Shown: in pieces, positions 1 through 64,000 of the stretch
How positions within the stretch are numbered: position 1 is the stretch's first letter
How the letters are laid out: each line of letters begins with the position of its first letter
Origin: an uncultured archaeon
GTDB lineage: Archaea; Asgardarchaeota; Lokiarchaeia; Sigyniarchaeales; SOKP01
DNA: 64,000 nt
Assembly: GCA_964388035.1 (NCBI GenBank)
Contig: CAYLZE010000014.1
Coordinates: 1 to 64,000, forward strand
Direction of reading: 5' to 3'
Notes under the pieces: generated by a model
Seen by the model: the letters and a program-made list of their open reading frames with translations, nothing else
Databases searched by the model: none
What the model was told of the DNA's origin: nothing
Program-made: the position numbers and the translations under genes

Positions 1-141
1 AGTTTTAAACATTTGATGATTAAATATAAGTTAGAAAGTAATTAATAATCTCTTTAAAAGAGAGTAAATAAAGTATATCATTGAAAATTCGATAATAAGG
101 TATTTGAAATCTTAAATATGAATTAGAAAAAATAGAATAAC

Positions 142-407
142 CTTTCAGCTGACAAGTCAGTCATCCACTAATTAGCTTTTTTATTTGTAGGTTAACGTAA
201 ATTCCTATATCAGTTCAACTACACGAGAATTTGTAAATTATTAAGAAAACTTTAAGGATAAAAGCAAGAATCAAGGCGATAAAGTGGCGTATTCAGAGGA
301 TTTGAGGTCAAAATATCGCGCTTTCGTTCAATAAGAGTGGTTTAAAGCTATTGAAATCTTGATCTCCTCATGAAATGCGATTAAATAAAAAAAAGATATA
401 AAAAAAA
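142..407. repeat. Dispersed ~270-bp repeat, copy 1
   Basis: Aligns by eye with 15038-15302 (shared CTTTCAGCTGxCAAGTCAGTCATCCA ... AAAGCTATTGAAATCTTGxTCTCCTCATGAAATGCGATTA); lies just 3' of a minus-strand gene. Confidence 0.9.
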
Positions 408-439
408 GCGTTTTCTTTTTATTAAGAGTAGAGAAAATA

Positions 440-1840
440 TTATCTGATTTTGAAAAAAACATCTCTATCTATTTGAAGCTTCACATCTCCAAGCTTCTCA
501 TCTATAAAAAATTGTGCTTCAGTAATTGGTCCAGGAAACAAGGAAGGGACTTCAAATTTGAGTTCTGCGATATTCACGGGAGCAAGCGGGAGCATCAAAT
601 CGTATACTCTCTCTCCCCTACAGTTTGTTTTAAAAACTAAACCTCCTCCTGCGGGAATAACCCTTCCCGTACTATAACCATTAAAAGTCTGATACTCTCC
701 AATTAAATTTTTATAAATACGAGCGATTTTCAATTCAGGTAATGCTTCTTCAATGCTTTTTCCTAGTAGTACTGCTAAAATTCCATGAACAATTGAAATT
801 AAAGAGAGTGGTTTAGTATTCTGTCCAACTATTACTCCTATTTTTAACTCGGGAATCAGCGCAATATATGACCCGGAGGTTCCTATACTTCCTGAATGTT
901 GTACCACTTTGTAGCCAAAAAAGTCTTGTTCTATTGCCCATCCATATCCATAAAATACTTGCTTTTTCTCATTCTTGTCCAAATAGTTAAAGGGAATATG
1001 AAAGTGTTCGCTCCACATTATATTTAGCGATGAGGTTTGGATGATCTGGGCACTATTATAATTACCGCCATTGAGTAATGCAATCATATATTTTGAAATA
1101 TCTTCTACCGTACTGAACAAACCTCCATGAGGAAAGGATAGAGTATCCGTTGCATGGTTAAAAGCAATGAGGTTTTTTCCATCTTCGGAAGGATAATATC
1201 CCGTCATCAACTCCTCACTTTTTTCATAATCCTTAAAAGTCGAGCGAATCATTCCTAAAGGATTGAGAATATTTTCTCGAATAAAATCTGCATATTCTAA
1301 TTTTGAAACCTTTTTAATTATCATTCCCAATATAGTATACATGTCATTATTATACATCCAACGAGAATTAGGTATGTCAATTACAGTGGGAATAGCATTA
1401 TTGACATAATGTAGAAAATCTTTTTCGGTAACGACTGGTACAACACATTCCATTATGTCAAATTGTCGATAATGAACGTTCAAATCGGCGCTTATGTTTG
1501 CAATTCCGGACGTATGAGTAAGCAGATGATGTATCGTAACGGGATTCAGTTCACTTCCTAACTTGAAGGGAAGGTACCTTTTAACGGGATCTTCAATATT
1601 GATTCTTCCTTGCTCTACAAGTTGCATTATTGCCAATGATGTTAAGGATTTAGTGATTGAGCCGATACCGAATAATGTCGTAGGAGTCATGGGTGTTAAT
1701 TTTACTAAATCACGCGCCCCTAGTCCTTGCGAATATATTAATTTATTATCTTTTACTATCCCAACAACAAGTCCAGGTACCTTATCTTGTCTTAGATAAT
1801 CTATAAGATATTCTTCTAAAAGATCAAATTGCTTCGTCAT
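440..1840 (-). CDS. Serine hydrolase, beta-lactamase/AmpC-like family
   Basis: F.IGSITK (SxxK), LLTHTSG, YNN (YxN), YGYGW and HSG motifs. Confidence 0.9.
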   Translation of the reverse strand: MTKQFDLLEEYLIDYLRQDKVPGLVVGIVKDNKLIYSQGLGARDLVKLTPMTPTTLFGIGSITKSLTSLAIMQLVEQGRINIEDPVKRYLPFKLGSELNPVTIHHLLTHTSGIANISADLNVHYRQFDIMECVVPVVTEKDFLHYVNNAIPTVIDIPNSRWMYNNDMYTILGMIIKKVSKLEYADFIRENILNPLGMIRSTFKDYEKSEELMTGYYPSEDGKNLIAFNHATDTLSFPHGGLFSTVEDISKYMIALLNGGNYNSAQIIQTSSLNIMWSEHFHIPFNYLDKNEKKQVFYGYGWAIEQDFFGYKVVQHSGSIGTSGSYIALIPELKIGVIVGQNTKPLSLISIVHGILAVLLGKSIEEALPELKIARIYKNLIGEYQTFNGYSTGRVIPAGGGLVFKTNCRGERVYDLMLPLAPVNIAELKFEVPSLFPGPITEAQFFIDEKLGDVKLQIDRDVFFKIR

Positions 1841-1878
1841 TTTTATGGTTAATTACCTTAAATTTTAATTCAATTTGT

Positions 1879-3309
1879 TCAGAATCCTAATTCCTTGAGC
1901 TTTTCTTGATTCTCTCGCACTTTATCTTGCGTTAATGGATAGAATTTCCAAAAGATTAGAGTTCCTATCACCATGAAGAGCATCGGTACTAAACCCCATT
2001 GGAGGCGAAGTCCCCATAACGCTAAATTAACATCTGGGCTAAGTTGTGCTAGTTCTTCATAAGTTTGAGCACCTGCAACAAACCCAGTTATATCATGGAT
2101 AAAAGCAATGACAAATTCATCAACAGAGGCAACTAATCGACTAAGAAGGGCCCATACACCAATTAATACCCCTTTTTGATTTTTCCGCGTTTTAACAACG
2201 AAATCATCGAATACATTTAATTGTATTAAGGGAATTAACAATGTCCATAATCCTCCAATGGAAAAACCAAGGATTAAAGTAAATATGTATAAATCGATTA
2301 TCCCTTGGAAAAAGCTCATTGGAATAAGACCAAGACTGAATGCTATACAAGCAATTAGTATTGTTTTCTTATTATCATCCACTTTCTTTGATAAACGGAC
2401 CCAAAAAGGGACAGAAAGTAAAGCTGCAATAAGAAATAAAGCGAATAAAACTGTGACCACTAAAGCACTTGCTCGGAGTACAAAAGTAACTATATAAATA
2501 ACAGATTGAGTTAGTAGTGAATTCGCAATAAGATAAAATGCAGAGAGCAAAAATAATACTATGAAACTCTTTAATTTGAATACTTCCTTAGCTCCTTTAA
2601 CGAAATTCATGCTTTCATATTCTGAATAATATTTCTGAATAATTTCTTGATCTTCACGAGCACCAGGAATAAAGAGAACTGCAGAAACAATCGCAATTAA
2701 CGATAAAATCCCCGCCATAAACGCGAATGCAGCTCTATTATCTCCCGCACTTAAAAATAGTGGGGGTACTATCATTGCTATTACTTGAGCTACCATCGAT
2801 AAAGGAGTAAAGTAACCTGCCAAATTTCTTCTCTCTCTTTCACTGCGAAATTTATCAGGACGCAAGGCTAAAATGTTTATACCCACTAAAGTATTGAACG
2901 TATCATATATGAATAATGACATTAATAGCCAAAGAAATACCGGTAAAGGATTAACTGAAGCATCTATGTTAGGTGCGGAATAGATTAAATATAAGCTGAT
3001 ACACCAGGGAAATATACCTATGACAATCCATGGAAATCGTCTCCCCCATTTTTTCGTCCATTTGAAATTTCGATCTACCAGAAATCCAAAAATGGGGTCA
3101 TTAATAGCATTATACACGGTGAAGATTGTCATTGCCAAGAATATCAAATAACCCGATAGCCCTAATACGACTTCATAATAAAAAAATAAGAAAACAGTGA
3201 TAGTGCCTTCGAGAAACGTGACGGTAAAGCCATATGAACTAAAAGAAGCATAAGTCCATTTAGAGTGCCTTGATTCCCCAAAATCTTCTATTTCTTTCAC
3301 ATTTTTCAC
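1879..3309 (-). CDS. MFS transporter, glycoside-pentoside-hexuronide (MelB-like) family
   Basis: NAINDPIFGFLVDR and WGRRFPWI motifs; about 12 hydrophobic segments. Confidence 0.9.
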   Translation of the reverse strand: MKNVKEIEDFGESRHSKWTYASFSSYGFTVTFLEGTITVFLFFYYEVVLGLSGYLIFLAMTIFTVYNAINDPIFGFLVDRNFKWTKKWGRRFPWIVIGIFPWCISLYLIYSAPNIDASVNPLPVFLWLLMSLFIYDTFNTLVGINILALRPDKFRSERERRNLAGYFTPLSMVAQVIAMIVPPLFLSAGDNRAAFAFMAGILSLIAIVSAVLFIPGAREDQEIIQKYYSEYESMNFVKGAKEVFKLKSFIVLFLLSAFYLIANSLLTQSVIYIVTFVLRASALVVTVLFALFLIAALLSVPFWVRLSKKVDDNKKTILIACIAFSLGLIPMSFFQGIIDLYIFTLILGFSIGGLWTLLIPLIQLNVFDDFVVKTRKNQKGVLIGVWALLSRLVASVDEFVIAFIHDITGFVAGAQTYEELAQLSPDVNLALWGLRLQWGLVPMLFMVIGTLIFWKFYPLTQDKVRENQEKLKELGF

Positions 3310-3682
3310 TTCTTATTGTTAATTTATATTAAGATTGAGTTTTTTACTTTTCTGATAAAAAGTTGATATTTATAAATACGTTTCATTTTTAAATGTTGCC
3401 TTTTTTTCAGAATTAACTGTATTATTCTGTAAAAAGGAGCATATTCCCTATCTTTTTATTTCCATTTTTCTAATATTTTAACAAAATTTAATATATACCA
3501 ATACTACTTTTATCTAACTTATATGATAATAATAAAATAAATAATTCGATTATCATTCCCGATAGCATTATTTTTGATTAGATCTTTATTATATTAAATT
3601 ATTTTAGACAATATTCTGCGAATGATTATTATAATTGAAAAAGAAATCAAGGATTACAAAGTAATTATTTTTCCCAAATATC

Positions 3683-4792
3683 ATGTCTATTGAATTGACT
3701 GATAAAGAAAAATTGCTCTTGTGGGGTTTAAATAAACATCCAAATGCAACCCTTAATGAATTATCGGATATATTATCTCTAAAACAATCTACTACCGCTG
3801 CAATTAAAAATAGGTTGATGAAGCAACATTATTTCTTTGAACTCAATATACCAATGCTAAATAGACTTGGTTTTGAAATGTTAGGAGTAGGTATTATGAA
3901 ATTTAACTCCCTTATTTCAATGAAACATCGCTTTGGGAAGACTGTAGAACTCATGGATAATTCGTATGATCTATTTCTTGCAGTAGAAGGGCAAAATATT
4001 GGTCTTGCATTTGGTTTTTTCAGAGATTATACGAATTTTAAAAAATTTGAAGAAGATAATACTATAAAACTAGCGGGATTAGATTTTTTAGAAGGGAAAC
4101 TCCCAATCTATGTATTATTTCCCTTTAAACACAGCCATATAAGAACATTTTTTGATTTTTGGCGTTTGTTGGATGAGGTGTTTTCTCTTAACAACACGGT
4201 GAATACATTTAATGACCAAAAGTGGTTTTTCCCGAAAAACTCAATTGACTTAACTGATAAGGAAAAACTGGTTCTACTTGCCTTAACTGAATATCCTAAT
4301 GCTACCTTAAAACAAATTGGCGATAGTATCAATTTATCACGGCATAGTGTAGGTAGAATAAAAAGTAAATTATTCGAAATGGGATTAATAAAAAAATTAT
4401 ACCTCCCAAATTTCCTTAAACTGGGATTAAACATTCTAGCGTTGTATTACATAACATTTAATCCAAAAAACCCCCCTAAAAATGAGGATTTTATCCTCTT
4501 GAATTCTAAGTTTTCTCTCTTTTTTGCCAATACTAGTTTAGAAGCTGTTCTTGTTGCTTCATATCGAGACTTTAAGGAGTATTTGAATGATAAAATGCAA
4601 AAAATTTCCTTTCTAAAAGAGAAAAACCTTATCATTGAAGAGCCCATGATCCATGAAATTTCAGTCGAAAAAATGCAAATCACAAAAGCGTTTGATGCGA
4701 GCATGATCCTCAGGACAATCTTTGATATAACTCAACCCATTTTTGATTTGCAAAGAATTCCCTCCTTTAGAAGCTTAAAGGAAACCTTATAA
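3683..4792 (+). CDS. Transcriptional regulator with two tandem Lrp/AsnC-like winged-HTH repeats
   Basis: Internal duplication LTDKEKL.L..L..(H/Y)PNATL at the N-terminus and near aa 190; divergent from the MFS gene. Confidence 0.75.
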   Translation: MSIELTDKEKLLLWGLNKHPNATLNELSDILSLKQSTTAAIKNRLMKQHYFFELNIPMLNRLGFEMLGVGIMKFNSLISMKHRFGKTVELMDNSYDLFLAVEGQNIGLAFGFFRDYTNFKKFEEDNTIKLAGLDFLEGKLPIYVLFPFKHSHIRTFFDFWRLLDEVFSLNNTVNTFNDQKWFFPKNSIDLTDKEKLVLLALTEYPNATLKQIGDSINLSRHSVGRIKSKLFEMGLIKKLYLPNFLKLGLNILALYYITFNPKNPPKNEDFILLNSKFSLFFANTSLEAVLVASYRDFKEYLNDKMQKISFLKEKNLIIEEPMIHEISVEKMQITKAFDASMILRTIFDITQPIFDLQRIPSFRSLKETL

Positions 4793-4897
4793 GTTGGAAA
4801 TGATTAAGCATCCCTTTATTTTCAATATCACGAAATAATAAGAGTTAGTGTTTCTTGATATTTTACATTTTTAAATTTACCTTCCTTATAATTAATC

Positions 4898-5557
4898 ATG
4901 CATAAAAGTAAACATTGTGTAATATTTGGAGCTCCTGGTTCTGGTAAAGGTACATTTTGTTCACATGTTGTTGAGCTATTTCCAATGATTAAACATGTTA
5001 GTACTGGGGATATTTTTCGAGAGAACGTGAAGAATGAAACGGAATTAGGTAAAAAAGTGAAAAAGTATTTGGATGAGGGCAAGTTAGTCCCCGATGAAAT
5101 AACCAATGCTATTGTCAAAGATAAATTGGAACAATTAAAAAAGGATAATTGGATTTTGGATGGATTTCCTCGTACTTTACTGCAAGCTGAATTTCTAAGT
5201 TCATCGTTTGAAATTGATAAAGTCTTAGTACTGGATGTTTCCCGAGATACCATTAAAAAAAGAATTTTAGGAAGATTTAGTTGTCCAAAGTGCAAAAAAA
5301 TATATAATAAATTCACTTTACCTCCGAAGAAAGAATTGGGAGAAGATAAATGGATTTGCGACGAGTGCGGTGCAGAAATTACCTTTCAACAAAGAAGTGA
5401 TGATACCGAAGAAGCCTTAGAGAAAAGATTGGATGTTTATGAACAGAACGCTAAACCTGTTTTAGATTATTATCAAAACAAAGGAAAATTAAAAAAGATT
5501 GAAACTGAAAATACTTTAGAATTATCAAAGAAAGATATTAAAAAGATGCTTAAGTGA
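4898..5557 (+). CDS. adk: Adenylate kinase with Zn-binding lid
   Basis: GAPGSGKGT P-loop, HVSTGDIFR, WILDGFPRT, CxxC...CxxC lid, QRSDD. Confidence 0.95.
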   Translation: MHKSKHCVIFGAPGSGKGTFCSHVVELFPMIKHVSTGDIFRENVKNETELGKKVKKYLDEGKLVPDEITNAIVKDKLEQLKKDNWILDGFPRTLLQAEFLSSSFEIDKVLVLDVSRDTIKKRILGRFSCPKCKKIYNKFTLPPKKELGEDKWICDECGAEITFQQRSDDTEEALEKRLDVYEQNAKPVLDYYQNKGKLKKIETENTLELSKKDIKKMLK

Positions 5558-5563
5558 GAAAGA

Positions 5564-5980
5564 ATGATTCAAAAAACATTCGTTATGATTAAACCGGATG
5601 CGGTAAAAAGGGACCTTATTGGAAGGATTATTAATCGCTTTGAGGAAGCTGAAGATCTTACCATAAAAGATATGAAGATGATGTCTTTAAATCGATCTCT
5701 AGCAGAAAGTAACTATCTTGAACACAAGGGAAAGGAATTCTATCCCCGATTAATAGAATTCATAACGTCAGGACCGGTGGTTGCCATGGTGATCGAAGGA
5801 GAAAATGCGATTTCTAAAGTACGTGAACTGGTGGGTGCAACAAATCCTTCAAAAGCCGAATCTGGAACAATTAGAGGAGATTTTAAGGAAATACCTGTTA
5901 ATAGTATCACGGAAAATATGATCCATGCTTCAGATTCTGAAATCTCCGCAAAAAGAGAGATAGCTCTATTTTTTAATTAA
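5564..5980 (+). CDS. ndk: Nucleoside-diphosphate kinase
   Basis: TFVMIKPDAV, FITSGPVVAMV, GTIRGDF, IHASDS (phospho-His). Confidence 0.97.
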   Translation: MIQKTFVMIKPDAVKRDLIGRIINRFEEAEDLTIKDMKMMSLNRSLAESNYLEHKGKEFYPRLIEFITSGPVVAMVIEGENAISKVRELVGATNPSKAESGTIRGDFKEIPVNSITENMIHASDSEISAKREIALFFN

Positions 5981-6057
5981 AAAATAATTTTTTCATTTTA
6001 CTTCAACTTTAACTTAAAGCAAATTGATTCTAGAATAATTAAATTCGTATAAATATC

Positions 6058-6801
6058 ATGAAACCTCAAATTTGTATCGCGTTGCCTATTAAATCGGGAA
6101 AAATTGAGGATCTTAAAAAAGACTTAGAAAAGGTGCGAGATTTAAATCCCAACTTCATAGAATTGAGATTTGATTATATAAAAAAGTTAAGTGAGTTGAA
6201 TGAAGAGTTTATCAATTCCTTGCTAAGCTACATTAGGCCCCCAATTCCCGTGATTTTCACGTTACGCAAATTTTCTGAAGGCGGCAACACACAAATTGAA
6301 GAAATAGACCGCTATCGCATTATAGAAGAATTATTGGACTTTAAACCTCAATATATAGATATTGAAATGAGCACTGAAGATGAAATATTAAGTAAAATCA
6401 TTTCAAAATGCGTTGATTATGAAATCGGTATAATTTTTTCCCATCATGATTTCCAGAAGACTCCCCGTCTTGCAGATTGTTTAAGGATTATTGAAGATTT
6501 TCGGAAACGGATAAAGAAAGATTTAAAATTTGATTTGAAAATAGTGGAAAAAAATGTTTTAAAACTCATATTTACCGCTCAATCCGTTGAAGACTGCCTC
6601 ATTCCCCTTCAAATATGCGCACATTTATCAAACAAGAAACAAAAAATAATAAGTTTCTGCATGGGAGATTTGGGAATTTTATCCCGGGTATTATGTATAT
6701 CTTCAGGTTCATATTTCACATTTGCATCAATTGAAGAAGGTACAGCTTCCGGTCAAATAAAAATTGAACCATTAAGAAAATTTTACGATTTTTTCTTATA
6801 G
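6058..6801 (+). CDS. aroD: Type I 3-dehydroquinate dehydratase
   Basis: ELRFD, IFTLR..EGG, IDIE, SHHDF..TP, MGDLG..SR, ASGQ. Confidence 0.92.
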   Translation: MKPQICIALPIKSGKIEDLKKDLEKVRDLNPNFIELRFDYIKKLSELNEEFINSLLSYIRPPIPVIFTLRKFSEGGNTQIEEIDRYRIIEELLDFKPQYIDIEMSTEDEILSKIISKCVDYEIGIIFSHHDFQKTPRLADCLRIIEDFRKRIKKDLKFDLKIVEKNVLKLIFTAQSVEDCLIPLQICAHLSNKKQKIISFCMGDLGILSRVLCISSGSYFTFASIEEGTASGQIKIEPLRKFYDFFL

Positions 6802-7287
6802 TTTCTGAAAGTTCATTTACCTAGCTGATTAAATTCAACAATATTGGATAAAAATCCCATTTTTTATTTTATATTTTTTAGCCGATTGTAGGTTAAGCAT
6901 TTAATAAATGCAATAGACGGGTTATCTCATCATCATTTATTTAATTATCTCGGGCATATTTGAAACTTTTTTCCAGTTAGATTTCATTCGAGGAATTATG
7001 ATAAAATATTAGAAACAGATTCCTAAAAAAGTCTTTTTATATAAAGTTTAAATTGTTCTTAGGGTTCTTAATTCCTTTTTCTAAGATATGATAAAAAATG
7101 GAACATCTGTTAAAATGCGAAGAAGAATGAATCATTTTGAAATATTTTGAGATCTCTTCGGAAACTTTGGAACTAACTTCTAAATCTAAATCACAAAAAA
7201 ATCATACATGTATAAATATTTAGCAAAATTATTGCTTATTATTATTTCAATCAGAATCGAAGGAAATAATATTATTCGGGGATATTT

Positions 7288-8673
7288 ATGAATCAAGATC
7301 AAATTCAAAAAAAAAATGAGTTTAATCGAACACTCCCGGTTGCTGTAGACGTAGATGTGGCCGTTATTGGAAGTGGTCCGGCGGGAATTGCGGCGTGTAT
7401 TGCAGCAAAACGGCACGGTGCGAAGGTGGTTCTCATCGAGAGATTTCCATTTTTTGGGGGAATGTCCACTTTGGTTCCCATAGCCACGTGGCCCTTGAAT
7501 ACTGCCGTAGAGATCGGAGAATTGGACATGCCTTATGACGGAATTGCAGGAGAAATCATGGAAAAAATGAAGAAGCAAAATGCCATTGAATTACATACCG
7601 TGGAAAATGATGGAGTAGATGCTTTTATCATGGATCCTACCCCAGATGACAAGGTTGCAACCAGTAAATGGTATCTTTTTGATCCAGAGGTCCTAAAAAA
7701 TCTTTATTTTGACATGTTACATGACGAAAAAGTAAAATTGAGAATTAATTCTCTCGTAGTGGATTCGATTGTTGAAGATGAGAGAATAGAAGCACTCGTT
7801 GTTGAAAGTCTAACTCGAAGAGAATTAATTAAAGCAAAAATCTTCATTGATGCCACGGGTAGTGCAGATGTGGTGGCACGATCTGGCTCTCCCACTGCGT
7901 TGGGTTCCAGAGATAATGATGGGGTACCCCCTGGTCTGATGGTTCCTTCATCAACTACCTTTCGCATTGCGGGAGTGGATACGGATAATCTCGATATGTA
8001 CGAAGTAGCACGGAATTATGAAAGATCCAGAGCAAATGGTGAAATTAAAGTACCTTTGGAAGGATTGGGCTGGCAAATTGTTTGCAAAGGGGTAATACAA
8101 ATCTTCGGAACGCGCGTTTTTAATATTAATCCCTTGGATCCTCAAAAAGCCGTAAAGGGTGAAATGAAGCAAAGACGTCAAATACGAGATATCCATGCTT
8201 TTCTCAAGAAAAAAATACCCGCCTTTAAAGATTCTATTATCATCAATACGGGGGTTTGCTTGGGAATGATTGGTACCCGACGCATTCGAGGGGATTACTT
8301 CATCACCCAAGAAGATATTTTAGAAGCAAAAAAATTTGAAGATGCTATAGCTACGGGCACGTATAGAGTCGAAATTTGGGAACCGAACGGAGAAAAGTTA
8401 CATTTCCAGCATTTGATCGGAACGTGGTATACCATTCCTTATCGCGCACTTCTTCCCAAAGGACTGGAAAACGTGATCGTTGCAGGAAGTTGCATTTCGG
8501 GGCAAATAGTTGCAATGGGTCCTTGGGCCATCATGCCCGTTTGTTATAAAACGGGACAAGCTGCTGGGACTGCCGCTTCTATATGCGTGAAACAGGATTT
8601 GACTCCACGCCAAATTGATGTGAAGGAATTACAGAACCAACTTCGACAAGATGGTATATTTCTGGGATTTTGA
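7288..8673 (+). CDS. FAD-dependent oxidoreductase
   Basis: DVAVIGSGPAGIAA Rossmann motif, FIDATGSAD, YTIPYRALLP, GQAAGTAA. Confidence 0.88.
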   Translation: MNQDQIQKKNEFNRTLPVAVDVDVAVIGSGPAGIAACIAAKRHGAKVVLIERFPFFGGMSTLVPIATWPLNTAVEIGELDMPYDGIAGEIMEKMKKQNAIELHTVENDGVDAFIMDPTPDDKVATSKWYLFDPEVLKNLYFDMLHDEKVKLRINSLVVDSIVEDERIEALVVESLTRRELIKAKIFIDATGSADVVARSGSPTALGSRDNDGVPPGLMVPSSTTFRIAGVDTDNLDMYEVARNYERSRANGEIKVPLEGLGWQIVCKGVIQIFGTRVFNINPLDPQKAVKGEMKQRRQIRDIHAFLKKKIPAFKDSIIINTGVCLGMIGTRRIRGDYFITQEDILEAKKFEDAIATGTYRVEIWEPNGEKLHFQHLIGTWYTIPYRALLPKGLENVIVAGSCISGQIVAMGPWAIMPVCYKTGQAAGTAASICVKQDLTPRQIDVKELQNQLRQDGIFLGF

Positions 8674-8710
8674 TTTTTTTTAATTAAATTGACAAAAACA
8701 GAGGAATAAA

Positions 8711-10171
8711 ATGACAAATAATGTCCAAAGTTTGAAAGAAGAACCTCAAGAACATTCTAAATTAATCATGGCGAGTTACGGATCGCGAGAATTGTTCGGA
8801 CAATGGATCGCTGCTGCATTTGGATTTACCGCATTTTTCTATTATGAGGTTGTTATTGGTCTCAACGTGGTACTCGCTGCAACAGCATACGTTTTATACA
8901 GCATTTGGAATGCGGTCAATGATCCGTTGCTTGGTTATTTAATGGAAAGAATCCACATGCCCTGGGAAAAAAAATGGGGCTTAAAAAGATTTCCCTGGCT
9001 TTTAATAGCGGCATTTCCTTGGGCAATCTCCTTTGCAATAATTTTTATGGTCCCCCAACAATGGGACCCAATTACTAATCCTGGTGATAATTTACCTGTA
9101 TTTCTATGGTTTTTAAGCACCATATGCATCTATGATACTTTCAATTCCTTGTTTGATGTAAACGTTCTAGGGCTTTATCCGGAGAAATTTCAGGGATTGG
9201 ACGAGCGAAGAACAGTTCAAGGATTCGGAACCATATTAGGTGTCATCGGTTTAGTATTGGCTGCAACCATTCCCCCCATGTTTATCACCACGGGAGTGAG
9301 AGCAACTTATCAAACATCAGCTCTTGTCACGACCAGTTTTGGAATGTTCATTCTCATATTTGCGCTTCCGGGGGTATGGGAAGATAAAAAAACGAGAGAA
9401 CGAAATATAATAAAAAATCAGCAATTACAGCAAGAATCCATCGAAAATTTTTTCAACACTGCTAAATCAGTCTTGAGCAACAAGACATTTCTTGCTAAAG
9501 TCACATTATTTTTTGGATATCAAGTTGCTGCTGTAATGCTTCAAAATTCTGCTTTTTATATAGTTACCTTTCTTCTAAACGAAGGAGCAAGCACCATCAC
9601 CCTCCTTTTAGGAGGAATGCTCCTCGGAGCTCTCGCTTCTGTCCCCTTATGGGTATATTTCTCCCATAAATTGGATAATAATAAAAAAATAAGCATAGCG
9701 GGAGCTATTCTAATGCTGATCGCTTTTGTTCCCATGATCTTTGTCTCAACACTTCTAGGATGGGTAATTCTTTTAGTATTGTTTGGAATAGGACTTGGGG
9801 GACAATGGTTCTCAGATCCACCAACTATCTCCGACGTCATTGATGCGGATACTCTTAAAACCGGAAAACGAAGAGGAAGTATTTATTTTGGCTATCAATT
9901 ATTCTTCATACGACTCGGTTATGCTACCATCGCCATTACTATTGCTATTGTTCATACATTAACGGGATTTGTCGAGGGTGCATCGAGTTTAGTAGAATTG
10001 AGAAGTGAAAGTCCCACTCCCGATCTTGCCCTCTTTGGAATTCGGATCCATTCGGTTATCGTGCCGGCTATTTTTATATTAGTAACGGTTCTCCTTTTCT
10101 GGCGATTCTACGATTTAACTCCAGCAAAAGTGAAAGAAAATCGAAAAAAATTGAAAGAACTTAATTTTTAA
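8711..10171 (+). CDS. MFS transporter, GPH family (paralog of 1879-3309)
   Basis: WNAVNDPLLGYLM, KRFPW, about 12 TM segments; 37 bp after the oxidoreductase gene. Confidence 0.9.
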   Translation: MTNNVQSLKEEPQEHSKLIMASYGSRELFGQWIAAAFGFTAFFYYEVVIGLNVVLAATAYVLYSIWNAVNDPLLGYLMERIHMPWEKKWGLKRFPWLLIAAFPWAISFAIIFMVPQQWDPITNPGDNLPVFLWFLSTICIYDTFNSLFDVNVLGLYPEKFQGLDERRTVQGFGTILGVIGLVLAATIPPMFITTGVRATYQTSALVTTSFGMFILIFALPGVWEDKKTRERNIIKNQQLQQESIENFFNTAKSVLSNKTFLAKVTLFFGYQVAAVMLQNSAFYIVTFLLNEGASTITLLLGGMLLGALASVPLWVYFSHKLDNNKKISIAGAILMLIAFVPMIFVSTLLGWVILLVLFGIGLGGQWFSDPPTISDVIDADTLKTGKRRGSIYFGYQLFFIRLGYATIAITIAIVHTLTGFVEGASSLVELRSESPTPDLALFGIRIHSVIVPAIFILVTVLLFWRFYDLTPAKVKENRKKLKELNF

Positions 10172-10202
10172 TATAATTTTTTACTTTTTTTGTTTCTTTT
10201 AT

Positions 10203-10589
10203 CTATACCCTAAGTTCTAATAGAGATTCATAAGACTTTAATATAACAAGAGTGGCTAGTACAATATATAGCGTACTTACGCTAACGGGAAGTCCTCCAC
10301 CAACTTCAAGAGTAGGTTGCATGCTTATAATAACCCGCAGTATTAATCCAATACTACCAAGTAGAAAGCTCCCAACATAGCTCCAAAACTTTTTTTTCTT
10401 ACAATAATAAATGAAAACGAATGTAAGAACTATTTGTGGGATGACTGCTAATGATGAAATCAAGCGAATTTCGATAGTACCACTCATGAATGTTATAATG
10501 AATGCAATTATAATTGCAATAACAAATACTTCAAGCAATCTTATTAAAACTTTCATATTTATACTAAGTGCTTCAGACTTTATTGACAA
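10203..10589 (-). CDS. Small 4-TM membrane protein, unknown function
   Basis: 128-aa ORF with four hydrophobic segments, TTG start. Confidence 0.6.
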   Translation of the reverse strand: MSIKSEALSINMKVLIRLLEVFVIAIIIAFIITFMSGTIEIRLISSLAVIPQIVLTFVFIYYCKKKKFWSYVGSFLLGSIGLILRVIISMQPTLEVGGGLPVSVSTLYIVLATLVILKSYESLLELRV

Positions 10590-10805
10590 GCTTTATACAT
10601 CCTTACTTTTGTTCAATGTACTACTAAGTCAAACAATGAATTTAATTTTTAACTATATTCATTCCTCCTTTTAGTTTTCTTTAACTTTTCAATTCGCTTT
10701 AGAGGACCATATAATAATTTAATAACCTGACCCTTGGAAAATAGATTTAAATTTAATCTAATTCTACAAGTATGTTTTTATATCTTTTCTTTCATTTTAT
10801 TATGC

Positions 10806-11792
10806 ATGGGATTAGGGAAAAAAATAAAAATACGATTTCTTGCTTCAAACTTAAGACCAAGATATCAAAAGATTGTAGATTCTGAAAATAAAATTAGTTC
10901 AATGCACGATACAATAAAATTCACGGAATCATCCCCAAAACGTTTTGATATTCCGTTAGAAGCGCTCTCTTACATGGAACGAGGATTTAAACCATCCTTT
11001 TTTAATAAAAAGGTCTTGCCTTATGCAATAGGGAGCATGAGAGGTATTGGAAAGTCATTCAACTCGATAAAAAAAAACCCTCTAGACCCAAAAACTAATT
11101 GTGATCCCGAGTTTATCAAGTCTTTCGAAGAATATTGTTATAGAATTGGAGCTAGTGTAATTGGATATACCAAAATGCCTCCAGAATTCTTGTTTAAAGA
11201 TAAGGGAGTAATATTTGATAATGCAATTGTATTTGCCATGGAAATGGATAAAGATAATATCGCAAAAGCTCCGAGCTTGGATACCTTAATCGAAGTTCAA
11301 AAAACGTATCGTGATTTAGGCAAAGTTGTAAATTCTGCGGCAGAATTTTTACGTGAACACGGTTATGCCGCTCAAGCCAGCCATCCCTTGGGGGGTGTTG
11401 TATTGTATCCTAGACTGGCAAGATTGGCAAATTTAGGGTGGCAAGGACGCCATGGGATGTTGATTACGCCTCAATTTGGTCCGAGAGTTCGTTTAGCAGC
11501 GGTTTTTACCAGTATTTCAAATTTGCTTATCACTAATAATAATCCCCATTCTTGGATTGAATCGTATTGTAAAACTTGTGACATTTGTATCAAGACATGT
11601 CCTGTAAATGCCATATATACAGATCCGATTAAAAAGGATAATGGAATAATAACGCATATAGATGTAAATAAATGTTTTCCCTATTTTCTGGAAAATCATG
11701 GATGTTCTGTTTGCATGGATCGTTGTCAGTTCAATCGAATTGGGTATGAAAAGTTGAAAGAAATTACTCAGAATAGATCAGTTGACCTATAG
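10806..11792 (+). CDS. Cobalamin/[4Fe-4S] protein of the reductive dehalogenase / epoxyqueuosine reductase superfamily
   Basis: LA..A.LGW.GRHG.LITPQFGPRVRL, CxxCxxCxxxCP and C...CxxCxxxC motifs; ATG 10806 preferred over TTG 10734. Confidence 0.8.
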   Translation: MGLGKKIKIRFLASNLRPRYQKIVDSENKISSMHDTIKFTESSPKRFDIPLEALSYMERGFKPSFFNKKVLPYAIGSMRGIGKSFNSIKKNPLDPKTNCDPEFIKSFEEYCYRIGASVIGYTKMPPEFLFKDKGVIFDNAIVFAMEMDKDNIAKAPSLDTLIEVQKTYRDLGKVVNSAAEFLREHGYAAQASHPLGGVVLYPRLARLANLGWQGRHGMLITPQFGPRVRLAAVFTSISNLLITNNNPHSWIESYCKTCDICIKTCPVNAIYTDPIKKDNGIITHIDVNKCFPYFLENHGCSVCMDRCQFNRIGYEKLKEITQNRSVDL

Positions 11793-11962
11793 GTTTCTTA
11801 GATCGCTCTAAATGTTCTACTATGATTCATATCAAAGGATTACGGCGATTTAGTAACCTTTATCATCAAAATAAGAATAAGATTAATTGTTTAGAAATTC
11901 CATAAATGAAAATAAATAAAAAAAAGTAAATTATATAAAAAAAAGAGATAGAATTCAAACCT

Positions 11963-12523
11963 CTACTTTATTTCTATTTTCTTTTTCTCCGGCTTTGGCG
12001 GTTCTACCTTAGGAATTTTAACGCTTAATATTCCTTTTTCTAGATTTGCTTCGATTTTATTTTCATCTATATACTCTGGTAAATTGAAGGCTCGATAATA
12101 ACTGGAAGATCGATACTCGCGGCGAATCAATTCACCTTTTTTCCCTTCTTCTTTCATCTCTTCTTTATGCTCTCCCTTAATTTCTAGCATTCCATCGTGA
12201 ATGGTTATTTCCAAATCTCCTTTATCCATCCCAGGTAATTCTGCGGAAATCATGAAATTATCCTTCGTCTCACTAATATTAGCCAATGGTGTTCTGAACA
12301 TGGGCTCATCCTCTCGAATCACTAACCCGAATGGTCTTCTACGTCTGGAATCAAAGGGCCATCGGTCATCGAAAAAAGCCCTCGAAACATCATCGAATAA
12401 CTTATCCATCTCTTGGAAAAGTGAAAAGGGATTTTCACGCCTCATTGATAATTCATGAGATTTTTTATCATCTTTCTTACCTTCATTCTCTTTCTTCTTA
12501 ATTTCTACCTTATCTTTGGACAT
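11963..12523 (-). CDS. hsp20: Small heat-shock protein Hsp20
   Basis: Alpha-crystallin domain (AELPG, F.LPE.ID...I.A.LEKGIL.V.IPK), C-terminal IEI; the track's GTG at 12532 lies within a GAGGTGA Shine-Dalgarno, so ATG 12523 is the likely start. Confidence 0.93.
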   Translation of the reverse strand: MSKDKVEIKKKENEGKKDDKKSHELSMRRENPFSLFQEMDKLFDDVSRAFFDDRWPFDSRRRRPFGLVIREDEPMFRTPLANISETKDNFMISAELPGMDKGDLEITIHDGMLEIKGEHKEEMKEEGKKGELIRREYRSSSYYRAFNLPEYIDENKIEANLEKGILSVKIPKVEPPKPEKKKIEIK

Positions 12524-12631
12524 ATTTTTCACCTCTTCTTTTTTCCTATTTTTTGATTATTTTTGAACTTTATTAAACGGTTGTATGACAATTAATAATT
12601 GACAACCTCATATTAATATAAGAAACTTGAC

Positions 12632-12646
12632 TATATAAATATTTCG
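12632..12646 (-). promoter_or_regulatory. Putative BRE/TATA promoter of hsp20
   Basis: Minus strand reads CGAAATA-TTTATATA about 110 bp upstream of the start. Confidence 0.45.
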
Positions 12647-12872
12647 ATCCCTATTCTCCCCAAAATTGAAAGAATTTTGGGTTTTATCAGGGTTTTATTC
12701 TTATTCTGTTAAAAAAATATTACAACCCAGAATCATAACTCATTGGTATCTCTCCAAGTAATCATCTTTTTTCTAAATTTCAAAATCAAGCCTATTAATG
12801 ATTAAAATTTACCTATAATTATAAAAAAAATAATTCAAAGAGCTTAAATTAATTAGAAAAAAAAATTTAGGA

Positions 12873-14585
12873 TTAGAGTAAGGAAGCTGTTATGGTCACC
12901 ATGATAACTATTACCGTAGTAATTACTGTCCCGGTTATAATATTTCCTGTTTTTTTATAACAAGCCACGGATACATAACTCCCTAATAAAGTGGTAGGAA
13001 TGACTACCGGCATGAATACTCCGAAGGTGAAAAGGCTTCCTTGTAAATAGCTTAAGAATAATAAGAACACAGCCATGTAAATCACTTGGATTATGAAAAT
13101 TAACAACCCTGCTTTTAATAATCCTTGAATGCCCTTTTCGAATTTTACTTGGAGAGTTGCGTTGGCAAATATATTAAATACTAATAAAATGAAGAATTCA
13201 ATGACAAGATACATGGGAATATAGATATACTTGGTCACGGAAGGAGCAATGGCAAAATAGTTCAACCCTATTGAAACATCTGCAATTATATATACAATGA
13301 CAGCTAATACAGCTCCCAAGATAAATTCTCCTAATAGTCTCTCTTTTCCTCTCTTAAATGGTCCCGCTAACGTTTCCTTGAAGGAAATATCTCCTTTTTT
13401 CGTTATTCTCCACATTAAAATTAAGAGGGCAAAACTTTGACCAAATAACAGCATGATGACTTGAGCCATGGTCTCTAAAGGTAATATTAAAGAAAGTGGC
13501 ATGAAGATGAGTATACCAACGAATCCCAAAACTAATGAGAAGATAAGTGCCTTGATTGAAAGATTTGCAATAGAATTGGTAGGAGTATCTATTTTAAAGG
13601 GAGCTCGTTCTGCCTCCTCTGTATCTCCTTTTTTTCTTTTAACAATCACATTATAGAGGGGTTTAATACTCATAAAAAACACCCCCATGCCTCCTGTTAA
13701 TTGAAGGAGAAGAATAAGCCCTCGAATATTAACAAAGAAATTCTGATCAGTCTGTCTCACGTCTGGAAAGGTACTAATCACCCAATTTCTCGCAGCTCTT
13801 ATAAAGTCCTGGTCCCAACATAGTAATAAATGGTTGGTATTATCATCCAAAAAAATCATGGATGCAGTTCCTGTTTTAAAACAGCCATATAACTTATTTA
13901 CATCTACTTCTGCGGAACTCGTTCCTAATCTTAAGGCCATGCCTTCTTTAAGCTCATCAACTGTTACAGCTTCATCATACGGACCTACGATCATTAAAAC
14001 GTTCAATTTTCGACCCGAATTCACCTTTACGGCATATTGGGGATTATAGGAGGCAGAGGGCAACCCTGTTCCAATACCAATAAAACATTTAAAACCATTA
14101 TCCTCATTTACGATCTCCCATCCAGGAAATCCTCCCATACTATACCCTATATATCCCAGATTATCCATATCAACGTCCCCCCTTCCATCCAAGTAAGCAA
14201 GAATGGCTCTCACATCGTAAATCAAACGATCTCTATCTAATACCCCAGTACTTTGTCCATGACCTCTGAAATCTAAAGCAACAACAACAAATCCCGCGTT
14301 TGAGATTTCTATTGCATATCCCTTTAACATCTCTTTATCTGCCCGATGCCCATGCCCAATAATAACCGCCTTTTTCATCGCATCCCCATTTTTTGCTTTA
14401 TATAAATCTTTCCGGGGTTCAAAGACATTAAAATAAATTGTCACTCCATCATCAGTTTGCGTGGTAAGACTATAGGTAATTTTGATGGTACTTGGCACGC
14501 TGAAAATTAACACTGTTCCAACTATAAACATTGAGAGAAAGATCAGGAATAATATAACTCTTTTTTTTAAATTAGCTTGTTCCAT
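12873..14585 (-). CDS. Membrane-anchored alpha/beta hydrolase with polytopic C-terminal membrane domain
   Basis: N-terminal TM, HG, DFRGHGQS, GYSMGG nucleophile elbow, Asp (YDE) and His (TNH); about 8 C-terminal TM segments. Confidence 0.85.
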   Translation of the reverse strand: MEQANLKKRVILFLIFLSMFIVGTVLIFSVPSTIKITYSLTTQTDDGVTIYFNVFEPRKDLYKAKNGDAMKKAVIIGHGHRADKEMLKGYAIEISNAGFVVVALDFRGHGQSTGVLDRDRLIYDVRAILAYLDGRGDVDMDNLGYIGYSMGGFPGWEIVNEDNGFKCFIGIGTGLPSASYNPQYAVKVNSGRKLNVLMIVGPYDEAVTVDELKEGMALRLGTSSAEVDVNKLYGCFKTGTASMIFLDDNTNHLLLCWDQDFIRAARNWVISTFPDVRQTDQNFFVNIRGLILLLQLTGGMGVFFMSIKPLYNVIVKRKKGDTEEAERAPFKIDTPTNSIANLSIKALIFSLVLGFVGILIFMPLSLILPLETMAQVIMLLFGQSFALLILMWRITKKGDISFKETLAGPFKRGKERLLGEFILGAVLAVIVYIIADVSIGLNYFAIAPSVTKYIYIPMYLVIEFFILLVFNIFANATLQVKFEKGIQGLLKAGLLIFIIQVIYMAVFLLFLSYLQGSLFTFGVFMPVVIPTTLLGSYVSVACYKKTGNIITGTVITTVIVIMVTITASLL

Positions 14586-15037
14586 TATAATTTCACGATC
14601 TTATTTTTTAGTAAATTTTATAATTTTTAAGAATGATAAAATCTCTTAAGAAGTTTATTCTCTATTTCTTTTTAATGACTCTTTAAAATCGCTTCTCTTT
14701 CATTCTTTGATGAAAATTTAAAAGTGATCTGGAATACCTCTTGTTATAATTCTCTGGAAGCTTGTTCAAAAGGGAAAAGATGTGTTCCTATATCGTTCCT
14801 ATATATCTCATGTCTTAAAAAAAAACTTTAATGTTCTCTCAAACCACATGTCTCTTCATTACTTACGACTTGAAGATGTTATATTTCGAAGCTCTTCGGT
14901 TCTGCGTATTTCTTATTGGTTTTCCCTTACGATTGATCTTAAAAAAGTGAAGAGCAATATTTTAAAACGTTCGCTTCCTTCCAATAGTGCTTTCAGATTG
15001 GTCTTCTCGCGATTATATTCCTAAAAAAGTAAAAAAA

Positions 15038-15302
15038 CTTTCAGCTGTCAAGTCAGTCATCCATCCATTAGCTATTTCTTAATGTAGGTTATCGTAAATT
15101 TCCTTATCAATTCAACTGCACGGGAATTCGTCAATTATCTAAAAGACCTTCAGGATAAGAGCAAGAATCGGGAAGAAAGAGTTGCCTATTCTGAGGATTT
15201 GAAGCCAGAATGCCGAGCTTTCATTCATTAAGCGTTGGTTAAAGCTATTGAAATCTTGCTCTCCTCATGAAATGCGATTACATAAAAAAAAGATATAAAA
15301 AA
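15038..15302. repeat. Dispersed ~270-bp repeat, copy 2
   Basis: Same orientation and same context (3' of a minus-strand gene) as 142-407. Confidence 0.9.
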
Positions 15303-15329
15303 GATATAAAAAAAAAGGTTTTTTAATTT

Positions 15330-17054
15330 CTATAATATTGAAACAGTAGTAGTTAGCATGACGATAATAAATATGATGGCTATCGTTCCGGGAATAATGC
15401 TACCCGTTTTTTCATACACCACGACGGAGACATAGCTTCCTAAAAGCGTTACACCAATAGTAACAGGCAAGAATACTCCAAAAGTAAAAAAGTTCCCTTG
15501 CAAGAGGCTCACGATAAACAAGTAAAAGGCCATGTAAATTATTTGCATCACGAAAATTAGCAATCCTGCTTCAAGTAGTCCTCCATATCCCTTCTTGAAT
15601 TTTCTCTGGAAAGTGGCGTTGGCAAATATATTCAAACCCAAAAGGATGAAAAATTCTATGACAAGATACAAGGGAACATAAATCATCTTGGTGATGGAGG
15701 GAACAATAGCAAAATAGTTCAAGCCAATCGAAAGATATACGATAACATAAATGAATGCGGCTAAAATTATTCCCAACACAAATTCTCCTAAAAGATTTTT
15801 ACGCTTGAATGGCCCCGAAAGTATTCCTTTAAAGGCGATATTCTCTTTTTTCCCAACTCTCCACATTAAAATCAGTAAGGCAAAGGTCTGGCCGAATAAC
15901 AGCATTATTACTTGAGCCATGGTAGTTAATGGTAGCAGGAAAGTAAGGGGCATGAATATGATGATTCCTACGAGTCCAAGAACTAACGAATAAATGATAG
16001 ATCTTAAAAACAAATTCGCAGCCGAAACTGAAGGTGTCTCAATTTTAAATGCCGAACTTTCCATTTCTTCCACGGTTTCCTCTTTCTTTTTCACTAGCAC
16101 GCTATATAGCGGTCTAACACTCATGAAGAATATTCCCATCGCGCCTAATATTTGAAAAACAAGAATTCCTGCTCGAGTATTTACATAAAAATTTTCATTT
16201 AGTTGTCTCACCGTGGGAAAACTGCTAATCATCCAGTCTCTGGCAGCCCGTATGCAATCTTGGTCCCAACATACTAATAAATGATTGGTATTATCATCTA
16301 CATAAATCATGGAGGCAGTCCCCTTTTCAAAACATCCATATAACTTGTTGATATCCACATCACCCGCAGATGTGCCCATTCTCAAGGCCATTCCCTCTTT
16401 TAACTGTTCAGTGGTAGTAACTTCATCATATTTACCCATAATCATTAAAACATTAAAATCTCGACCAGAATTCACCTTTATCGCGTAATCAGGGGTATTG
16501 GAGGGTGATGGAATACCTGTTGCGAGACCTATAAAACATTTAAAACCATTATCCTCATTTACAAGCTCCCATCCCGGAAAACCTCCCATGCTATATCCTA
16601 AATATCCCAGATTATTCATGTCAATGTCCCCCCTTCCTTCCAAATAAGCAAGAATGGCTCTCACATCGTAAATCAAGAGACTCTGATCTAAGGTTCCCGT
16701 GCTTTGTCCGTGTCCCCGAAAATCTAAAACTACGGCAACGAAACCCGCATTTGCCATTTCTATAGCATAATCTTTAAGTATTTCTTTATTCGCAAGATAC
16801 CCATGTGCAATTATTATTGCCTTTTTTTTAGCATCTCCATTATGCATGGCATATATATCATCTTTAGGTTCCATCACGTTGAAATAAATCGTCACTCCAC
16901 CTTCAGATTGAGTCGTAAGACCATAGGTAATTTTAATCGAGGAAGGTGTGGTAAACATTAAAACCGTACCGCTAATAAAAATCGCCAGAAAAATCAAGAA
17001 CAGAATTATTCGCTTGGTTAATTTTGACTTTTCCATTTTATTCGATTTTTCCAT
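15330..17054 (-). CDS. Membrane-anchored alpha/beta hydrolase, tandem paralog of 12873-14585
   Basis: Same motifs, long near-identical stretches (e.g. LIYDVRAILAYL.GRGD, VNEDNGFKCFIG). Confidence 0.85.
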   Translation of the reverse strand: MEKSNKMEKSKLTKRIILFLIFLAIFISGTVLMFTTPSSIKITYGLTTQSEGGVTIYFNVMEPKDDIYAMHNGDAKKKAIIIAHGYLANKEILKDYAIEMANAGFVAVVLDFRGHGQSTGTLDQSLLIYDVRAILAYLEGRGDIDMNNLGYLGYSMGGFPGWELVNEDNGFKCFIGLATGIPSPSNTPDYAIKVNSGRDFNVLMIMGKYDEVTTTEQLKEGMALRMGTSAGDVDINKLYGCFEKGTASMIYVDDNTNHLLVCWDQDCIRAARDWMISSFPTVRQLNENFYVNTRAGILVFQILGAMGIFFMSVRPLYSVLVKKKEETVEEMESSAFKIETPSVSAANLFLRSIIYSLVLGLVGIIIFMPLTFLLPLTTMAQVIMLLFGQTFALLILMWRVGKKENIAFKGILSGPFKRKNLLGEFVLGIILAAFIYVIVYLSIGLNYFAIVPSITKMIYVPLYLVIEFFILLGLNIFANATFQRKFKKGYGGLLEAGLLIFVMQIIYMAFYLFIVSLLQGNFFTFGVFLPVTIGVTLLGSYVSVVVYEKTGSIIPGTIAIIFIIVMLTTTVSIL

Positions 17055-17266
17055 TTTAAGTTCACGATTAAATTTCTAATTAAATTTTATAATAGTTAAA
17101 AATGTCAAATTCCCTTTTGAAGTTTTCTTGATTTCCATGCAAAATTTTTATAAAAACAATTAAAATTTATCTAGTTCAATTTGAGTAATAAATTGAATGA
17201 AATCAAATCATTTTATTAAAAAAAAAGATGATGAAAGAGTAGCTTTCATTCATTAGTTGAAGTACT

Positions 17267-17452
17267 TTAGATTTCTTTACTTAATTTATATAAACCTCCG
17301 GACACTACTCCAAATAAAATAGTGAGCGATATGGCAACAGCGAGAAATATCAAATTTCCAGGCGCGAGAAATGCAAATAAAATCCAAATAACTGCTATGG
17401 AGGCACCGAACAGTTCACTACCTAACCGTTTTAAGTTATACAATTCAATCAC
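17267..17452 (-). CDS. Small 2-TM hypothetical protein or fragment
   Basis: 61-aa hydrophobic ORF with GTG start. Confidence 0.35.
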   Translation of the reverse strand: MIELYNLKRLGSELFGASIAVIWILFAFLAPGNLIFLAVAISLTILFGVVSGGLYKLSKEI

Positions 17453-17848
17453 ATTACCAAAATTTTATTGCAATATTATTGGTTTTTTTTGTTAATTTAT
17501 TAATCTTACGTTAATAGTTAATAAGAATCTTTTCACTTTAAACGGATTTCAACCTATCGGTTTCATCCATGACTTCTCCGGCTAAATGGACACACATTTT
17601 TTATGAATTATCATTCAATAAACTTTTTCGATCTCATTCTCTTTCTACTTTAAGTACTTTCACTCTCAGAGCTCCCTATAACTTTTAGTTCTCAATACTC
17701 CACTAATTTCAAATAATTATTCAGATTCTTATCTGAATAATATCGAGATTTGATATATTTCAAGACATTGCCTCTAGAAAAGTTTATATAAACAATATGC
17801 ATGATCTTATGTACTATTTGTTTACAAAAATGTGAGAGATAAAACATA

Positions 17849-19096
17849 ATGAAAGAAAATTTAACAAAAAATAGTAATGTAATCCAAGAAGAAGTACAGG
17901 CATCTGAAAGGGTCCCAAATATGATGTCGCAGGCAGAAAAAGGTCGCCGCTTGTTTTTCATCGATCATTGGCGGGCTGCTCTGGCAATTCTCGTAGTTCT
18001 ACACCACACTGCCCTCATCTATGGCGCTATAGGTCTCTACTATTACGTTGACTTTCCTTTACCCAATACTCAAGAATATGTAGCATTTTTAATGTTCGTG
18101 TTTACTAACCAAGCCTGGTTCATGGGAGCCTTTTTCTTAATGGCAGGCTATTTTGTTCCGGGATCTTATGATCGGAAGGGCGCAAGGGCTTTTCTTAAAG
18201 GTAGGTTAATTCGCCTCGGAATTCCTACTCTCCTATTCTTTTTCTTCCTGGGGCCCATAACATCCTTCGGCGTTTACACGCTACCCGTTAGCGTGACGGG
18301 ACCTTTACCCCCAGCCTGGTTTTGGTATTTTTATATGATGGAAATCGGACCCTTGTGGTTTTGCGTGATGTTACTCTTCTTTAGTATCGGTTATGCAGCA
18401 TGGCGAAAGATGATAAGCAATAGACCCCCCTCGTCCATTAAAAAATCTGCTGCTCCTAGCTATTTACATATGGGGATTTTTATTTTGATATTAGCACTGG
18501 TCAGCTACTTGATTCGGATTGTCGTTCCCATAGGAACCGAGGTGGCTTTAATCCCGCCAGGATATGAGGGATGGATTGAATTCCCTACCATCGCTTACCT
18601 TCCGCAATATCTCAGCTTTTTCACAATTGGGATTGTGGCATTCCGCAATGACTGGTTCCGCACTTTACCCGCCTCTAAAGGCATCGTTGGATTTGTGATA
18701 GCATTAACCGCAGAAATCTTGTTGTTTCCCCTTGCATTTAGCGGCCAATGGTTTTCTTTAGAACCTAATTACTTGTTCTTAGGACAAGGGCATTGGCAGT
18801 CCGCTGTATTTGCACTCTGGGACTCCATCTTTGCGGTCGGTATGGTTCTCGGGTTGCTCACGCTCTTCCGTCGATTCTTCAATAAGCAAGGAAAACTTGG
18901 CAAATTCCTCGCTCAAAACAATTATGCTGTTTATGTCACCCATCTCCCCTTAGTAATGTGGATCTCCATAGCACTAAGCGGAGTTTTGCTTCCCAAGGGT
19001 CTCAAATTCGGGTTGGCAGCACTCATCATAGTTCCAACTAGCTTCATTGTTGCCTATCTAATTCGTAAAATACCCCATTTCTCGGAATTTCTCTAA
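17849..19096 (+). CDS. Acyltransferase family 3 (MdoC/OpgC-like) membrane protein
   Basis: R.FFID.WRA...LVVLHH, FMGAFF.MAGYF, RLIRLGIP, GPLWF, YAVY.TH. Confidence 0.88.
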   Translation: MKENLTKNSNVIQEEVQASERVPNMMSQAEKGRRLFFIDHWRAALAILVVLHHTALIYGAIGLYYYVDFPLPNTQEYVAFLMFVFTNQAWFMGAFFLMAGYFVPGSYDRKGARAFLKGRLIRLGIPTLLFFFFLGPITSFGVYTLPVSVTGPLPPAWFWYFYMMEIGPLWFCVMLLFFSIGYAAWRKMISNRPPSSIKKSAAPSYLHMGIFILILALVSYLIRIVVPIGTEVALIPPGYEGWIEFPTIAYLPQYLSFFTIGIVAFRNDWFRTLPASKGIVGFVIALTAEILLFPLAFSGQWFSLEPNYLFLGQGHWQSAVFALWDSIFAVGMVLGLLTLFRRFFNKQGKLGKFLAQNNYAVYVTHLPLVMWISIALSGVLLPKGLKFGLAALIIVPTSFIVAYLIRKIPHFSEFL

Positions 19097-19337
19097 ATTT
19101 ATAGAAGGAGCATTACAATACAATAAGAAAATACAATAATAAATTATAGTAATATAATAAAAAAGTCAGCTATGAAATCTGATATACCTTTTTTTTCTTT
19201 CTAACCAATTTTAGGCCAGAAAAGCTAAAAACTCTTTTTGAAAGTAAAACCAACAAGTAGAAAAAAAAAATAAAGATTGAAAATTTGATATTAATTTAAT
19301 AGGATACGCTATATTTTAAAGGTCTCATTCATAGAAC

Positions 19338-19769
19338 TTATAAATCTTCAGCATAATCTTCAAAAGCTTCCATGGCTAATTCTAAAATCTCTTGAAATGC
19401 CATAGCGTCTTGAAGATTTCCTTCTACGGTAATATCTCCAGCCATGTATGCGCTGGTGGCGTCTACTTCGCCAGCTAACATTCCAGCTCCTACTTCCATG
19501 ATGCAAGTAAAAGTGAATGAAGGATTGTCAACTTCTCCTTCTCCATATTCAAGTTTGCCTTCAGAAGCTTTTAACCAGTACTTCTTACCGACATCGGTAA
19601 TAACTTGCTGGACTGTAATGTCCATGTCTTCTAATTCTTCCTTTAAATCTTCATTTTCAGCGGCAACCGCTTTAATGAAAGCGTACATTTTTAAAACATC
19701 ATCTGGAGTTGCTGATCCAGCGCCTTTATCAATTATTCCTTTTACTGTTTTGACCAAATTCATGTCCAT
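19338..19769 (-). CDS. SCP2 sterol/lipid-binding domain protein
   Basis: GEVD.PSFTF, GEVDATSAYMAGDITVEGNLQDAM.F. Confidence 0.85.
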   Translation of the reverse strand: MDMNLVKTVKGIIDKGAGSATPDDVLKMYAFIKAVAAENEDLKEELEDMDITVQQVITDVGKKYWLKASEGKLEYGEGEVDNPSFTFTCIMEVGAGMLAGEVDATSAYMAGDITVEGNLQDAMAFQEILELAMEAFEDYAEDL

Positions 19770-20187
19770 TTAATATCAACCTTTTTGCTTTAATTTAACT
19801 ATATTTTTATAATTGAATTGAATATAGCAAAATTGCAATTAAATATTATTGAAGAATAAATAAAAACCTTTCCTCAAAAAATAGGATCTTTAAATAGTGA
19901 TTACAGCTTATTTAATTGACATTTTGGAATAATTCAAATTCAAATAGAAAAAAAATAATGATAAAAAAATCATTATTATTAATTATAAATATTTTGTCTT
20001 AGATTAATTTTTCTAATCTCCTTTTCATATTATCAAAAATTTAAAATAATGAATTTTATAACTATTTGCTTGCCTTTATATTAATTATCTTTTGCTAACA
20101 TTAAATCTTGAATCGTATTGAGATTTTTAAGTGTGCTAAATAAAGAAGAATGAGATTTACCCATATTAGAAAGAATGAATCCCTTAA

Positions 20188-21132
20188 GGTTGGTCACTAA
20201 GAAATAATCCCGATTTTCAAGCTAGTTTAGATAATTAGAAAATTTTGGGGAGGATTTTAACCACATTTTTGTACATGTTTGGCGGGAATTCTGATTCGGG
20301 GCCAACCATCACGCATTCGAGAAAGGTGTCGGATTATTTCCGTTCTCTTGAGAGCATGGTGGATGAGCGCTTATTAAATAAATTGGTACATGCGTTCAAC
20401 ATTTATGAGGAAATATTGAGTTTAACTGCGGAAAAGGACGCCAATAATAAAGACAAAAAGGTTGTTCTACGCTTTCAATTATCAGGATCTAAAGGGTTAA
20501 GCCCTCGCACTGAATGTAGGTTAACGGCGTGATCGGGAGTAAATTACAAGCTGGGGACTTTAGTAGCGGACGAGATAAAATTTAATCCCAAAGATGCTCA
20601 AGAGCGTTATTATGCGGTGTTCAGCATGTTAGCGTGGATGTTATTGGACCCCGACATGTTTGTATCTGCGCAATACGAGGGCGAGACAGAGAGCAATAGG
20701 TATTTACTTCTTGCGAACATTTATGGGATATACGATACGGATATAGCGACAAGCAGCACGTATTCGAGGCCTTTTAGCGGGGAAAGCATCCAATTATTAT
20801 GGAATGATGCTGATTATCTTAAAAATCATGATGTTGGGCGCTATGAATCTTTAAGGGGGGAATATAACGGGTATAAATATTGGTATGGGCAATGTTGCAT
20901 TCTGGAGCCCGGTATTTTCACACCCGGCGACATTCAGAACCTTCTTGCCTGTTATGACAAGGAGACTCGTTTTAATATAGGAATCACGCAGATTTTTGAA
21001 TTTCTTCTTAATAAAATGTATAGTGATAAAAATTATGAATCATTAACTAAACAACTCATAAATGCAAACAAGGAAATATATCTTTATGATTTCCGTTATG
21101 GTAACAGTAAAAAAAAAAAGAAGCTTCTCTAA
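20188..21132 (+). pseudogene. Decayed hypothetical gene; the two tracked ORFs share one frame interrupted by stops
   Basis: 20245-20532 and 20617-21132 are in frame across TGA 20530-32; further in-frame TAG 20236-38 and TAA 20185-87 upstream. Confidence 0.65.
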
Positions 21133-21233
21133 AAAGATACAAACTATCTGGAAATTGTATCAAGTTACTATGACTAATGCCAAATTTGTAGTAAATTCAA
21201 GTAGGAAATTGACAGTTAAGTCTATTTTATTTT

Positions 21234-22961
21234 TTAGAACATTAATTCAATCGCGGAGAATTTATTTTTATAATACTCGTTTTTTTCGCGTGGAATTAGA
21301 GTCTCTTGTAAATTTACAAATTTTAGATTTTGCATTTTCAATAACCAATCGGGAATTGAATTTATGGGATTTCCCCCCAACTTTAGCATAATCAGTGAAG
21401 AAATTCCTGAAATACCATCTGGGAAATGATCTAATTTATTATCAAATAAATTCAATTCAAATAGACATTTAAAGTTACTCAAAATATTCGGTAATTTACT
21501 TAATTTATTTCTTCTTAGATCTAATTGCTCTAATGATTTTATTCCATTGAATCCTTCTGCAATTTGAGTGATTTTATTTTTTTCGATATCTAAACTAAGA
21601 AGAATTTTGAAGTTTTTTGCCTCTTCGGGAAAGAATTTAATCTTATTATTATTCAATTTGAGATATTTAATTTTTTTTAAGGGGACAGTTTCTATTGGAA
21701 ACTTTTTCAGCCAATTCTTTTCCAAATTTAATACTTGTAATTCATACAGTCAAGAAAAGGAAGCGGGAAGGGAGGAGAGCGCCGTGTCTTTAATCTCAAT
21801 TTCCCTCAATAAAGATATATTACCAATGGATTCGGGCAAGCGCTTTAAGGGGCAATTAACGATTTTCAGCTCCCGCAAGTTGGTTATTTCCCCGAGTGAT
21901 TCAGGAAGGTTTTCTAAGTTACAGTTAATAATCTTTAATTCATACAATGTTTTGAGGTTTCCAATGGAATTGGGCAAGGTCTCTAAGCTGCAATTAATGA
22001 TCTCCAATTTATACAGTGTTTTAAGCTTTCCAATGGATTCGGGCAATGTTTTAATGCGGCTGCCGAAGACTTTCAAATTCCAGAGGGTGGGCAAATTTCC
22101 GATTGCCTCCGGTATCGATTCGGTGTGGAGTCCATTAATATTGAGCGTTTTCAGCACGGGAAAAGCGTTCGGGTCGTCAAACAACTTGTTGATGCGATGA
22201 CACCGCAATGAAAACGCTTGAAGGCGCGGAAAGCGCCCCATGTGCGAAAAATCGGTTTGCCCCGTATAATCGTAAAAAGCGAGTTCTTCCAGGTCTTTTA
22301 GTTTAGAGATTTCTTCTTGAACAATGATGGAATCTTCTTTTGATATGGTTTCATTATCATATTCATCCAAATAAACAGTAATTTTTACGATCTTACCGTT
22401 TTCGATAACTTCTTTACCCTTGGGCATGCGGGTTCGAATGATGGTTAAAGGAATTCGGATATCTTCGGGGAGAGGGGAGTAATATTCTTCCGTGGTGAGA
22501 TAATCCAAGAGGCCTTGTTCAACAATCAAATCTCGCACTTTTTCGCTTCCGTAATAATAGCGTTCCAGGATCTCCTCCTTTAGTCTCATTTTAGCTCGCT
22601 GATACCCTCTTTTCACGAGCTCCTCCAAAAGCGTAAATGATAACATGTAATCGAGCAACCGGGTGTTAAAGTCATGCTCTACCCAAGCTTGGAGATTGGA
22701 GCAATTAACAAAAAAGTCCAGTTCGGGATCGATCTCGTAATCCATATTTTCACTCATGGGAGCGCGTTCAATGTAATCAATGATATCATTAATTGATTCC
22801 ATGTTCTTGAGTGCGGGAAGCTCAGCTTGGGGAATTGCAAGAGGAACGGTTCTACAAGTGATAATTTCTTCTTCCCCGATAAAAATACGTGACTTGTCAT
22901 CAAAGAGCTTGACGGTAAAAACGATATTTCCTTGATTATCTTTAATGGGATATTCCTTCAT
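21234..22961 (-). pseudogene. Leucine-rich-repeat protein interrupted by one in-frame TGA
   Basis: LxxLPxSIGNLxxLxxL repeats; reading ...LPASFS*LYELQVLNLEKNWL... stays in frame across TGA 21750-52 (575 aa if read through); N-terminal CSNLQAW.E..F.TRLL domain typical of lokiarchaeal LRR proteins. Confidence 0.8.
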
Positions 22962-23135
22962 GGATTCTTATTGCGTCTTAGAAAATTTATGTTTTTAGTA
23001 TTGTTATAATAGAATTCATCCTATTTATTTATTCTGAGGTTCTGAGTTTAATGAATTATTATCTCTCTTATAGCTTAGTTCTAAATGGCAAATTAATTTT
23101 AATCTAATTCAATAATAAGGAGTGAATAAGATTTT

Positions 23136-23624
23136 TTAGAACACTCCGGTGGCAAAGAGGATATAGATAATCATGAGGCAAGAAATTACCAGATTGGAAA
23201 TCATGGCAAATTTTTCATTTATAGTTTTAGGTTTGTTAAGAAAATGGTGAAATCCGGCAAGCCCTAAAAATAGCCCTCCTGAAAATGCGGATACAATTCG
23301 CCATGGTGGGACGAATAAGGAGATAATCCCAATCAATCCTAAGCAAATATTGGTAAACCCGAGTTCTCTTATAATGCTATAGCTTTGTTTTTCTTTAATG
23401 TCCAAAATAATTTCTGCAGTAAATTTAGGATTAATTACTTGTCTAAGACCTGCAGTAAATAATCGGACTCCTAGCGCCCAAAAAATGAACCATTTTCCAA
23501 TTAACTCCCAAAGATTATAAATGACGGGTAAAACAAGATATTCGATTAAAATAGAAATGCATGGAAGGATAAACATCAACGTGGTGGCTGAAAAAATGTA
23601 AAAATTGAATGATTTTTGGCTCAA
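23136..23624 (-). CDS. Membrane protein (DUF6790-like)
   Basis: KWFIFWALGVRLF.AGLRQ...P.FTA, RELGF.N; 5 TM segments. Confidence 0.7.
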   Translation of the reverse strand: MSQKSFNFYIFSATTLMFILPCISILIEYLVLPVIYNLWELIGKWFIFWALGVRLFTAGLRQVINPKFTAEIILDIKEKQSYSIIRELGFTNICLGLIGIISLFVPPWRIVSAFSGGLFLGLAGFHHFLNKPKTINEKFAMISNLVISCLMIIYILFATGVF

Positions 23625-23722
23625 TTAATTCGCCTTTTCCTTATTATTCTTTTTTTAATGATGAGTTCCATTAATTCCCATGAATTCTATGGATCCTATA
23701 AATGTACTGGTTATTATAAAAC

Positions 23723-24495
23723 CTATAGAATTTTGATAATGTCAAAAAAGTTTAGAATAATGTAAGTAGGAGATTTATATTTTTTTATTTGAAAAAAGCA
23801 TGAAATTTGGTTCATGGAACTATTCAGATGGACCTTAGATTTAAGGTAAAAATAAATTCTTTTTTTAAAAATCTGTTCTACAATCGAACTAGCGGGATAT
23901 TGTTCCTTTTCCCATAGCCATTTAGGGAGGAAATACATATTGGGCAGCACGATTGAAACCAGAGATTCTTCACCTCTATCTTTATTCGATTTTTTCGAGT
24001 CATTTTGGCCATGTATTTCAATTTCTTGTTCCATTGGGTTAATAATCCACACTACTTTCACGCCCTTCTCCAAATATTTTGGTAATTTAATAGCTAAATC
24101 GGTATCTTTAGTGCTTTTAGATAATATTTCAACAACTAAATCTGCTGCTCCTCTAATCGATTTTCCTTAATTTTATTATAATTTGAAGGTAACATTACTA
24201 TTAAACCGGGCTCCGGATTCCATTTTGGAGACAATCGCATTACGACACGTGATCCAAGAACCTTTCCCTTTCCTATATTTTCCAAGCAAAATGAAAATAT
24301 AACGATTAAATGTTTAAAAAATTCTTCGTGTTCTATATTTGGGGGAGAATTAATATATAATCCCCCCTTTATCAGTTCAAAATGAGTATCTTCATTAGAC
24401 ATTTCCCAAAACTTTTCTTCCGTAACATCCGGTTTAAGAACAAGGTACTCCTCCTTTAAAACCAATTTGTAGGGAAAATCTAAGTGTAACTCCAT
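23723..24495 (-). pseudogene. Uma2/DUF820 family endonuclease, frameshifted
   Basis: ELI.G.LYINSP...H and PEP(G)L in one frame; ADLVVEILS.ST...D...K...Y...GV..VWIINP in the other; 1-nt loss near 24150. Confidence 0.85.
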
Positions 24496-24613
24496 GTAAG
24501 ATAGAAAGAAATTTTTAAATACATAAAAATCCATTAACTCACAAAAATCACTAAAATAAAATTTATGGTTAAAAAAAAGGATAGAAGCCCATGAAAATAA
24601 ATACAATTTTCAA

Positions 24614-25858
24614 TTAGGCTTTAATTATTTTGTATACTTTGTCATTTTTCTTAACCGGGGCATCTACTAATAAGCTAACAGCAATGGGATTTCCCTTAGT
24701 GATACGCGGGGTTTCTGTTAGGTTCCCTTTTTGCTTTATTCGTATGGTCTTGATGGTTTGTTTTAAGAAGGTGTCGGTATGGGTGCCAATAAAATAGATC
24801 ACCTCATTAGAGCTCAATTTTCCCTTGGTTAAGAGAATTTTAGCGACTTTCTTATCCGGAAAGTACGATAAGACTTTACCCATTTGTATTTTTTTATAAT
24901 CTGATACGTTTCCTTCTTTAAATTGTTCTATTTCACTTCCTTTGGGAAGATCAAAATAAAATCCCGTGGAAAAGCCCCTGTTATATACTTTTTTCAGCCT
25001 ACCGAGCCATTCGTTCACCTTTTCGGGAGTAAAACTATTCTCATAATAAGCATCGATGGCTTCCTTATAACATTTTGTAGTTTCGTGGATATAGATGGGA
25101 TCTCTCATGCGTCCTTCAATTTTAAACGCATCAATATTTGCTTCGATCAAGAGGGGGATGTATTCGATCATACAGAGGTCCTTCGTGTTGATGAAAAAGG
25201 TTCCATCATATAACAGTTCGTTATTTTGGTCATCTATCACCCTCCATTTTCTTCTACACGGTTGGACGCATTTTCCTCGGTTCGCAGAATAATCTCGGGA
25301 GCTACAAGTTTCAGCGGAGAAATAACATCTTCCGGAAATCGAAGTACATTGCGCTCCGTGGACGAAGGTTTCAATTTCGGCTTTTTTTAATTCTTTTTTC
25401 ACTTTTTTTATTTGTTCTAAAGAGAGTTCCCGTGCCAGGATCAATCTTTTTGCTCCTATTGTTTCATAAAATTTAGCTGCAGAGGTATTGGAAATGCTAG
25501 CTTGCGTGGAAATATGAAATTCTAACCCGTGTTTTTTAACTAAATCAATTACTCCCAAATCATGGACGATGATTGCATCAATTTCCGCCGAGGCTGCTTC
25601 TTCAAGTATTTGATCAAGCAAATCGAACTCATTATCGTATACTATTATATTCGTGGTGAGATAGGCTTTAATTCCATGGTCATGACATGTTTTTGTGATG
25701 AGAGGCAAGTCTTTCAATTTAAAATTATCACTAAACATCCTCATGTTAAGGGATTCAATTCCAAAATATACTGCATTAGCATCATGCAATACTGCAGATA
25801 AAGATTTCAAATTCTTTAACGGCGCCATTAATTCAACTTTTTTAGGAGGCGTTACCAT
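24614..25858 (-). CDS. U32 family protein (TrhP-like Fe-S tRNA hydroxylation family)
   Basis: ELMAP, HISTQ, ILARELSL, ETFVHGAQC.SISGRC, NRGKC.QPCR, FKIEGR. Confidence 0.9.
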   Translation of the reverse strand: MVTPPKKVELMAPLKNLKSLSAVLHDANAVYFGIESLNMRMFSDNFKLKDLPLITKTCHDHGIKAYLTTNIIVYDNEFDLLDQILEEAASAEIDAIIVHDLGVIDLVKKHGLEFHISTQASISNTSAAKFYETIGAKRLILARELSLEQIKKVKKELKKAEIETFVHGAQCTSISGRCYFSAETCSSRDYSANRGKCVQPCRRKWRVIDDQNNELLYDGTFFINTKDLCMIEYIPLLIEANIDAFKIEGRMRDPIYIHETTKCYKEAIDAYYENSFTPEKVNEWLGRLKKVYNRGFSTGFYFDLPKGSEIEQFKEGNVSDYKKIQMGKVLSYFPDKKVAKILLTKGKLSSNEVIYFIGTHTDTFLKQTIKTIRIKQKGNLTETPRITKGNPIAVSLLVDAPVKKNDKVYKIIKA

Positions 25859-25952
25859 GATTGTTGGATAAGACTTAAAAAATATCTATTTCAAGGAAAA
25901 AAAAGAAAGAAGAAAAATAAAAATAATGATTATATTTAGAAATGAGAATGGT

Positions 25953-27665
25953 TCATAACCCAAAGAACCAAAGTGCAAATATGCCCACTCCAATGATAAA
26001 AGCTAAAAACGCCCATATGTATGTCATGTGCTTGGAATAGTTCCTATAGCGTTTTCCATGTTCCGTTTCGATGGTATCCACTTGTAAGAAAGGAGAAGGA
26101 CCTCTACGATACCATCCCGTAATTCTAACCCGTTGTCCTACTAATTTTCTGGCTTTGGTAATTGCCCAGAAAAAATCCACAATGCGCAAGCCGAAGCGAT
26201 AATCGATGTACAATAATCCCGTATTGTCTTGAAAGTAGAGATCTTCGCTAAAATAATATCCGGGAATCCCACGTCCTACAATTGTGCCTTCTAGAATTGC
26301 AGGTTCGCATCGAACTGGAGACACTTTCACGTTTGTTAATAGATCAATGATATTTCTGGGTTCAAAACCTCCTTTATACATGAATTGCGTCTTTATAATG
26401 AATCCAAAAGCAATAAGATAGAATCCGACAGCCCACATTAGCAGTAGATTTGAAATTGTGAAGGCGCTAACGATAATTGCATTAACTTGTAATAAGAAAG
26501 CAAAGAACCAAGCAATAGACACTCCGATGAGTAATATAAAAACGATAAGCGGAAGATATTTTATCATCAAATCTACGACGAACTCATCCAGCATGGATTT
26601 TCCCGCTTGTTCTTCTTTTAATTGTCGCGCTCTTGAAAAATCGATTGCGGGTTGAATTCCATATTTGGCGCATTGTTCATTAAGCCTCATTATACGCTTA
26701 GCAGGAAGAGGATGCGTGCTAAATGTCTGATAGAATTTTGCCCATGGATTAAATAAATCCCAAGCAGCCGTTGCTTCGATAGCATCTTTTGAAAACGTAC
26801 CCGATCGTCCAACGCTTGAAATTGCTACTGCTTTCGCTACCTTTGCATCGAAAATACCGAGGCTCCCAAGAGCCCGAACGGGTGATTTTCTTCTTTGTTC
26901 CACGTTGGCATCCACTAGTAATCCATATGCTATTTTTACCAATCCCGTAGATAAAGGATTGGGATTTTCCAAGACTTCGGCGGAATGTTCATCAGCATAA
27001 TATTCTCTTGTTCTAGATACAATGAGAGAGATTAAATAACCAATATAGTATGCAATATAAGATAATACGGCAATGATTATCAGAGCAATTCCTATATAAG
27101 CACTATTATCTCGACTCCTTCCACCGGTTCTGGAGAAAAAACTGGCAAAATATGCCCATCTGGCAATAGTCAACAGAACCATGGGGATAGCAAAAACAAT
27201 CGTCATCAAAATAAAGTCCGAGTGAACCACGTGTCCTAATTCGTGGGCTAAAACGGCTTCTTGCTCTTCTTCGTTTAGATAATGGAAGATTCCATCTGTT
27301 AAGATAACTCGCGCATTATTTTTCGTATGACCAAACGTAAATGCATTAGGATTCAAGTCGTGGATGACTCCTAGTCTCGGCATTTTGATTCCATTAATAG
27401 AGACGACCTTATTAAGAATTCCTTCCATGTGGGGGTATCTAGAAATGTAATCACCATATTCTATCCATTCTATTCGATAAACCCATCCAATGATATATGG
27501 TGAGATAAGATACTGGAGAAAAACAATTCCTACGGTTATCAGTACCATGAGCAATAAACCAAAGATGGTGCCTGGAAGGAACCAAATTCCAATTACAAAT
27601 ACTAATGCATATAATAGTGCAAATAATGCGGTCGTGGCGACGGTAGTAGCAAATTTTAAACCGAT
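25953..27665 (-). CDS. htpX: HtpX-like M48 membrane zinc metalloprotease with C-terminal extension
   Basis: PNAFTFG, AVLAHELGH (HExxH), SRTREYYAD, STHP; frame is open 37 codons upstream of the tracked start to ATC 27665, behind an AGGTGA SD. Confidence 0.88.
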   Translation of the reverse strand: MGLKFATTVATTALFALLYALVFVIGIWFLPGTIFGLLLMVLITVGIVFLQYLISPYIIGWVYRIEWIEYGDYISRYPHMEGILNKVVSINGIKMPRLGVIHDLNPNAFTFGHTKNNARVILTDGIFHYLNEEEQEAVLAHELGHVVHSDFILMTIVFAIPMVLLTIARWAYFASFFSRTGGRSRDNSAYIGIALIIIAVLSYIAYYIGYLISLIVSRTREYYADEHSAEVLENPNPLSTGLVKIAYGLLVDANVEQRRKSPVRALGSLGIFDAKVAKAVAISSVGRSGTFSKDAIEATAAWDLFNPWAKFYQTFSTHPLPAKRIMRLNEQCAKYGIQPAIDFSRARQLKEEQAGKSMLDEFVVDLMIKYLPLIVFILLIGVSIAWFFAFLLQVNAIIVSAFTISNLLLMWAVGFYLIAFGFIIKTQFMYKGGFEPRNIIDLLTNVKVSPVRCEPAILEGTIVGRGIPGYYFSEDLYFQDNTGLLYIDYRFGLRIVDFFWAITKARKLVGQRVRITGWYRRGPSPFLQVDTIETEHGKRYRNYSKHMTYIWAFLAFIIGVGIFALWFFGL

Positions 27666-28172
27666 TTTTATTCACCTTTAATTCTTAATTTAATCTAGAT
27701 TTTTTTTTTATATTTTTTAATAGATATAACGATCAATTAAGTTAAAGCCAACCTTGATAAAATCTTTTAGGATCATTAAATATAAATTAAATTCTGTAAA
27801 AATATTTTAATTATTATTTGACCAGCAAAGGACACATGAACCAAGATATGAAAATATTTTGATTCTATAATCTTGAGAGTAAAAATATGAGTTCTATTAT
27901 GCAAGAACCATTTTAATCAACTAAAGAATTGAAGCAAATTGGTGAACTATGAAATATATGGCTCATCCAGGGAATGATTCTTAGTATTAAGGTTTGACAA
28001 ATAATTGATCTTGAGTGCTAACTATCAAAATATTTATATATTTATCTATCAATAATTATCAAGTAGACATAAGAAGCAGTTTTATATATTATTTAAAAAG
28101 ATGGGGATTTAAACCACCATTATGCTTGTTATGAGAATTGACTAGTAGAATAAGCAATGGTGTAATGAGAAA

Positions 28173-29174
28173 ATGCTCAGAAACTATTTGTTCGTGATAT
28201 TGGCTTTTATTCTCGCATTATCCTACTTGTTTATTGAAACGTTTATCCATGTATATATTTTTAGAATTTCAGGAGATTATGGCACGCATTTATTCCTTGC
28301 TTCATCTCAAGAATGGTGGATGAGATTAATATTAATTAGCGTCTTAATTTCTTTCGGTGTTTTTGTGCAATTAGTTATAAATTCGAGGAGAAAAGCTATA
28401 GATGATCTTCAAGCTGCAAATGTGAAAGTAAAAGAATTGCTAAATCAATCTACTTTATATCGAAATCTCTTAATACATGATATTACCAACATTTTTCAAA
28501 ACATTAAATCTGCGGTGGAATTAATATTTCTACAAAGTGATGAGAAAATATATGAACATGAATTTTCGGAATTATTAGTCTTAATTAATGACCAAATTAA
28601 GAGAGGAATATATTTAGCAAAAAATGTTCACGTTTTGACTCAATTTGAGGAAAGAAAAGAAGAATTCACTAAAATTGATGTTTTAAAAGTATTAAAGGAA
28701 ATAGTTGTCCAATTTAAAGAAAATTACAAATATGAAAATATTGAAATTAGCATTCAAGCTTCAAATAATCAGTATAATATCATGGCAAATGAGTTACTAA
28801 GTAGAGTTTTCGAAAACCTCCTTACCAACGCCATTAAACATAATGAAAATGTTAAGAAGGAAATCACAATAACAATCTCCACTCAAGATATAGAAAATGT
28901 GAAATACGTGAAACTCCAATTTAAAGATAATGGCGTGGGAATCAAAGATGAATATAAGGAGTCAATTTTTGATGGGATTACTCGCAGACTCAATGGTCGC
29001 TCTGGAATGGGAATAGGTCTCTCTCTCGTGAAAAAATTAGTCCATAGTTATGATGGTTACATCAAGGTTCAAGATCGAATCTCGGGAGATTCCTCTCAAG
29101 GAAGTGATTTTATTATCTTAATCCCTGAAGTTATTGAAAGTCATGAATGGATAGGAACATCTTATCAAATTTAA
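28173..29174 (+). CDS. Membrane sensor histidine kinase
   Basis: 2 TM segments, H-box HDITN, N-box ENLLTNAIKH, DNGVGI, GMGIGLSLVK. Confidence 0.92.
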   Translation: MLRNYLFVILAFILALSYLFIETFIHVYIFRISGDYGTHLFLASSQEWWMRLILISVLISFGVFVQLVINSRRKAIDDLQAANVKVKELLNQSTLYRNLLIHDITNIFQNIKSAVELIFLQSDEKIYEHEFSELLVLINDQIKRGIYLAKNVHVLTQFEERKEEFTKIDVLKVLKEIVVQFKENYKYENIEISIQASNNQYNIMANELLSRVFENLLTNAIKHNENVKKEITITISTQDIENVKYVKLQFKDNGVGIKDEYKESIFDGITRRLNGRSGMGIGLSLVKKLVHSYDGYIKVQDRISGDSSQGSDFIILIPEVIESHEWIGTSYQI

Positions 29175-29292
29175 ACTCCTTTTAACAACCTAAATTAGGA
29201 ATAAAAAAAGATGGAGATTTGGTAAGTGTGGCTAACTTATAGGAATAAAATCCAAAGTTTTTGATTTAATCCCTTCCAAACCTATATTATTT

Positions 29293-29763
29293 TTATGCAT
29301 TCAATTTTTCAAGAATTTCAAATAACTCTTCATTGTGTGGAATATCTTTCATGGAATCTCCGTAATAGGCCCATTGAATCACACCATTTTTATCCACGAT
29401 TAACAATCCTGGCATTCTACCCCATTTAAATATTTTAATTTGTTGATGTAGTAACTTGGCGACATGCTTATTTTCATCATAATAAACGGGATATTTCCGT
29501 GCATATTTTTCTTCCATTTTTTTAGCATTACTCTCGTTATCAACTAAAATAGGATAAAGAATCGTGTTCATTTCTTTAAATTTGTCAAGATCTTTTCTTA
29601 AATGTGCGGCATGCCAACGACAATAGGGTCAATTAATGTTTCGAAATAAAATAACAATTACGTTTTGTCCGCGTAGATCTTTGATGTTTGTGGTTTCTCC
29701 ATGAGAATTTGGAAGAATGAATTCAGGTATCGTTTCTCCGACCATGTTAAACTTATCTTTCAT
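29293..29763 (-). CDS. Peroxiredoxin-like (AhpC/TSA, thioredoxin fold) protein, probable selenoprotein (UxxC)
   Basis: MKDKFNMVGETIPEFILPNSHGET...NVIVILFRNIN-TGA-PYCRWH... runs in frame into the tracked 92-aa ORF (PGLLIVDKNGVIQWAYYG); TGA is codon 45 at 29629-31. Confidence 0.85.
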
Positions 29764-29928
29764 TTTGGAATCATAATTGATGAGACATTACAAATTAATA
29801 AATTTTATAATTTCAATTTATAAATCAAAATATCTTGAATTTTTGCCTTCCATTTAAAGAATGTATGATTTGATCATGTAAGCTTAATACGAATGGAATA
29901 TGAGTTTTAAATGTAATATTCAACGAGT

Positions 29929-31833
29929 GTGATACCTCTATTGAAAGAAATAGATCAAACAAATTTAACTAAGTATCAGAAAAAAGAATTAACGGCAGAA
30001 GAAGCCATTGAACGGTTTGTTCATCCGGGTGATAGAATTTTTATTCATTCGGGATGTGCAGAACCTTTAGATTTAACCCAGACATTGATCAATATGGGGG
30101 CGAGGTTACCCGATGTAGATATATTGCATTTTGTTAACTTATCCCATCAAGATTATTATAAAACTGCTGGAGAGGGACATTTTCGTCATAATACCTTTTT
30201 TATAGGAGATAATCTTAGAGAAGCTGTGAAAAAGGGAATGGCGGATTATACTCCCATGTTACTTTCTAACATCCCAAGATTATTTAAGCGGGGATTAATG
30301 CATTTAAAGACAGCGCTCATCCAAATAACGCCCCCTGATAAATATGGTTTCTGCTGCTATGGCACTAATATTGATATTTCAAAACCCATTGCTGAATCAG
30401 CCGAAAATATTGTGGCAGAGATAAATCCTAACATGCCTAGAACTCTAGGTGATTCTTTCATTCATATGGACAAGATTAACGCATACGTGAAAACCAATCA
30501 TAATATTATTGAATTCACTTACGACCCACCTTCGGAAGCAGCTAAAAAAATTGCCAAATTTGTGGCTTCTTTGATCGAAGATGAGTCTACTTTACAAATG
30601 GGAATTGGAACGATTCCAAATGCCTTAACCGAAGAATTATTAGGAAAAAAAAATTTAGGGATTCATAGTGAAGTACTTTCCGATGGAATTGTTGATCTGG
30701 TTGAAAAAGGGGTGGTGACTTGTGAAAAAAAGACGCTGCATCCGGGGAAAATTATTTGTTCTTTTATTATGGGAACCAGAAAGTTGTATGATTTTGTGGA
30801 TAACAATCCCATGCTCGAATTTCATTCAAGTGATTATTGCAATGATCCATCCATTATTAGCAAAAATGCAAAGCAAGTAGCTGTTAATGCTGCACTCACA
30901 GTAGACTTAACTGGTCAAGTGAATGCCGATTCACTAGGCGCTATATTTTATAGCGGGATTGGGGGGCAGGTTGATTTTGTGAGAGGTGCTAATCTTGCAG
31001 AAGATGGGAAACCTATCACGGTATTGCCCTCCACGGCCACTTTATCTAACGGAAAGGTTGTTTCTAGAATTGTTCCATATCTAGATCCTGGTTCTGGTGT
31101 CGTGATTACGAGGGGGGATGTTCATTATGTTGTTACAGAATGGGGTATTGCTAATCTTTTTGGTAAGAGCATCCGAGAAAGAGTGCTTCAAATGATTGGT
31201 ATCGCTCATCCCGACTTCAGAGAAGAATTATTAGAGTATGCAAAGAAGTGGAATTATGTCTATTCGGATCAGAAACTACCTAAATCGATTGATGGACGAA
31301 TCAGCATTTATCCTTCAAAATATGAATTTAAGATTACTCTAAAAAACGGAAAAACCGTAGAAATTCGACCTGTTAAACCCACCGATGAGAGAATGCTACA
31401 AGAATTACATTATTCCTTAGATAAAGAGGATAGATATTATCGCTTTTTTAGACCCGTTTTAAAATTCTCCCATGAAGTTATTCAACCCATTTGTAATATC
31501 GATTATTCTACAGACATGATACTGGTTGGGATTTTTTCTAAGGAAAATGAGAAAAAAATTATTGCAATGGGAGGATTTTTTAAAACAGAAAAACCTGCAA
31601 TAGCGGAATTAGCTTTTATCGTACATAAGCAATGGCGAGGAAATGGAATTTCTAAGATTTTTATTTCAGAATTAGTAAAGATAGCACGAGAGTTAAACTA
31701 TAAATCTTTTTCTGGTAACATACTTTTAGAGAATAGAGGAATGAATCACATCATCAATACATTGGGATATCCGATGACTTATAGAAAAATGGAAGCAGGA
31801 GTTCTTGAATTTATCATGGATATCTCAAAATAA
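29929..31833 (+). CDS. Acetyl-CoA hydrolase/CoA-transferase fused to C-terminal GNAT acetyltransferase
   Basis: TLQMGIG.IP, LGIHSE, SGIGGQVDFVRG, VVTEWGIA; GNAT part IRPVKPTD, YYRFF, ELAF.V...WRG.G. Confidence 0.92.
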   Translation: MIPLLKEIDQTNLTKYQKKELTAEEAIERFVHPGDRIFIHSGCAEPLDLTQTLINMGARLPDVDILHFVNLSHQDYYKTAGEGHFRHNTFFIGDNLREAVKKGMADYTPMLLSNIPRLFKRGLMHLKTALIQITPPDKYGFCCYGTNIDISKPIAESAENIVAEINPNMPRTLGDSFIHMDKINAYVKTNHNIIEFTYDPPSEAAKKIAKFVASLIEDESTLQMGIGTIPNALTEELLGKKNLGIHSEVLSDGIVDLVEKGVVTCEKKTLHPGKIICSFIMGTRKLYDFVDNNPMLEFHSSDYCNDPSIISKNAKQVAVNAALTVDLTGQVNADSLGAIFYSGIGGQVDFVRGANLAEDGKPITVLPSTATLSNGKVVSRIVPYLDPGSGVVITRGDVHYVVTEWGIANLFGKSIRERVLQMIGIAHPDFREELLEYAKKWNYVYSDQKLPKSIDGRISIYPSKYEFKITLKNGKTVEIRPVKPTDERMLQELHYSLDKEDRYYRFFRPVLKFSHEVIQPICNIDYSTDMILVGIFSKENEKKIIAMGGFFKTEKPAIAELAFIVHKQWRGNGISKIFISELVKIARELNYKSFSGNILLENRGMNHIINTLGYPMTYRKMEAGVLEFIMDISK

Positions 31834-31972
31834 TTTCATGAAAGAATTTAATCTGTTATTTCTAAAAAATTACTGCAAACTTATATTTTTTAACCAAAAG
31901 CTTTTGATGCATTAATATTTGATTTAATATCAAGCAAGACGTATTATAATATGTAATTATAAAAAGTAAGGA

Positions 31973-33943
31973 ATGAAAGGGAAGATAAAATTGGAACCTA
32001 TAGATCCTAAAGAAAAGTACTCTAACCTCTTGAATAAATATAGTAAAAAGAAGGTCTCTCTAGATAAAGCTATTAAAGGATACATTGATCCTGGTAACCG
32101 CATTTTTATTGATAGCGGGTGCTCAGAACCAATTGACCTAACAAAAAAGTTGATAGAATTAGGCCCAGAGCTCCCGGATGTAGAAATCTTGCATTTCTTA
32201 TCCTTGAGCGATTTGGACTACTATGAAACTGCGGGAGGAATTGAAGATCTATATAGACATAATGCATTTTTTATTGGAAAATCCCTTCGAAAATACATAA
32301 AAGCGGGTCAAGCGGATTATACCCCAATGCTTCTCTCAGAAATTCCTTGGTTATTTAAATTGGGTAAAATGCACCTTGATACTGCCCTTATTCAAGTTAG
32401 TCCGCCTGATAAATTTGGATTTTGCAGTTATGGCATCAATGTCGATATAGTAAAACCCATAGCTGAGTCTGCAGAACGCGTTGTGGCTGAAATTAACCCC
32501 AAAATGCCCAGAACATTAGGCGATTCATTCATTCACATGGATGATATTGATGTATTTGTCACGAGTGATCATGATATTATAGAATATAGTTATGGAGAAC
32601 CCGACGAGGTCTCCCATAAGATAGCAGAATACACCGCATCTTTGGTTGAGGATCAATCAACCATTCAGATGGGGATCGGTACAATCCCCAATGCGGTAAC
32701 TAAAGCCTTAGAGCAAAAAAAAGATTTAGGGGTGCATAGTGAAGTGTTTTCGGATGGGGTGGTAGACCTTGTAGAAAAGGGAGTAATAACGTGCAAGAAA
32801 AAGTCGATCCATAAAGGAAAAATCATCTGTTCTTTTGTTATGGGAACTAAAAGGTTGTACGACTTTTGTAATGAGAATCCCATGCTTGAATTCCACCCTT
32901 GCGAATATACAAATGACCCATTTATTATTAGTCAAAATAAAAAGCAAGTCGCAATTAATGCTGCTTTAACCGTGGATTTAACCGGGCAAGTAAATGCTGA
33001 TTCTTTGGGACCTCAATTTTATAGCGGGATCGGGGGACAAGTAGATTTTGTGAGGGGCGCAGGGCGAGCACCGGATGGTAAGCCTATCATGGTAATGCCC
33101 TCTACAGCTACTCTTAGTGATGGAAAAGTAGTTTCCAGAGTCGCACCATATTTGCAACCCGGTTCTGGTGTGGTAATTACGCGCGGAGATGTCCATTATG
33201 TTGTTACGGAGTGGGGAATAGCATATCTTTATGGAAAAAGCGTTAGGGAACGCGTGCTACAGATGATTAATATTGCACATCCTGATTTTCGAGAAGAACT
33301 CTTAGAGCATGCTAAAAAATGGAATTACGTGTATTCCGACCAAAAATTACCTAAATCAATCGAAGGACGTATTAGCATCTATCCCTTTCAATATGAAACT
33401 AACTTTAAATTAGAAAATAATGAAAAAATATTAATACGCCCAGTTAAGCCCACCGATGAAAGAATGCTGCAAGAATTGCATTATAGCTTGGATGAAAATG
33501 ATAGATATTATCGATTTTTCTCAATCGTACAGGATTTTCGACATAAAAAAATACAACCTTTGGTAAATATTGATTATTCCACGAACATGATATTAGTAGG
33601 AGTCCATTCCGAAGATTCAGAACAAAAGATTGTTGCTCTTGGTGCAGTTTTCAGCACGGCACAACCTTCTTTGGGAGAATTAGCTTTTATTACTGATAAA
33701 GAATGGCGGGGGATGGGTATTTCAAAATTCCTGTTAGATTACTTAGTAAAAATCGCACGAGAAATGAACTATAAAAAGTTAGGTGGTTCTATTTTAACCG
33801 AAAATAAAGCAATGTTGCACATTATTGACTCTGCAGGATATGATCTAATATTAAAAAAAATGGAAAGTGGGGTTTTCGAATTTCAAATTGATATAACCAA
33901 AGAGACACGTAAAGAAGAAAAAGCACCCTTTAGGGAGAATTAG
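31973..33943 (+). CDS. Second acetyl-CoA hydrolase/CoA-transferase-GNAT fusion (tandem paralog)
   Basis: Same motifs with long identical peptides. Confidence 0.92.
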   Translation: MKGKIKLEPIDPKEKYSNLLNKYSKKKVSLDKAIKGYIDPGNRIFIDSGCSEPIDLTKKLIELGPELPDVEILHFLSLSDLDYYETAGGIEDLYRHNAFFIGKSLRKYIKAGQADYTPMLLSEIPWLFKLGKMHLDTALIQVSPPDKFGFCSYGINVDIVKPIAESAERVVAEINPKMPRTLGDSFIHMDDIDVFVTSDHDIIEYSYGEPDEVSHKIAEYTASLVEDQSTIQMGIGTIPNAVTKALEQKKDLGVHSEVFSDGVVDLVEKGVITCKKKSIHKGKIICSFVMGTKRLYDFCNENPMLEFHPCEYTNDPFIISQNKKQVAINAALTVDLTGQVNADSLGPQFYSGIGGQVDFVRGAGRAPDGKPIMVMPSTATLSDGKVVSRVAPYLQPGSGVVITRGDVHYVVTEWGIAYLYGKSVRERVLQMINIAHPDFREELLEHAKKWNYVYSDQKLPKSIEGRISIYPFQYETNFKLENNEKILIRPVKPTDERMLQELHYSLDENDRYYRFFSIVQDFRHKKIQPLVNIDYSTNMILVGVHSEDSEQKIVALGAVFSTAQPSLGELAFITDKEWRGMGISKFLLDYLVKIAREMNYKKLGGSILTENKAMLHIIDSAGYDLILKKMESGVFEFQIDITKETRKEEKAPFREN

Positions 33944-34157
33944 AATTATTTTAATGATTTTTTTTCTTTCATGACATGTTAGAATGCCTGTATTTAGTCA
34001 CGCAATCCAAAATAAAACATTGATATCAATCATCTAAAAATGTCATGTAAATAACTAAATTATAAGTAGATATTCTCATGAGAATCACTACTTCTTGAAT
34101 AGAACTTATCATTCATAAATAATTAACGAATATATGAAAAAGTATCTGGTGCTATAA

Positions 34158-35021
34158 ATAACACTCTTAATCACGGAATTTTATGAAAAATATAAGAAAG
34201 AAGGGTTAACTGGAGAGATTATAAAGGAATTTCAGGATATCATATGGGATTATTATAACAAGCAAGGACGCAAATTTCCATTTAGAGAAAAAATAAGCGA
34301 TTACAATGTCTTGATAAGTGAAATAATGCTCCAACAAACGCAAACTGGAGCAGTATCTGAAAAATTCATGAAATTCGTAAAAAAATTTCCTGATTTTCTC
34401 TCATTAGCCCAAGCACCATTGGATGAAGTCCTAAGAGCATGGCAAGGATTAGGATATAACCGAAGAGCAATTGCTTTAAAAAGTATCGCGGAAACAATTA
34501 TTAAAGAGTATAATGGAAAACTTCCTCGTTCTAAAGAAATTCTCATAAGTTTTCCTCAGGTTGGAGCAGCAACCGCATCATCTATACTCGCTTTTGCTTT
34601 TAATGAACCTACCATCTTTATAGAAACAAATATCAGGAGGGTGTATATGTATTTTTTCTTCACTCATCAAAATAACATTAATGATAAAATGATTTTACCC
34701 CTAGTAGAGAAAAGTTTAGACAAAACTAACCCAAGAAAATGGTATTATGCATTAATGGATTATGGGGTCATGTTAAAAAAAGCACATCCCGAATTAAATA
34801 AGAAAAGCACGCATTATAAGAAACAAAAATCTTTTAAAGGTTCTAATCGGGAAATTCGGGGAAAAATCTTAAAATTGTTGTTAAAAACCGCATCTTTTTC
34901 CAAATATCGTCTTATAAAAGAATTAAATTTCGATCAGGAAAGAATTGAGAGTGTATTGAATGATTTAGAAAAGGAAGGATTCATTAGGCAAGATCAAGAA
35001 TCCATTCATATAAGTAAGTAG
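34158..35021 (+). CDS. mutY: A/G-specific adenine glycosylase (MutY-like, HhH-GPD, no Fe-S cysteines)
   Basis: SEIMLQQTQ, W.GLGYNRRA, HhH PQVG..TA, ETNIRR; the conserved N-terminus F...IWDYY...GR.FPFR lies upstream of the tracked start, open to ATA 34158. Confidence 0.88.
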   Translation: MTLLITEFYEKYKKEGLTGEIIKEFQDIIWDYYNKQGRKFPFREKISDYNVLISEIMLQQTQTGAVSEKFMKFVKKFPDFLSLAQAPLDEVLRAWQGLGYNRRAIALKSIAETIIKEYNGKLPRSKEILISFPQVGAATASSILAFAFNEPTIFIETNIRRVYMYFFFTHQNNINDKMILPLVEKSLDKTNPRKWYYALMDYGVMLKKAHPELNKKSTHYKKQKSFKGSNREIRGKILKLLLKTASFSKYRLIKELNFDQERIESVLNDLEKEGFIRQDQESIHISK

Positions 35022-35274
35022 CAAACTTCCTTTTCAATTACGTAAAGATTAAGATTCGAGTAAATCTTAAAAGTTATCGAATAAAGACAGTAAATTTAAA
35101 GGATGATAAAATGCAATGTTTTGATAAATCTTTTGTTAAATTACTCAAAGAACAAAATTAGTCAGCATGATATCAGAGATTTAATTTAAAAAACAATATC
35201 AAAAAGGATAGAATTAATTATGAGTTATTTTATTATATTTTTAGAAAAGAAAAGGTTATAGAGAGTTCGGTAAA

Positions 35275-36174
35275 ATGTCAAATAGACCAATACTTCTGAA
35301 AAAAATGGAGGAAATATTAAAGTTAAGATCCCAATATTTTACCATTAGACAAATACAATATGAATTGAGAGAGATAAAATCGGAAGTTGATAGGCTAACA
35401 ATCGATGAATATGTGGAAATTTTGTTCTTGGAGAATAAAATAATCATGACGGATCATAGTGGAAAAATCATTTCCTTAATTGAAAAAAAGCTTCAAGAAT
35501 ATGAAAAACCCTTAAAAATTCTCCATGTGGAACACCAAGATCTCATCTCTGAAATTAAATCCGAATCTTCACAGCACTCGTTTAAAGAAGAAAAAGCTAC
35601 TAATTTAAATCTCGTGAAAATTAATTGTATTGATTTTTTTTACGCAATACTGAGAAGCCAATTTGATGATGATATTGCAAACAACGTGTTTGTAAAGATA
35701 TATGATATTATTGATAAGTTTGATTCAATCAAATTTTTCGCACCAAGTCATTATTCGCTACTAATATTTGAACAATTTTTTAATAAAAAGTCAAATATTA
35801 ATGTAGATCCAGAATCTTCTCGCAGAAATGAAATTATTGAGGAAGTTCTCAAAACAGAAGTTAATGTGTACCAATTAAAAGAAAAGGTAAAAGCGCTTTT
35901 CGATTTATTTTGTGGATTAAATTCTACGGGATATTTAAAGATGTTCATGATCAATCACAAGATTTTCGCTCACTTAAATAAAATGTTTTTTCAATCTACA
36001 AACCAGCAGAATATCCCTACCAATCCACCCCTTAAAAAAAAGTCCAAGTTAATTAAAAAAAAATATAATTTTATGAATAAAGAAATCACGGTTATTAAAA
36101 ATCAAGCAGAAATGAAATATAGTGATAAAACTCTATATTATACAATTTTAGATAAAATGATTGAAATTTTATAA
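35275..36174 (+). CDS. Hypothetical helical protein, co-oriented with the HEAT-repeat gene
   Basis: 299-aa ORF ending 37 bp before the next gene. Confidence 0.7.
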   Translation: MSNRPILLKKMEEILKLRSQYFTIRQIQYELREIKSEVDRLTIDEYVEILFLENKIIMTDHSGKIISLIEKKLQEYEKPLKILHVEHQDLISEIKSESSQHSFKEEKATNLNLVKINCIDFFYAILRSQFDDDIANNVFVKIYDIIDKFDSIKFFAPSHYSLLIFEQFFNKKSNINVDPESSRRNEIIEEVLKTEVNVYQLKEKVKALFDLFCGLNSTGYLKMFMINHKIFAHLNKMFFQSTNQQNIPTNPPLKKKSKLIKKKYNFMNKEITVIKNQAEMKYSDKTLYYTILDKMIEIL

Positions 36175-36211
36175 AATATCTTCTAACTAAATAGTCAGAG
36201 TTGAAGCCCTT

Positions 36212-37993
36212 TTGGAAAATAATTTAGATTCAATAAAAAAAGATATGAGAGCTGGAAATTACGCAAAGGCTTTAAATGAATTAATTTCCTTGATTAATGG
36301 TAGTTATCCCCCTAATATAGAAGAAATATTACAGGGGATCTTGGAAATTCAAGAAATGGAATTCCCTTTAACCTCGGAATATCTTCAGAAAATTAAACCT
36401 CTTATCGATGATTTTGATGAGAATATTCACGAATTAGCGATAAAAAACTATATTAAAACCATTAAAACTACTTCTCTACTTAACGAAGAGTTAGAATTCG
36501 TACTTTCAAAATTAAAATCTTTTGAGCCGATAATTAAAGAAGAAATGATTAATTATTTAATCGAAGTTTTTCCAAATTATCCCGAACGTGAAGAGGAAAT
36601 TTTAGGGGGATTAATCGAATGCCTCGGTGATGAGATATGGAATGTACGGATGAAAATTATAAAATTTCTCAATGATATCTTCATGAAAAAAATTGATTTA
36701 ATAATCAACTTTAAAAAGCAATTAGAAATTATCTTGGAAGAGAGCGATATTGACGTCTTGAGAGAAGGGCTTGAATTTTTATTAAAATTATATGATCAAA
36801 CCTATTCCATCGCAGATATTAGAAAAATAATTAAAAATATCTCAGAAAAAAATTGGATTGCCCAAGAAAAAATCTTATTTATCATAGGGAAGTTAGGTAT
36901 CAAACGAAAGGATTTAATCACTCCCATTAGAAACGATCTAATTAAGCTTTTAGATTACAATGATTATTTAGTAACTAAAAAAGCACAACAAATAATTGAA
37001 GAAATTATTGTACACAATGCAAATCTATTCGATGAAACTTTATTTTCTTATATTCGCAACGATACTATAGATAATCTTGGGGCCATCGAAACCCTGTTGA
37101 GTAATTCTATTATAAAGCACGGATTCATGCGCTTCTATAGCATTTTTAAACAAATAGCTAATGAAAAAGACCCATTATTTAAGATTTTTAACGCAATAGT
37201 AAACAAATTATTGGATCATAACTCTGAATTAATTTTAACGATGTTTAATGATCTAATTAATAAAATATTAAAAGATTTCAATGTAAATGATTATCTCAAG
37301 TTAGAAAGATTATTAATATTAAATCCTAACTATGATCTTTATAATCTCCTCCTAAAATCATTAAATGATAAAGGTCACTTAAAGGGAATAGAAGAAGAAA
37401 AAAGAAGAATTGATTTAATGAGTTTTTTATGGGAAAATATCCCAGAATTAGGATTTAAAAGAATAAGTTCCTGGCTTAACGGCGTAATAAAACACGATTC
37501 AATCGAAATTGAGGCAATCTGTGAAAAATTCAATCTCCAACACTCTTTAATTGTTGAAGTTATTAAGAAATTAGTGAAGAAAGGGTTGTTGAATGCGCAA
37601 ATACAAGATGATGTCATTATATCGGAAAAATTCTCCCCCAAACCAAAAGAAGATGTGATCTTCTCTAATAAGTGGCAAGTAATTCAAGAAAATGAAGATG
37701 ATGAGATAAAAATCAATGTCATTCTTAATCTTAGAAATAATTCGGGAAAACAAATCACAAATATAAGCTTTGATATCATCGATCCGTATCAAATACTAGT
37801 AGTACAAGAAGTAAAAAACCATTTTCCAGAGAATTTGAATCATAATCGAGAACTTTCAATCAATTGGATTTTAAGAAAATATTATGATATAAGTAATATG
37901 CCGCTAGCAACCATGATTCAAATATTAATATTTTATCAAATCAAGGGAAAGTTATTCTATAAAAAAGAAAACATGGATATACTTTTATTATAA
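36212..37993 (+). CDS. HEAT/ARM-repeat protein with winged-helix-like segment and C-terminal beta-sandwich (appendage-like) domain
   Basis: HEAT signatures (L.DEIWNVR, LE.SD.DV, LLD.ND.LV); I.IE.IC.KFNL....I..VIK.LV.KG.L.A.I; C-terminal V.LNL.N.SG..I.NI.F beta pattern. Confidence 0.65.
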   Translation: MENNLDSIKKDMRAGNYAKALNELISLINGSYPPNIEEILQGILEIQEMEFPLTSEYLQKIKPLIDDFDENIHELAIKNYIKTIKTTSLLNEELEFVLSKLKSFEPIIKEEMINYLIEVFPNYPEREEEILGGLIECLGDEIWNVRMKIIKFLNDIFMKKIDLIINFKKQLEIILEESDIDVLREGLEFLLKLYDQTYSIADIRKIIKNISEKNWIAQEKILFIIGKLGIKRKDLITPIRNDLIKLLDYNDYLVTKKAQQIIEEIIVHNANLFDETLFSYIRNDTIDNLGAIETLLSNSIIKHGFMRFYSIFKQIANEKDPLFKIFNAIVNKLLDHNSELILTMFNDLINKILKDFNVNDYLKLERLLILNPNYDLYNLLLKSLNDKGHLKGIEEEKRRIDLMSFLWENIPELGFKRISSWLNGVIKHDSIEIEAICEKFNLQHSLIVEVIKKLVKKGLLNAQIQDDVIISEKFSPKPKEDVIFSNKWQVIQENEDDEIKINVILNLRNNSGKQITNISFDIIDPYQILVVQEVKNHFPENLNHNRELSINWILRKYYDISNMPLATMIQILIFYQIKGKLFYKKENMDILLL

Positions 37994-38010
37994 TGTAATT
38001 TTTAGAGACT

Positions 38011-38575
38011 TTATTTAATACCTTCAAATATTAAAATCTGGTTTTCCTCGTTCTTCTTTATATCTTCTTCTCGAATTCAGTTATATGACCATTTTAATAA
38101 GATCTTTCATGATATAGGTACCATACCAAGGCATACCATAAGCTTCAGAATTATATTCACCACCTCGAGGAAGTCTGAACGCTCTTAAAAGGGAGAGTTC
38201 TTCAGCAACGTTTTTAACAAAAACATCTGAGCCATATATAGCAGCTATTTGTAAATAAAGCCGCAGCTTTTGAGTTCTAATCGAATTAATTAAATTATGA
38301 TGATAGAAATTTTTATTACGATAACAAACCGATCATGTCCTATTTGAAGTTCGCCTAAAGAATAAAATAAGGTTAAAATAACATCGGTGGTTTTGGAAAA
38401 GCCATACCCCCTTTAATACTTCTGGGTAATTAAAAGGAGTAAGAGTTAGCGCGTCTATAGCTAAGATTGCCAATTAAGGTTATAATTGCATTCTCTCCAA
38501 AACTGCTCTAGCTACCTTCTTTCTCGCTTGATAACAATCAGTTCCTGTTGCTGTTCCTACACTTGCGTCTAACAT
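38011..38575 (-). pseudogene. Collapsed relic: FIST-protein N-terminus joined to LuxC-like C-terminus
   Basis: MLDASVGTATGTDCYQARKKVARAVLERMQL*P*LAILAIDAL...FNYPEVLKG matches the 53770 N-terminus; NLINSIRTQKLRLYLQIAAIYGSDVFVKNVAEELSLL.AFRLPR.GE.N...GMPW.G.Y...DLIK matches the 56491 C-terminus. Confidence 0.9.
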
Positions 38576-38627
38576 TTAACCACTCTTTTATATTTAATAT
38601 TTTAATATTTTTAAAATTCTCACAAAA

Positions 38628-39218
38628 TTACATGCTATTAAGAAAATTTTGTATCATTCTTTGAAGACTTCCAAGAGTCGAGGATATCTCTTCTAATAGA
38701 GATTTAACTTTTTGAACAGATACGGTGTCCGAACCTATTTCTACTTCTTCTGAAGGTTGTTCTAATTCTGTTTCTACAACAGGAGAAGGTTCTAATGCTT
38801 CTGTTTCCATTTCTATAGATGATTCTACTGATTCTGGCTCTGATTTGGTGGAAACGCTTATTGGCTTTTTACTTGTCATGGGAACCGTATCAGCAATGGT
38901 ATCCAAGTCAATTTCACCTTCAAATTGTTCCAAAATATGTTGTTTATTAAGCGTGGGGAAATTTTCGGGTTCATTTCCCTCCTCAACAACCTCTATGCTG
39001 GCACCGTAAAGCTTTAAATTTGATTTTAGTTTTGTAGCAACAACTCCACCATGATACTTATCAAGCTTATCACTTTTCCCACCACTCCAAATCCACATTT
39101 TAGGTCTTTTTTTAGTTCTATCTACGATTATATATATACCTTCCGTAGTTAAAGCTGGATTATTCGTTCCTATTAATTTCTTCCCTTCTATCTTATATAA
39201 TGTTATCATTTTTTCCAT
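38628..39218 (-). CDS. Single-domain gelsolin-like protein with acidic linker and C-terminal amphipathic helix
   Basis: YIIVD...MWIWSG..S...K...G...A....IEVVEEGNEPENF gelsolin pattern; paralog of 53211-53726. Confidence 0.8.
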   Translation of the reverse strand: MEKMITLYKIEGKKLIGTNNPALTTEGIYIIVDRTKKRPKMWIWSGGKSDKLDKYHGGVVATKLKSNLKLYGASIEVVEEGNEPENFPTLNKQHILEQFEGEIDLDTIADTVPMTSKKPISVSTKSEPESVESSIEMETEALEPSPVVETELEQPSEEVEIGSDTVSVQKVKSLLEEISSTLGSLQRMIQNFLNSM

Positions 39219-39484
39219 CCTCTCTATTTCATTCTAAATTTTAAATCCATACAAGGATATTAAAAATTTTTTTCCAAATTAAATAATAGATTAAAATGTA
39301 TAAATAAATATTTTTGTTACTAATCAAGATTAATTCCTATTTTTATCTTTGAACGATTTTTTAGTATGACTAAAAAATTTTCATCTTATCCCTCAATATA
39401 ATCACACGAAAAAAGATATTAATTAGCTCTTATTCATCTTTTTCGATGTAATCCCATTTATATAGTCTTTATAAAAAAAAAAAT

Positions 39485-40783
39485 TCAACTAATAAACAAT
39501 TTTGAAGATTTAAGTGCAAATCTTTCATGCTTTTTCCATGAACCAAATAAGTCGCCATTAGATGTTAAAGTTTCTATCACTATTCTTAATTTTTTCTTGA
39601 TTCTTTGAGGAGAACTTTTAGCAAAGACTGTCTGAGGTAATGGCATAAAAGCATGAGCATGAATTTTTGCACCTTTTCTTACCAGATCTTTCATTACTTT
39701 AATAGATTGTGTCATATCTTCTTCAGTTTCATTTGGCAAACCAAATATAAAATCCACATAAGGTTTGAAATTTGACTCAATTATTAAATCAACAGCCTTA
39801 TATACATCATCAACATTATGGCCTCGATTACAATCGTCTAATACTTTTTGGCTTCCGGATTGTGCTCCTATAACTATGTTATCATTAGACGCGAATCTAG
39901 AAATTAATTGCATCGTAGCTTTATTTACATGATCGGGACGAACCTCAGTAGGAAAGGATCCGAAGAATAATCTGCCTTTAGGGGGCAAAATATCATCAAT
40001 AACGGTAAGAAGTTCTCCTATTTTATCTATATTAATCGTCTTACCATCAGAAGAACCATAAGATAATGCGCTCGGTGAGATAAATCTTATATATGTTGAT
40101 TCTTGAAATTGTTCTACCAACCATTGCACGTGTTCAACTATGGATTCAATACTGCGATGTCTTGGACGAGTTCCAAAAAGATGCGAAGTTTGGCAGAAAA
40201 AACAAGCATAGGGACATCCTCTTGTGATCTCTATTGAACCAAATCTTCGATACTGCTTTGTTGGAAATGAAGGATATTTATCTAGATTCATTGCTGGGCG
40301 CTTACCAGTAAATTGATACTCCCCATTTTCATCATTATAGGAAATTCCTTTAATATGCCTAATTTCTGAATTGTTTGCTAAATGGGCTATGAGTTCAACG
40401 AAAGATTCCTCACCTTCTCCGCTTATTACAATATTGAATCCTATCTTTAAAGTTCCCTCTGGGTCACCCGTAGGGTGGGGTCCTCCTGCGATAAGATAAA
40501 CTCTGCTTTTATAGACTTGCTTTATTCTTTTGACAAATCGTTTTATTTCAAAAAATTGAGAGGTGAAGAATGAAAAACAGATATAAATTCGTCTAAAATC
40601 AATTAATAATTGCCTTATTTTATTGATTATTTCCCATTCCGTTTTGAAAATAAAAATTGTAAAATCACTTCCTTTCAAAGATTCCTCTGTTTCTACAGCT
40701 CCTAATAATGCATTAAAACTATTCACGTTCATTTCATTATAATAAAGGATGATAGCGCATTCTTTAATGTTCAAGCAACTCAA
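39485..40783 (-). CDS. B12-binding domain radical SAM protein
   Basis: IAGGPHPT, GEGE, EITRGCPYACFFC (CxxxCxxC), GAQSGS, DFIFGLP.E. Confidence 0.92.
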   Translation of the reverse strand: MSCLNIKECAIILYYNEMNVNSFNALLGAVETEESLKGSDFTIFIFKTEWEIINKIRQLLIDFRRIYICFSFFTSQFFEIKRFVKRIKQVYKSRVYLIAGGPHPTGDPEGTLKIGFNIVISGEGEESFVELIAHLANNSEIRHIKGISYNDENGEYQFTGKRPAMNLDKYPSFPTKQYRRFGSIEITRGCPYACFFCQTSHLFGTRPRHRSIESIVEHVQWLVEQFQESTYIRFISPSALSYGSSDGKTINIDKIGELLTVIDDILPPKGRLFFGSFPTEVRPDHVNKATMQLISRFASNDNIVIGAQSGSQKVLDDCNRGHNVDDVYKAVDLIIESNFKPYVDFIFGLPNETEEDMTQSIKVMKDLVRKGAKIHAHAFMPLPQTVFAKSSPQRIKKKLRIVIETLTSNGDLFGSWKKHERFALKSSKLFIS

Positions 40784-40949
40784 AGCTATTTATTTGAAAT
40801 TATTATGGAGAAAGGTTAAAATTCCTATTCTTAATCAACCTCAAAAATAAGACTATTAATCATATAAATATATTTGCATTAAATGTTATTATTATACTTA
40901 AAATAAATTTATATCTAATAAAAATAATAAACACGTTGGGATATAACTT

Positions 40950-41435
40950 ATGCTTTTTAATTGGTTAATAGCTTCCTCAATTGATGAGGTAGGAGTGAGC
41001 CTTTTTGACTTCTATAGCATTGGACATGTTTGTTTTGGCATCGGGGTCTTTTTATTCTTCTCTCTTTTTTATACTATTCCCAAAAATCAAGGCAATGTTC
41101 CGATTCTAAGTTTACTCGCTGTTTTTATCTTTACTCTCATCGTTTTAATTGCTTGGGAACTCGTGGAAAATTTGCTTCTTTTAACTTTAGGTTTAAAATT
41201 TGAGGGAAGAGCAGATAGCTGGCAAAATATGACCACGGATATTTTGTTGGGTGCGGCAGGTGGTTTAGGTTCTTGGCTTTTTTGTTATATTATTTTTGAA
41301 AAAGAAAAGAAAATTTGGCTCTACTATGTATTCGGGTTATTAGCATTTGGCATCTGGTTGATCTTCTTTTTTATTGGACGATACGTGACGTATTGGTATG
41401 ATGGATTATATGCCGCTAGTATTTTATTTAACTGA
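40950..41435 (+). CDS. Membrane protein with H...WE..EN...DS..N...D motif
   Basis: D.YSIGH, AWELVEN, DSWQNM.TD; 4-5 TM segments. Confidence 0.7.
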   Translation: MLFNWLIASSIDEVGVSLFDFYSIGHVCFGIGVFLFFSLFYTIPKNQGNVPILSLLAVFIFTLIVLIAWELVENLLLLTLGLKFEGRADSWQNMTTDILLGAAGGLGSWLFCYIIFEKEKKIWLYYVFGLLAFGIWLIFFFIGRYVTYWYDGLYAASILFN

Positions 41436-41541
41436 ATAGTTGTAATTCCCTTTTTTTCCTTTCTTTTTTCTCTTATTCATCATTTTTTATATATTAATTT
41501 CAATAAATCTTTTAAGGATTAAACGCATAATCTCTTTATCC

Positions 41542-42327
41542 ATGGTTGAGGATTATTTAAATAAATTCATGTACTTTAAGAAAGGCACTTTTCCTTTAAT
41601 AATATCCACACCTCACGGTGGAACATTAACTTGCGAAGAGATTCCTCTCAGGAAGAAAGGAATTTCTGGTATCGATAAAGGCACGATCCAATTAACGAAC
41701 AAAATAGTTCATCTATTTGAATCATATAATTATAAGCTAAAAAATCAACCATGGGAGAGACCTTCTCTCATTATTTCTAGAATAAAACGATCTTACATAG
41801 ACTTTAATAGAGAAGAATACGAGGCGTATAATCCCGATTCAGAAATAGCGGGAAAACTTTATCGATTTTACCATGAAAAAATAAATGAATTCGTATCTTA
41901 TAACCTAAATACATTTGGCATTTCGCTTCTTTTAGATATCCATGGTTTTGAGAAGGATAAGCGTCCCCACGGTTTTAGAGACGTGGATATTGTATTAGGT
42001 ACTAATAATCTAAAAGCTATCATTGATACTTCAGCACCTAAGAAGGATATAAATAATAATATTCGAGAACGGATAATTAGAGAGTTTTTAGATTTAGGCG
42101 TTTCCATTGCCCCTGGTCATCCCAAGAGAAGAGAATATGCCTTAACGGGAGGTTATATCGTCCAGACATATGGATTTAATAATATTGAGAATAGTAAAGC
42201 AATTCAAATAGAATTTTCCGATAAAATTAGGATCTTTGATAAAGATCTTCAAAAAAAAGTGCTGGTAGGATTAACTCAAACAATTTTAGCATATTTCTCC
42301 AATATACTTAAAAATGACACGCAATAA
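41542..42327 (+). CDS. N-formylglutamate amidohydrolase family protein
   Basis: IISTPHGG, IDFNR, YH, LLDIHG, DIVLGT, GGYIVQ.Y, AIQIE. Confidence 0.85.
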   Translation: MVEDYLNKFMYFKKGTFPLIISTPHGGTLTCEEIPLRKKGISGIDKGTIQLTNKIVHLFESYNYKLKNQPWERPSLIISRIKRSYIDFNREEYEAYNPDSEIAGKLYRFYHEKINEFVSYNLNTFGISLLLDIHGFEKDKRPHGFRDVDIVLGTNNLKAIIDTSAPKKDINNNIRERIIREFLDLGVSIAPGHPKRREYALTGGYIVQTYGFNNIENSKAIQIEFSDKIRIFDKDLQKKVLVGLTQTILAYFSNILKNDTQ

Positions 42328-42493
42328 CTGAAATAATTAATATTGATTTCATGTCTCTTTAGCTCATAAAGATTTTTGACTTATTTAATAGATTTAATGA
42401 AACTAATGAATAGAATTAAGTTGTCTCATTTTCTTTTTACAAATATTCCAATATGGAAAAATTTTATACAAAAAATTACTTTTAAATAATAAC

Positions 42494-43222
42494 ATGGTTC
42501 ACTCTGAAAATTTTAGAATAGGTTTTGTCTTTGATCTTGATGGAACTCTGATTAACAGCACAGATATTGGCGATATTGCTGCTAAAGAAATTTTCCAAGA
42601 ATTTGATATCCAAATGACGGCAGAGTTACAGAAAGAAATTGATGAATTAACATACAAAATAATCGCGGGTGAAAATAGCAAAAGATTAAGCACGAAAGTC
42701 ATGTGGGCAATTTTTATAAAATTAGGACTCTCTTTTATTGAGAGAATAAAAGCATTGAAAATTGCTGCAGGAGTTTTTAAGCGTGAATCAAAAAAGATCA
42801 AACTCTATGAAGGAGTTCCCGAATTATTTCGCCTTTTAGATGAGAAATCCTATCCTTATACCATTGCTACCACTTCTTCCAAAAAAGAAGTGGATAGCAG
42901 GTTAACGAAGTTCCCGGATTTTTATGAAAAGCTTGAGGGAAAGATTATAACGAGGAGCGACGTCCAAAATTTAAAACCAAACTCTGAAAGCATCATGAAA
43001 GCTTCTGAAATCATGAATATTCCCTTAAACCATATCGTCATGGTAGGTGACATGCATACAGATATAATGATGGGTCAAAATGTAGGTGCTATCACGGTGG
43101 GCGTGTTAACTGGAATGTTTTCAAAAGAACAATTAAAAGAACTGAATCCCGATTTTATCATCAACGTGGTCTCTGATTTAAAAGACATTTTAGAAGATAT
43201 TAAGAAAAAGATGTATCAATAA
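42494..43222 (+). CDS. HAD-superfamily phosphatase (phosphoglycolate phosphatase-like)
   Basis: FDLDGTLINS, KP, MVGD...DI, GVLTG. Confidence 0.9.
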   Translation: MVHSENFRIGFVFDLDGTLINSTDIGDIAAKEIFQEFDIQMTAELQKEIDELTYKIIAGENSKRLSTKVMWAIFIKLGLSFIERIKALKIAAGVFKRESKKIKLYEGVPELFRLLDEKSYPYTIATTSSKKEVDSRLTKFPDFYEKLEGKIITRSDVQNLKPNSESIMKASEIMNIPLNHIVMVGDMHTDIMMGQNVGAITVGVLTGMFSKEQLKELNPDFIINVVSDLKDILEDIKKKMYQ

Positions 43223-43419
43223 CCTTAATTTTATGATTAGCAATAATTATTGCGTTGAGAGTAGTCTCTTTCTTTCTTTACTCCCCATGTAATGTAAAAT
43301 TTTAAATAAAAATACTACATTAATATCTTCAAATAATTTTGGTTTCAAAATTATAAATAAATACTTCAATTTCTTTACTTAATTTATTTATTATAACCCT
43401 ATAATAACTTAATTGATAC

Positions 43420-43764
43420 ATGTCTAACGAATTCGATCCTATTGAACCCAAAGATATACAATCCTTTATTGACGGTTTAAAAACTTCTTTTGATCTTCTT
43501 GGGGAAGCTGATCCCATGGAATCAAAAGGATTTCAAGCTCAAATAGCAAAAGCAATTTCAAATCTAAGAATGAAAAAGAAAGCTAAAATTGACAGCGGAC
43601 CCAAATTTTCCGAGCGGTTTTCTAAAGAAGAATTAAAGCAATTTCTTTTCGGAGAACTTGAAGAACTAAAAGAAAGATTAGATATGAAAGGAATTAGCGT
43701 TCGTCGAAGGTATGATTTAGTAATGGAGATAACCAAGTTGAGAGAAAAAATCTCGTCATTATAA
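43420..43764 (+). CDS. Hypothetical protein
   Basis: 114-aa ORF with ATG start and plausible composition. Confidence 0.7.
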   Translation: MSNEFDPIEPKDIQSFIDGLKTSFDLLGEADPMESKGFQAQIAKAISNLRMKKKAKIDSGPKFSERFSKEELKQFLFGELEELKERLDMKGISVRRRYDLVMEITKLREKISSL

Positions 43765-43806
43765 AGCTCTCTTTTTATTCATTAAAACCTTGATAAAAGT
43801 GGTGAA

Positions 43807-44571
43807 TTGGGCCTAATGATTGCTGATGTGCATTGTCATGTGAATCTCTATCTTGCTTTAGATCAGATAATAGAGGAAGCGTTAAAGGTGGGAGTGACGA
43901 AAATCATTGCGGTGGGAATGAGTACTCAAAGTCTGGAAAGAATAATTGAAATCTCTAAAAATTATAAAAATATTTATCCCGCTCTTGGAATTCATCCCGA
44001 AGAGGTTAAAATGAATCCAGAGATTGAAAATCAATTAGATTTTGTATCTGAATATATTAAGGATAATAATAATCAGATCATTGCAATTGGCGAAATCGGA
44101 ATAGATCATTATTTTATCAAAGAAAAAGAATTATACCCGCTTCAAGAAAAAGTGTTCAAAAAGATGCTTGAATTGGCGCAGCAATTAAATCTTCCCGTAA
44201 ATTTACATATTAAAGGTGCTGAAAAGCTTATTTTTGATATTTTACCTAACTATAGTTTATCTAATGTCAATATTCATTGGTATTCGGGACCCGAGCTATA
44301 TTTAAAATCGGGAATTGACAGGGGATATTATTTTTCGATAACTCCCGCAATTTCGTATTCTTCTGCAGTTAGGAAAACGGTGGAATATATCGATAAAGAG
44401 CACTTATTAGTGGAGAGCGATGGTCCTGTAAGATATTCGGGAGAAATAGGCACTCCCGCAATGACTCGCAAGGTTATCAATTCCATTGCAAAAATCAAAA
44501 ACATGTCTAAGGAGGATGTAGAGGAATCAATCTGGCAAAATACTAAGAAGATTTTCCCTAAAATATTTTAA
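43807..44571 (+). CDS. tatD: TatD family hydrolase
   Basis: DVHCH, GIHP, AIGEIGID, PVNLH, HWYSG, LVESDGP. Confidence 0.93.
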   Translation: MGLMIADVHCHVNLYLALDQIIEEALKVGVTKIIAVGMSTQSLERIIEISKNYKNIYPALGIHPEEVKMNPEIENQLDFVSEYIKDNNNQIIAIGEIGIDHYFIKEKELYPLQEKVFKKMLELAQQLNLPVNLHIKGAEKLIFDILPNYSLSNVNIHWYSGPELYLKSGIDRGYYFSITPAISYSSAVRKTVEYIDKEHLLVESDGPVRYSGEIGTPAMTRKVINSIAKIKNMSKEDVEESIWQNTKKIFPKIF

Positions 44572-44698
44572 TGCCTTGGAGATATAACCTCAACAATCGT
44601 CTTTTCTTACTTCATTTAATCTGAAAGATTAGAGCGAAAATTTTAAAAAAATAAGGAAATTTATTTAAATCTATTCAAGAAGATCATCCTTATATAAA

Positions 44699-45331
44699 TT
44701 AATCAAAATTTACTCCGAATTTTTTTAATTTCTCTATTAATTGTTCGGTATAATAATAATGGATTCCATTAAATCCTAAAGAGCGTGCAATTTTAATGTT
44801 TTTCTTTTCGTCGTCAATTAAAATAGCTTCAGAGGGTTTGCATCCTATATGCTTAATCAATTCCTCATAAAACGGTATCTCCCCTTTATTCAATTGATAA
44901 TCGAAACTAAAGACTGTATCATCAAAATACTTCATGAATCCACATTTTTTATCCAAGTATTCTATACGTTCTCGTATATTCCCGCTGAAAATAATTAATC
45001 GATATTTCATTCTTTTTAAAGTCTGTACTAATTCTCCCATTCCATAATGAACACAATATGCTCCGAACCAGATATAACGTACATGATCTTTTTGCTTTAC
45101 CTCAATACTTAATTTATCGAATAACTTTTTTTCAAATTCATCAATGGTTATTAATCCTTTTCTTAATAAATATCCCTCAGAATTAGCCTCATCCTTAAAT
45201 ATCTCTCGAAGCAATTTTTCATTTTTGATATCGTAAATTTCTTTGATTTTCTCAATTGCTAAGTGAGTTCCGGCCGTAAAATAAACCCCTCCCAAATCAA
45301 AAACAATCGTTTTTATATTATAAGATGTCAA
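44699..45331 (-). CDS. HAD-superfamily hydrolase (YihX-like)
   Basis: IVFDLGGV, FSGN, LIDD...NI..A..LG. Confidence 0.88.
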   Translation of the reverse strand: MTSYNIKTIVFDLGGVYFTAGTHLAIEKIKEIYDIKNEKLLREIFKDEANSEGYLLRKGLITIDEFEKKLFDKLSIEVKQKDHVRYIWFGAYCVHYGMGELVQTLKRMKYRLIIFSGNIRERIEYLDKKCGFMKYFDDTVFSFDYQLNKGEIPFYEELIKHIGCKPSEAILIDDEKKNIKIARSLGFNGIHYYYTEQLIEKLKKFGVNFD

Positions 45332-45471
45332 GATTAGAACCTCTTTAGTATAATTTACATGTTAAATATTAATTAATATCCCTTATTTTATTTATTCATT
45401 TATGAAAAGGATTAGATAAATAGAAATATATTAACCTGCTCTGTAAAATGAAAAATAAGCAAGTAATTATA

Positions 45472-46485
45472 TTAATTAGATCCGTGAGCTTTAATTAAAT
45501 TTATCAAAGATTCGGGTAATTCATTTCGATTTTGCATTCTTACTAACAAATCCTCTACTTCTTTGATAGTATTCCCGTAAATATGCAAAGAATTAGAAAA
45601 ATCTAAATAATGTCCAATTTCAACGTTCAATTGCTCAGCAACATGTTTTTGAATTCTTATCATGCCATTTACATTTGCTTCCCAAGCCCGAAATAAATCG
45701 CGGCTTCTCCATGTAGTTTGCATCAACAATTTTCCTTCTTTTATCCTCATATAGATTCTCTGAAGGCAAGGAGGATCAAAATGGAAGGGGTCTACTAAAG
45801 GACGCCAAGTGATCGCTTGAGCTCGACGAGAATAAGGTTTTTCTTTTAACTTTTCGATTATATATTCGATTTGATTAATTCGGGGGAAAGAAAGCACTTC
45901 AATAGGTAATTGTTCAATTCCAAGTTGTTCCTTTATCTCCTTGTCCAATTCCAGTTCAATTCCATTTTCCAATTTCCATACATAAGAATCTCCTTTTTTT
46001 TCTATCTTTTTAGCTTCAACTAACTTTTGATGGTTCTTGACCTCACTACTTTTCACGCAAGTTATATCATAATGCTTATGTATGGTATCTTCCAAGGAAT
46101 AGGGTGCATAATTATAAATTCTATCGTGATAGGAATACGGGAAGCTAAGTCCTGAATCTTGAATATAATGATCATTAATTCCTTCCATTATTTCTTCAAT
46201 ATAGCCGCTTTGAATAGAACCCATTAAATAAGTATCTGCAATGCAACCATATATTTCATATGAAGTGCCGTATTTAGATTTGATCTTTACTTCTTTATTA
46301 TTTCTAATGACAGGGTCTTTAAATGGTTCTTTTACTTCAATCAGCGCAGTCACATCTTTCGAAGGGGGATCTTCGGGCCGATCATATTCTGTTTTGATAT
46401 CATCCCCATTATATAAAATTTCACAAACCGCCTTTAACCACGCATCCTTGATGCTCTTTTCTGAAATAAAAATTACTTTCGCCAT
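45472..46485 (-). CDS. thyA: Archaeal-type thymidylate synthase
   Basis: YSYHDRI, NQI, SRRAQAITW, PPCLQ (catalytic Cys), WRSRD, SLHIY. Confidence 0.85.
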   Translation of the reverse strand: MAKVIFISEKSIKDAWLKAVCEILYNGDDIKTEYDRPEDPPSKDVTALIEVKEPFKDPVIRNNKEVKIKSKYGTSYEIYGCIADTYLMGSIQSGYIEEIMEGINDHYIQDSGLSFPYSYHDRIYNYAPYSLEDTIHKHYDITCVKSSEVKNHQKLVEAKKIEKKGDSYVWKLENGIELELDKEIKEQLGIEQLPIEVLSFPRINQIEYIIEKLKEKPYSRRAQAITWRPLVDPFHFDPPCLQRIYMRIKEGKLLMQTTWRSRDLFRAWEANVNGMIRIQKHVAEQLNVEIGHYLDFSNSLHIYGNTIKEVEDLLVRMQNRNELPESLINLIKAHGSN

Positions 46486-46685
46486 GGTAGTTATTTAAAC
46501 ATTTTAGATCTTTAAAAATCGACAAAATTTTAATATTTCTGTTAAAACCTTAATAAAATTTCATGAGCGTAAAAATAAATTTACTATGGAAAAATGATCA
46601 GGTAATCCCGAGTCGTCACATTATATTATCAGTATAAATATTTTTAAAGGAATGGAAATATAAATCTGCGATATTAACTAATTAC

Positions 46686-47648
46686 ATGGACCAATTTAGT
46701 TTTCAAAATTCAGAGAATTTAACCATCACGGGTAAATGGCTTTCATTTCCTTTAAAGGAGTCTAAAACACTTAAGAAAGCATGGGATCTCCTACTTATTC
46801 ACGCATTTCCCTTTGATTCTACCATATATTTACCTAACATGAAATCTGAATCACTCATAAAAGAACTTAATGAATTGGCATTAAAAATAGGTAGAATTAG
46901 GTTATTTTTTCCAGATCTTCCCGGTTTTGGAACCAGTACTCCTTTCAAAACAAAGCCTATAAATCTTGCCCCTTATGTCAAAATAATCCACGAAATTATC
47001 CAAAAGTTCGAAATTGAAAATCTAATTTTAGGGGGATGTTCTATGGGAGGCTATATTGCTTTGGAATATACTCGTGCTTATCCTAGCGAGTTAGCAGGTA
47101 TGATATTAATGGATACTAAAACAGCTGCAGATAATGAAGAACAAAAAGCCAATCGAAGGACCACGGTAAAAAAAATTGAAGAAAGTCTCAAATCATATCA
47201 GAGAAATAATGGAAATATTAAACTTCAACAATTATATGACACCGATGACGCTATAAAAGATTTCATAGATGACTTACGCGAAAAAATCACCTCCAAAAAG
47301 AATACTTCGAGTAAGCAATTATTATCAGAACAAATCTTATTAATGATGAAAGAGCAAAGTCCCAATGGAGTAATTCACGCATTACTCGCAATGGCCGGAA
47401 GAAATGATACCACTGCAACCCTTGAATCATTTAATAAAAATGTTTTAATTGTGGTAGGTTCGGAAGATTCCATTACTCCGATTGAAATTGCTCAAAATAT
47501 GAAGAAAATAGCATCAAATGCTTCTTTAAAAATTATCGATTCAGCAGGACATTTGTCAAATTTTGAAAATCCAACCATCTTCAATCAAATTCTATTCGAA
47601 TGGTTAAAGAATTCCGTTTCACCAAAAATATCAGCGCGATATCTATAA
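46686..47648 (+). CDS. Alpha/beta hydrolase
   Basis: IHAFP, PDLPGFG.S, GCSMGG, GSED.ITP, AGHLSNFE.P. Confidence 0.9.
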   Translation: MDQFSFQNSENLTITGKWLSFPLKESKTLKKAWDLLLIHAFPFDSTIYLPNMKSESLIKELNELALKIGRIRLFFPDLPGFGTSTPFKTKPINLAPYVKIIHEIIQKFEIENLILGGCSMGGYIALEYTRAYPSELAGMILMDTKTAADNEEQKANRRTTVKKIEESLKSYQRNNGNIKLQQLYDTDDAIKDFIDDLREKITSKKNTSSKQLLSEQILLMMKEQSPNGVIHALLAMAGRNDTTATLESFNKNVLIVVGSEDSITPIEIAQNMKKIASNASLKIIDSAGHLSNFENPTIFNQILFEWLKNSVSPKISARYL

Positions 47649-47750
47649 ACCTTTTCAATTATAACTTTTAAAGGGTCTTAGAGATTAAACGGTCATGGAA
47701 AAATTTTTAGAGATGAATTTATTTAATATGCATAGAGACTATTTTAAAAG

Positions 47751-48056
47751 GTGGGATCATACATGATAAAGCTAAATCTGGAATTCTCTCCACCGTTTAA
47801 TGAGGTTGCGGGAAAAATATTTCAAACTTTTGAATTCGAACATCCTATTACTTTAAAAGAACTACTGGAATATCTCCGAAAAAAATTTGGCGAAGAATTT
47901 CATAAATTGGTATGGGAGAATGGAATCGAAGGAAAATTCAATAAACTCTTATCTCTCATAATTAATGGCAATTCCTATAGACACGAGGGATTCCTAGATA
48001 CCGTGTTAAATGATGGGGATGAAATTGTGTTTATCTATATTTATTTCGGGGGTTAA
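47751..48056 (+). CDS. MoaD/ThiS/SAMP ubiquitin-like protein
   Basis: Beta-grasp pattern IING...LDT.L.DGDEI and C-terminal GG. Confidence 0.88.
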   Translation: MGSYMIKLNLEFSPPFNEVAGKIFQTFEFEHPITLKELLEYLRKKFGEEFHKLVWENGIEGKFNKLLSLIINGNSYRHEGFLDTVLNDGDEIVFIYIYFGG

Positions 48057-48147
48057 AGCAACCCACCAAAATGATTTTTTCCGAAGATAATTATCATGAT
48101 CTTTTAACATTTGAGGTAAAAATTAAAATAATTAAAAAACCAAGCAA

Positions 48148-48558
48148 TTAGAATCCATCCCAAAATTTCTTGATTGGTTCTTCAAGAGCATGTTCAATCT
48201 CTTTTTCAAATCCTAAAAATTGGGTTAATTCACAATCAAAGTCATCCTTACAAGCATCCGGATAAAGTTCTAAGAATTTATCTGAAATTGCTTCAAGCTC
48301 TTCATTAACTTTCTTTTCTTTTATCGTTTTAGGATAATTGCATATAAATAATAGATTACTTTTTCTGATTATTGTGAATTTTTTATCGCTAAGTTCAAAA
48401 TTTGACAAGCCCCCCTCTGATAATTGTTCAGCAAATGAATTTAACGCACTCATCAGGGCTCCAAATAATTGATCCTCTATTTTCTTATTAAAAACCCTAC
48501 TAAATAAAACAATTCCATTACTCTTTTGAATCCAAAGATCTTGTATGAGCTTAGCCAA
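48148..48558 (-). CDS. Longin/Roadblock-like domain protein
   Basis: WI..SNGI.LFSR...DQLFGALMSALNSFA.QL..G.L..FEL...KF.I....LLFI pattern. Confidence 0.75.
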   Translation of the reverse strand: MAKLIQDLWIQKSNGIVLFSRVFNKKIEDQLFGALMSALNSFAEQLSEGGLSNFELSDKKFTIIRKSNLLFICNYPKTIKEKKVNEELEAISDKFLELYPDACKDDFDCELTQFLGFEKEIEHALEEPIKKFWDGF

Positions 48559-48635
48559 AAAAATCCCTACAATCTGCTTTTTATTTCATGTTCTCTTATG
48601 GATTAAATTTCATTTTAAAGTTAAATAATTTTCCT

Positions 48636-49394
48636 TTACTCTCCCGGCTTTTGTCCCAAAGCATTAACAGAGCGTAAAAACAATCGCTTCATCCACCCGG
48701 GCAAAATAAAACCCCCATAAAATTCTATGGCACTCAGAATTAATATGGAACGGAAAATTACGAGAGTGATTGCATCTGTTGGAATGGTTGCATCTAAAAT
48801 TGCACCTATACAAAACGTGGGAGCAGCAAGGATGAGTAATTTCCCCTTCAATTTCGTCTCAGGATCCCCGATTTTTATTGTCTCTATTCCAAATTTTATC
48901 ACCGTGACAAATAAAATTACTATCATGAAGAATAAATATATGATCAAGACCGTGAGATTTCCTGAGGTGTCGACTGGCGAAATTTTATGCCCGATATAAC
49001 TGGGGTCCGTTATCAAAAAATAGAGGAATATAACATAAAAACCTAATGAAATGAGTGTCGTAATTGCCATGATTAGCTTTCGCTTTTCTTTATATAAAAA
49101 ATTGGTAAATGCAAGTAGCCACAATATTAAGGCGAGAGGGAGTAACAAAAAATTTAGAGCCATTATCGTTCCAAATGATAACCCTTCTCCACCCGTAAAC
49201 AAAGCAACGTAAAATGAGGCGGTCGTTCCATACCAACCTGAGACAAACAAACACCACGCTAAACCAACATAGATGAAATTCCGATTTTGATTTTTAAAAT
49301 ATTTCGATACTATTATGAGCCCTAAAATAATAGATAATCCAACCAATAATGTCCCAAATATACCATTGATGAAATCTAGTGTTGATAATACCAT
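48636..49394 (-). CDS. Seven-TM membrane protein
   Basis: Seven hydrophobic segments, C-terminal Y.GF.LP.W.K; 77 bp upstream of the longin-like gene. Confidence 0.75.
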   Translation of the reverse strand: MVLSTLDFINGIFGTLLVGLSIILGLIIVSKYFKNQNRNFIYVGLAWCLFVSGWYGTTASFYVALFTGGEGLSFGTIMALNFLLLPLALILWLLAFTNFLYKEKRKLIMAITTLISLGFYVIFLYFLITDPSYIGHKISPVDTSGNLTVLIIYLFFMIVILFVTVIKFGIETIKIGDPETKLKGKLLILAAPTFCIGAILDATIPTDAITLVIFRSILILSAIEFYGGFILPGWMKRLFLRSVNALGQKPGE

Positions 49395-49593
49395 TTTATC
49401 ATCCCATTATATTGTTCTTATATAATCTTACTAATTTAAAAAAATGAAACGATAATTACAATATAAAAAGACTTTAATTTTAATTTTTCGAACTAATTAA
49501 AAATAACAGTTTTTTCAAGCCTATTTATTTTCTATTTCCTTTAATTTCCTCAATTTTAGTAAGAATTCAAAAGTGTCATGTCGTACATGCTAA

Positions 49594-51021
49594 TTATTTT
49601 TTATTTTTTAGGTTCGTGATTCTAGTCAATTTTTTCAAGGTATTAACACCTATTACCGCTTCTTCAATACTATGAAAAGCAGGTATATTGCTTAGTTCAA
49701 GAGCTTCAATGATGCTTCCATATTTTGGGATGTAGGGAATGAAACATACCAACGGCTTTCTTTCCAAAGTAACAGTGTTTGCAATCCTTCGTCCAATTTG
49801 GAACGTTATAGAGGGAGTATAAGGTAATATCAGGACAATAATGCATTCTATTCGTTCAATTCTAGATAAATATTGAATTAGTTTCTCCATATCTTCATCT
49901 TTTGCTGAGCCCGTGAGATCAATTGGGTTTCTAAAAGTGGCAATTTCTCTAGCTACGGGATTGACCAATTCGCTCATCTCATCTTGTTCTTTTTGAGTAA
50001 AGTCTATCGCAGATAAACCGTAATTTTTTAATAGATCAGCACAAATTACACCATGTCCTCCAGAAAGAGATAAAATGGCAACATTTCCATGAATAACGTT
50101 ATCGTGTTTAAATGGCTTCTTTTTGTGGGCTAATATATCTAACAACTTCAATTCAGTTAATAATTCAAGTTCCGTGAGGGGTTGCATGATTAAATATTGT
50201 TTCAACGCAGCTTCAAGCACTTTATCATTCCCCGAAAGACTTGCGGTATGAGATTGGGTTGCACTTTTTCCTTTCTCTGATAATCCACCAAAATATATAA
50301 TAACATTATCCTTCGATTCTTTTGCCAACCGTAGAAATTCTCTACTCTTAGAGGATTTAAAAGCCTCCAGGTAAAAGGCAATATTTTCTGTTTCCTTATC
50401 TCGCTTACTAAAATATTCTAAAAGCATGGTTTCATCTACCACGGCCCGATTCCCTATGGATACCGCCGTGGAGACGCCAATATGAATTTGATTAAATTTA
50501 TGAAAAAACTGGTCGACCAAGACACCTCCTGATTGACTGATTAATGCAACCGTGCCTTTGGGGGGGCGTGTTATCCGCTCGGTGGGCATAAAAATTGTAT
50601 CTAACAAGGGTGGTGAATACACTCCAATGCAATTAGGTCCAAGTACAGCAATATCATTGTCCGTTGCGATTTGAACAAGTTTTTCTTGTCTCTTTACCCC
50701 TTCACCCCCAATTTCAGCAAATCCTCCGCTAATAATGATGCATCCTGGAATATCATAATCAACACATTTTTGCACATATTCAAGCGTAGATTGAGCGGGA
50801 ATGGCTATTACCATGACATCCGGTTTTTTGGGTAAATCTTCCATGCTTGAATACAGCTCAACCCCTTCGATTTCACCCCCTTCTGGATGAATCCCATATA
50901 CCTCGACCTGCATCTCAAACACGTTCTTGATGAAAATAATTCTTCCGGGACTTAACGGGTTATGCTTGCTTATTCCCACGACCACCATGGTTTTTGGTTT
51001 AAAAAGCTTTTCTAAATCCAT
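49594..51021 (-). CDS. ADP-forming acyl-CoA synthetase alpha subunit-like (CoA-binding) protein
   Basis: LFKPK..VVG, IISGGFAE, LGPNCIG, ISQSGG, SIGN, SHTASL (phospho-His), NPIDLTG. Confidence 0.88.
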   Translation of the reverse strand: MDLEKLFKPKTMVVVGISKHNPLSPGRIIFIKNVFEMQVEVYGIHPEGGEIEGVELYSSMEDLPKKPDVMVIAIPAQSTLEYVQKCVDYDIPGCIIISGGFAEIGGEGVKRQEKLVQIATDNDIAVLGPNCIGVYSPPLLDTIFMPTERITRPPKGTVALISQSGGVLVDQFFHKFNQIHIGVSTAVSIGNRAVVDETMLLEYFSKRDKETENIAFYLEAFKSSKSREFLRLAKESKDNVIIYFGGLSEKGKSATQSHTASLSGNDKVLEAALKQYLIMQPLTELELLTELKLLDILAHKKKPFKHDNVIHGNVAILSLSGGHGVICADLLKNYGLSAIDFTQKEQDEMSELVNPVAREIATFRNPIDLTGSAKDEDMEKLIQYLSRIERIECIIVLILPYTPSITFQIGRRIANTVTLERKPLVCFIPYIPKYGSIIEALELSNIPAFHSIEEAVIGVNTLKKLTRITNLKNKK

Positions 51022-51228
51022 CTTTTTCCCATTCTTCTATTTTTCAAATCTATATGATCATTGTTATCTTAGATATATTTAGGCTTGTTCCTTATATTAT
51101 ATTAACCCTATTGATTATTGACAAAAATGGAAGCTGATCTTCAAAAAAAAGGAAATTGAATGTTCCCTTGCCCTACTTGACATGCTCTTATATTCTTCAT
51201 GCGTAAGATGCTTATTTTTCTATTTAAT

Positions 51229-51467
51229 GGGATCCATTATCATGGCAAATGAAGACTCTTCTCCTGCCTAAAGAGGATTATATAAAAAAGGACAGAGGTT
51301 CCATACCACTCCATAACAAAAAGGCCTTATGAGCCTCCTACATATAAATAATTAATATTGTTATTTTTAAAATATTTCAATGCAATCGTAATTTCTAAGC
51401 CAATGGATATTCCAACTACGAGAATCCCCAGAATGCAATTTAAAGAATCTAATGGAAGTAATATTAT
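51229..51467 (-). pseudogene. Relic of the N-terminal part of a 7-TM gene paralogous to 48636-49394
   Basis: IILLPLDSLNCILGILVVGISIGLEITIALKYFKNNNINYLYVGGS*GLFVMEWYGTSVLFY vs MVLSTLDFINGIFGTLLVGLSIILGLIIVSKYFKNQNRNFIYVGLAWCLFVSGWYGTTASFY. Confidence 0.85.
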
Positions 51468-51574
51468 TTCTATTTTATCCTTTTTTTTTGACGGGCACCA
51501 TAGCAAAAAATTTAAGGAACCCTTTTATTGCTAGTAAGTAAAATTCAATAAAACATTAACTATCTTCTGTCTAA

Positions 51575-51714
51575 TTTGCACCTTCGAATAGTGCAAAATT
51601 ATACTCAACTCACCAATTCATCGACTTAACGCGGACTGCGTATATTTAAATAATAAACATACTATTACTATTATAATAAAATAAAATACGCAATACTAAT
51701 TCACGAAAGTATTG
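51575..51714. promoter_or_regulatory. Promoter region of the Roadblock-lux cluster with two inverted repeats
   Basis: TTTGCAC-N9-GTGCAAA (51575-97) and CAATACT-N10-AGTATTG (51691-714) flank TATA-like AT tracts. Confidence 0.4.
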
Positions 51715-51780
51715 AGATTGACTGATAAACTATTAAGAGAGTGACTTATTATTTTATCAAATGACGAAACAGTTAAGATA

Positions 51781-52161
51781 TTGAAAGAAAAAATGATTGA
51801 ATTTGCCAACTCTCAAGATGGCGTAAAGGGTCAAATACTTATCACCTATCCAGATGGAGTTCCTATTGTCAATACATGGAGAGGTGAAATTGATCCGGTA
51901 TTGGTAGGTGCTCTTTCTGCTGCGGTAAAATTAACATTTAGATATCTTTGTCGAAAATTGAGAAAAGGAGACCTTAAACGGCTATATATGAATAGCGATT
52001 ATGGAAGAGTTATCATCCAAGATGCAGGAGAGAATGCGATATTAACAACAATAATAGAAAAATATGCTGATCTTTTTGGAATTGTATTTGGGGTAAGTAA
52101 TCTTTCTCTTGAATTAGAAAACTATTTACATGGATTTGTACTACGGGTGTCAGATGTTTGA
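51781..52161 (+). CDS. Roadblock/LC7 (MglB/LAMTOR-like) protein
   Basis: GV.GQILI..DGVPI, VGALSAA, L.KGDL..LY.NS.YGRVII..AGENAILT, DLFG.VF. Confidence 0.9.
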   Translation: MKEKMIEFANSQDGVKGQILITYPDGVPIVNTWRGEIDPVLVGALSAAVKLTFRYLCRKLRKGDLKRLYMNSDYGRVIIQDAGENAILTTIIEKYADLFGIVFGVSNLSLELENYLHGFVLRVSDV

Positions 52162-53171
52162 CAGAATCAAGTTTAGAAAAATATAATTTAGTTGGATATT
52201 TGCACGAAATTGAAAAAGTAACCGATCTTAATGGATGCTATTTCATCAATGTAGAAAATGATGTCGTAATCGAATCTACAATTCCTTTTAAGGTTCCTGA
52301 TGAAATATTATGGGAAATAGGTGTACTTAGGAGTACATTCAGACAATTTTCTCAAGGGATACAGCATGGAGGACTTAATGAACTCATGATTGAAGGAGAT
52401 AAAGGATATATATTATTATACGATATACCTCCCCACTTACTTTTGCTGGCCATGGGATCTGAAGAAATAAATCTATCTTATGTAAGATTAGCCATGATCG
52501 ATATTTTAGATCGCATCAGAACCGATATCGCTGAAATTGGAGATGCTATATTAAAAATCCCAGCAAAAGATTTTGGTGTCCTTGGAGAAAAAGATGAAAG
52601 AACACCCATACTTATCACTGCAACAGAGCCTGTACAAGTTGAAAATACTGCTATTATTTCTCCTATTGTTCCAGATATCGAGCCCCCTATCAAAACTGAG
52701 ATTGAATCTATTCGTGTAGAGCAAATCAATAAAGAAATCATTCAGCCTGAGATTAAAGTACCTGACATAACTCCAGTAAAACCGCGAGAAATAGAGCAAA
52801 TAGAGCTTAAACCAATCAAAGAACAACCTATTATTGTCGAAACTCCGAATATCAAAGCTAAAATGGCCATGTTGATGGATAAAATAAATTCAATCCAAGA
52901 TAAGAATGTTAAAGAGAAATATAAGACATTAGAAAGCATTTTTGAAGAAATTAAATCTCATTTACATTCTTTTTCAGGAGTAGAATTATATGAACTATTA
53001 GAGAGTTTAAAAGATGCGATATTATTAAATATTGGTACATCTCTTGCTCTTTTTGATATCTCAAAGGTAGCGCAAGAATATAAGAAAATCGAAAGTCTAA
53101 TCGAACCGAATGAATGTGATAAGATAATCAAAAGAATTAATACTTGGAAGGTAAGGATTATCAAAAATTAA
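52158..53171 (+). CDS. Roadblock-like N-terminal domain + Pro/Glu/Ile-rich linker + helical C-terminal domain
   Basis: HGGLNELMIEGDKGYILL..I...LLL...S..INL.YV.L.M; 4-bp overlap (TTGA) with the upstream gene. Confidence 0.8.
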   Translation: MTESSLEKYNLVGYLHEIEKVTDLNGCYFINVENDVVIESTIPFKVPDEILWEIGVLRSTFRQFSQGIQHGGLNELMIEGDKGYILLYDIPPHLLLLAMGSEEINLSYVRLAMIDILDRIRTDIAEIGDAILKIPAKDFGVLGEKDERTPILITATEPVQVENTAIISPIVPDIEPPIKTEIESIRVEQINKEIIQPEIKVPDITPVKPREIEQIELKPIKEQPIIVETPNIKAKMAMLMDKINSIQDKNVKEKYKTLESIFEEIKSHLHSFSGVELYELLESLKDAILLNIGTSLALFDISKVAQEYKKIESLIEPNECDKIIKRINTWKVRIIKN

Positions 53172-53210
53172 GTAAATTATTTCCATGACACATTTAAACG
53201 GTGAAAATGC

Positions 53211-53726
53211 TTGAGTTTAAGATTTTTTAAAGTAGAACGAACAGAAATTATTCCTATGGAAGATATTGCTCTTCAAGAAGATAAACTCTATATTATCCTT
53301 GATACACACTCCAAAAGATCAACGATATGGATATGGAGCGGTCCGAAATCGGATATGATGGACAGATATTATGCTGGTGTATTCGCGACTAAAATTAAAG
53401 CACAAAAGAAACTTTATGGGGCAAGTATTGAAGTTGTTCAAGGGGGAAATGAACCAGAGGAATTTCCTAAATTAGATCAATTACAATTGGTTACTCAAAT
53501 AGATGATAAATTTGAGGAACTGGTATTTAATCAAGTTAACTCAGAAGTAGAAAAAGAAATACAAGATACAGAAGCCACAAAATCTCGAGAGCCTCCCAAT
53601 GAAACAAAAGCAATCGGGAAATCTGAAATTCAACTTAAAAATCAGATCACCTCTTTACTTAATGAATTAATTATAGATATTGGAAAGATTCAAGAGAGAA
53701 TAAAGAATTTCTCAGACAAGTTATAA
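53211..53726 (+). CDS. Single-domain gelsolin-like protein
   Basis: LYIILD...TIWIWSGPKS..M.RY.A...A....IEVVQGGNEPEEF. Confidence 0.82.
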   Translation: MSLRFFKVERTEIIPMEDIALQEDKLYIILDTHSKRSTIWIWSGPKSDMMDRYYAGVFATKIKAQKKLYGASIEVVQGGNEPEEFPKLDQLQLVTQIDDKFEELVFNQVNSEVEKEIQDTEATKSREPPNETKAIGKSEIQLKNQITSLLNELIIDIGKIQERIKNFSDKL

Positions 53727-53769
53727 ATTAAAATACAAAAAATATATAAACAAAAGGTAAAAATTAAGA

Positions 53770-55086
53770 ATGATTGATGCAGGAGTAGGACTATCTATAG
53801 AAGATAATGGATATAAAGCCGGAAACTCAGTAGCAAAACAAGCAATGGAAGGGATGTCCATAAAACCAAAATTAGCAATTTTAGTGATTGATTCGTTATC
53901 CCGGGTTAAATATAATTATCAAGATGTACTAAATGGTGTAAGGGATGTTATTGGAGAAGATGTAATACTAATAGGGAGTACTGTTAATGGGATCCTAGTT
54001 AAAGATCGTTTTGCTCTGAAAAGTGTTGGATTAATGTTAATTGGGGGAGATTTTTCAATTGATTCTTCCTTTAATTATGGTCAATCTAGATTAAAATATA
54101 AAGAGATTGCAGAACAGGTTTACAATTTATCCACGAATTTTCCCCCGAATCAAGACCGTTTTCTTTTATTGTTTCAAGATGGAATGAAATTTCCACAAGA
54201 AGTGTTAGATAAGCAAGAATCCTTGAATAGTCGTGTAGTATCACTTTTATCGGGATTAGTTAACAGGTTTTTTAAAAAGCAACTTGAAGATTTTAAAGAA
54301 GATGGTTTAGGGATGCCCTCTGTTCAAGAATTCCTTGAACAATTTTATTCTAAAGGTTGGGAAAATATAGTAATTGGAAATATAGCAACAAACGTTCGGA
54401 ATCAAGATTCTGTGGAATTTTATAATGATAAGATTGTCGATGACAATATTATTGGAGTATTTTTATCTCCTTCTAATTCTACTAAATTCGGATTCGGATT
54501 TGCAGCTGGAGCAGAATCAACTGGGAAGAAATGTATTCCAACCAAGAACATTGGCAATTTTTTACTTAAAATTGATAATGAACCAGCTTTATTAGGACTC
54601 TGTAAAGCAGCTGGTATTCAAAAAGACTCTCTATATGAATTAAAAAGCTCATTCTATCTGAATTATCATACCATTTTAGGTAGAAAAGAATCAATAGGGG
54701 ATAAAGATTATATTCATTTAACAGCCACAATAACCAATCCTAATTTAGAAAGTCTTGTGAACACCGGATTTCCATTTGAACGAGTTCCTAAAGAAATTGA
54801 AATATATAGAAGTAATATGAACATTTTAACAAAAACTGCTGTAGATTCTGTGAATCAAGCTCTTGAAGGAATCTCAACCCCAAAATTTCTATTAGGATTT
54901 GATTGCGCGATACGCTTATTTGCATATGGTGATAATCTTCCCAAAATTGTGGAAGAAATAGATAATGTTGTTGGGAAAGATCTTCCAAAAATGATTGTTG
55001 GATCGGGAGGGGAAATCTATGGATCAAAGGATATGGATAACTATTTTAATAATATGACTTTTGTATCCTTAGCTGGTGGCGAATAA
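53770..55086 (+). CDS. FIST-domain protein (stand-alone)
   Basis: GVG.S......AG..VA..A, LIGST..G, IDNEPAL, FDCA.R, GEIYG, F.N.T.V.L. Confidence 0.8.
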   Translation: MIDAGVGLSIEDNGYKAGNSVAKQAMEGMSIKPKLAILVIDSLSRVKYNYQDVLNGVRDVIGEDVILIGSTVNGILVKDRFALKSVGLMLIGGDFSIDSSFNYGQSRLKYKEIAEQVYNLSTNFPPNQDRFLLLFQDGMKFPQEVLDKQESLNSRVVSLLSGLVNRFFKKQLEDFKEDGLGMPSVQEFLEQFYSKGWENIVIGNIATNVRNQDSVEFYNDKIVDDNIIGVFLSPSNSTKFGFGFAAGAESTGKKCIPTKNIGNFLLKIDNEPALLGLCKAAGIQKDSLYELKSSFYLNYHTILGRKESIGDKDYIHLTATITNPNLESLVNTGFPFERVPKEIEIYRSNMNILTKTAVDSVNQALEGISTPKFLLGFDCAIRLFAYGDNLPKIVEEIDNVVGKDLPKMIVGSGGEIYGSKDMDNYFNNMTFVSLAGGE

Positions 55087-55201
55087 TTTAAAGCTAATTT
55101 TAATTTTTTTAATATTCTTTTTGTAATATTTTCCTAAAACATAAATTAATAAATATGGATTATATTATTTTTATAATTGCAAGAAATTTAGCTGGATTTA
55201 C

Positions 55202-56386
55202 ATGATAATTGATACATTAATTGAAAAAGGTAAAGAAAATTTCAGAAAAGAAGAACAAACGAGCGTCAAGAAAGAACGATTTGATGCTATTTATGAAACT
55301 ACGATGCATATAATGCAGAATTGTAATTCATATCGACAATTCTGTAAACAGAAGGGCTTTAATCCGAAAAATGATTTGAAGTCTATTGAAGATATTAAAA
55401 ATATTCCATACCTAACAACTGCTAATTTTAAGGCCCAATCAGGAACACCTAAACAGTTTTTATGTGTTCCAGAGGAAGAAATACAAGTTTGGACCAAGTC
55501 AAGTGGTACATCGGGTGACCCCTCTACAATCGGGAGGAATCGATTAAATCTTGAAAGATTCTTTAAAATGTTTAGTTTCGTATTAGATGAATTATTTGAT
55601 ATGCCCAAATATAATTGGAGCCTGTTTTTCCAACCACACCCAATGAATAGATTAACAATTAAGGATAAGGTGAAAGCTCCAATGAATCATATGGGATATA
55701 TCTTTAATGTTGCCAATAATCTTCCAATGGAAGCTAGAGTTTATGCCTTAAAATTAGCTAGCCCAGAAGAAATAAAGAAAGGAAAATTATTTGATTTCGA
55801 TTCAGAGGGGACATTTGGATTTTTAAATTCTAATCCCCGTCAAAAAGGTATTGGATGGCTTGGAGGATCTGTACCTTTTATGTACCAGATACTTACAGAA
55901 TACTATAAAAAAACGGGTCAAACATTTAATATTGGAGAGAAATCTGTATTAAGTACAGGAGGCGGATGGAAGACATTTTCAGGAGAAGCTGTTAACCCAG
56001 AAAAATTCCGAGAAGACATGTCGAAAATTTTAGGAATCCCAGTGAACCAAATCTTTGATGTATATAGTTTCACAGAAACTGATAATACATTCTGTGAATG
56101 TGAATATCATAATAAACATTGTTTACCATGGCAAGATGTAATTGTAAGAGATACGGAGACTTTAGAACCAGTTGGAATTGGAGAAAAAGGACTTATAAAT
56201 GTTATTAATCCTAGCGCTTATAGTTATGCTGGTATATCTATCCTACAAGATGATATAATAAGTATCACAATGGAAGATGAATGTCCTTGTGGAAGAAAAG
56301 GAAAAGTTATAGAACTTTATGGTCGGGCTGAGGGCGCGGAAGCAAGGGGTTGCGGAGCTCAAATTGTTAGGGACAGCACGATGTAG
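55202..56386 (+). CDS. luxE: LuxE-like acyl-protein synthetase
   Basis: IPYL....FK, SSGTSG, TGGGWK, DVYSFTE, H...W..V.VRD..TLEP, GISIL.DD, CPCGRKG, GRA.GAE.RGC with conserved C-terminal Cys. Confidence 0.9.
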   Translation: MIIDTLIEKGKENFRKEEQTSVKKERFDAIYETTMHIMQNCNSYRQFCKQKGFNPKNDLKSIEDIKNIPYLTTANFKAQSGTPKQFLCVPEEEIQVWTKSSGTSGDPSTIGRNRLNLERFFKMFSFVLDELFDMPKYNWSLFFQPHPMNRLTIKDKVKAPMNHMGYIFNVANNLPMEARVYALKLASPEEIKKGKLFDFDSEGTFGFLNSNPRQKGIGWLGGSVPFMYQILTEYYKKTGQTFNIGEKSVLSTGGGWKTFSGEAVNPEKFREDMSKILGIPVNQIFDVYSFTETDNTFCECEYHNKHCLPWQDVIVRDTETLEPVGIGEKGLINVINPSAYSYAGISILQDDIISITMEDECPCGRKGKVIELYGRAEGAEARGCGAQIVRDSTM

Positions 56387-56490
56387 TATTTTTTTTTATT
56401 AACTTTTTTACTTTCAATTTTTTTTTTAATCTTTCAATATTATAAATTAGATCAAGTTTAAGTAATAAATAAGAAGGAGTCCTTTTTAAA

Positions 56491-58194
56491 TTGGAGAAAA
56501 GAATAGAAATCCCCGCTTTTATATTTGAACCAAAGTTTTCTGAAAATACTGAAAATGCAGTAATTAAGCGGCAAGACGATATTTTAGAAATCACGTTCCC
56601 AATTTTTGAGAAAGAAGAGGTTCTGAAAATTGCAAATAATCTGGCGCTAAAAAAGATAAGGGCACATAATAGAGATATTGACGAAGTTTTAAATGTAATC
56701 GATGAAGTAGGGAATTTATGGGCTAATCCAAATTATGATATTCGAAAGGAAGTAATGGATATTCTTCCCATGATGACAGGGGAATCTCGTACGTTATGTG
56801 AAATAGAACTGATGGGTACCACAGAATTATGGAAAAAGAAAAATGCAGAACTACAATTAGAAAGTGAAATAGGTGGTAAAAAGCTTTTAGAAGAATGGGT
56901 ACCGAAAGGAAATTCTAGAATCCATGCTCAACCAAGAGGCTTAATTCTTCATAATATGGCGGGAAATGCTTTTAATTTGGGTTTTCTGACATTATTTTAT
57001 GGATTGGTTACAAAGAATGTTAATTTAGTTAAGCTTTCTCACGGAGAACCTTATATAACCATTAAACTTTGTGAATCTATTAGAGACGTTGATAAAAATA
57101 TAGCTAAGGAGATTGCAGCACTATATTGGCAAGGTAATCGTTCCGATATTTATGATGAATTATTTAATTCGGGTTTGATTAATGCTATAATCGCATGGGG
57201 GGGGATCTATTCTATAGAAGAAATTAAAAGACGAGCGTATCAATATGGGATAAAAATCTTGGATCATGGACCAAAACTCTCTTTTACTATTATCTCAGAA
57301 GATTTATTTCAAAATGCCGATAAATTGAGAGAAATTATACCTAAACTTGCTGTAGATATTGCATTTTGGAATCAGAGAGCATGCTTAAGCCCTAGAATTG
57401 TTTATATTGTCGATGATCCTCATGAAATTGCTATGAATTCAATTACAAGCAAGAATGATGACGGTATTGATTTAGACATAATTGAAAATAATTCTATTAA
57501 CAATTCGCTAATTAAAACATTCGATAAAAATTCAACCTCGCAAACAATTTTCGAAAATAGTTTAGAAACTCAAATGATACGATCGATAAAATTAATTAAA
57601 AATAATTTATCCAATTTATCTCCAATTGGATTTGCTCGATTATTAGCTAATAGTTTAAAAAAAGTAGATAAAATACTTCCTCGTGCTGATATAACACAAA
57701 CCGATGGTCTAGAGATGGCGAAAAAAAGACAATATTTTATGATGAAGTATGTAGCACACAATCGAGCAAAAATTTTCACGCCACCTAAAGATAAATTAGA
57801 TTGGACAGTTGTATACTTAAGAGACTTACCTACAAAACTTGAAATTGATATGTGTCAAAATCGTTTTGTAATTGTTACCAGAGTTTCTAGTATTAATAAT
57901 CTTATCTATTCAATAAGGAACGAGAAATTGCAGCAATACTTACAAACCATCTCTATATATGGCTCTGATAAATTTATCAAGGATGTGGCAGAAGATTTTT
58001 CACTATTAGGAGCATATAGATTTCCAAGAGTAGGGGAACATAACATCCATTCAATTGGGATGCCTTGGGATGGACATTATGTACTTAATGATTTAATAAA
58101 ATGGGTATATCTTGGATTTAAAGATTATAATTATGGAGAAGCAGAAGGACGAATAATTCTTTTCAAAGATGATGACTTTTTCCAACAAGAATAA
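56491..58194 (+). CDS. luxC: LuxC-like acyl-CoA/acyl-protein reductase
   Basis: PRGLILH.MAGN, GL.TKN..LVK.S, AWGG, GPKLSF, W.QRACLSPR (catalytic Cys), YLQT, PWDG...L..L.KWV. Confidence 0.9.
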   Translation: MEKRIEIPAFIFEPKFSENTENAVIKRQDDILEITFPIFEKEEVLKIANNLALKKIRAHNRDIDEVLNVIDEVGNLWANPNYDIRKEVMDILPMMTGESRTLCEIELMGTTELWKKKNAELQLESEIGGKKLLEEWVPKGNSRIHAQPRGLILHNMAGNAFNLGFLTLFYGLVTKNVNLVKLSHGEPYITIKLCESIRDVDKNIAKEIAALYWQGNRSDIYDELFNSGLINAIIAWGGIYSIEEIKRRAYQYGIKILDHGPKLSFTIISEDLFQNADKLREIIPKLAVDIAFWNQRACLSPRIVYIVDDPHEIAMNSITSKNDDGIDLDIIENNSINNSLIKTFDKNSTSQTIFENSLETQMIRSIKLIKNNLSNLSPIGFARLLANSLKKVDKILPRADITQTDGLEMAKKRQYFMMKYVAHNRAKIFTPPKDKLDWTVVYLRDLPTKLEIDMCQNRFVIVTRVSSINNLIYSIRNEKLQQYLQTISIYGSDKFIKDVAEDFSLLGAYRFPRVGEHNIHSIGMPWDGHYVLNDLIKWVYLGFKDYNYGEAEGRIILFKDDDFFQQE

Positions 58195-58225
58195 ATTCAG
58201 TATAGTCTTGTATAGAAATTTCTAT

Positions 58226-58510
58226 TTATAAGAATAAAACATCTAATTTTTTGACAATTTTTTACGATTTTTCATTTTTTTCGTAGAGGAAAATAATATT
58301 AACATTACTTATTTTCGGATTAGAAGTATTAATTTGTTTTTTCTCAAAATTATATTTCAATATAAGATTTTCACTAGGTTTTAATGTTTCTGGGAGAATG
58401 CTTTGATCATCTTTATAGATGTTAAATAATTCTGATGGACAGTCCATCTCAATTTTTAAAATTCTAATATTATTTTCAGAAATATTTTGATTTTGAATAA
58501 ATAAATTATT
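58226..58510 (-). pseudogene. Relic of the C-terminal beta-sandwich domain of a paralog of the HEAT-repeat gene 36212-37993
   Basis: NISENNIRILKIEMDCP...LPETLKPSENLILKYNFEK.....NPKISNVNIIFLYEKNEKS*KIVKKLDVLFL* vs NNSGKQITNISFDIIDP...FPENLNHNRELSINWILRK.....MPLATMIQILIFYQIKGKLFYKKENMDILLL*. Confidence 0.75.
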
Positions 58511-58703
58511 GCTAAAACTTCGGTGCAGGAAGGAACGAAGATTCTTTTCTTTAATTTATTAAAATAAAGATCTTTCCAAGAGCATCCTTTGATTGAATTT
58601 CAAGGAAAAATAGAATTTCTCTCAATTCTTTAAATTTTAATCTTAGTTCTTACTACCGATCTAAAAAATATTAGGTATTATTTCATTATTTAAATTCATT
58701 CAC

Positions 58704-59309
58704 ATGAAAAAAATTATTCTAGCTTCGAAATCTCCGGATAGAAGTGAAATCTTAAAACGTGCCGGGATATCATTTCAGATTTTTTTAACACAAGTAAATG
58801 AAGATAAATATAAAAGTAGAATCTCCGATTCCATTAAATTGGTGGAAGAACTCGCAAAGCAGAAAGCCCTACATGCTAAAAAAGTAATACATTCTCTGGA
58901 AGATGAGTATATCTTTATTGGAGCAGACACTATCGTAGAATATCAGGGAGAAATAATTGGAAAACCAAGTAACGAACAAGATGCTTTTGAAATGCTTAGA
59001 AAGTTACAAGGAAGTAAGCATTCTCTTATTACGGGAATTGCGCTTACCGAATCCTCCTCTCCTAAAATCAGTATTGATCATGATGTAACTACTGTACAAT
59101 TATTGCCACTCACGGATGATGAACTGTGGGAATATATCAAATCTGGAGAGTGGCAAGGAAGAGCAGGGGCCTATTCTTTAAATGATAGGGCAGCCCTTTT
59201 TGTGGATCGTATAATTGGGTCCTCTTCTAATGTAATTGGATTACCGCTCCATAAAGTATTTCATATCCTAAAACAAGATTTTAATTTGAACTTATTACAG
59301 TACCATTAA
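58704..59309 (+). CDS. maf: Maf family nucleoside triphosphate pyrophosphatase
   Basis: IILASKSP.R, KA, GADTIV, GKP, GEWQGRAGAY, NVIGLP. Confidence 0.95.
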   Translation: MKKIILASKSPDRSEILKRAGISFQIFLTQVNEDKYKSRISDSIKLVEELAKQKALHAKKVIHSLEDEYIFIGADTIVEYQGEIIGKPSNEQDAFEMLRKLQGSKHSLITGIALTESSSPKISIDHDVTTVQLLPLTDDELWEYIKSGEWQGRAGAYSLNDRAALFVDRIIGSSSNVIGLPLHKVFHILKQDFNLNLLQYH

Positions 59310-59315
59310 ACCCAA

Positions 59316-59894
59316 ATGAAAATGATAAGAAAGTTAGAAATCTGTGTTGGTTCTTTAAATCCTACGAAATATAATGCAGTTGTTCAAGGTTTTAAAAAGT
59401 ATTTTAGCTCTTTTAAAGTTATTAAAATTAAAGCAAATTCCAACGTACCTGATCAACCCATTGGCATGAAAGTTATTATTAAAGGAGCGATTAATAGGGC
59501 ACGGGAAGCTTTATACTATCTAAAAGAAACCAAAAAGGAGAATACAGAAATTTTAGGGGTTGGTATTGAGGCGGGATTAGTTGAAGTTCCCTACACTGCC
59601 ACTCATTACATGGATTTTCAATTTTGCGTTATTATGGATGATTCAGAAAGGATTACTATGGGAAGTGGTATTGCTTTTGAATATCCTGCTCGTGTTATTA
59701 ACCAAGTTATATCTAATAAGAAAAAAGAAATTGGAGATATCATGGGAGAATTGACTGGAAATGCTGATTTGAAAAATGAGGGCGGAGCAATTAGTTTTCT
59801 GAGTAAAGGCATTCTTAAGAGAACAGATATTTTGACTCAAGCAGTTATTTGTGCCCTTTTACCTAGAATAAATGAAATAATTTATAACAAATAA
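59316..59894 (+). CDS. yjjX: Inosine/xanthosine triphosphatase
   Basis: VGSLNP.K, S.VPDQP.G, GAINRA, GVGIEAG, GAI.FLS.G...R. Confidence 0.92.
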   Translation: MKMIRKLEICVGSLNPTKYNAVVQGFKKYFSSFKVIKIKANSNVPDQPIGMKVIIKGAINRAREALYYLKETKKENTEILGVGIEAGLVEVPYTATHYMDFQFCVIMDDSERITMGSGIAFEYPARVINQVISNKKKEIGDIMGELTGNADLKNEGGAISFLSKGILKRTDILTQAVICALLPRINEIIYNK

Positions 59895-60014
59895 CTTTTA
59901 TATCTTCTTGTTTATTTAATTACTAATTTTCTTTCTTTTTTAATTTAGAGATTCATTTAAATAGAAAAATTGATTTATAGCTTATTATCCAATTATATTA
60001 TGGAGTGATTTGAA

Positions 60015-60329
60015 ATGACAAGATATAAACGATATGATGTGATGAAAATCCTTGCGATAATTGGGGGGATTCTCGCACTCTTAGAATCAATCTTGAGTTT
60101 GGTAGGACGCGCCTTTACTGTTCTTATTCATCCAGCGGGTATGATTGTTTCAGCTATAGTAGGAATCATCCTTGGATTGGTTGTAATTCTAGCTTGCGTT
60201 AAACCTGAAAATCCCATTCCTTTTAATGCTATATTATTCCTAATTCTTGGAATTTTAATTATTATATTCTCAAGTTTGATTGGTGGAATCCTGGTTTTAG
60301 TTGCGGGCATATTAGGTTTGGTTGATTAA
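60015..60329 (+). CDS. Small 4-TM membrane protein
   Basis: Hydrophobic 104-aa ORF with GGAGTGA SD; paralog of the next gene. Confidence 0.75.
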   Translation: MTRYKRYDVMKILAIIGGILALLESILSLVGRAFTVLIHPAGMIVSAIVGIILGLVVILACVKPENPIPFNAILFLILGILIIIFSSLIGGILVLVAGILGLVD

Positions 60330-60507
60330 TGAAGATCAATCTGAAATTCTCCTTAATAATTCTTTTATTTTCCTATTCTTTTTTTAAAACTTAAAATTAT
60401 TTCAATATTATCATGTACAATAATGTAAAGGTGAATTTCTAAAATATTTTAAGAAATCATTGCTTAATTCTCAATTAATCCTTAATAATTTTAATAGGTG
60501 TTTTCCA

Positions 60508-60846
60508 TTGAAAAAAACTTACAAGAATGAAAAGTTGATGCAGGTTTTGACCGTCTTAGGGGCAATTCTCGGATTGGTGGGTGTCATTTCTCAGTTCCTT
60601 TCATTGGCGGGATATGGATTTTTTCCCTCCCCTTTTCCTGCGGTTTTAAATGTTATAGTCAACGCAATCGTTGGTTTAGTTATCGTAATTTTCACGTTCC
60701 TTTGCGCATTAAAACCCGGTCGACCCCTTCCCTTCAATTGGATAGTTCTTCTCATTCTCGCAATCTTGCTAATTATCTTTGCGAGTTTATGGGGTGGACT
60801 AATTGTATTAATCGCTGCTATAATAGGGATAATAGAAGACTTATAA
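60508..60846 (+). CDS. Small 4-TM membrane protein, tandem paralog
   Basis: Shared AIVG...KP..P.PFN...GG..VL.A.I.G pattern; TTG 60508 follows AGGTG. Confidence 0.72.
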   Translation: MKKTYKNEKLMQVLTVLGAILGLVGVISQFLSLAGYGFFPSPFPAVLNVIVNAIVGLVIVIFTFLCALKPGRPLPFNWIVLLILAILLIIFASLWGGLIVLIAAIIGIIEDL

Positions 60847-60928
60847 TTAAAACAGAATGGATTCAACAATAAAGAAATTCTTCATTTTTTTTTAAAATCT
60901 TTAACTAATCTTTTCCCATAGGTTTTAT

Positions 60929-61804
60929 TTAGGTAACTTTCCCTACATTTTCCAGAAAGTATGAAACAATTCGTTCTGCTAAATTAAAATCCGTAACTTT
61001 CTGTAGAGCGGTAAATCCTGGAATAGAATTGATTTCTATGACGAGATATCCCCTTTCACTTTCAATAATATCAACACCAGCAATTTCTGTTTTCGTAATC
61101 TTGGCCGTTTTTATAGCTAGAGACTTCAATTCCTCATTTATTTCTATGGGCTTCACTTTAGCACCCGCATGCACGTTTGTTTTCCAATTATCGCTAATCC
61201 TATACATCCCCGCTACCACTTCCTCTCCTATCACGAGAATTCGGATGTCACGATTATAATGGGGAATAAATTCTTGTAAATAGAACACCTCATTTAAATG
61301 CTCTAAAGTATAAATTACATTTTCAGCAAAAGCCTTATCTTGCAATCTTGTTATTCCTATACCCTTCGAGCCAAATAATGGTTTCAATATTACATCTCCT
61401 CCTAAATCTTCAAAAGAATTCAATGCATCTTGAGAGTCTTCACAAATTATGGTTTTTGGTGTGGGAATCCCAAATCTTTCAAAATAAACAGAAGATAAGA
61501 ACTTATCGCTCGCAATTTCCAAAGATTCGCGAGAATTTATCAACTTTATCCCGTGAGCTTCTAAGGCATTTAATAGATCTAAGCGGAAAAAAATCTTTTG
61601 AGTAGGACAAGCTCCAAAACCTCGTACTAAAGCTCCTCTGGGATTGAGGTTTTCAAAATATTTTTCAAACTTGCGAATATTGATTTCCACTTTCACGTTG
61701 GAGGGGATGAAATAATCCACATCGTATCCCTTCTTATTGAATTCTTTACTTAGTATGACAACTTCAGGATCAGAAGGATTTGGAGTTATTATTAGACTTT
61801 TCAT
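60929..61804 (-). CDS. RimK-family ATP-grasp alpha-L-glutamate ligase
   Basis: DKF, GIPTPKT, ILKPLFGS.G.GI, QEFI, DIRILVIG, WKTNVH.G, AGVD, EINS.PG; ATG 61804 preferred. Confidence 0.92.
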   Translation of the reverse strand: MKSLIITPNPSDPEVVILSKEFNKKGYDVDYFIPSNVKVEINIRKFEKYFENLNPRGALVRGFGACPTQKIFFRLDLLNALEAHGIKLINSRESLEIASDKFLSSVYFERFGIPTPKTIICEDSQDALNSFEDLGGDVILKPLFGSKGIGITRLQDKAFAENVIYTLEHLNEVFYLQEFIPHYNRDIRILVIGEEVVAGMYRISDNWKTNVHAGAKVKPIEINEELKSLAIKTAKITKTEIAGVDIIESERGYLVIEINSIPGFTALQKVTDFNLAERIVSYFLENVGKVT

Positions 61805-61908
61805 TTCCAACCTTACTAAATTACTTATTTTATTTAGAGCACTAATTTTTAAATAGATGAACAATAATTTTAAATTAAACCATTTTCTCATCACGAGTGT
61901 AAATTAAA

Positions 61909-62538
61909 ATGCATGAAAAAAAAGAAACAAAAGAAATTGTAACGCTTAGTTCTATCATGAGCCAAATAAACCAACTTTATGAAAGAAAAAAAGAGGAGCT
62001 TGAGGAGCTCAAGATTGAAATAGAACAATTACGAGAAATCATGAATGAATTAAATAGCATCGTTTCAAATAAATCTTTCCAAAGTGCTGACCAGATCTAT
62101 TCAAGCTTGTTACAAGGAGAAGGGACGGGCATTTCCCAAAATGTAGAAGATATCGAAAAGAAATATTTTAACGAGGCTATTTCCAAAGAAATTGTGAGAG
62201 ATACAAACATCAAAAGAAAGATCTTTTCTTGTGATGAGAAAAGAGAACTGTTATGCATTCTTAACTTTAAAGATTTTAATCGAGTAGAGATTAAATTTAT
62301 TGATCCTGAAGCCCAAGGTCTTAAAGAAACTTCGGAAGCTTTTTTAAACATTTTTGTCAGAGAAGCTCTTATCAAAATTAAAGAAAAGAATACTAACATG
62401 GAATTAAAGTATCATTTTTACAAGGATACCGACATAATCGAGGCAATCAGCATATTGCATCTTAATACAATCAGTGAATATGATCTTATCACCTCAAAAA
62501 TAAGTCAACTCCTTCTAGTACTTTCCCAAAATCACTAA
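61909..62538 (+). CDS. Hypothetical protein with N-terminal coiled coil
   Basis: Heptad-like E/K/L-rich N-terminus. Confidence 0.7.
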   Translation: MHEKKETKEIVTLSSIMSQINQLYERKKEELEELKIEIEQLREIMNELNSIVSNKSFQSADQIYSSLLQGEGTGISQNVEDIEKKYFNEAISKEIVRDTNIKRKIFSCDEKRELLCILNFKDFNRVEIKFIDPEAQGLKETSEAFLNIFVREALIKIKEKNTNMELKYHFYKDTDIIEAISILHLNTISEYDLITSKISQLLLVLSQNH

Positions 62539-62726
62539 AATATTTATAATGGGAGTTTGATTATATGCTTAAAAACACGTGCTTAAAAACAAGTTTTTAA
62601 AAAAAAAAAATCGATAGTGTTAGGTTAAGACGAAAAAGTATTAACATATTAACACATATCAATTATATATTGTATAAAATATTAATTCAATCGTAATTGA
62701 TTTTTAATCCAAGGAGTTTAAACACA

Positions 62727-63542
62727 ATGGCGAAAAAAAGGAATTGGTTGCAGATACCCAAAGTGCACAGTAAATATAATAATAACGAACTGGAAAATGC
62801 TTTAACCGATAAAGCCACTCAACTGCTTTCTACAGAGGAAAAAAATGCCCCTTCTTATATATTTCTTACAGGGGGTTTCTTTGATGTAAAGGGGTTTGCC
62901 TATTCCGCACTACGTGCATGGAAGGGAGCAATAAAACCTTCTGAGGATGATAGTAGTCGAAGACCGCTCCTTGAAGCGACCTTCGCTTCGTTATCCGTAT
63001 ATCTTAGTTCTCTCTTATCTTTACAATCGGATTTCTATTTTGCTTATGATGAAATCAAGGAAATCTTAATTGAAAAAAATAGAGAAGATTTGTGGGTTAT
63101 AGTCTCCGATAAGTTGCCATTTATTTCGCTTCCACCTAAAGAAATGTATGGAAAACGTGTATCCCCCATATCCCCCTATTTTATAATCGAACAAGATGGA
63201 GATCTCATTCTCGGAGAAATTTATCCTTCTGTTTATCTTTCATCCGTCATAAAGTCCATTAAATCACGCTTTTTCACTTTTTTCCAATACCAAGGTTATA
63301 CTGCTTTCGGTTTTTTCAACTCCCTACCGACACGCAATGAATTTGGATTTGAGCAAGCACCAAGAGATTTCGACACGGATCCTACGCCAGAAAATCTTAT
63401 TAAATACATTAGAAAAGCCAAAAATCTCAAAGAAGTGCTAATTGCTCTTATACACAGCCATAATAACGCCTTCTTGGAGCAATATCTTATTGAAGACTAT
63501 GAGCTTTTGCTCAATGAACTTCTGAAGGGGGAGAGCTTCTAA
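62727..63542 (+). CDS. Hypothetical protein directly upstream of a GTPase
   Basis: AGGAG SD before ATG 62727; stop codon 1 bp before the next ATG. Confidence 0.75.
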   Translation: MAKKRNWLQIPKVHSKYNNNELENALTDKATQLLSTEEKNAPSYIFLTGGFFDVKGFAYSALRAWKGAIKPSEDDSSRRPLLEATFASLSVYLSSLLSLQSDFYFAYDEIKEILIEKNREDLWVIVSDKLPFISLPPKEMYGKRVSPISPYFIIEQDGDLILGEIYPSVYLSSVIKSIKSRFFTFFQYQGYTAFGFFNSLPTRNEFGFEQAPRDFDTDPTPENLIKYIRKAKNLKEVLIALIHSHNNAFLEQYLIEDYELLLNELLKGESF

Positions 63543-63543
63543 A

Positions 63544-64000
63544 ATGGTGAATGTGGGCTTATTAGGAGATGTAAGCGTCGGAAAGACCTCCATTTTACGT
63601 CTTTTTGTTAGGTATCTCAATAAAGGACAAATTGAGAATGTAGAAGGAGGAAAAAAATGCACGGTGGTGAAAACCGATTTTAGCGGGGAAGCTACCATCC
63701 CGACGGGTGGAGAAAAAGAAACAAAAACCATCCACCCCAATCGAGTCGTTTTTCGGGAAGATGATAATAACAAAACACATACGATATTCGGTCCTGGAGG
63801 AGATGCGAGTAGGGCAGTGGTTAGGATGGGTATAATCACGATTTCAAGAATTGCCACCCAAATCATTGCAGTATTTGCAATGGATCGCGAATTAAAACAG
63901 CAGTTTGAATTTTTTAATGATGTTCGATTTTTTCCGGATAAAATAAATGTGTGCATCAATAAATTTGATTTAGTGGACGGAGATGCTAGCGCGAAACAAA
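63544..64000 (+). CDS. Small P-loop GTPase (partial, runs off the window; absent from the ORF track)
   Basis: MVNVGLLGDVSVGKTS (G1), TKTI (G2), IFGPGG at the G3 position, CINKFD (G4). Confidence 0.85.
   Translation, partial: MVNVGLLGDVSVGKTSILRLFVRYLNKGQIENVEGGKKCTVVKTDFSGEATIPTGGEKETKTIHPNRVVFREDDNNKTHTIFGPGGDASRAVVRMGIITISRIATQIIAVFAMDRELKQQFEFFNDVRFFPDKINVCINKFDLVDGDASAKQ

Follow-up and report, generated by a model that had tools for sequence, protein, structure and literature searches.

The window analysed here, a stretch of 64,000 nucleotides, carries two incomplete copies of a seven-gene cluster on one contig, inverted relative to each other and 12 kb apart (Table 1). Locus A retains intact HEAT-PCI and gelsolin genes beside the remains of FIST and LuxC genes, while FIST, LuxE and LuxC are intact at locus B—just as the first-pass annotation had described their distribution. 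We consider it likely that copy A is the resident copy, that copy B is a later horizontal acquisition, and that complementary loss followed.

Table 1. Features of locus A, locus B and the adjoining spacer; positions are those of the window.
Feature	Position	Strand	Remarks
unk299	35275–36174	+	intact ORF upstream of HEAT-PCI A; part of the site-A segment
HEAT-PCI A	36212–37993	+	intact
LuxC relic	38011–38361	-	last ~115 aa; two frameshifts, one internal stop; own stop TAA 38013–38011
deletion junction	38362–38404	-	43 nt matching neither FIST nor LuxC
FIST relic	38405–38575	-	aa 1–57 with its ATG; TAA at codons 32 (38482–38480) and 34 (38476–38474)
gelsolin A	38628–39218	-	intact
spacer	39219–39484	.	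unk336 and Roadblock here in R; ~1.4 kb deleted in copy A
locus B	51781–58194	+	all genes intact
Roadblock B	51781–52161	+	locus B
unk337	52158–53171	+	locus B
gelsolin B	53211–53726	+	locus B
FIST B	53770–55086	+	locus B
LuxE B	55202–56386	+	locus B; Pfam PF04443, E 2e-47
LuxC B	56491–58194	+	locus B; Pfam PF05893, E 7e-78
HEAT-PCI relic of locus B	58229–58522	-	C-terminal ~95 aa (beta-sandwich); one in-frame stop

Locus A contains a FIST-LuxC pseudogene

The segment between HEAT-PCI A and gelsolin A had been read as the first ~55 aa of a FIST protein, with two stops, joined to the last ~110 aa of LuxC. Both halves of this reading are borne out by homology searches. With the whole window searched by tblastn, the locus-B FIST protein aligns through its aa 1–57 to minus-strand positions 38575–38405 (44% identity, E 1e-9); LuxC from the same locus aligns through aa 469–539 to 38299–38087, likewise on the minus strand (59% identity, E 2e-21). 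A FIST profile from 14 relatives matches the first part with E 6e-17, and the LuxC family profile matches the second with E 8e-29, across two frameshifts that separate off profile positions 448–468 (38361–38299) and 535–563 (38100–38014, with the internal stop). The LuxC relic therefore spans profile positions 448–563. At the nucleotide level, it shares 67% identity across 331 nt with the 3' end of luxC in R, a Logan metagenome contig and the closest relative found.

The relic is disabled by three in-frame stops, two frameshifts and an internal deletion of ~4.0 kb. In the FIST part, two of ten invariant residues are gone; the codon 34 stop occupies the position of a lysine that is invariant in relatives, and the codon 32 stop that of a mostly conserved lysine. 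In the LuxC part, 7 of the 22 invariant family residues have been lost, compared with 0–3 in intact relatives. What remains includes neither complete FIST_N and FIST_C domains (PF08495/PF10442), since only residues 1–57 are present and these are broken by the two stops, nor a complete LuxC reductase domain (PF05893), the N-terminal and central catalytic part of which is missing. Lacking its first ~447 residues, the LuxC relic cannot be an enzyme. Significant homology, lesions and relaxed constraint at conserved sites identify 38011–38575 as a pseudogene of FIST and LuxC.

The 43 bp at the junction of the two parts stand in place of 4,023 bp, taking the gene coordinates of R's intact orthologous cluster as the reference. 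The deletion spans FIST aa 58 to LuxC aa 447, including the whole of luxE, of which no trace was found; the earlier estimate of about 4 kb lost, with all of luxE, was accurate. The relic had also been described as lying tail to tail with the intact HEAT gene: indeed, the LuxC relic stop and that of HEAT-PCI A (37991–37993) face each other with 17 bp between. The FIST relic is 47% identical to R's FIST, compared with 58–63% to the FIST types of g4, g7 and g11, a point against the history proposed below. This low identity is explained, although not proven, by replacement of R's own enzyme block.

Genes retained at locus A

Three genes of copy A are intact. The first, unk299, has an ortholog at the same position in R (58.5% identical) and is missing, along with the remainder of locus A, from the congeneric assembly G001. 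It has no Pfam match; no homolog lies next to HEAT-PCI in other genera, and the genome contains no paralog of it. An atlas search gave sub-threshold leads only. No conserved gene was found upstream of HEAT-PCI in other genera, and resemblance between 35275–36174 and the DNA behind luxC B is not supported (best E 0.18). The gene is specific to the lineage of R and the genome analysed here (G000).

HEAT-PCI A yields a single genomic match, and hence is the sole intact copy in the genome; R's protein is 60% identical to it. The predicted layout comprises (i) an alpha-solenoid (~1–426), (ii) a winged helix/PCI domain (~430–471), and (iii) a C-terminal beta-sandwich (~482–592). The AF2 model (pLDDT 86) contains 23 stacked helices plus the winged helix, the Pfam PCI score is 24.7 bits (cut-off 22), and Foldseek returns solenoid proteins (gamma-COP, Integrator, importins) with low TM-scores. 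Pfam, model and Foldseek agree on a PCI/winged-helix domain combined with an alpha-solenoid.

Gelsolin A retains 21 of 22 family-invariant residues. It is modelled as a single gelsolin domain (1–100, pLDDT ~90), an acidic disordered linker and a C-terminal helix (168–195). The model matches Thorarchaeota ProGel (7c2f_B) with TMt 0.79 and rmsd 1.8 A, as well as many gelsolin, CapG and adseverin domains, and the family profile matches Thor 2DGel3 (7c2h; E 5e-12), CapG (E 1.5e-7) and gelsolin (E 5e-6). Pfam gives no match for gelsolin A alone and a score of 20.2 for gelsolin B, below the cut-off of 21. The model gives gelsolin A the gelsolin fold, and the family profile places it among the gelsolin/cofilin-domain proteins. 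It is 56–60% identical to R's gelsolin and 35–39% to gelsolin B.

Upstream of gelsolin A, profile searches of 39200–39500 found no Roadblock or unk336 relic. Copy A formerly included both genes, which were lost by a second deletion of ~1.4 kb at 39219–39484.

The genes that survive at locus A show no sign of the decay seen in the relic. Calculated by hand, the 5 disabling lesions counted over the relic's 565 bp would, under the same neutrality, translate into about 5 in gelsolin A, 8 in unk299 and 16 in HEAT-PCI A, where 0 are observed. The divergence rate of copy A's intact genes, HEAT-PCI A included, is not above that of R's orthologs. HEAT-PCI A and unk299 are low in GC, but so are their orthologs in R, and this composition therefore does not point to a foreign origin.

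Locus B and its HEAT-PCI remnant

Locus B holds the genome's only intact FIST, only intact LuxC and only cluster-type LuxE; two distant LuxE-like matches (24–27% identity) lie on contig C49. It is 68–74% identical to its sister in the assembly G008. Its GC content of 0.32–0.35 (genome 0.334) reveals no compositional anomaly, and neither a Na/Ca-exchanger relic nor a G008-like donor flank was found at its borders. No integrase, repeat or tRNA was noticed there either. The ordinary composition and the unmarked borders count against a foreign origin of B.

Beyond luxC B, 31 bp from its stop and convergent on it, lies the C-terminal piece of a second HEAT-PCI gene. The HEAT-PCI profile matches it with E 2e-23, and it is 42% identical to the protein of G008 and 47% to that of G282; HEAT-PCI A as a query fails to detect it. 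No further cluster relics were found in 35000–35300, 51000–51800 or 58500–58720. Together with the relic at locus A, this piece upholds the earlier claim that the cluster once existed twice.

The first-pass annotation had called the decay reciprocal, which the dead HEAT-PCI tail at locus B supports, with one refinement: B's HEAT-PCI may have arrived already truncated, in which case that decay may not have occurred in this genome. Taken to its end, this would mean that the imported segment ended inside HEAT-PCI, that only copy A decayed, and that the resident HEAT-PCI could at no time be dispensed with. In keeping with such one-sided decay, only the 3' 294 bp of HEAT-PCI B are present. This piece adjoins the insertion's right border, with the native Maf gene 180 bp away, and contains a single stop and no frameshift. 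A later 5' deletion would look alike, however, and the GC of 0.21 and in-frame stop of the remnant reveal that it decayed, not when decay began. We regard one-sided decay as possible but rather unlikely, and complementary loss as the probable course.

The cluster and its two sites in relatives

In 15 other related Promethearchaeota (Asgard) assemblies there is one cluster, Roadblock-unk337-gelsolin-FIST-LuxE-LuxC, with HEAT-PCI convergent on LuxC. At least 12 genomes from about 9 genera have a single copy with the order gelsolin-FIST-LuxE-LuxC><HEAT-PCI. That order had been proposed to be old, and it is ancestral.

R carries the whole cluster precisely at site A, flanked by the same HhH-GPD and radical-SAM genes (75% and 61% identical to those of G000; downstream genes 62–83%). 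At site B, both R and G001 have a Na/Ca-exchanger (Na_Ca_ex) gene in place of the cluster. The ~10 kb between the two sites are collinear with the relatives, as are the ~33 kb holding both loci, on both sides, with G001 and with R. G001 lacks both loci; its site A is a clean 92-bp gap, and no cluster relics were found in its two empty sites.

A relative with both loci intact, for which the first-pass annotation had proposed a search, did not emerge: R has A only, and no other sampled genome has two native cluster copies. One candidate, the second LuxC><HEAT-PCI copy of G037, was rejected. It is nearly sister to that of G281, a member of another family, and so represents contamination or transfer.

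Origin of the two copies

In the cluster trees, A and R are sisters (100, starred), and B groups with G008 (95, starred) and G022 (99, starred), inside a starred clade. AU tests reject a clade of A and B (p 3e-4; p 5e-50 with R in the analysis) and one of A, R and B (p 5e-64). On these trees, A and B appear to be xenologs; a duplication within this genome did not give rise to them. The earlier description of diverged paralogs was therefore right as to divergence and wrong as to paralogy. The RpoB tree places genus g1 apart from g8 without rejecting their union (g1+g8 AU p 0.13 for protein, 0.09 for DNA); the case for a foreign origin of B consequently draws chiefly on the cluster trees and on the absence of the cluster from site B in R and G001.

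Copy A would thus have been inherited at site A from the common ancestor with R. A divergent copy of g8 type may then have been integrated 12 kb away by horizontal transfer, replacing the Na/Ca-exchanger gene. With every component duplicated, losses could be sorted out in complementary fashion. Copy A would have lost FIST-LuxE-LuxC by the ~4.0 kb deletion and Roadblock-unk336 by the other, of ~1.4 kb, its stumps afterwards accumulating stops and frameshifts as well as changes in invariant residues; copy B would have been left with only the dead tail of its HEAT-PCI.

The polarity could be the reverse, with B vertical and A, common to R, the immigrant. That RpoB cannot reject g1 as the sister of g8, that A is missing from G001 with a clean gap, and that transfer of the cluster between genera is evident elsewhere are all in line with this scenario. 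We nonetheless think it quite improbable: A's site is shared with R, and a vertical B would need two independent precise losses to account for the absence of the cluster from site B in both nearest relatives.

Duplication of the cluster long ago in this lineage, the model implied by the first-pass annotation, would yield true paralogs that diverged at length and then suffered reciprocal loss; it would suit two inverted copies 12 kb apart on one contig with strongly diverged products. It is very improbable given the rejected clades, the nesting of B with G008 and G022, the emptiness of site B in R and G001 in spite of the collinear ~10 kb between the sites, and the lack of a second native copy in every other genome sampled. 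At most 253 nt of A and B can be aligned as DNA, at 66–69% identity; there has been no recent conversion or repeat collapse between them.

An assembly chimera or bin contamination joining two organisms is scarcely credible. The assembly, a MAG, does comprise 211 contigs and has an estimated contamination of 7.3%, but both loci are embedded in collinear DNA, no stretch of A and B is alike enough to mislead an assembler, and the stops, frameshifts and losses of invariant residues are found within the pieces instead of at a junction.

A probable chimeric system divided between two sites

If A is resident and B acquired, the present system would be a chimera in trans, to which the resident contributes HEAT-PCI, gelsolin A and unk299 and the immigrant the Roadblock pair, gelsolin B, FIST, LuxE and LuxC. 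Gelsolin is the sole component still present in two intact copies, in agreement with the earlier statement that both were retained. With this exception, the genome has returned to one intact copy per component from two sources—a natural complementation experiment. That return argues strongly, from within the genome itself, for HEAT-PCI being part of the system in spite of its convergent transcription. The retained genes presumably work together, HEAT-PCI acting in trans from 12 kb away. Although it shares only ~36% identity with the HEAT-PCI of the immigrant type, it would then be compatible with enzymes of immigrant origin. For co-expression, the candidates are HEAT-PCI A, either gelsolin and the B-type proteins.

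Elsewhere, too, the parts of the cluster seem to have moved separately: in R and G177, the histories of the FIST-LuxE-LuxC block and of HEAT-PCI conflict (AU p 8e-10, 1e-4, 1e-7). With G000, these cases show a cluster that, on sequence evidence, has been repeatedly transferred and recombined between genera. A tentative reading, which we think doubtful, is that the cluster comprises two modules: (i) FIST-LuxE-LuxC, a sensor-and-enzyme block freely exchanged between genera, and (ii) HEAT-PCI plus gelsolin, a host-bound adaptor that stays with its lineage, having to match partners specific to the host, for example the actin cytoskeleton. Each gelsolin might then be suited to its own set of partners, which would explain why both persist and make gelsolin the physical bridge between modules. 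If so, G000 would capture the process midway, its resident HEAT-PCI and gelsolin kept and its enzyme block replaced in trans.

Comparison with known systems

Several components resemble known proteins. Like the Asgard mini-gelsolins ProGel and 1DGelX (Akil et al. 2020, PMC7444086), gelsolin A is predicted to have a single gelsolin/cofilin domain, with a fold matching ProGel 7c2f_B. The cluster gelsolins differ in sitting within a Lux/FIST cluster. The HEAT-PCI A model likewise shares a solenoid, a winged helix and a C-terminal beta-sandwich with gamma-COP/AP coat-adaptor subunits and PCI scaffolds. Gamma-COP (5a1u_E) is its top Foldseek match, but TM-scores are only 0.2–0.3 and solenoids match generically; the model provides no evidence of a coat or lid function.

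The LuxC and LuxE of locus B match the same families as their counterparts in bacterial lux systems, and the relic is homologous to the C-terminus of the cluster LuxC. The Asgard cluster differs in having no luciferase or LuxD and in its linkage to FIST, Roadblock, gelsolin and HEAT-PCI genes, a linkage with LuxC-LuxE for which our literature searches found no describing paper.

The proposed history has two precedents. In reciprocal gene loss after duplication, redundancy is resolved by the loss of different members from each copy; in xenologous gene displacement, a resident gene gives way to a foreign ortholog. As in the former, the redundancy created by a second copy would here have been resolved by losses from each; as in the latter, foreign genes would have replaced resident ones. 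The case differs in that a whole cluster of seven genes is involved and the second copy is apparently a xenolog rather than a duplicate, and in that the outcome would be a chimeric two-site system, with relics of both sides still readable and gelsolin still duplicated.

A FIST-LuxC relic among intact genes at locus A

The minus strand between HEAT-PCI A and gelsolin A contains no long ORF, and shows clear homology to two genes of locus B (51781–58522): the FIST relic matches the locus-B FIST protein at 44% identity (E 1e-9; whole window searched), and the LuxC relic matches locus-B LuxC at 59% identity (E 2e-21). Family profiles from 14–17 relatives find both (FIST E 6e-17, LuxC E 8e-29), with the LuxC match running on through two frameshifts. 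The first-pass annotation had read this stretch (38575–38011) as the start of FIST, with two stops, joined to the end of LuxC, and was right in every particular. The stops are in-frame TAA codons (38482–38480 and 38476–38474), standing where relatives have (i) a mostly conserved lysine (codon 32) and (ii) an invariant lysine (codon 34). Across 71 aa of LuxC, the relic has changed 7 of the 22 columns that are invariant over 17 relatives, versus 0–3 in each intact relative (leave-one-out comparison). The relic, with five disabling lesions in 565 bp, lies tail to tail with HEAT-PCI A as proposed (stops 17 bp apart).

Features of locus A, and the HEAT-PCI relic of locus B
Feature	Position	Strand	Evidence
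unk299	35275–36174	+	intact ORF
HEAT-PCI A	36212–37993	+	intact ORF, 593 aa
LuxC relic, terminal TAA	38013–38011	-	end of relic
LuxC relic, 3' extension	38100–38014	-	profile positions 535–563, one internal stop
LuxC relic, core	38299–38087	-	residues 469–539 of locus-B LuxC
LuxC relic, extension	38361–38299	-	profile positions 448–468
FIST relic	38575–38405	-	residues 1–57 of locus-B FIST
Gelsolin A	38628–39218	-	intact ORF
B12-binding radical-SAM gene	39485–40783	-	intact ORF, beyond gelsolin A
HEAT-PCI relic of locus B	58229–58522	-	HEAT-PCI profile, E 2e-23

At the lesion density of the relic, a hand calculation predicts ~5 lesions for gelsolin A, 8 for unk299 and 16 for HEAT-PCI A. All three are free of them, so selection acted on these genes during the decay of the relic. 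Of the invariant positions, gelsolin A retains 21 of 22 and HEAT-PCI A 22 of 29 (the changes being mostly conservative). With outgroups as the yardstick, the intact locus-A genes show no higher rate of divergence than the orthologs of a genome whose cluster is whole. Judged from sequence, the FIST-LuxC relic is dead, and its neighbours are not.

Sites A and B in two relatives

Queried against 5.8 billion proteins, HEAT-PCI A returned one match at 60% identity, the runners-up reaching 40–43%. The best match sits on R, a 29 kb Logan metagenome contig (SRR21285597) with the order HhH-GPD, unk306, HEAT-PCI, then convergent LuxC, LuxE, FIST, gelsolin, unk336 and Roadblock, followed by radical SAM, ~8 kb collinear with the window, 7-TM, succinyl-CoA-ligase-like, Na_Ca_ex and Maf. 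By gene order, R is thus the window's site A (between HhH-GPD and radical SAM) with the whole cluster, plus its site B (beside Maf) without any cluster. Identities between R and the window are 58.5% (unk299), 60% (HEAT-PCI), 56–60% (gelsolin A), 67% (LuxC relic, both as amino acids and over 331 nt of DNA) and 61–83% (flanking genes). With R as reference, locus A has undergone two deletions. Firstly, the 4,023 bp running from FIST residue 58 to LuxC residue 447 are reduced to 43 bp; a family profile search finds no LuxE trace in the relic region, bearing out the proposed loss of ~4 kb including luxE. Secondly, ~1.4 kb containing unk336 and Roadblock is gone at 39219–39484, where no relic of either is left.

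Collinearity between the congener G001 (96% complete) and the window spans 27.5–60.9 kb; the G001 genome has no FIST, no HEAT-PCI and no close gelsolin. Its site A is 92 bp long, its site B holds a Na/Ca-exchanger-like gene between the 7-TM gene and Maf, and no cluster relics are detectable at either. The window's genome has no ortholog of the exchanger that fills site B in R and G001. Elsewhere, the window carries a tandem acetyl-CoA hydrolase/transferase pair (29929–33943, plus strand; the second with a GNAT tail), for which G001 has a single gene.

Origin of the two copies

Across whole genomes, searches recovered FIST from 12 of 41 relatives. HEAT-PCI turned up in 17 of the 400 genomes sampled from the phylum, these 17 belonging to two families within a single order; the named records among the relatives are Promethearchaeota (Asgard) MAGs. 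Where contigs allow, the cluster is single-copy and ordered Roadblock, unk337, gelsolin, FIST, LuxE, LuxC, with HEAT-PCI convergent on LuxC. The recurrence upholds the proposed ancestral order, and convergent HEAT-PCI is therefore part of the conserved unit. One genome (G037) has two LuxC/HEAT-PCI convergent pairs, L053 on C684 and L019 on C730. The C684 copy, near-sister to that of G281 from another family, probably reflects bin contamination or recent transfer; the C730 cluster is without a gelsolin gene. A permuted cluster (L020, G035:C117) has LuxC and HEAT-PCI on the same strand, then Roadblock, unk, gelsolin and FIST; the contig is short, and no LuxE was seen on it.

Locus B carries a HEAT-PCI relic of its own, 31 bp behind luxC: ~95 residues of the C-terminus, interrupted by one stop, at 42% identity to the G008 protein (genus g8) and 47% to that of G282 (genus g3). 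It escapes detection with HEAT-PCI A as query, and corresponds to the C-terminal beta-sandwich of the HEAT-PCI A model. Both copies thus once had a convergent HEAT-PCI, at least in part; that of B may have been truncated before arrival. The earlier proposal of a cluster present twice and reciprocally decayed is supported, A keeping HEAT-PCI and gelsolin, and B keeping FIST-LuxE-LuxC. Another relic (51249–51467, minus strand) is wedged between the succinyl-CoA-ligase-like gene and locus B. It represents the first 73 residues of the 7-TM gene at 48636–49394 (48% identity; 55% to that of R), and R has none like it.

The DNA of A and B matches at just 66–69% over at most 253 nt, which rules out repeat-driven misassembly. 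The two copies had been called diverged paralogs; the divergence stands, but the trees argue that they are xenologs. In its enzyme genes, B shares 71–74% identity with G008 and falls in a group with G008 and G022 (99*). In a concatenated tree (gelsolin, FIST, LuxE, LuxC, HEAT-PCI), A is sister to R (100*) and B to G008 (95*); both an A+B clade (p 3e-4 without R, 5e-50 with R) and an A+R+B clade (5e-64) are rejected by AU tests. RpoB trees place g1, the window's genus, apart from g8 without rejecting their pairing (AU p 0.09–0.13), so the 'foreign' status of B rests on synteny and the cluster trees. Since neither R nor G001 has a cluster at site B, we infer that A was resident and B arrived later.

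Exchange of modules within the cluster

The enzymes of R (L098) group with those of G282 (L062; 100*) at 68–78% identity, while its HEAT-PCI, at 36% identity to that of G282, falls with genus g7; AU tests reject both alternatives (p 8e-10 and 1e-4). Likewise, G177 (L060, genus g7) and G194 (L059, genus g11) share 91% identity in FIST and 88% in LuxE, whereas the G177 HEAT-PCI groups with its congener G018, and a monophyletic g7 is rejected for the enzymes (p 1e-7). A FIST-LuxE(-LuxC) block is thus common to different genera (73–91% in G177/G194), and HEAT-PCI, in R also gelsolin, has another history. These patterns indicate modular exchange inside the cluster, in which the enzyme block seems to have been replaced repeatedly while the resident HEAT-PCI stayed. 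The window's genome shows such a replacement, its debris still visible. The relic pieces are too short to be placed finely in a tree; the FIST piece resembles g4, g7 and g11 types more than that of R, which is compatible with replacement of R's own enzyme block.

Predicted structures of the retained proteins

The HEAT-PCI A model (pLDDT 86) comprises a solenoid, a winged helix and a beta-sandwich, and has generic matches to solenoid proteins, gamma-COP first, with low TM-scores. Elsewhere in the genome are two further LuxE-like genes, unrelated to the cluster (G000:C49:16742-25129; 24–27% identity), and a third, distant gelsolin paralog adjoining a Na/Ca-exchanger paralog (G000:C7:79804-81537, minus strand; 29–33% identity). 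In the gelsolin A model, residues 1–100 are a genuine gelsolin domain, followed by an acidic disordered linker and a conserved C-terminal helix. The best structural match is Thorarchaeota ProGel (7c2f_B, TMt 0.79), and the family profile matches Asgard 2DGel3 (E 5e-12). The predicted architecture is reminiscent of 1DGelX (Akil et al. 2020, PMC7444086).

Follow-up and report, generated by a model that had tools for sequence, protein, structure and literature searches.

The window, that is, the whole stretch of 64,000 nucleotides from an uncultured archaeon that was analysed, carries at 51781-58194 six open reading frames on the + strand with gaps of -4, 39, 43, 115 and 104 bp, the arrangement given in the original prediction. 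A seventh gene, c2, had been missed; it is found beside the six as a pseudogene remnant and, intact, in a second, collapsed copy of the cluster at 36.2-39.2 kb. The features are the following:

51781..52161, + strand: Roadblock 1 (RB1), 126 aa, core gene, alternative ATG start at 51793 (Pfam, orthologues)
52158..53171, + strand: Roadblock 2 (RB2), core gene (profile matches to solved Roadblock/LC7 chains)
53211..53726, + strand: one-domain gelsolin of 1DGelX-like architecture, accessory gene (Pfam, profile match)
53770..55086, + strand: FIST-domain protein, core gene, candidate aldehyde receptor (Pfam, structural match)
55202..56386, + strand: LuxE-family acyl-adenylate/acyl-protein synthetase, core gene (Pfam, catalytic residues)
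56491..58194, + strand: LuxC-family acyl-thioester reductase, core gene (Pfam, catalytic residues)
58229..58555, - strand: pseudogene remnant of c2, C-terminal ~100 codons with an in-frame stop
36212..37993, + strand: intact c2, 593 aa, part of the second copy (domain architecture)
38045..38299, - strand: C-terminal part of LuxC left from the second copy, 53-59% identity, with stops
38405..38575, - strand: N-terminal part of FIST left from the second copy, 44% identity, with stops
38628..39218, - strand: second gelsolin-X gene, intact (196 aa; 35% identity with the gelsolin at 53211..53726)

The c2 remnant keeps its conserved convergent position beside the six-gene cluster, and in the second copy an internal deletion has left 105 bp between the FIST and LuxC remnants. 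After duplication, the window has retained one intact copy of each gene and two of gelsolin. The divergent acyl-CoA ligase gene (49594-51021) and the flanking maf/NTPase genes were rejected as cluster members, being not conserved. A scan for sigma-70 promoters, the wrong promoter type here, stayed at chance (44 against 39.7 ± 6.4).

HMM searches found the Roadblock, gelsolin, FIST, LuxE and LuxC domains that had been predicted. RB1 matched Pfam Robl_LC7 (E=1.5e-5) and, by profile, 9JUE (E=3e-19), with orthologues at 31-75% identity, and RB2, weak in Pfam (Robl_LC7, E=0.08), was supported by profile matches to the solved Roadblock/LC7 chains 7F8M, 9JUE and 7YH1 (E 4e-8 to 5e-5). Both proteins have the Roadblock fold and were modelled as a dimer whose textbook likeness is unscored; the pair also gave a profile match to CvnB5 (3LEQ). 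RB2 consists of a Roadblock domain (residues 1-135), a variable acidic/Pro linker and a C-terminal helical domain of ~100 aa; this tail is missing in families f6 and f7, and an ESM Atlas search with it returned no useful match. The gelsolin (Pfam E=5e-4; profile match to Thor 2DGel3, E=2e-12) is built of one gelsolin domain, an acidic linker and a C-terminal amphipathic helix, an architecture resembling that of the Asgard 1DGelX gelsolins, which have a single domain and a C-terminal extension with a predicted helix (PMC7444086) and for which no structure is on record; the tail of the cluster gelsolin is much shorter. Comparison of orthologues showed no conserved cysteine in it. Counted at first as a full member of the cluster, it is present in the window but accessory, being missing from L042, L166, L043, L172, L230/L242, G060 and G325. 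The c2 protein comprises a HEAT solenoid (1-410), a winged helix/PCI-like domain (411-471) and a beta-sandwich appendage (480-593); set against adaptin/coatomer large subunits, with their HEAT trunk and appendage, it shows a solenoid and a beta-sandwich, but also an extra winged helix and TM-scores of only about 0.2-0.3 to INTS4/INTS7/COPI. Gelsolin and c2 are later additions to a core of Roadblock1, Roadblock2, FIST, LuxE and LuxC.

LuxE (Pfam E=2e-47) contains SSGTSG (100), GGGWK (253) and the C-terminal Cys384, and its S100-G105, K257, R375 and C384 align with 7XC6_E (Lys238/Arg355, Cys364), as in the LuxE family; LuxC (Pfam E=7e-78) contains QRAC at 295-298, with C298 aligned to Cys296 of 7XC6_A, as in the ALDH-fold LuxC family. 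These motifs, correctly read in the original prediction, proved invariant in 20/20 LuxE and 34/34 LuxC orthologue rows, a few of which are duplicates of one gene. The bacterial LuxC-LuxE(-LuxD) reductase (PDB 7XC6; PMC9157457) belongs to the same two families and has the same catalytic Lys/Arg/Cys and Cys, its luxE and luxC genes being usually adjacent as well, whereas the Loki cluster is without luxA/B/D/G, is linked to signalling genes and has a polar insertion of ~50 aa after the catalytic loop of LuxC. The LuxE and LuxC family assignments are borne out by these residues, while the fatty-acyl specificity of the original designation stays putative; both proteins lie far under the NCBIfam equivalog cut-offs for long-chain fatty-acid reductases (LuxE, 124 against 550 bits; LuxC, 137 against 750 bits). 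Several cleft residues of the lux enzyme (W111, S166, F297, F436, H442) are replaced here (G, L, L, H/Q, W), so that the substrate need not be myristate. The predicted absence of luxA, luxB and luxD was confirmed: no luciferase gene (luxA/luxB) was found in any cluster locus, the LuxD family (PF02273) had no match in the genome (96.7% complete), and the two luciferase-fold genes of this genome, on other contigs, score as F420-dependent LLM/Mer types.

The FIST protein (Pfam FIST, E=1e-13, plus FIST_C) shows FIST_N and FIST_C, the three-repeat fold and the C-x-x-R and G-E motifs, and falls into an Asgard subfamily with an insertion of ~60 aa that contains a basic amphipathic helix (153-175). 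Its model was closest to the FIST of human FBXO22 (Z=17.7, rmsd 3.4, 282 aligned), the next folds being barbiturase (Z=10.8) and chorismatase (Z=10.6). The pocket residues are Cys379, Arg382 and Glu415. With a profile of 103 rows, which was required for the PDB search as a ten-row profile gave no matches, C379 aligned with C326 and E415 with E362 of FBXO22, the two residues with which FBXO22 captures aldehydes as a hemithioacetal (bioRxiv 10.1101/2025.08.29.673087). The aldehyde ligands of FBXO22 are synthetic. The Cys, Arg and Glu are general FIST features, present in 90, 93 and 97 of the 103 rows and also where no reductase gene neighbours FIST. The cluster protein shares its fold with FBXO22 and bacterial NosP but has no F-box, kinase or c-di-GMP domain and carries the Asgard-specific amphipathic insertion; nor was a linked kinase or c-di-GMP enzyme, as for NosP, found in any locus examined.

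A LuxE orthologue was found in 19 of 161 Lokiarchaeia genomes. In a set of 61 genomes, LuxC has an orthologue in 15, the same 15 (and one further genome, 68% complete) have an RB2 orthologue, and c2 occurs in 13; related genomes are not independent, and Fisher P values for the co-occurrence therefore come out too strong. The original prediction had named luxE/luxC/FIST genes unlinked to gelsolin/Roadblock genes in other genomes among the outcomes that would speak against it, and the linkage to the Roadblock genes was found to hold between genera, families and orders and to outlast rearrangements, the core staying together in five gene orders, strand flips included. In every Loki locus FIST immediately precedes LuxE, and LuxC is always co-inherited. 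Presence of the cluster is patchy inside genera, which together with its all-or-none inheritance implies several joint gains or losses. As far back as the class, gene trees are mostly congruent with the species tree; the window copy clusters with genus g8, unlike in the RpoB tree, a sign of transfer, with a donor direction for the window's two copies that is no more than suggested. Conserved cysteines are RB1 Cys57 (16/18), RB2 Cys27 (7/9) and FIST Cys379, G060 lacking both Roadblock residues. LuxC-family genes also occur in f8, f25, f31 and f12 genomes with no detectable FIST of the Asgard subfamily. No small GTPase and no linked KaiC was found in any Loki locus, and none of the genes conserved in the cluster encodes an alcohol dehydrogenase, ACP or transferase.

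Structure modelling predicted that FIST binds the Roadblock pair, a kind of partner distinct from those of FBXO22 and NosP. The complex of FIST on RB1 and RB2 scored 0.88 against 0.01 for the best control, where the mark set for this score was attained by 58 of 80 solved pairs and 2 of 110 mismatched pairs. The model runs had at least 83% of contacts in common, with partner pLDDT of at least 89, and PDB searches returned no solved FIST-Roadblock complex as a possible template. Most of the predicted FIST interface comes from RB2 residues 104-115, with additional modelled contacts from RB1, and it takes in FIST 383-392, adjoining C379-x-x-R382.

Other Asgard lineages carry the same FIST subfamily in KaiC-Roadblock-FIST cassettes that, in contrast to the Loki cluster, encode a Ras-like GTPase. 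EhpF/EhpG is an aryl-carboxylate reductase pair converting acid to aldehyde by adenylation and then reduction; to our knowledge this type and GriC/GriD serve antibiotic and pigment biosynthesis only. In G083 and GCA_016840025.1 the cassette adjoins, divergently, an EhpF-like ligase and an ALDH-fold partner, a pair which we take to be akin to the GriC/GriD type. The ligase (PDB 3HGU, E=9e-41) ends without a C-terminal Cys carrier, the partner has the catalytic Cys, and both are non-orthologous to LuxE/LuxC, at 15-18% identity. GriC/GriD are likewise two-component aryl-carboxylate reductases that adenylate the acid and reduce it to aldehyde (PMC10179220), and it is this type that substitutes for LuxE/LuxC beside the sister cassette. 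In family f10 the FIST cassette was found in 25/28 and the EhpF-like ligase and ALDH-fold partner in 22/31 each; in family f27, FIST is present in 22/22 and accompanied in 18/22 by a separate LuxE-like/LuxC pair, the other 4/22 having FIST with no LuxC match. Neither family has its reductase genes next to FIST, and each should be taken as roughly a single event. The background elsewhere is low (3 matches in the final 89 genomes tallied; f17, 0/19; f19, 1/12), and G059 has an EhpF/GriD set without FIST. For the cassette KaiC, GTPase or Zn-finger protein no orthologue could be singled out in the genome of the window, which gave 49 Ras-like matches at 31-39%. The GTPase link proposed originally is seen in the related KaiC cassettes but in no Loki locus.

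These results point to an undescribed chemical-signal pathway in Loki-type Asgard archaea, the microbes most closely related to complex cells, and a literature search on Asgard LuxE/LuxC, FIST, Roadblock and KaiC agreed with the original statement that the combination has no prior description. To a self-contained small-molecule signalling module, in which an aldehyde is made, read by FIST and relayed via the Roadblock dimer, we give an even chance. From family knowledge and the intact catalytic residues, LuxE would adenylate a carboxylic acid and hold the acyl group on Cys384, and LuxC would take it on Cys298 and reduce it with NAD(P)H to the aldehyde. FIST may then sense this product, or else the acid/aldehyde ratio, by forming at Cys379 a reversible thiohemiacetal with help from Glu415. 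As modelled, FIST would sit on the RB1-RB2 heterodimer via the surface beside the Cys379 pocket, so that pocket occupancy would change the availability of the dimer. With least confidence, the dimer might have as its target a small GTPase whose gene lies elsewhere, by analogy with the sister cassettes, and gelsolin and the HEAT-appendage scaffold might be co-regulated outputs in actin or membrane remodelling. The earlier idea of an aldehyde signal read by FIST gains from the Cys/Glu dyad, the second reductase types near the cassettes and the predicted complex. Its extension to Asgard archaea at large, from carboxylate reductase to aldehyde messenger, covalent and reversible FIST Cys and Roadblock switch, with the gelsolin/HEAT output in Promethearchaeales, is offered tentatively, at less than even odds; the same joint reading has the reductase recruited from unrelated kinds of enzyme on two or more occasions. 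If this pathway is real, the aldehyde reactivity of FBXO22 Cys326 would be an ancestral FIST function.

Alternatively, information could run in the opposite direction, LuxE/LuxC supplying an aldehyde or alcohol to the synthesis of lipids or surface polymers and the FIST-Roadblock complex sensing something else (haem, NO, acid) and controlling or scaffolding the enzymes at the membrane. The linkage, FIST directly before LuxE, and the predicted complex fit this equally, and non-luminescent LuxE/LuxC pairs usually lie in biosynthetic islands, as in the flagellin glycosylation setting of Aeromonas (PMC7874193) and with ACP and radical-SAM clusters in L045-L049. We consider it somewhat unlikely, as the alcohol dehydrogenase, ACP and transferase are not conserved in the cluster and the interchange of two unrelated reductase types favours a need for a product class over enzyme-regulator contact. 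Distinctly less probable is that FIST is itself an enzyme, an acyl donor like the missing LuxD or an aldehyde-converting one, in a cluster that makes a metabolite under Roadblock regulation: barbiturase and chorismatase follow FBXO22 among its nearest folds and the conserved Cys/Arg/Glu may be catalytic, but the same subfamily occurs in KaiC-Roadblock-GTPase cassettes without adjacent enzymes (f10, f27), and the characterised FIST proteins we know of are sensors or substrate receptors. Hitch-hiking of unrelated genes on one mobile or co-lost island would account for the patchy occurrence, the differing flanks and the signs of transfer, but is largely refuted and very improbable, given the survival of the core through its rearrangements, the mostly congruent gene trees, the single intact copies kept after duplication, the predicted complex and the presence of another type of reductase next to the sister cassette. 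The original proposal that acyl-LuxE acylates Roadblock, gelsolin or FIST for membrane anchoring would suit the LuxE acyl thioester and the conserved RB1, RB2 and FIST cysteines, but is most unlikely, since LuxC, which takes the acyl group off as aldehyde, is always kept, the EhpF-type substitute has no Cys carrier, the partner proteins have no N-terminal Gly or CaaX motif, gelsolin has no conserved Cys and G060 lacks both Roadblock Cys.

MglA/MglB, Ragulator LAMTOR2/3 and the Streptomyces conservon (CvnA-D) are Roadblock-GTPase systems in which, as in the proposed signalling module, a long-form Roadblock pair lies downstream of a sensor. The Loki cluster differs in having no GTPase, histidine kinase or DUF742, FIST as the sensor and an enzyme pair built in; a Roadblock co-encoded with a small GTPase, as in MglA/MglB or the conservon, is found in the sister cassettes and not in the Loki loci. 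If the module operates as proposed, its logic would resemble LuxI/LuxR quorum sensing, the signal-making enzyme being co-inherited with the receptor, but with no homology and with output through a regulator of GTPases in place of a transcription factor. Every part belongs to a known family, and an aldehyde messenger, if true, would be categorically new. The natural ligands of FIST domains are mostly obscure, and the cluster offers a candidate ligand class together with the enzymes making it, as well as a path, open to testing, by which a chemical cue might act on the actin skeleton of archaea. Matching regulators to GTPases is hard in Asgard archaea as such operons are rare (Tran et al., PMC10933270), and the cluster gives a gene-linked partner for their Roadblock proteins. 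All of its proteins look soluble, and expression in E. coli is feasible.

We estimate an even chance that the unit at 51781-58194 (+ strand), which encodes the Roadblock proteins RB1 and RB2, a gelsolin, a FIST protein, LuxE and LuxC, serves the synthesis plus sensing of a small molecule. The six open reading frames, the gaps between them and the motifs named in the original prediction were all present in the window sequence, and domain and profile matches upheld the assignments as Roadblock, Roadblock with tail, gelsolin, FIST, LuxE and LuxC. By alignment, LuxE K257, R375 and C384 and LuxC C298 are counterparts of catalytic residues in the cryo-EM structure of LuxC-LuxE (PMC9157457), and they were unchanged in all orthologues compared. 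Since both proteins scored far under the LuxE/LuxC equivalog cut-offs and several cleft residues of LuxC deviate from LuxC of known structure, the sequences leave room for an acid other than a long-chain fatty acid. No LuxD match was found anywhere in the genome, in which luciferase-fold genes are of F420 type only and lie outside the unit. A regulated metabolic reductase is a possible but rather doubtful reading of this LuxE/LuxC pair.

The FIST model had its best fold match with the FBXO22 FIST domain (Z=17.7), then with barbiturase and chorismatase. In a 103-row FIST profile C379 and E415 correspond to FBXO22 C326 and E362, and the two dyads are homologous on this alignment; C326 forms a hemithioacetal with aldehydes, for which E362 is required (bioRxiv 10.1101/2025.08.29.673087). 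Because the C379/E415 residues are common to FIST proteins generally, they indicate a capacity to react with aldehyde rather than prove a function. Folding FIST together with RB1 and the Roadblock domain of RB2 gave a score of 0.88 (best control 0.01); the mark for such scores was attained by 58 of 80 solved pairs and by 2 of 110 mismatched ones, counts that hold only roughly here, where the fold used its own alignments. The runs had at least 83% of contacts in common, with a partner pLDDT of at least 89, and the predicted interface involves RB2 104-115 and FIST 80-85 and 383-392, adjoining the Cys pocket, which supports a predicted binding of FIST to the RB1-RB2 pair. Under synthesis plus sensing, the FIST ligand would be the aldehyde from LuxE/LuxC, the predicted complex would have a GTPase as its output, and the unit may act on actin; the gelsolin, whose actin binding is putative, shares its layout with 1DGelX (PMC7444086). 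It is unlikely that FIST itself is a pathway enzyme. The helical domain at the C-terminus of RB2 recurs at the end of 500-900 aa coiled-coil proteins (L131-L144; contigs C4, C16 and C42 of genome G000), a family widespread in Loki, without Pfam name, with a TrmB-like N-terminus in some members and frequently convergent with CDP-alcohol phosphatidyltransferase.

In 7 other genomes (loci L031, L033, L035, L037, L040, L056 and L062) the gene order was complete, running RB1-RB2-gelsolin-FIST-LuxE-LuxC with a seventh gene, c2, convergent behind it, and about 10 further loci cut by contig ends agreed with this order; the flanking genes of the conserved loci differ every time. Four other orders retain the core (RB1, RB2, FIST, LuxE and LuxC): FIST-LuxE-LuxC-RB1-RB2short in G060, a genome of another order; LuxC-FIST-LuxE-RB1-RB2 at locus L172, with LuxC visible only as a C-terminal fragment; LuxC-c2-RB1-RB2-gelsolin-FIST in genome G047, with LuxE at the edge of a different contig; and FIST-LuxE-LuxC in genome G325 (two contigs), where RB1 and RB2short, each on a different strand, lie next to the LuxC end. 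The core stays linked across genera, families and orders, through rearrangements, as the claim of a cluster implied; the gelsolin, also claimed for it, is dispensable for the core (missing from L042 and L166). That these genes merely hitch-hike together is improbable, as is protein acylation by LuxE.

LuxC orthologues occurred in 15/61 genomes, RB2 in those 15 and one 68%-complete genome, and c2 in 13/61; inheritance of the unit is all-or-none. LuxE orthologues, in 19/161 genomes of the class Lokiarchaeia, are patchy inside genera, and the LuxC and FIST trees broadly track the RpoB tree at family/genus level, with few copies misplaced. From distribution, orders and trees we infer that the five-gene core is probably ancient in Lokiarchaeia and was frequently lost as a whole; Promethearchaeales apparently added gelsolin, c2 and the tail of RB2 later. 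A second copy in an f2 family genome (L038, G049:C684) nests within genus g3 of family f1, by transfer or bin contamination. Six tandem paralogues of ~180 aa lie immediately upstream of RB1 in genome G018 (L053:2419-6552), one also being found in L057, and at L170:5405-11305 c2 is expanded after LuxC into two paralogues of 930-990 aa. Divergent from the unit in the window (47751-51021), with an adjacency that is not conserved, are genes for a ubiquitin-like MoaD/SAMP protein, a longin, the alpha subunit of an ADP-forming acyl-CoA ligase and a protein with several membrane passes. Relatives are named Promethearchaeota/Lokiarchaeota, and matching DNA came from salt-marsh metagenomes.

Sequence comparison revealed the following additional features in the window:
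36212-39218 (36.2-39.2 kb): divergent second copy; c2 and gelsolin intact, FIST and LuxC as remnants
58229-58555: c2 remnant of the first copy, from which an intact c2 is missing

The two copies, 13 kb apart, show reciprocal gene loss, FIST and LuxC of the second having shrunk through deletion; each gene survives intact once, gelsolin twice. In trees the first copy clusters with genera g8/g5 and the second has different relatives, which suggests separate origins. The c2 protein comprises a HEAT solenoid, a winged helix and a beta-sandwich appendage (model pLDDT 85), a predicted structure loosely resembling Integrator and coatomer subunits.

The FIST subfamily of the unit, with the identical insertion, also occurs in KaiC-Roadblock-FIST(-Ras GTPase) cassettes of other Asgard families, whose Roadblock is homologous to both RB2 and RB1. 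A new finding concerns G083 and GCA_016840025.1, where the cassette divergently adjoins the genes of a ligase resembling EhpF (PDB 3HGU, E=9e-41) and of a protein with ALDH fold; relatives of the latter come after the AMP-binding gene in the phenazine cluster of Pantoea. We take this pair to be of the same kind as GriC/GriD. GriC/GriD reduce an aryl acid to aldehyde (PMC10179220). The EhpF-like and ALDH-fold enzymes are only 15-18% identical to LuxE/LuxC, and neither was found in 134 f1 or 14 f2 genomes. In family f10 (probably Heimdallarchaeaceae, from names) 25/28 genomes carried the cassette, and each of the two enzymes was present in 22/31, with loose linkage or none; in f27 (presumably Hodarchaeales) FIST was found in 22/22 and a separate LuxE-like/LuxC pair in 18/22. 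LuxC has a low background frequency, above zero, in other families, and LuxC-type genes also occur without this FIST. In all, pairs of the acid-to-aldehyde kind accompany this FIST in four lineages; the pairs belong to two or more unrelated types, and in two of the lineages they are physically linked. In function the unit would come closest to a sensor-Roadblock cassette that contains its own signal-making enzyme. A literature search found no paper describing the unit or the KaiC-Roadblock-FIST cassette; membership of the unit in the lux operon, and in the MglAB or conservon class, was rejected, and assigning its FIST to NosP, with no linked kinase or c-di-GMP enzyme at any locus, would be conjectural.

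Related enzymes were also observed elsewhere. A LuxE-LuxC pair 42-48% identical to that of Loki (L165; GCA_054386315.1, labelled Heimdallarchaeota) has no FIST or Roadblock within its 7.6-kb contig, and a LuxC-like gene of the small-genome family f8 (4/4; L307, G061:C1:79400-80900) had no LuxE/FIST neighbour detected. Two EhpF-like, two GriD-like and radical-SAM-like genes form a biosynthetic-looking set without FIST (L276, G059:C117:6000-22000). Two more LuxE-like genes lie, without LuxC, amid B12-type radical-SAM-like genes and near five tandem zinc-ribbon proteins (L046, G000:C49:16700-25200). Another Loki LuxE/LuxC type (L047-L049) is found in ACP / AMP-ligase / alcohol-dehydrogenase-like clusters, which resemble the Aeromonas flagellin-glycosylation island set.
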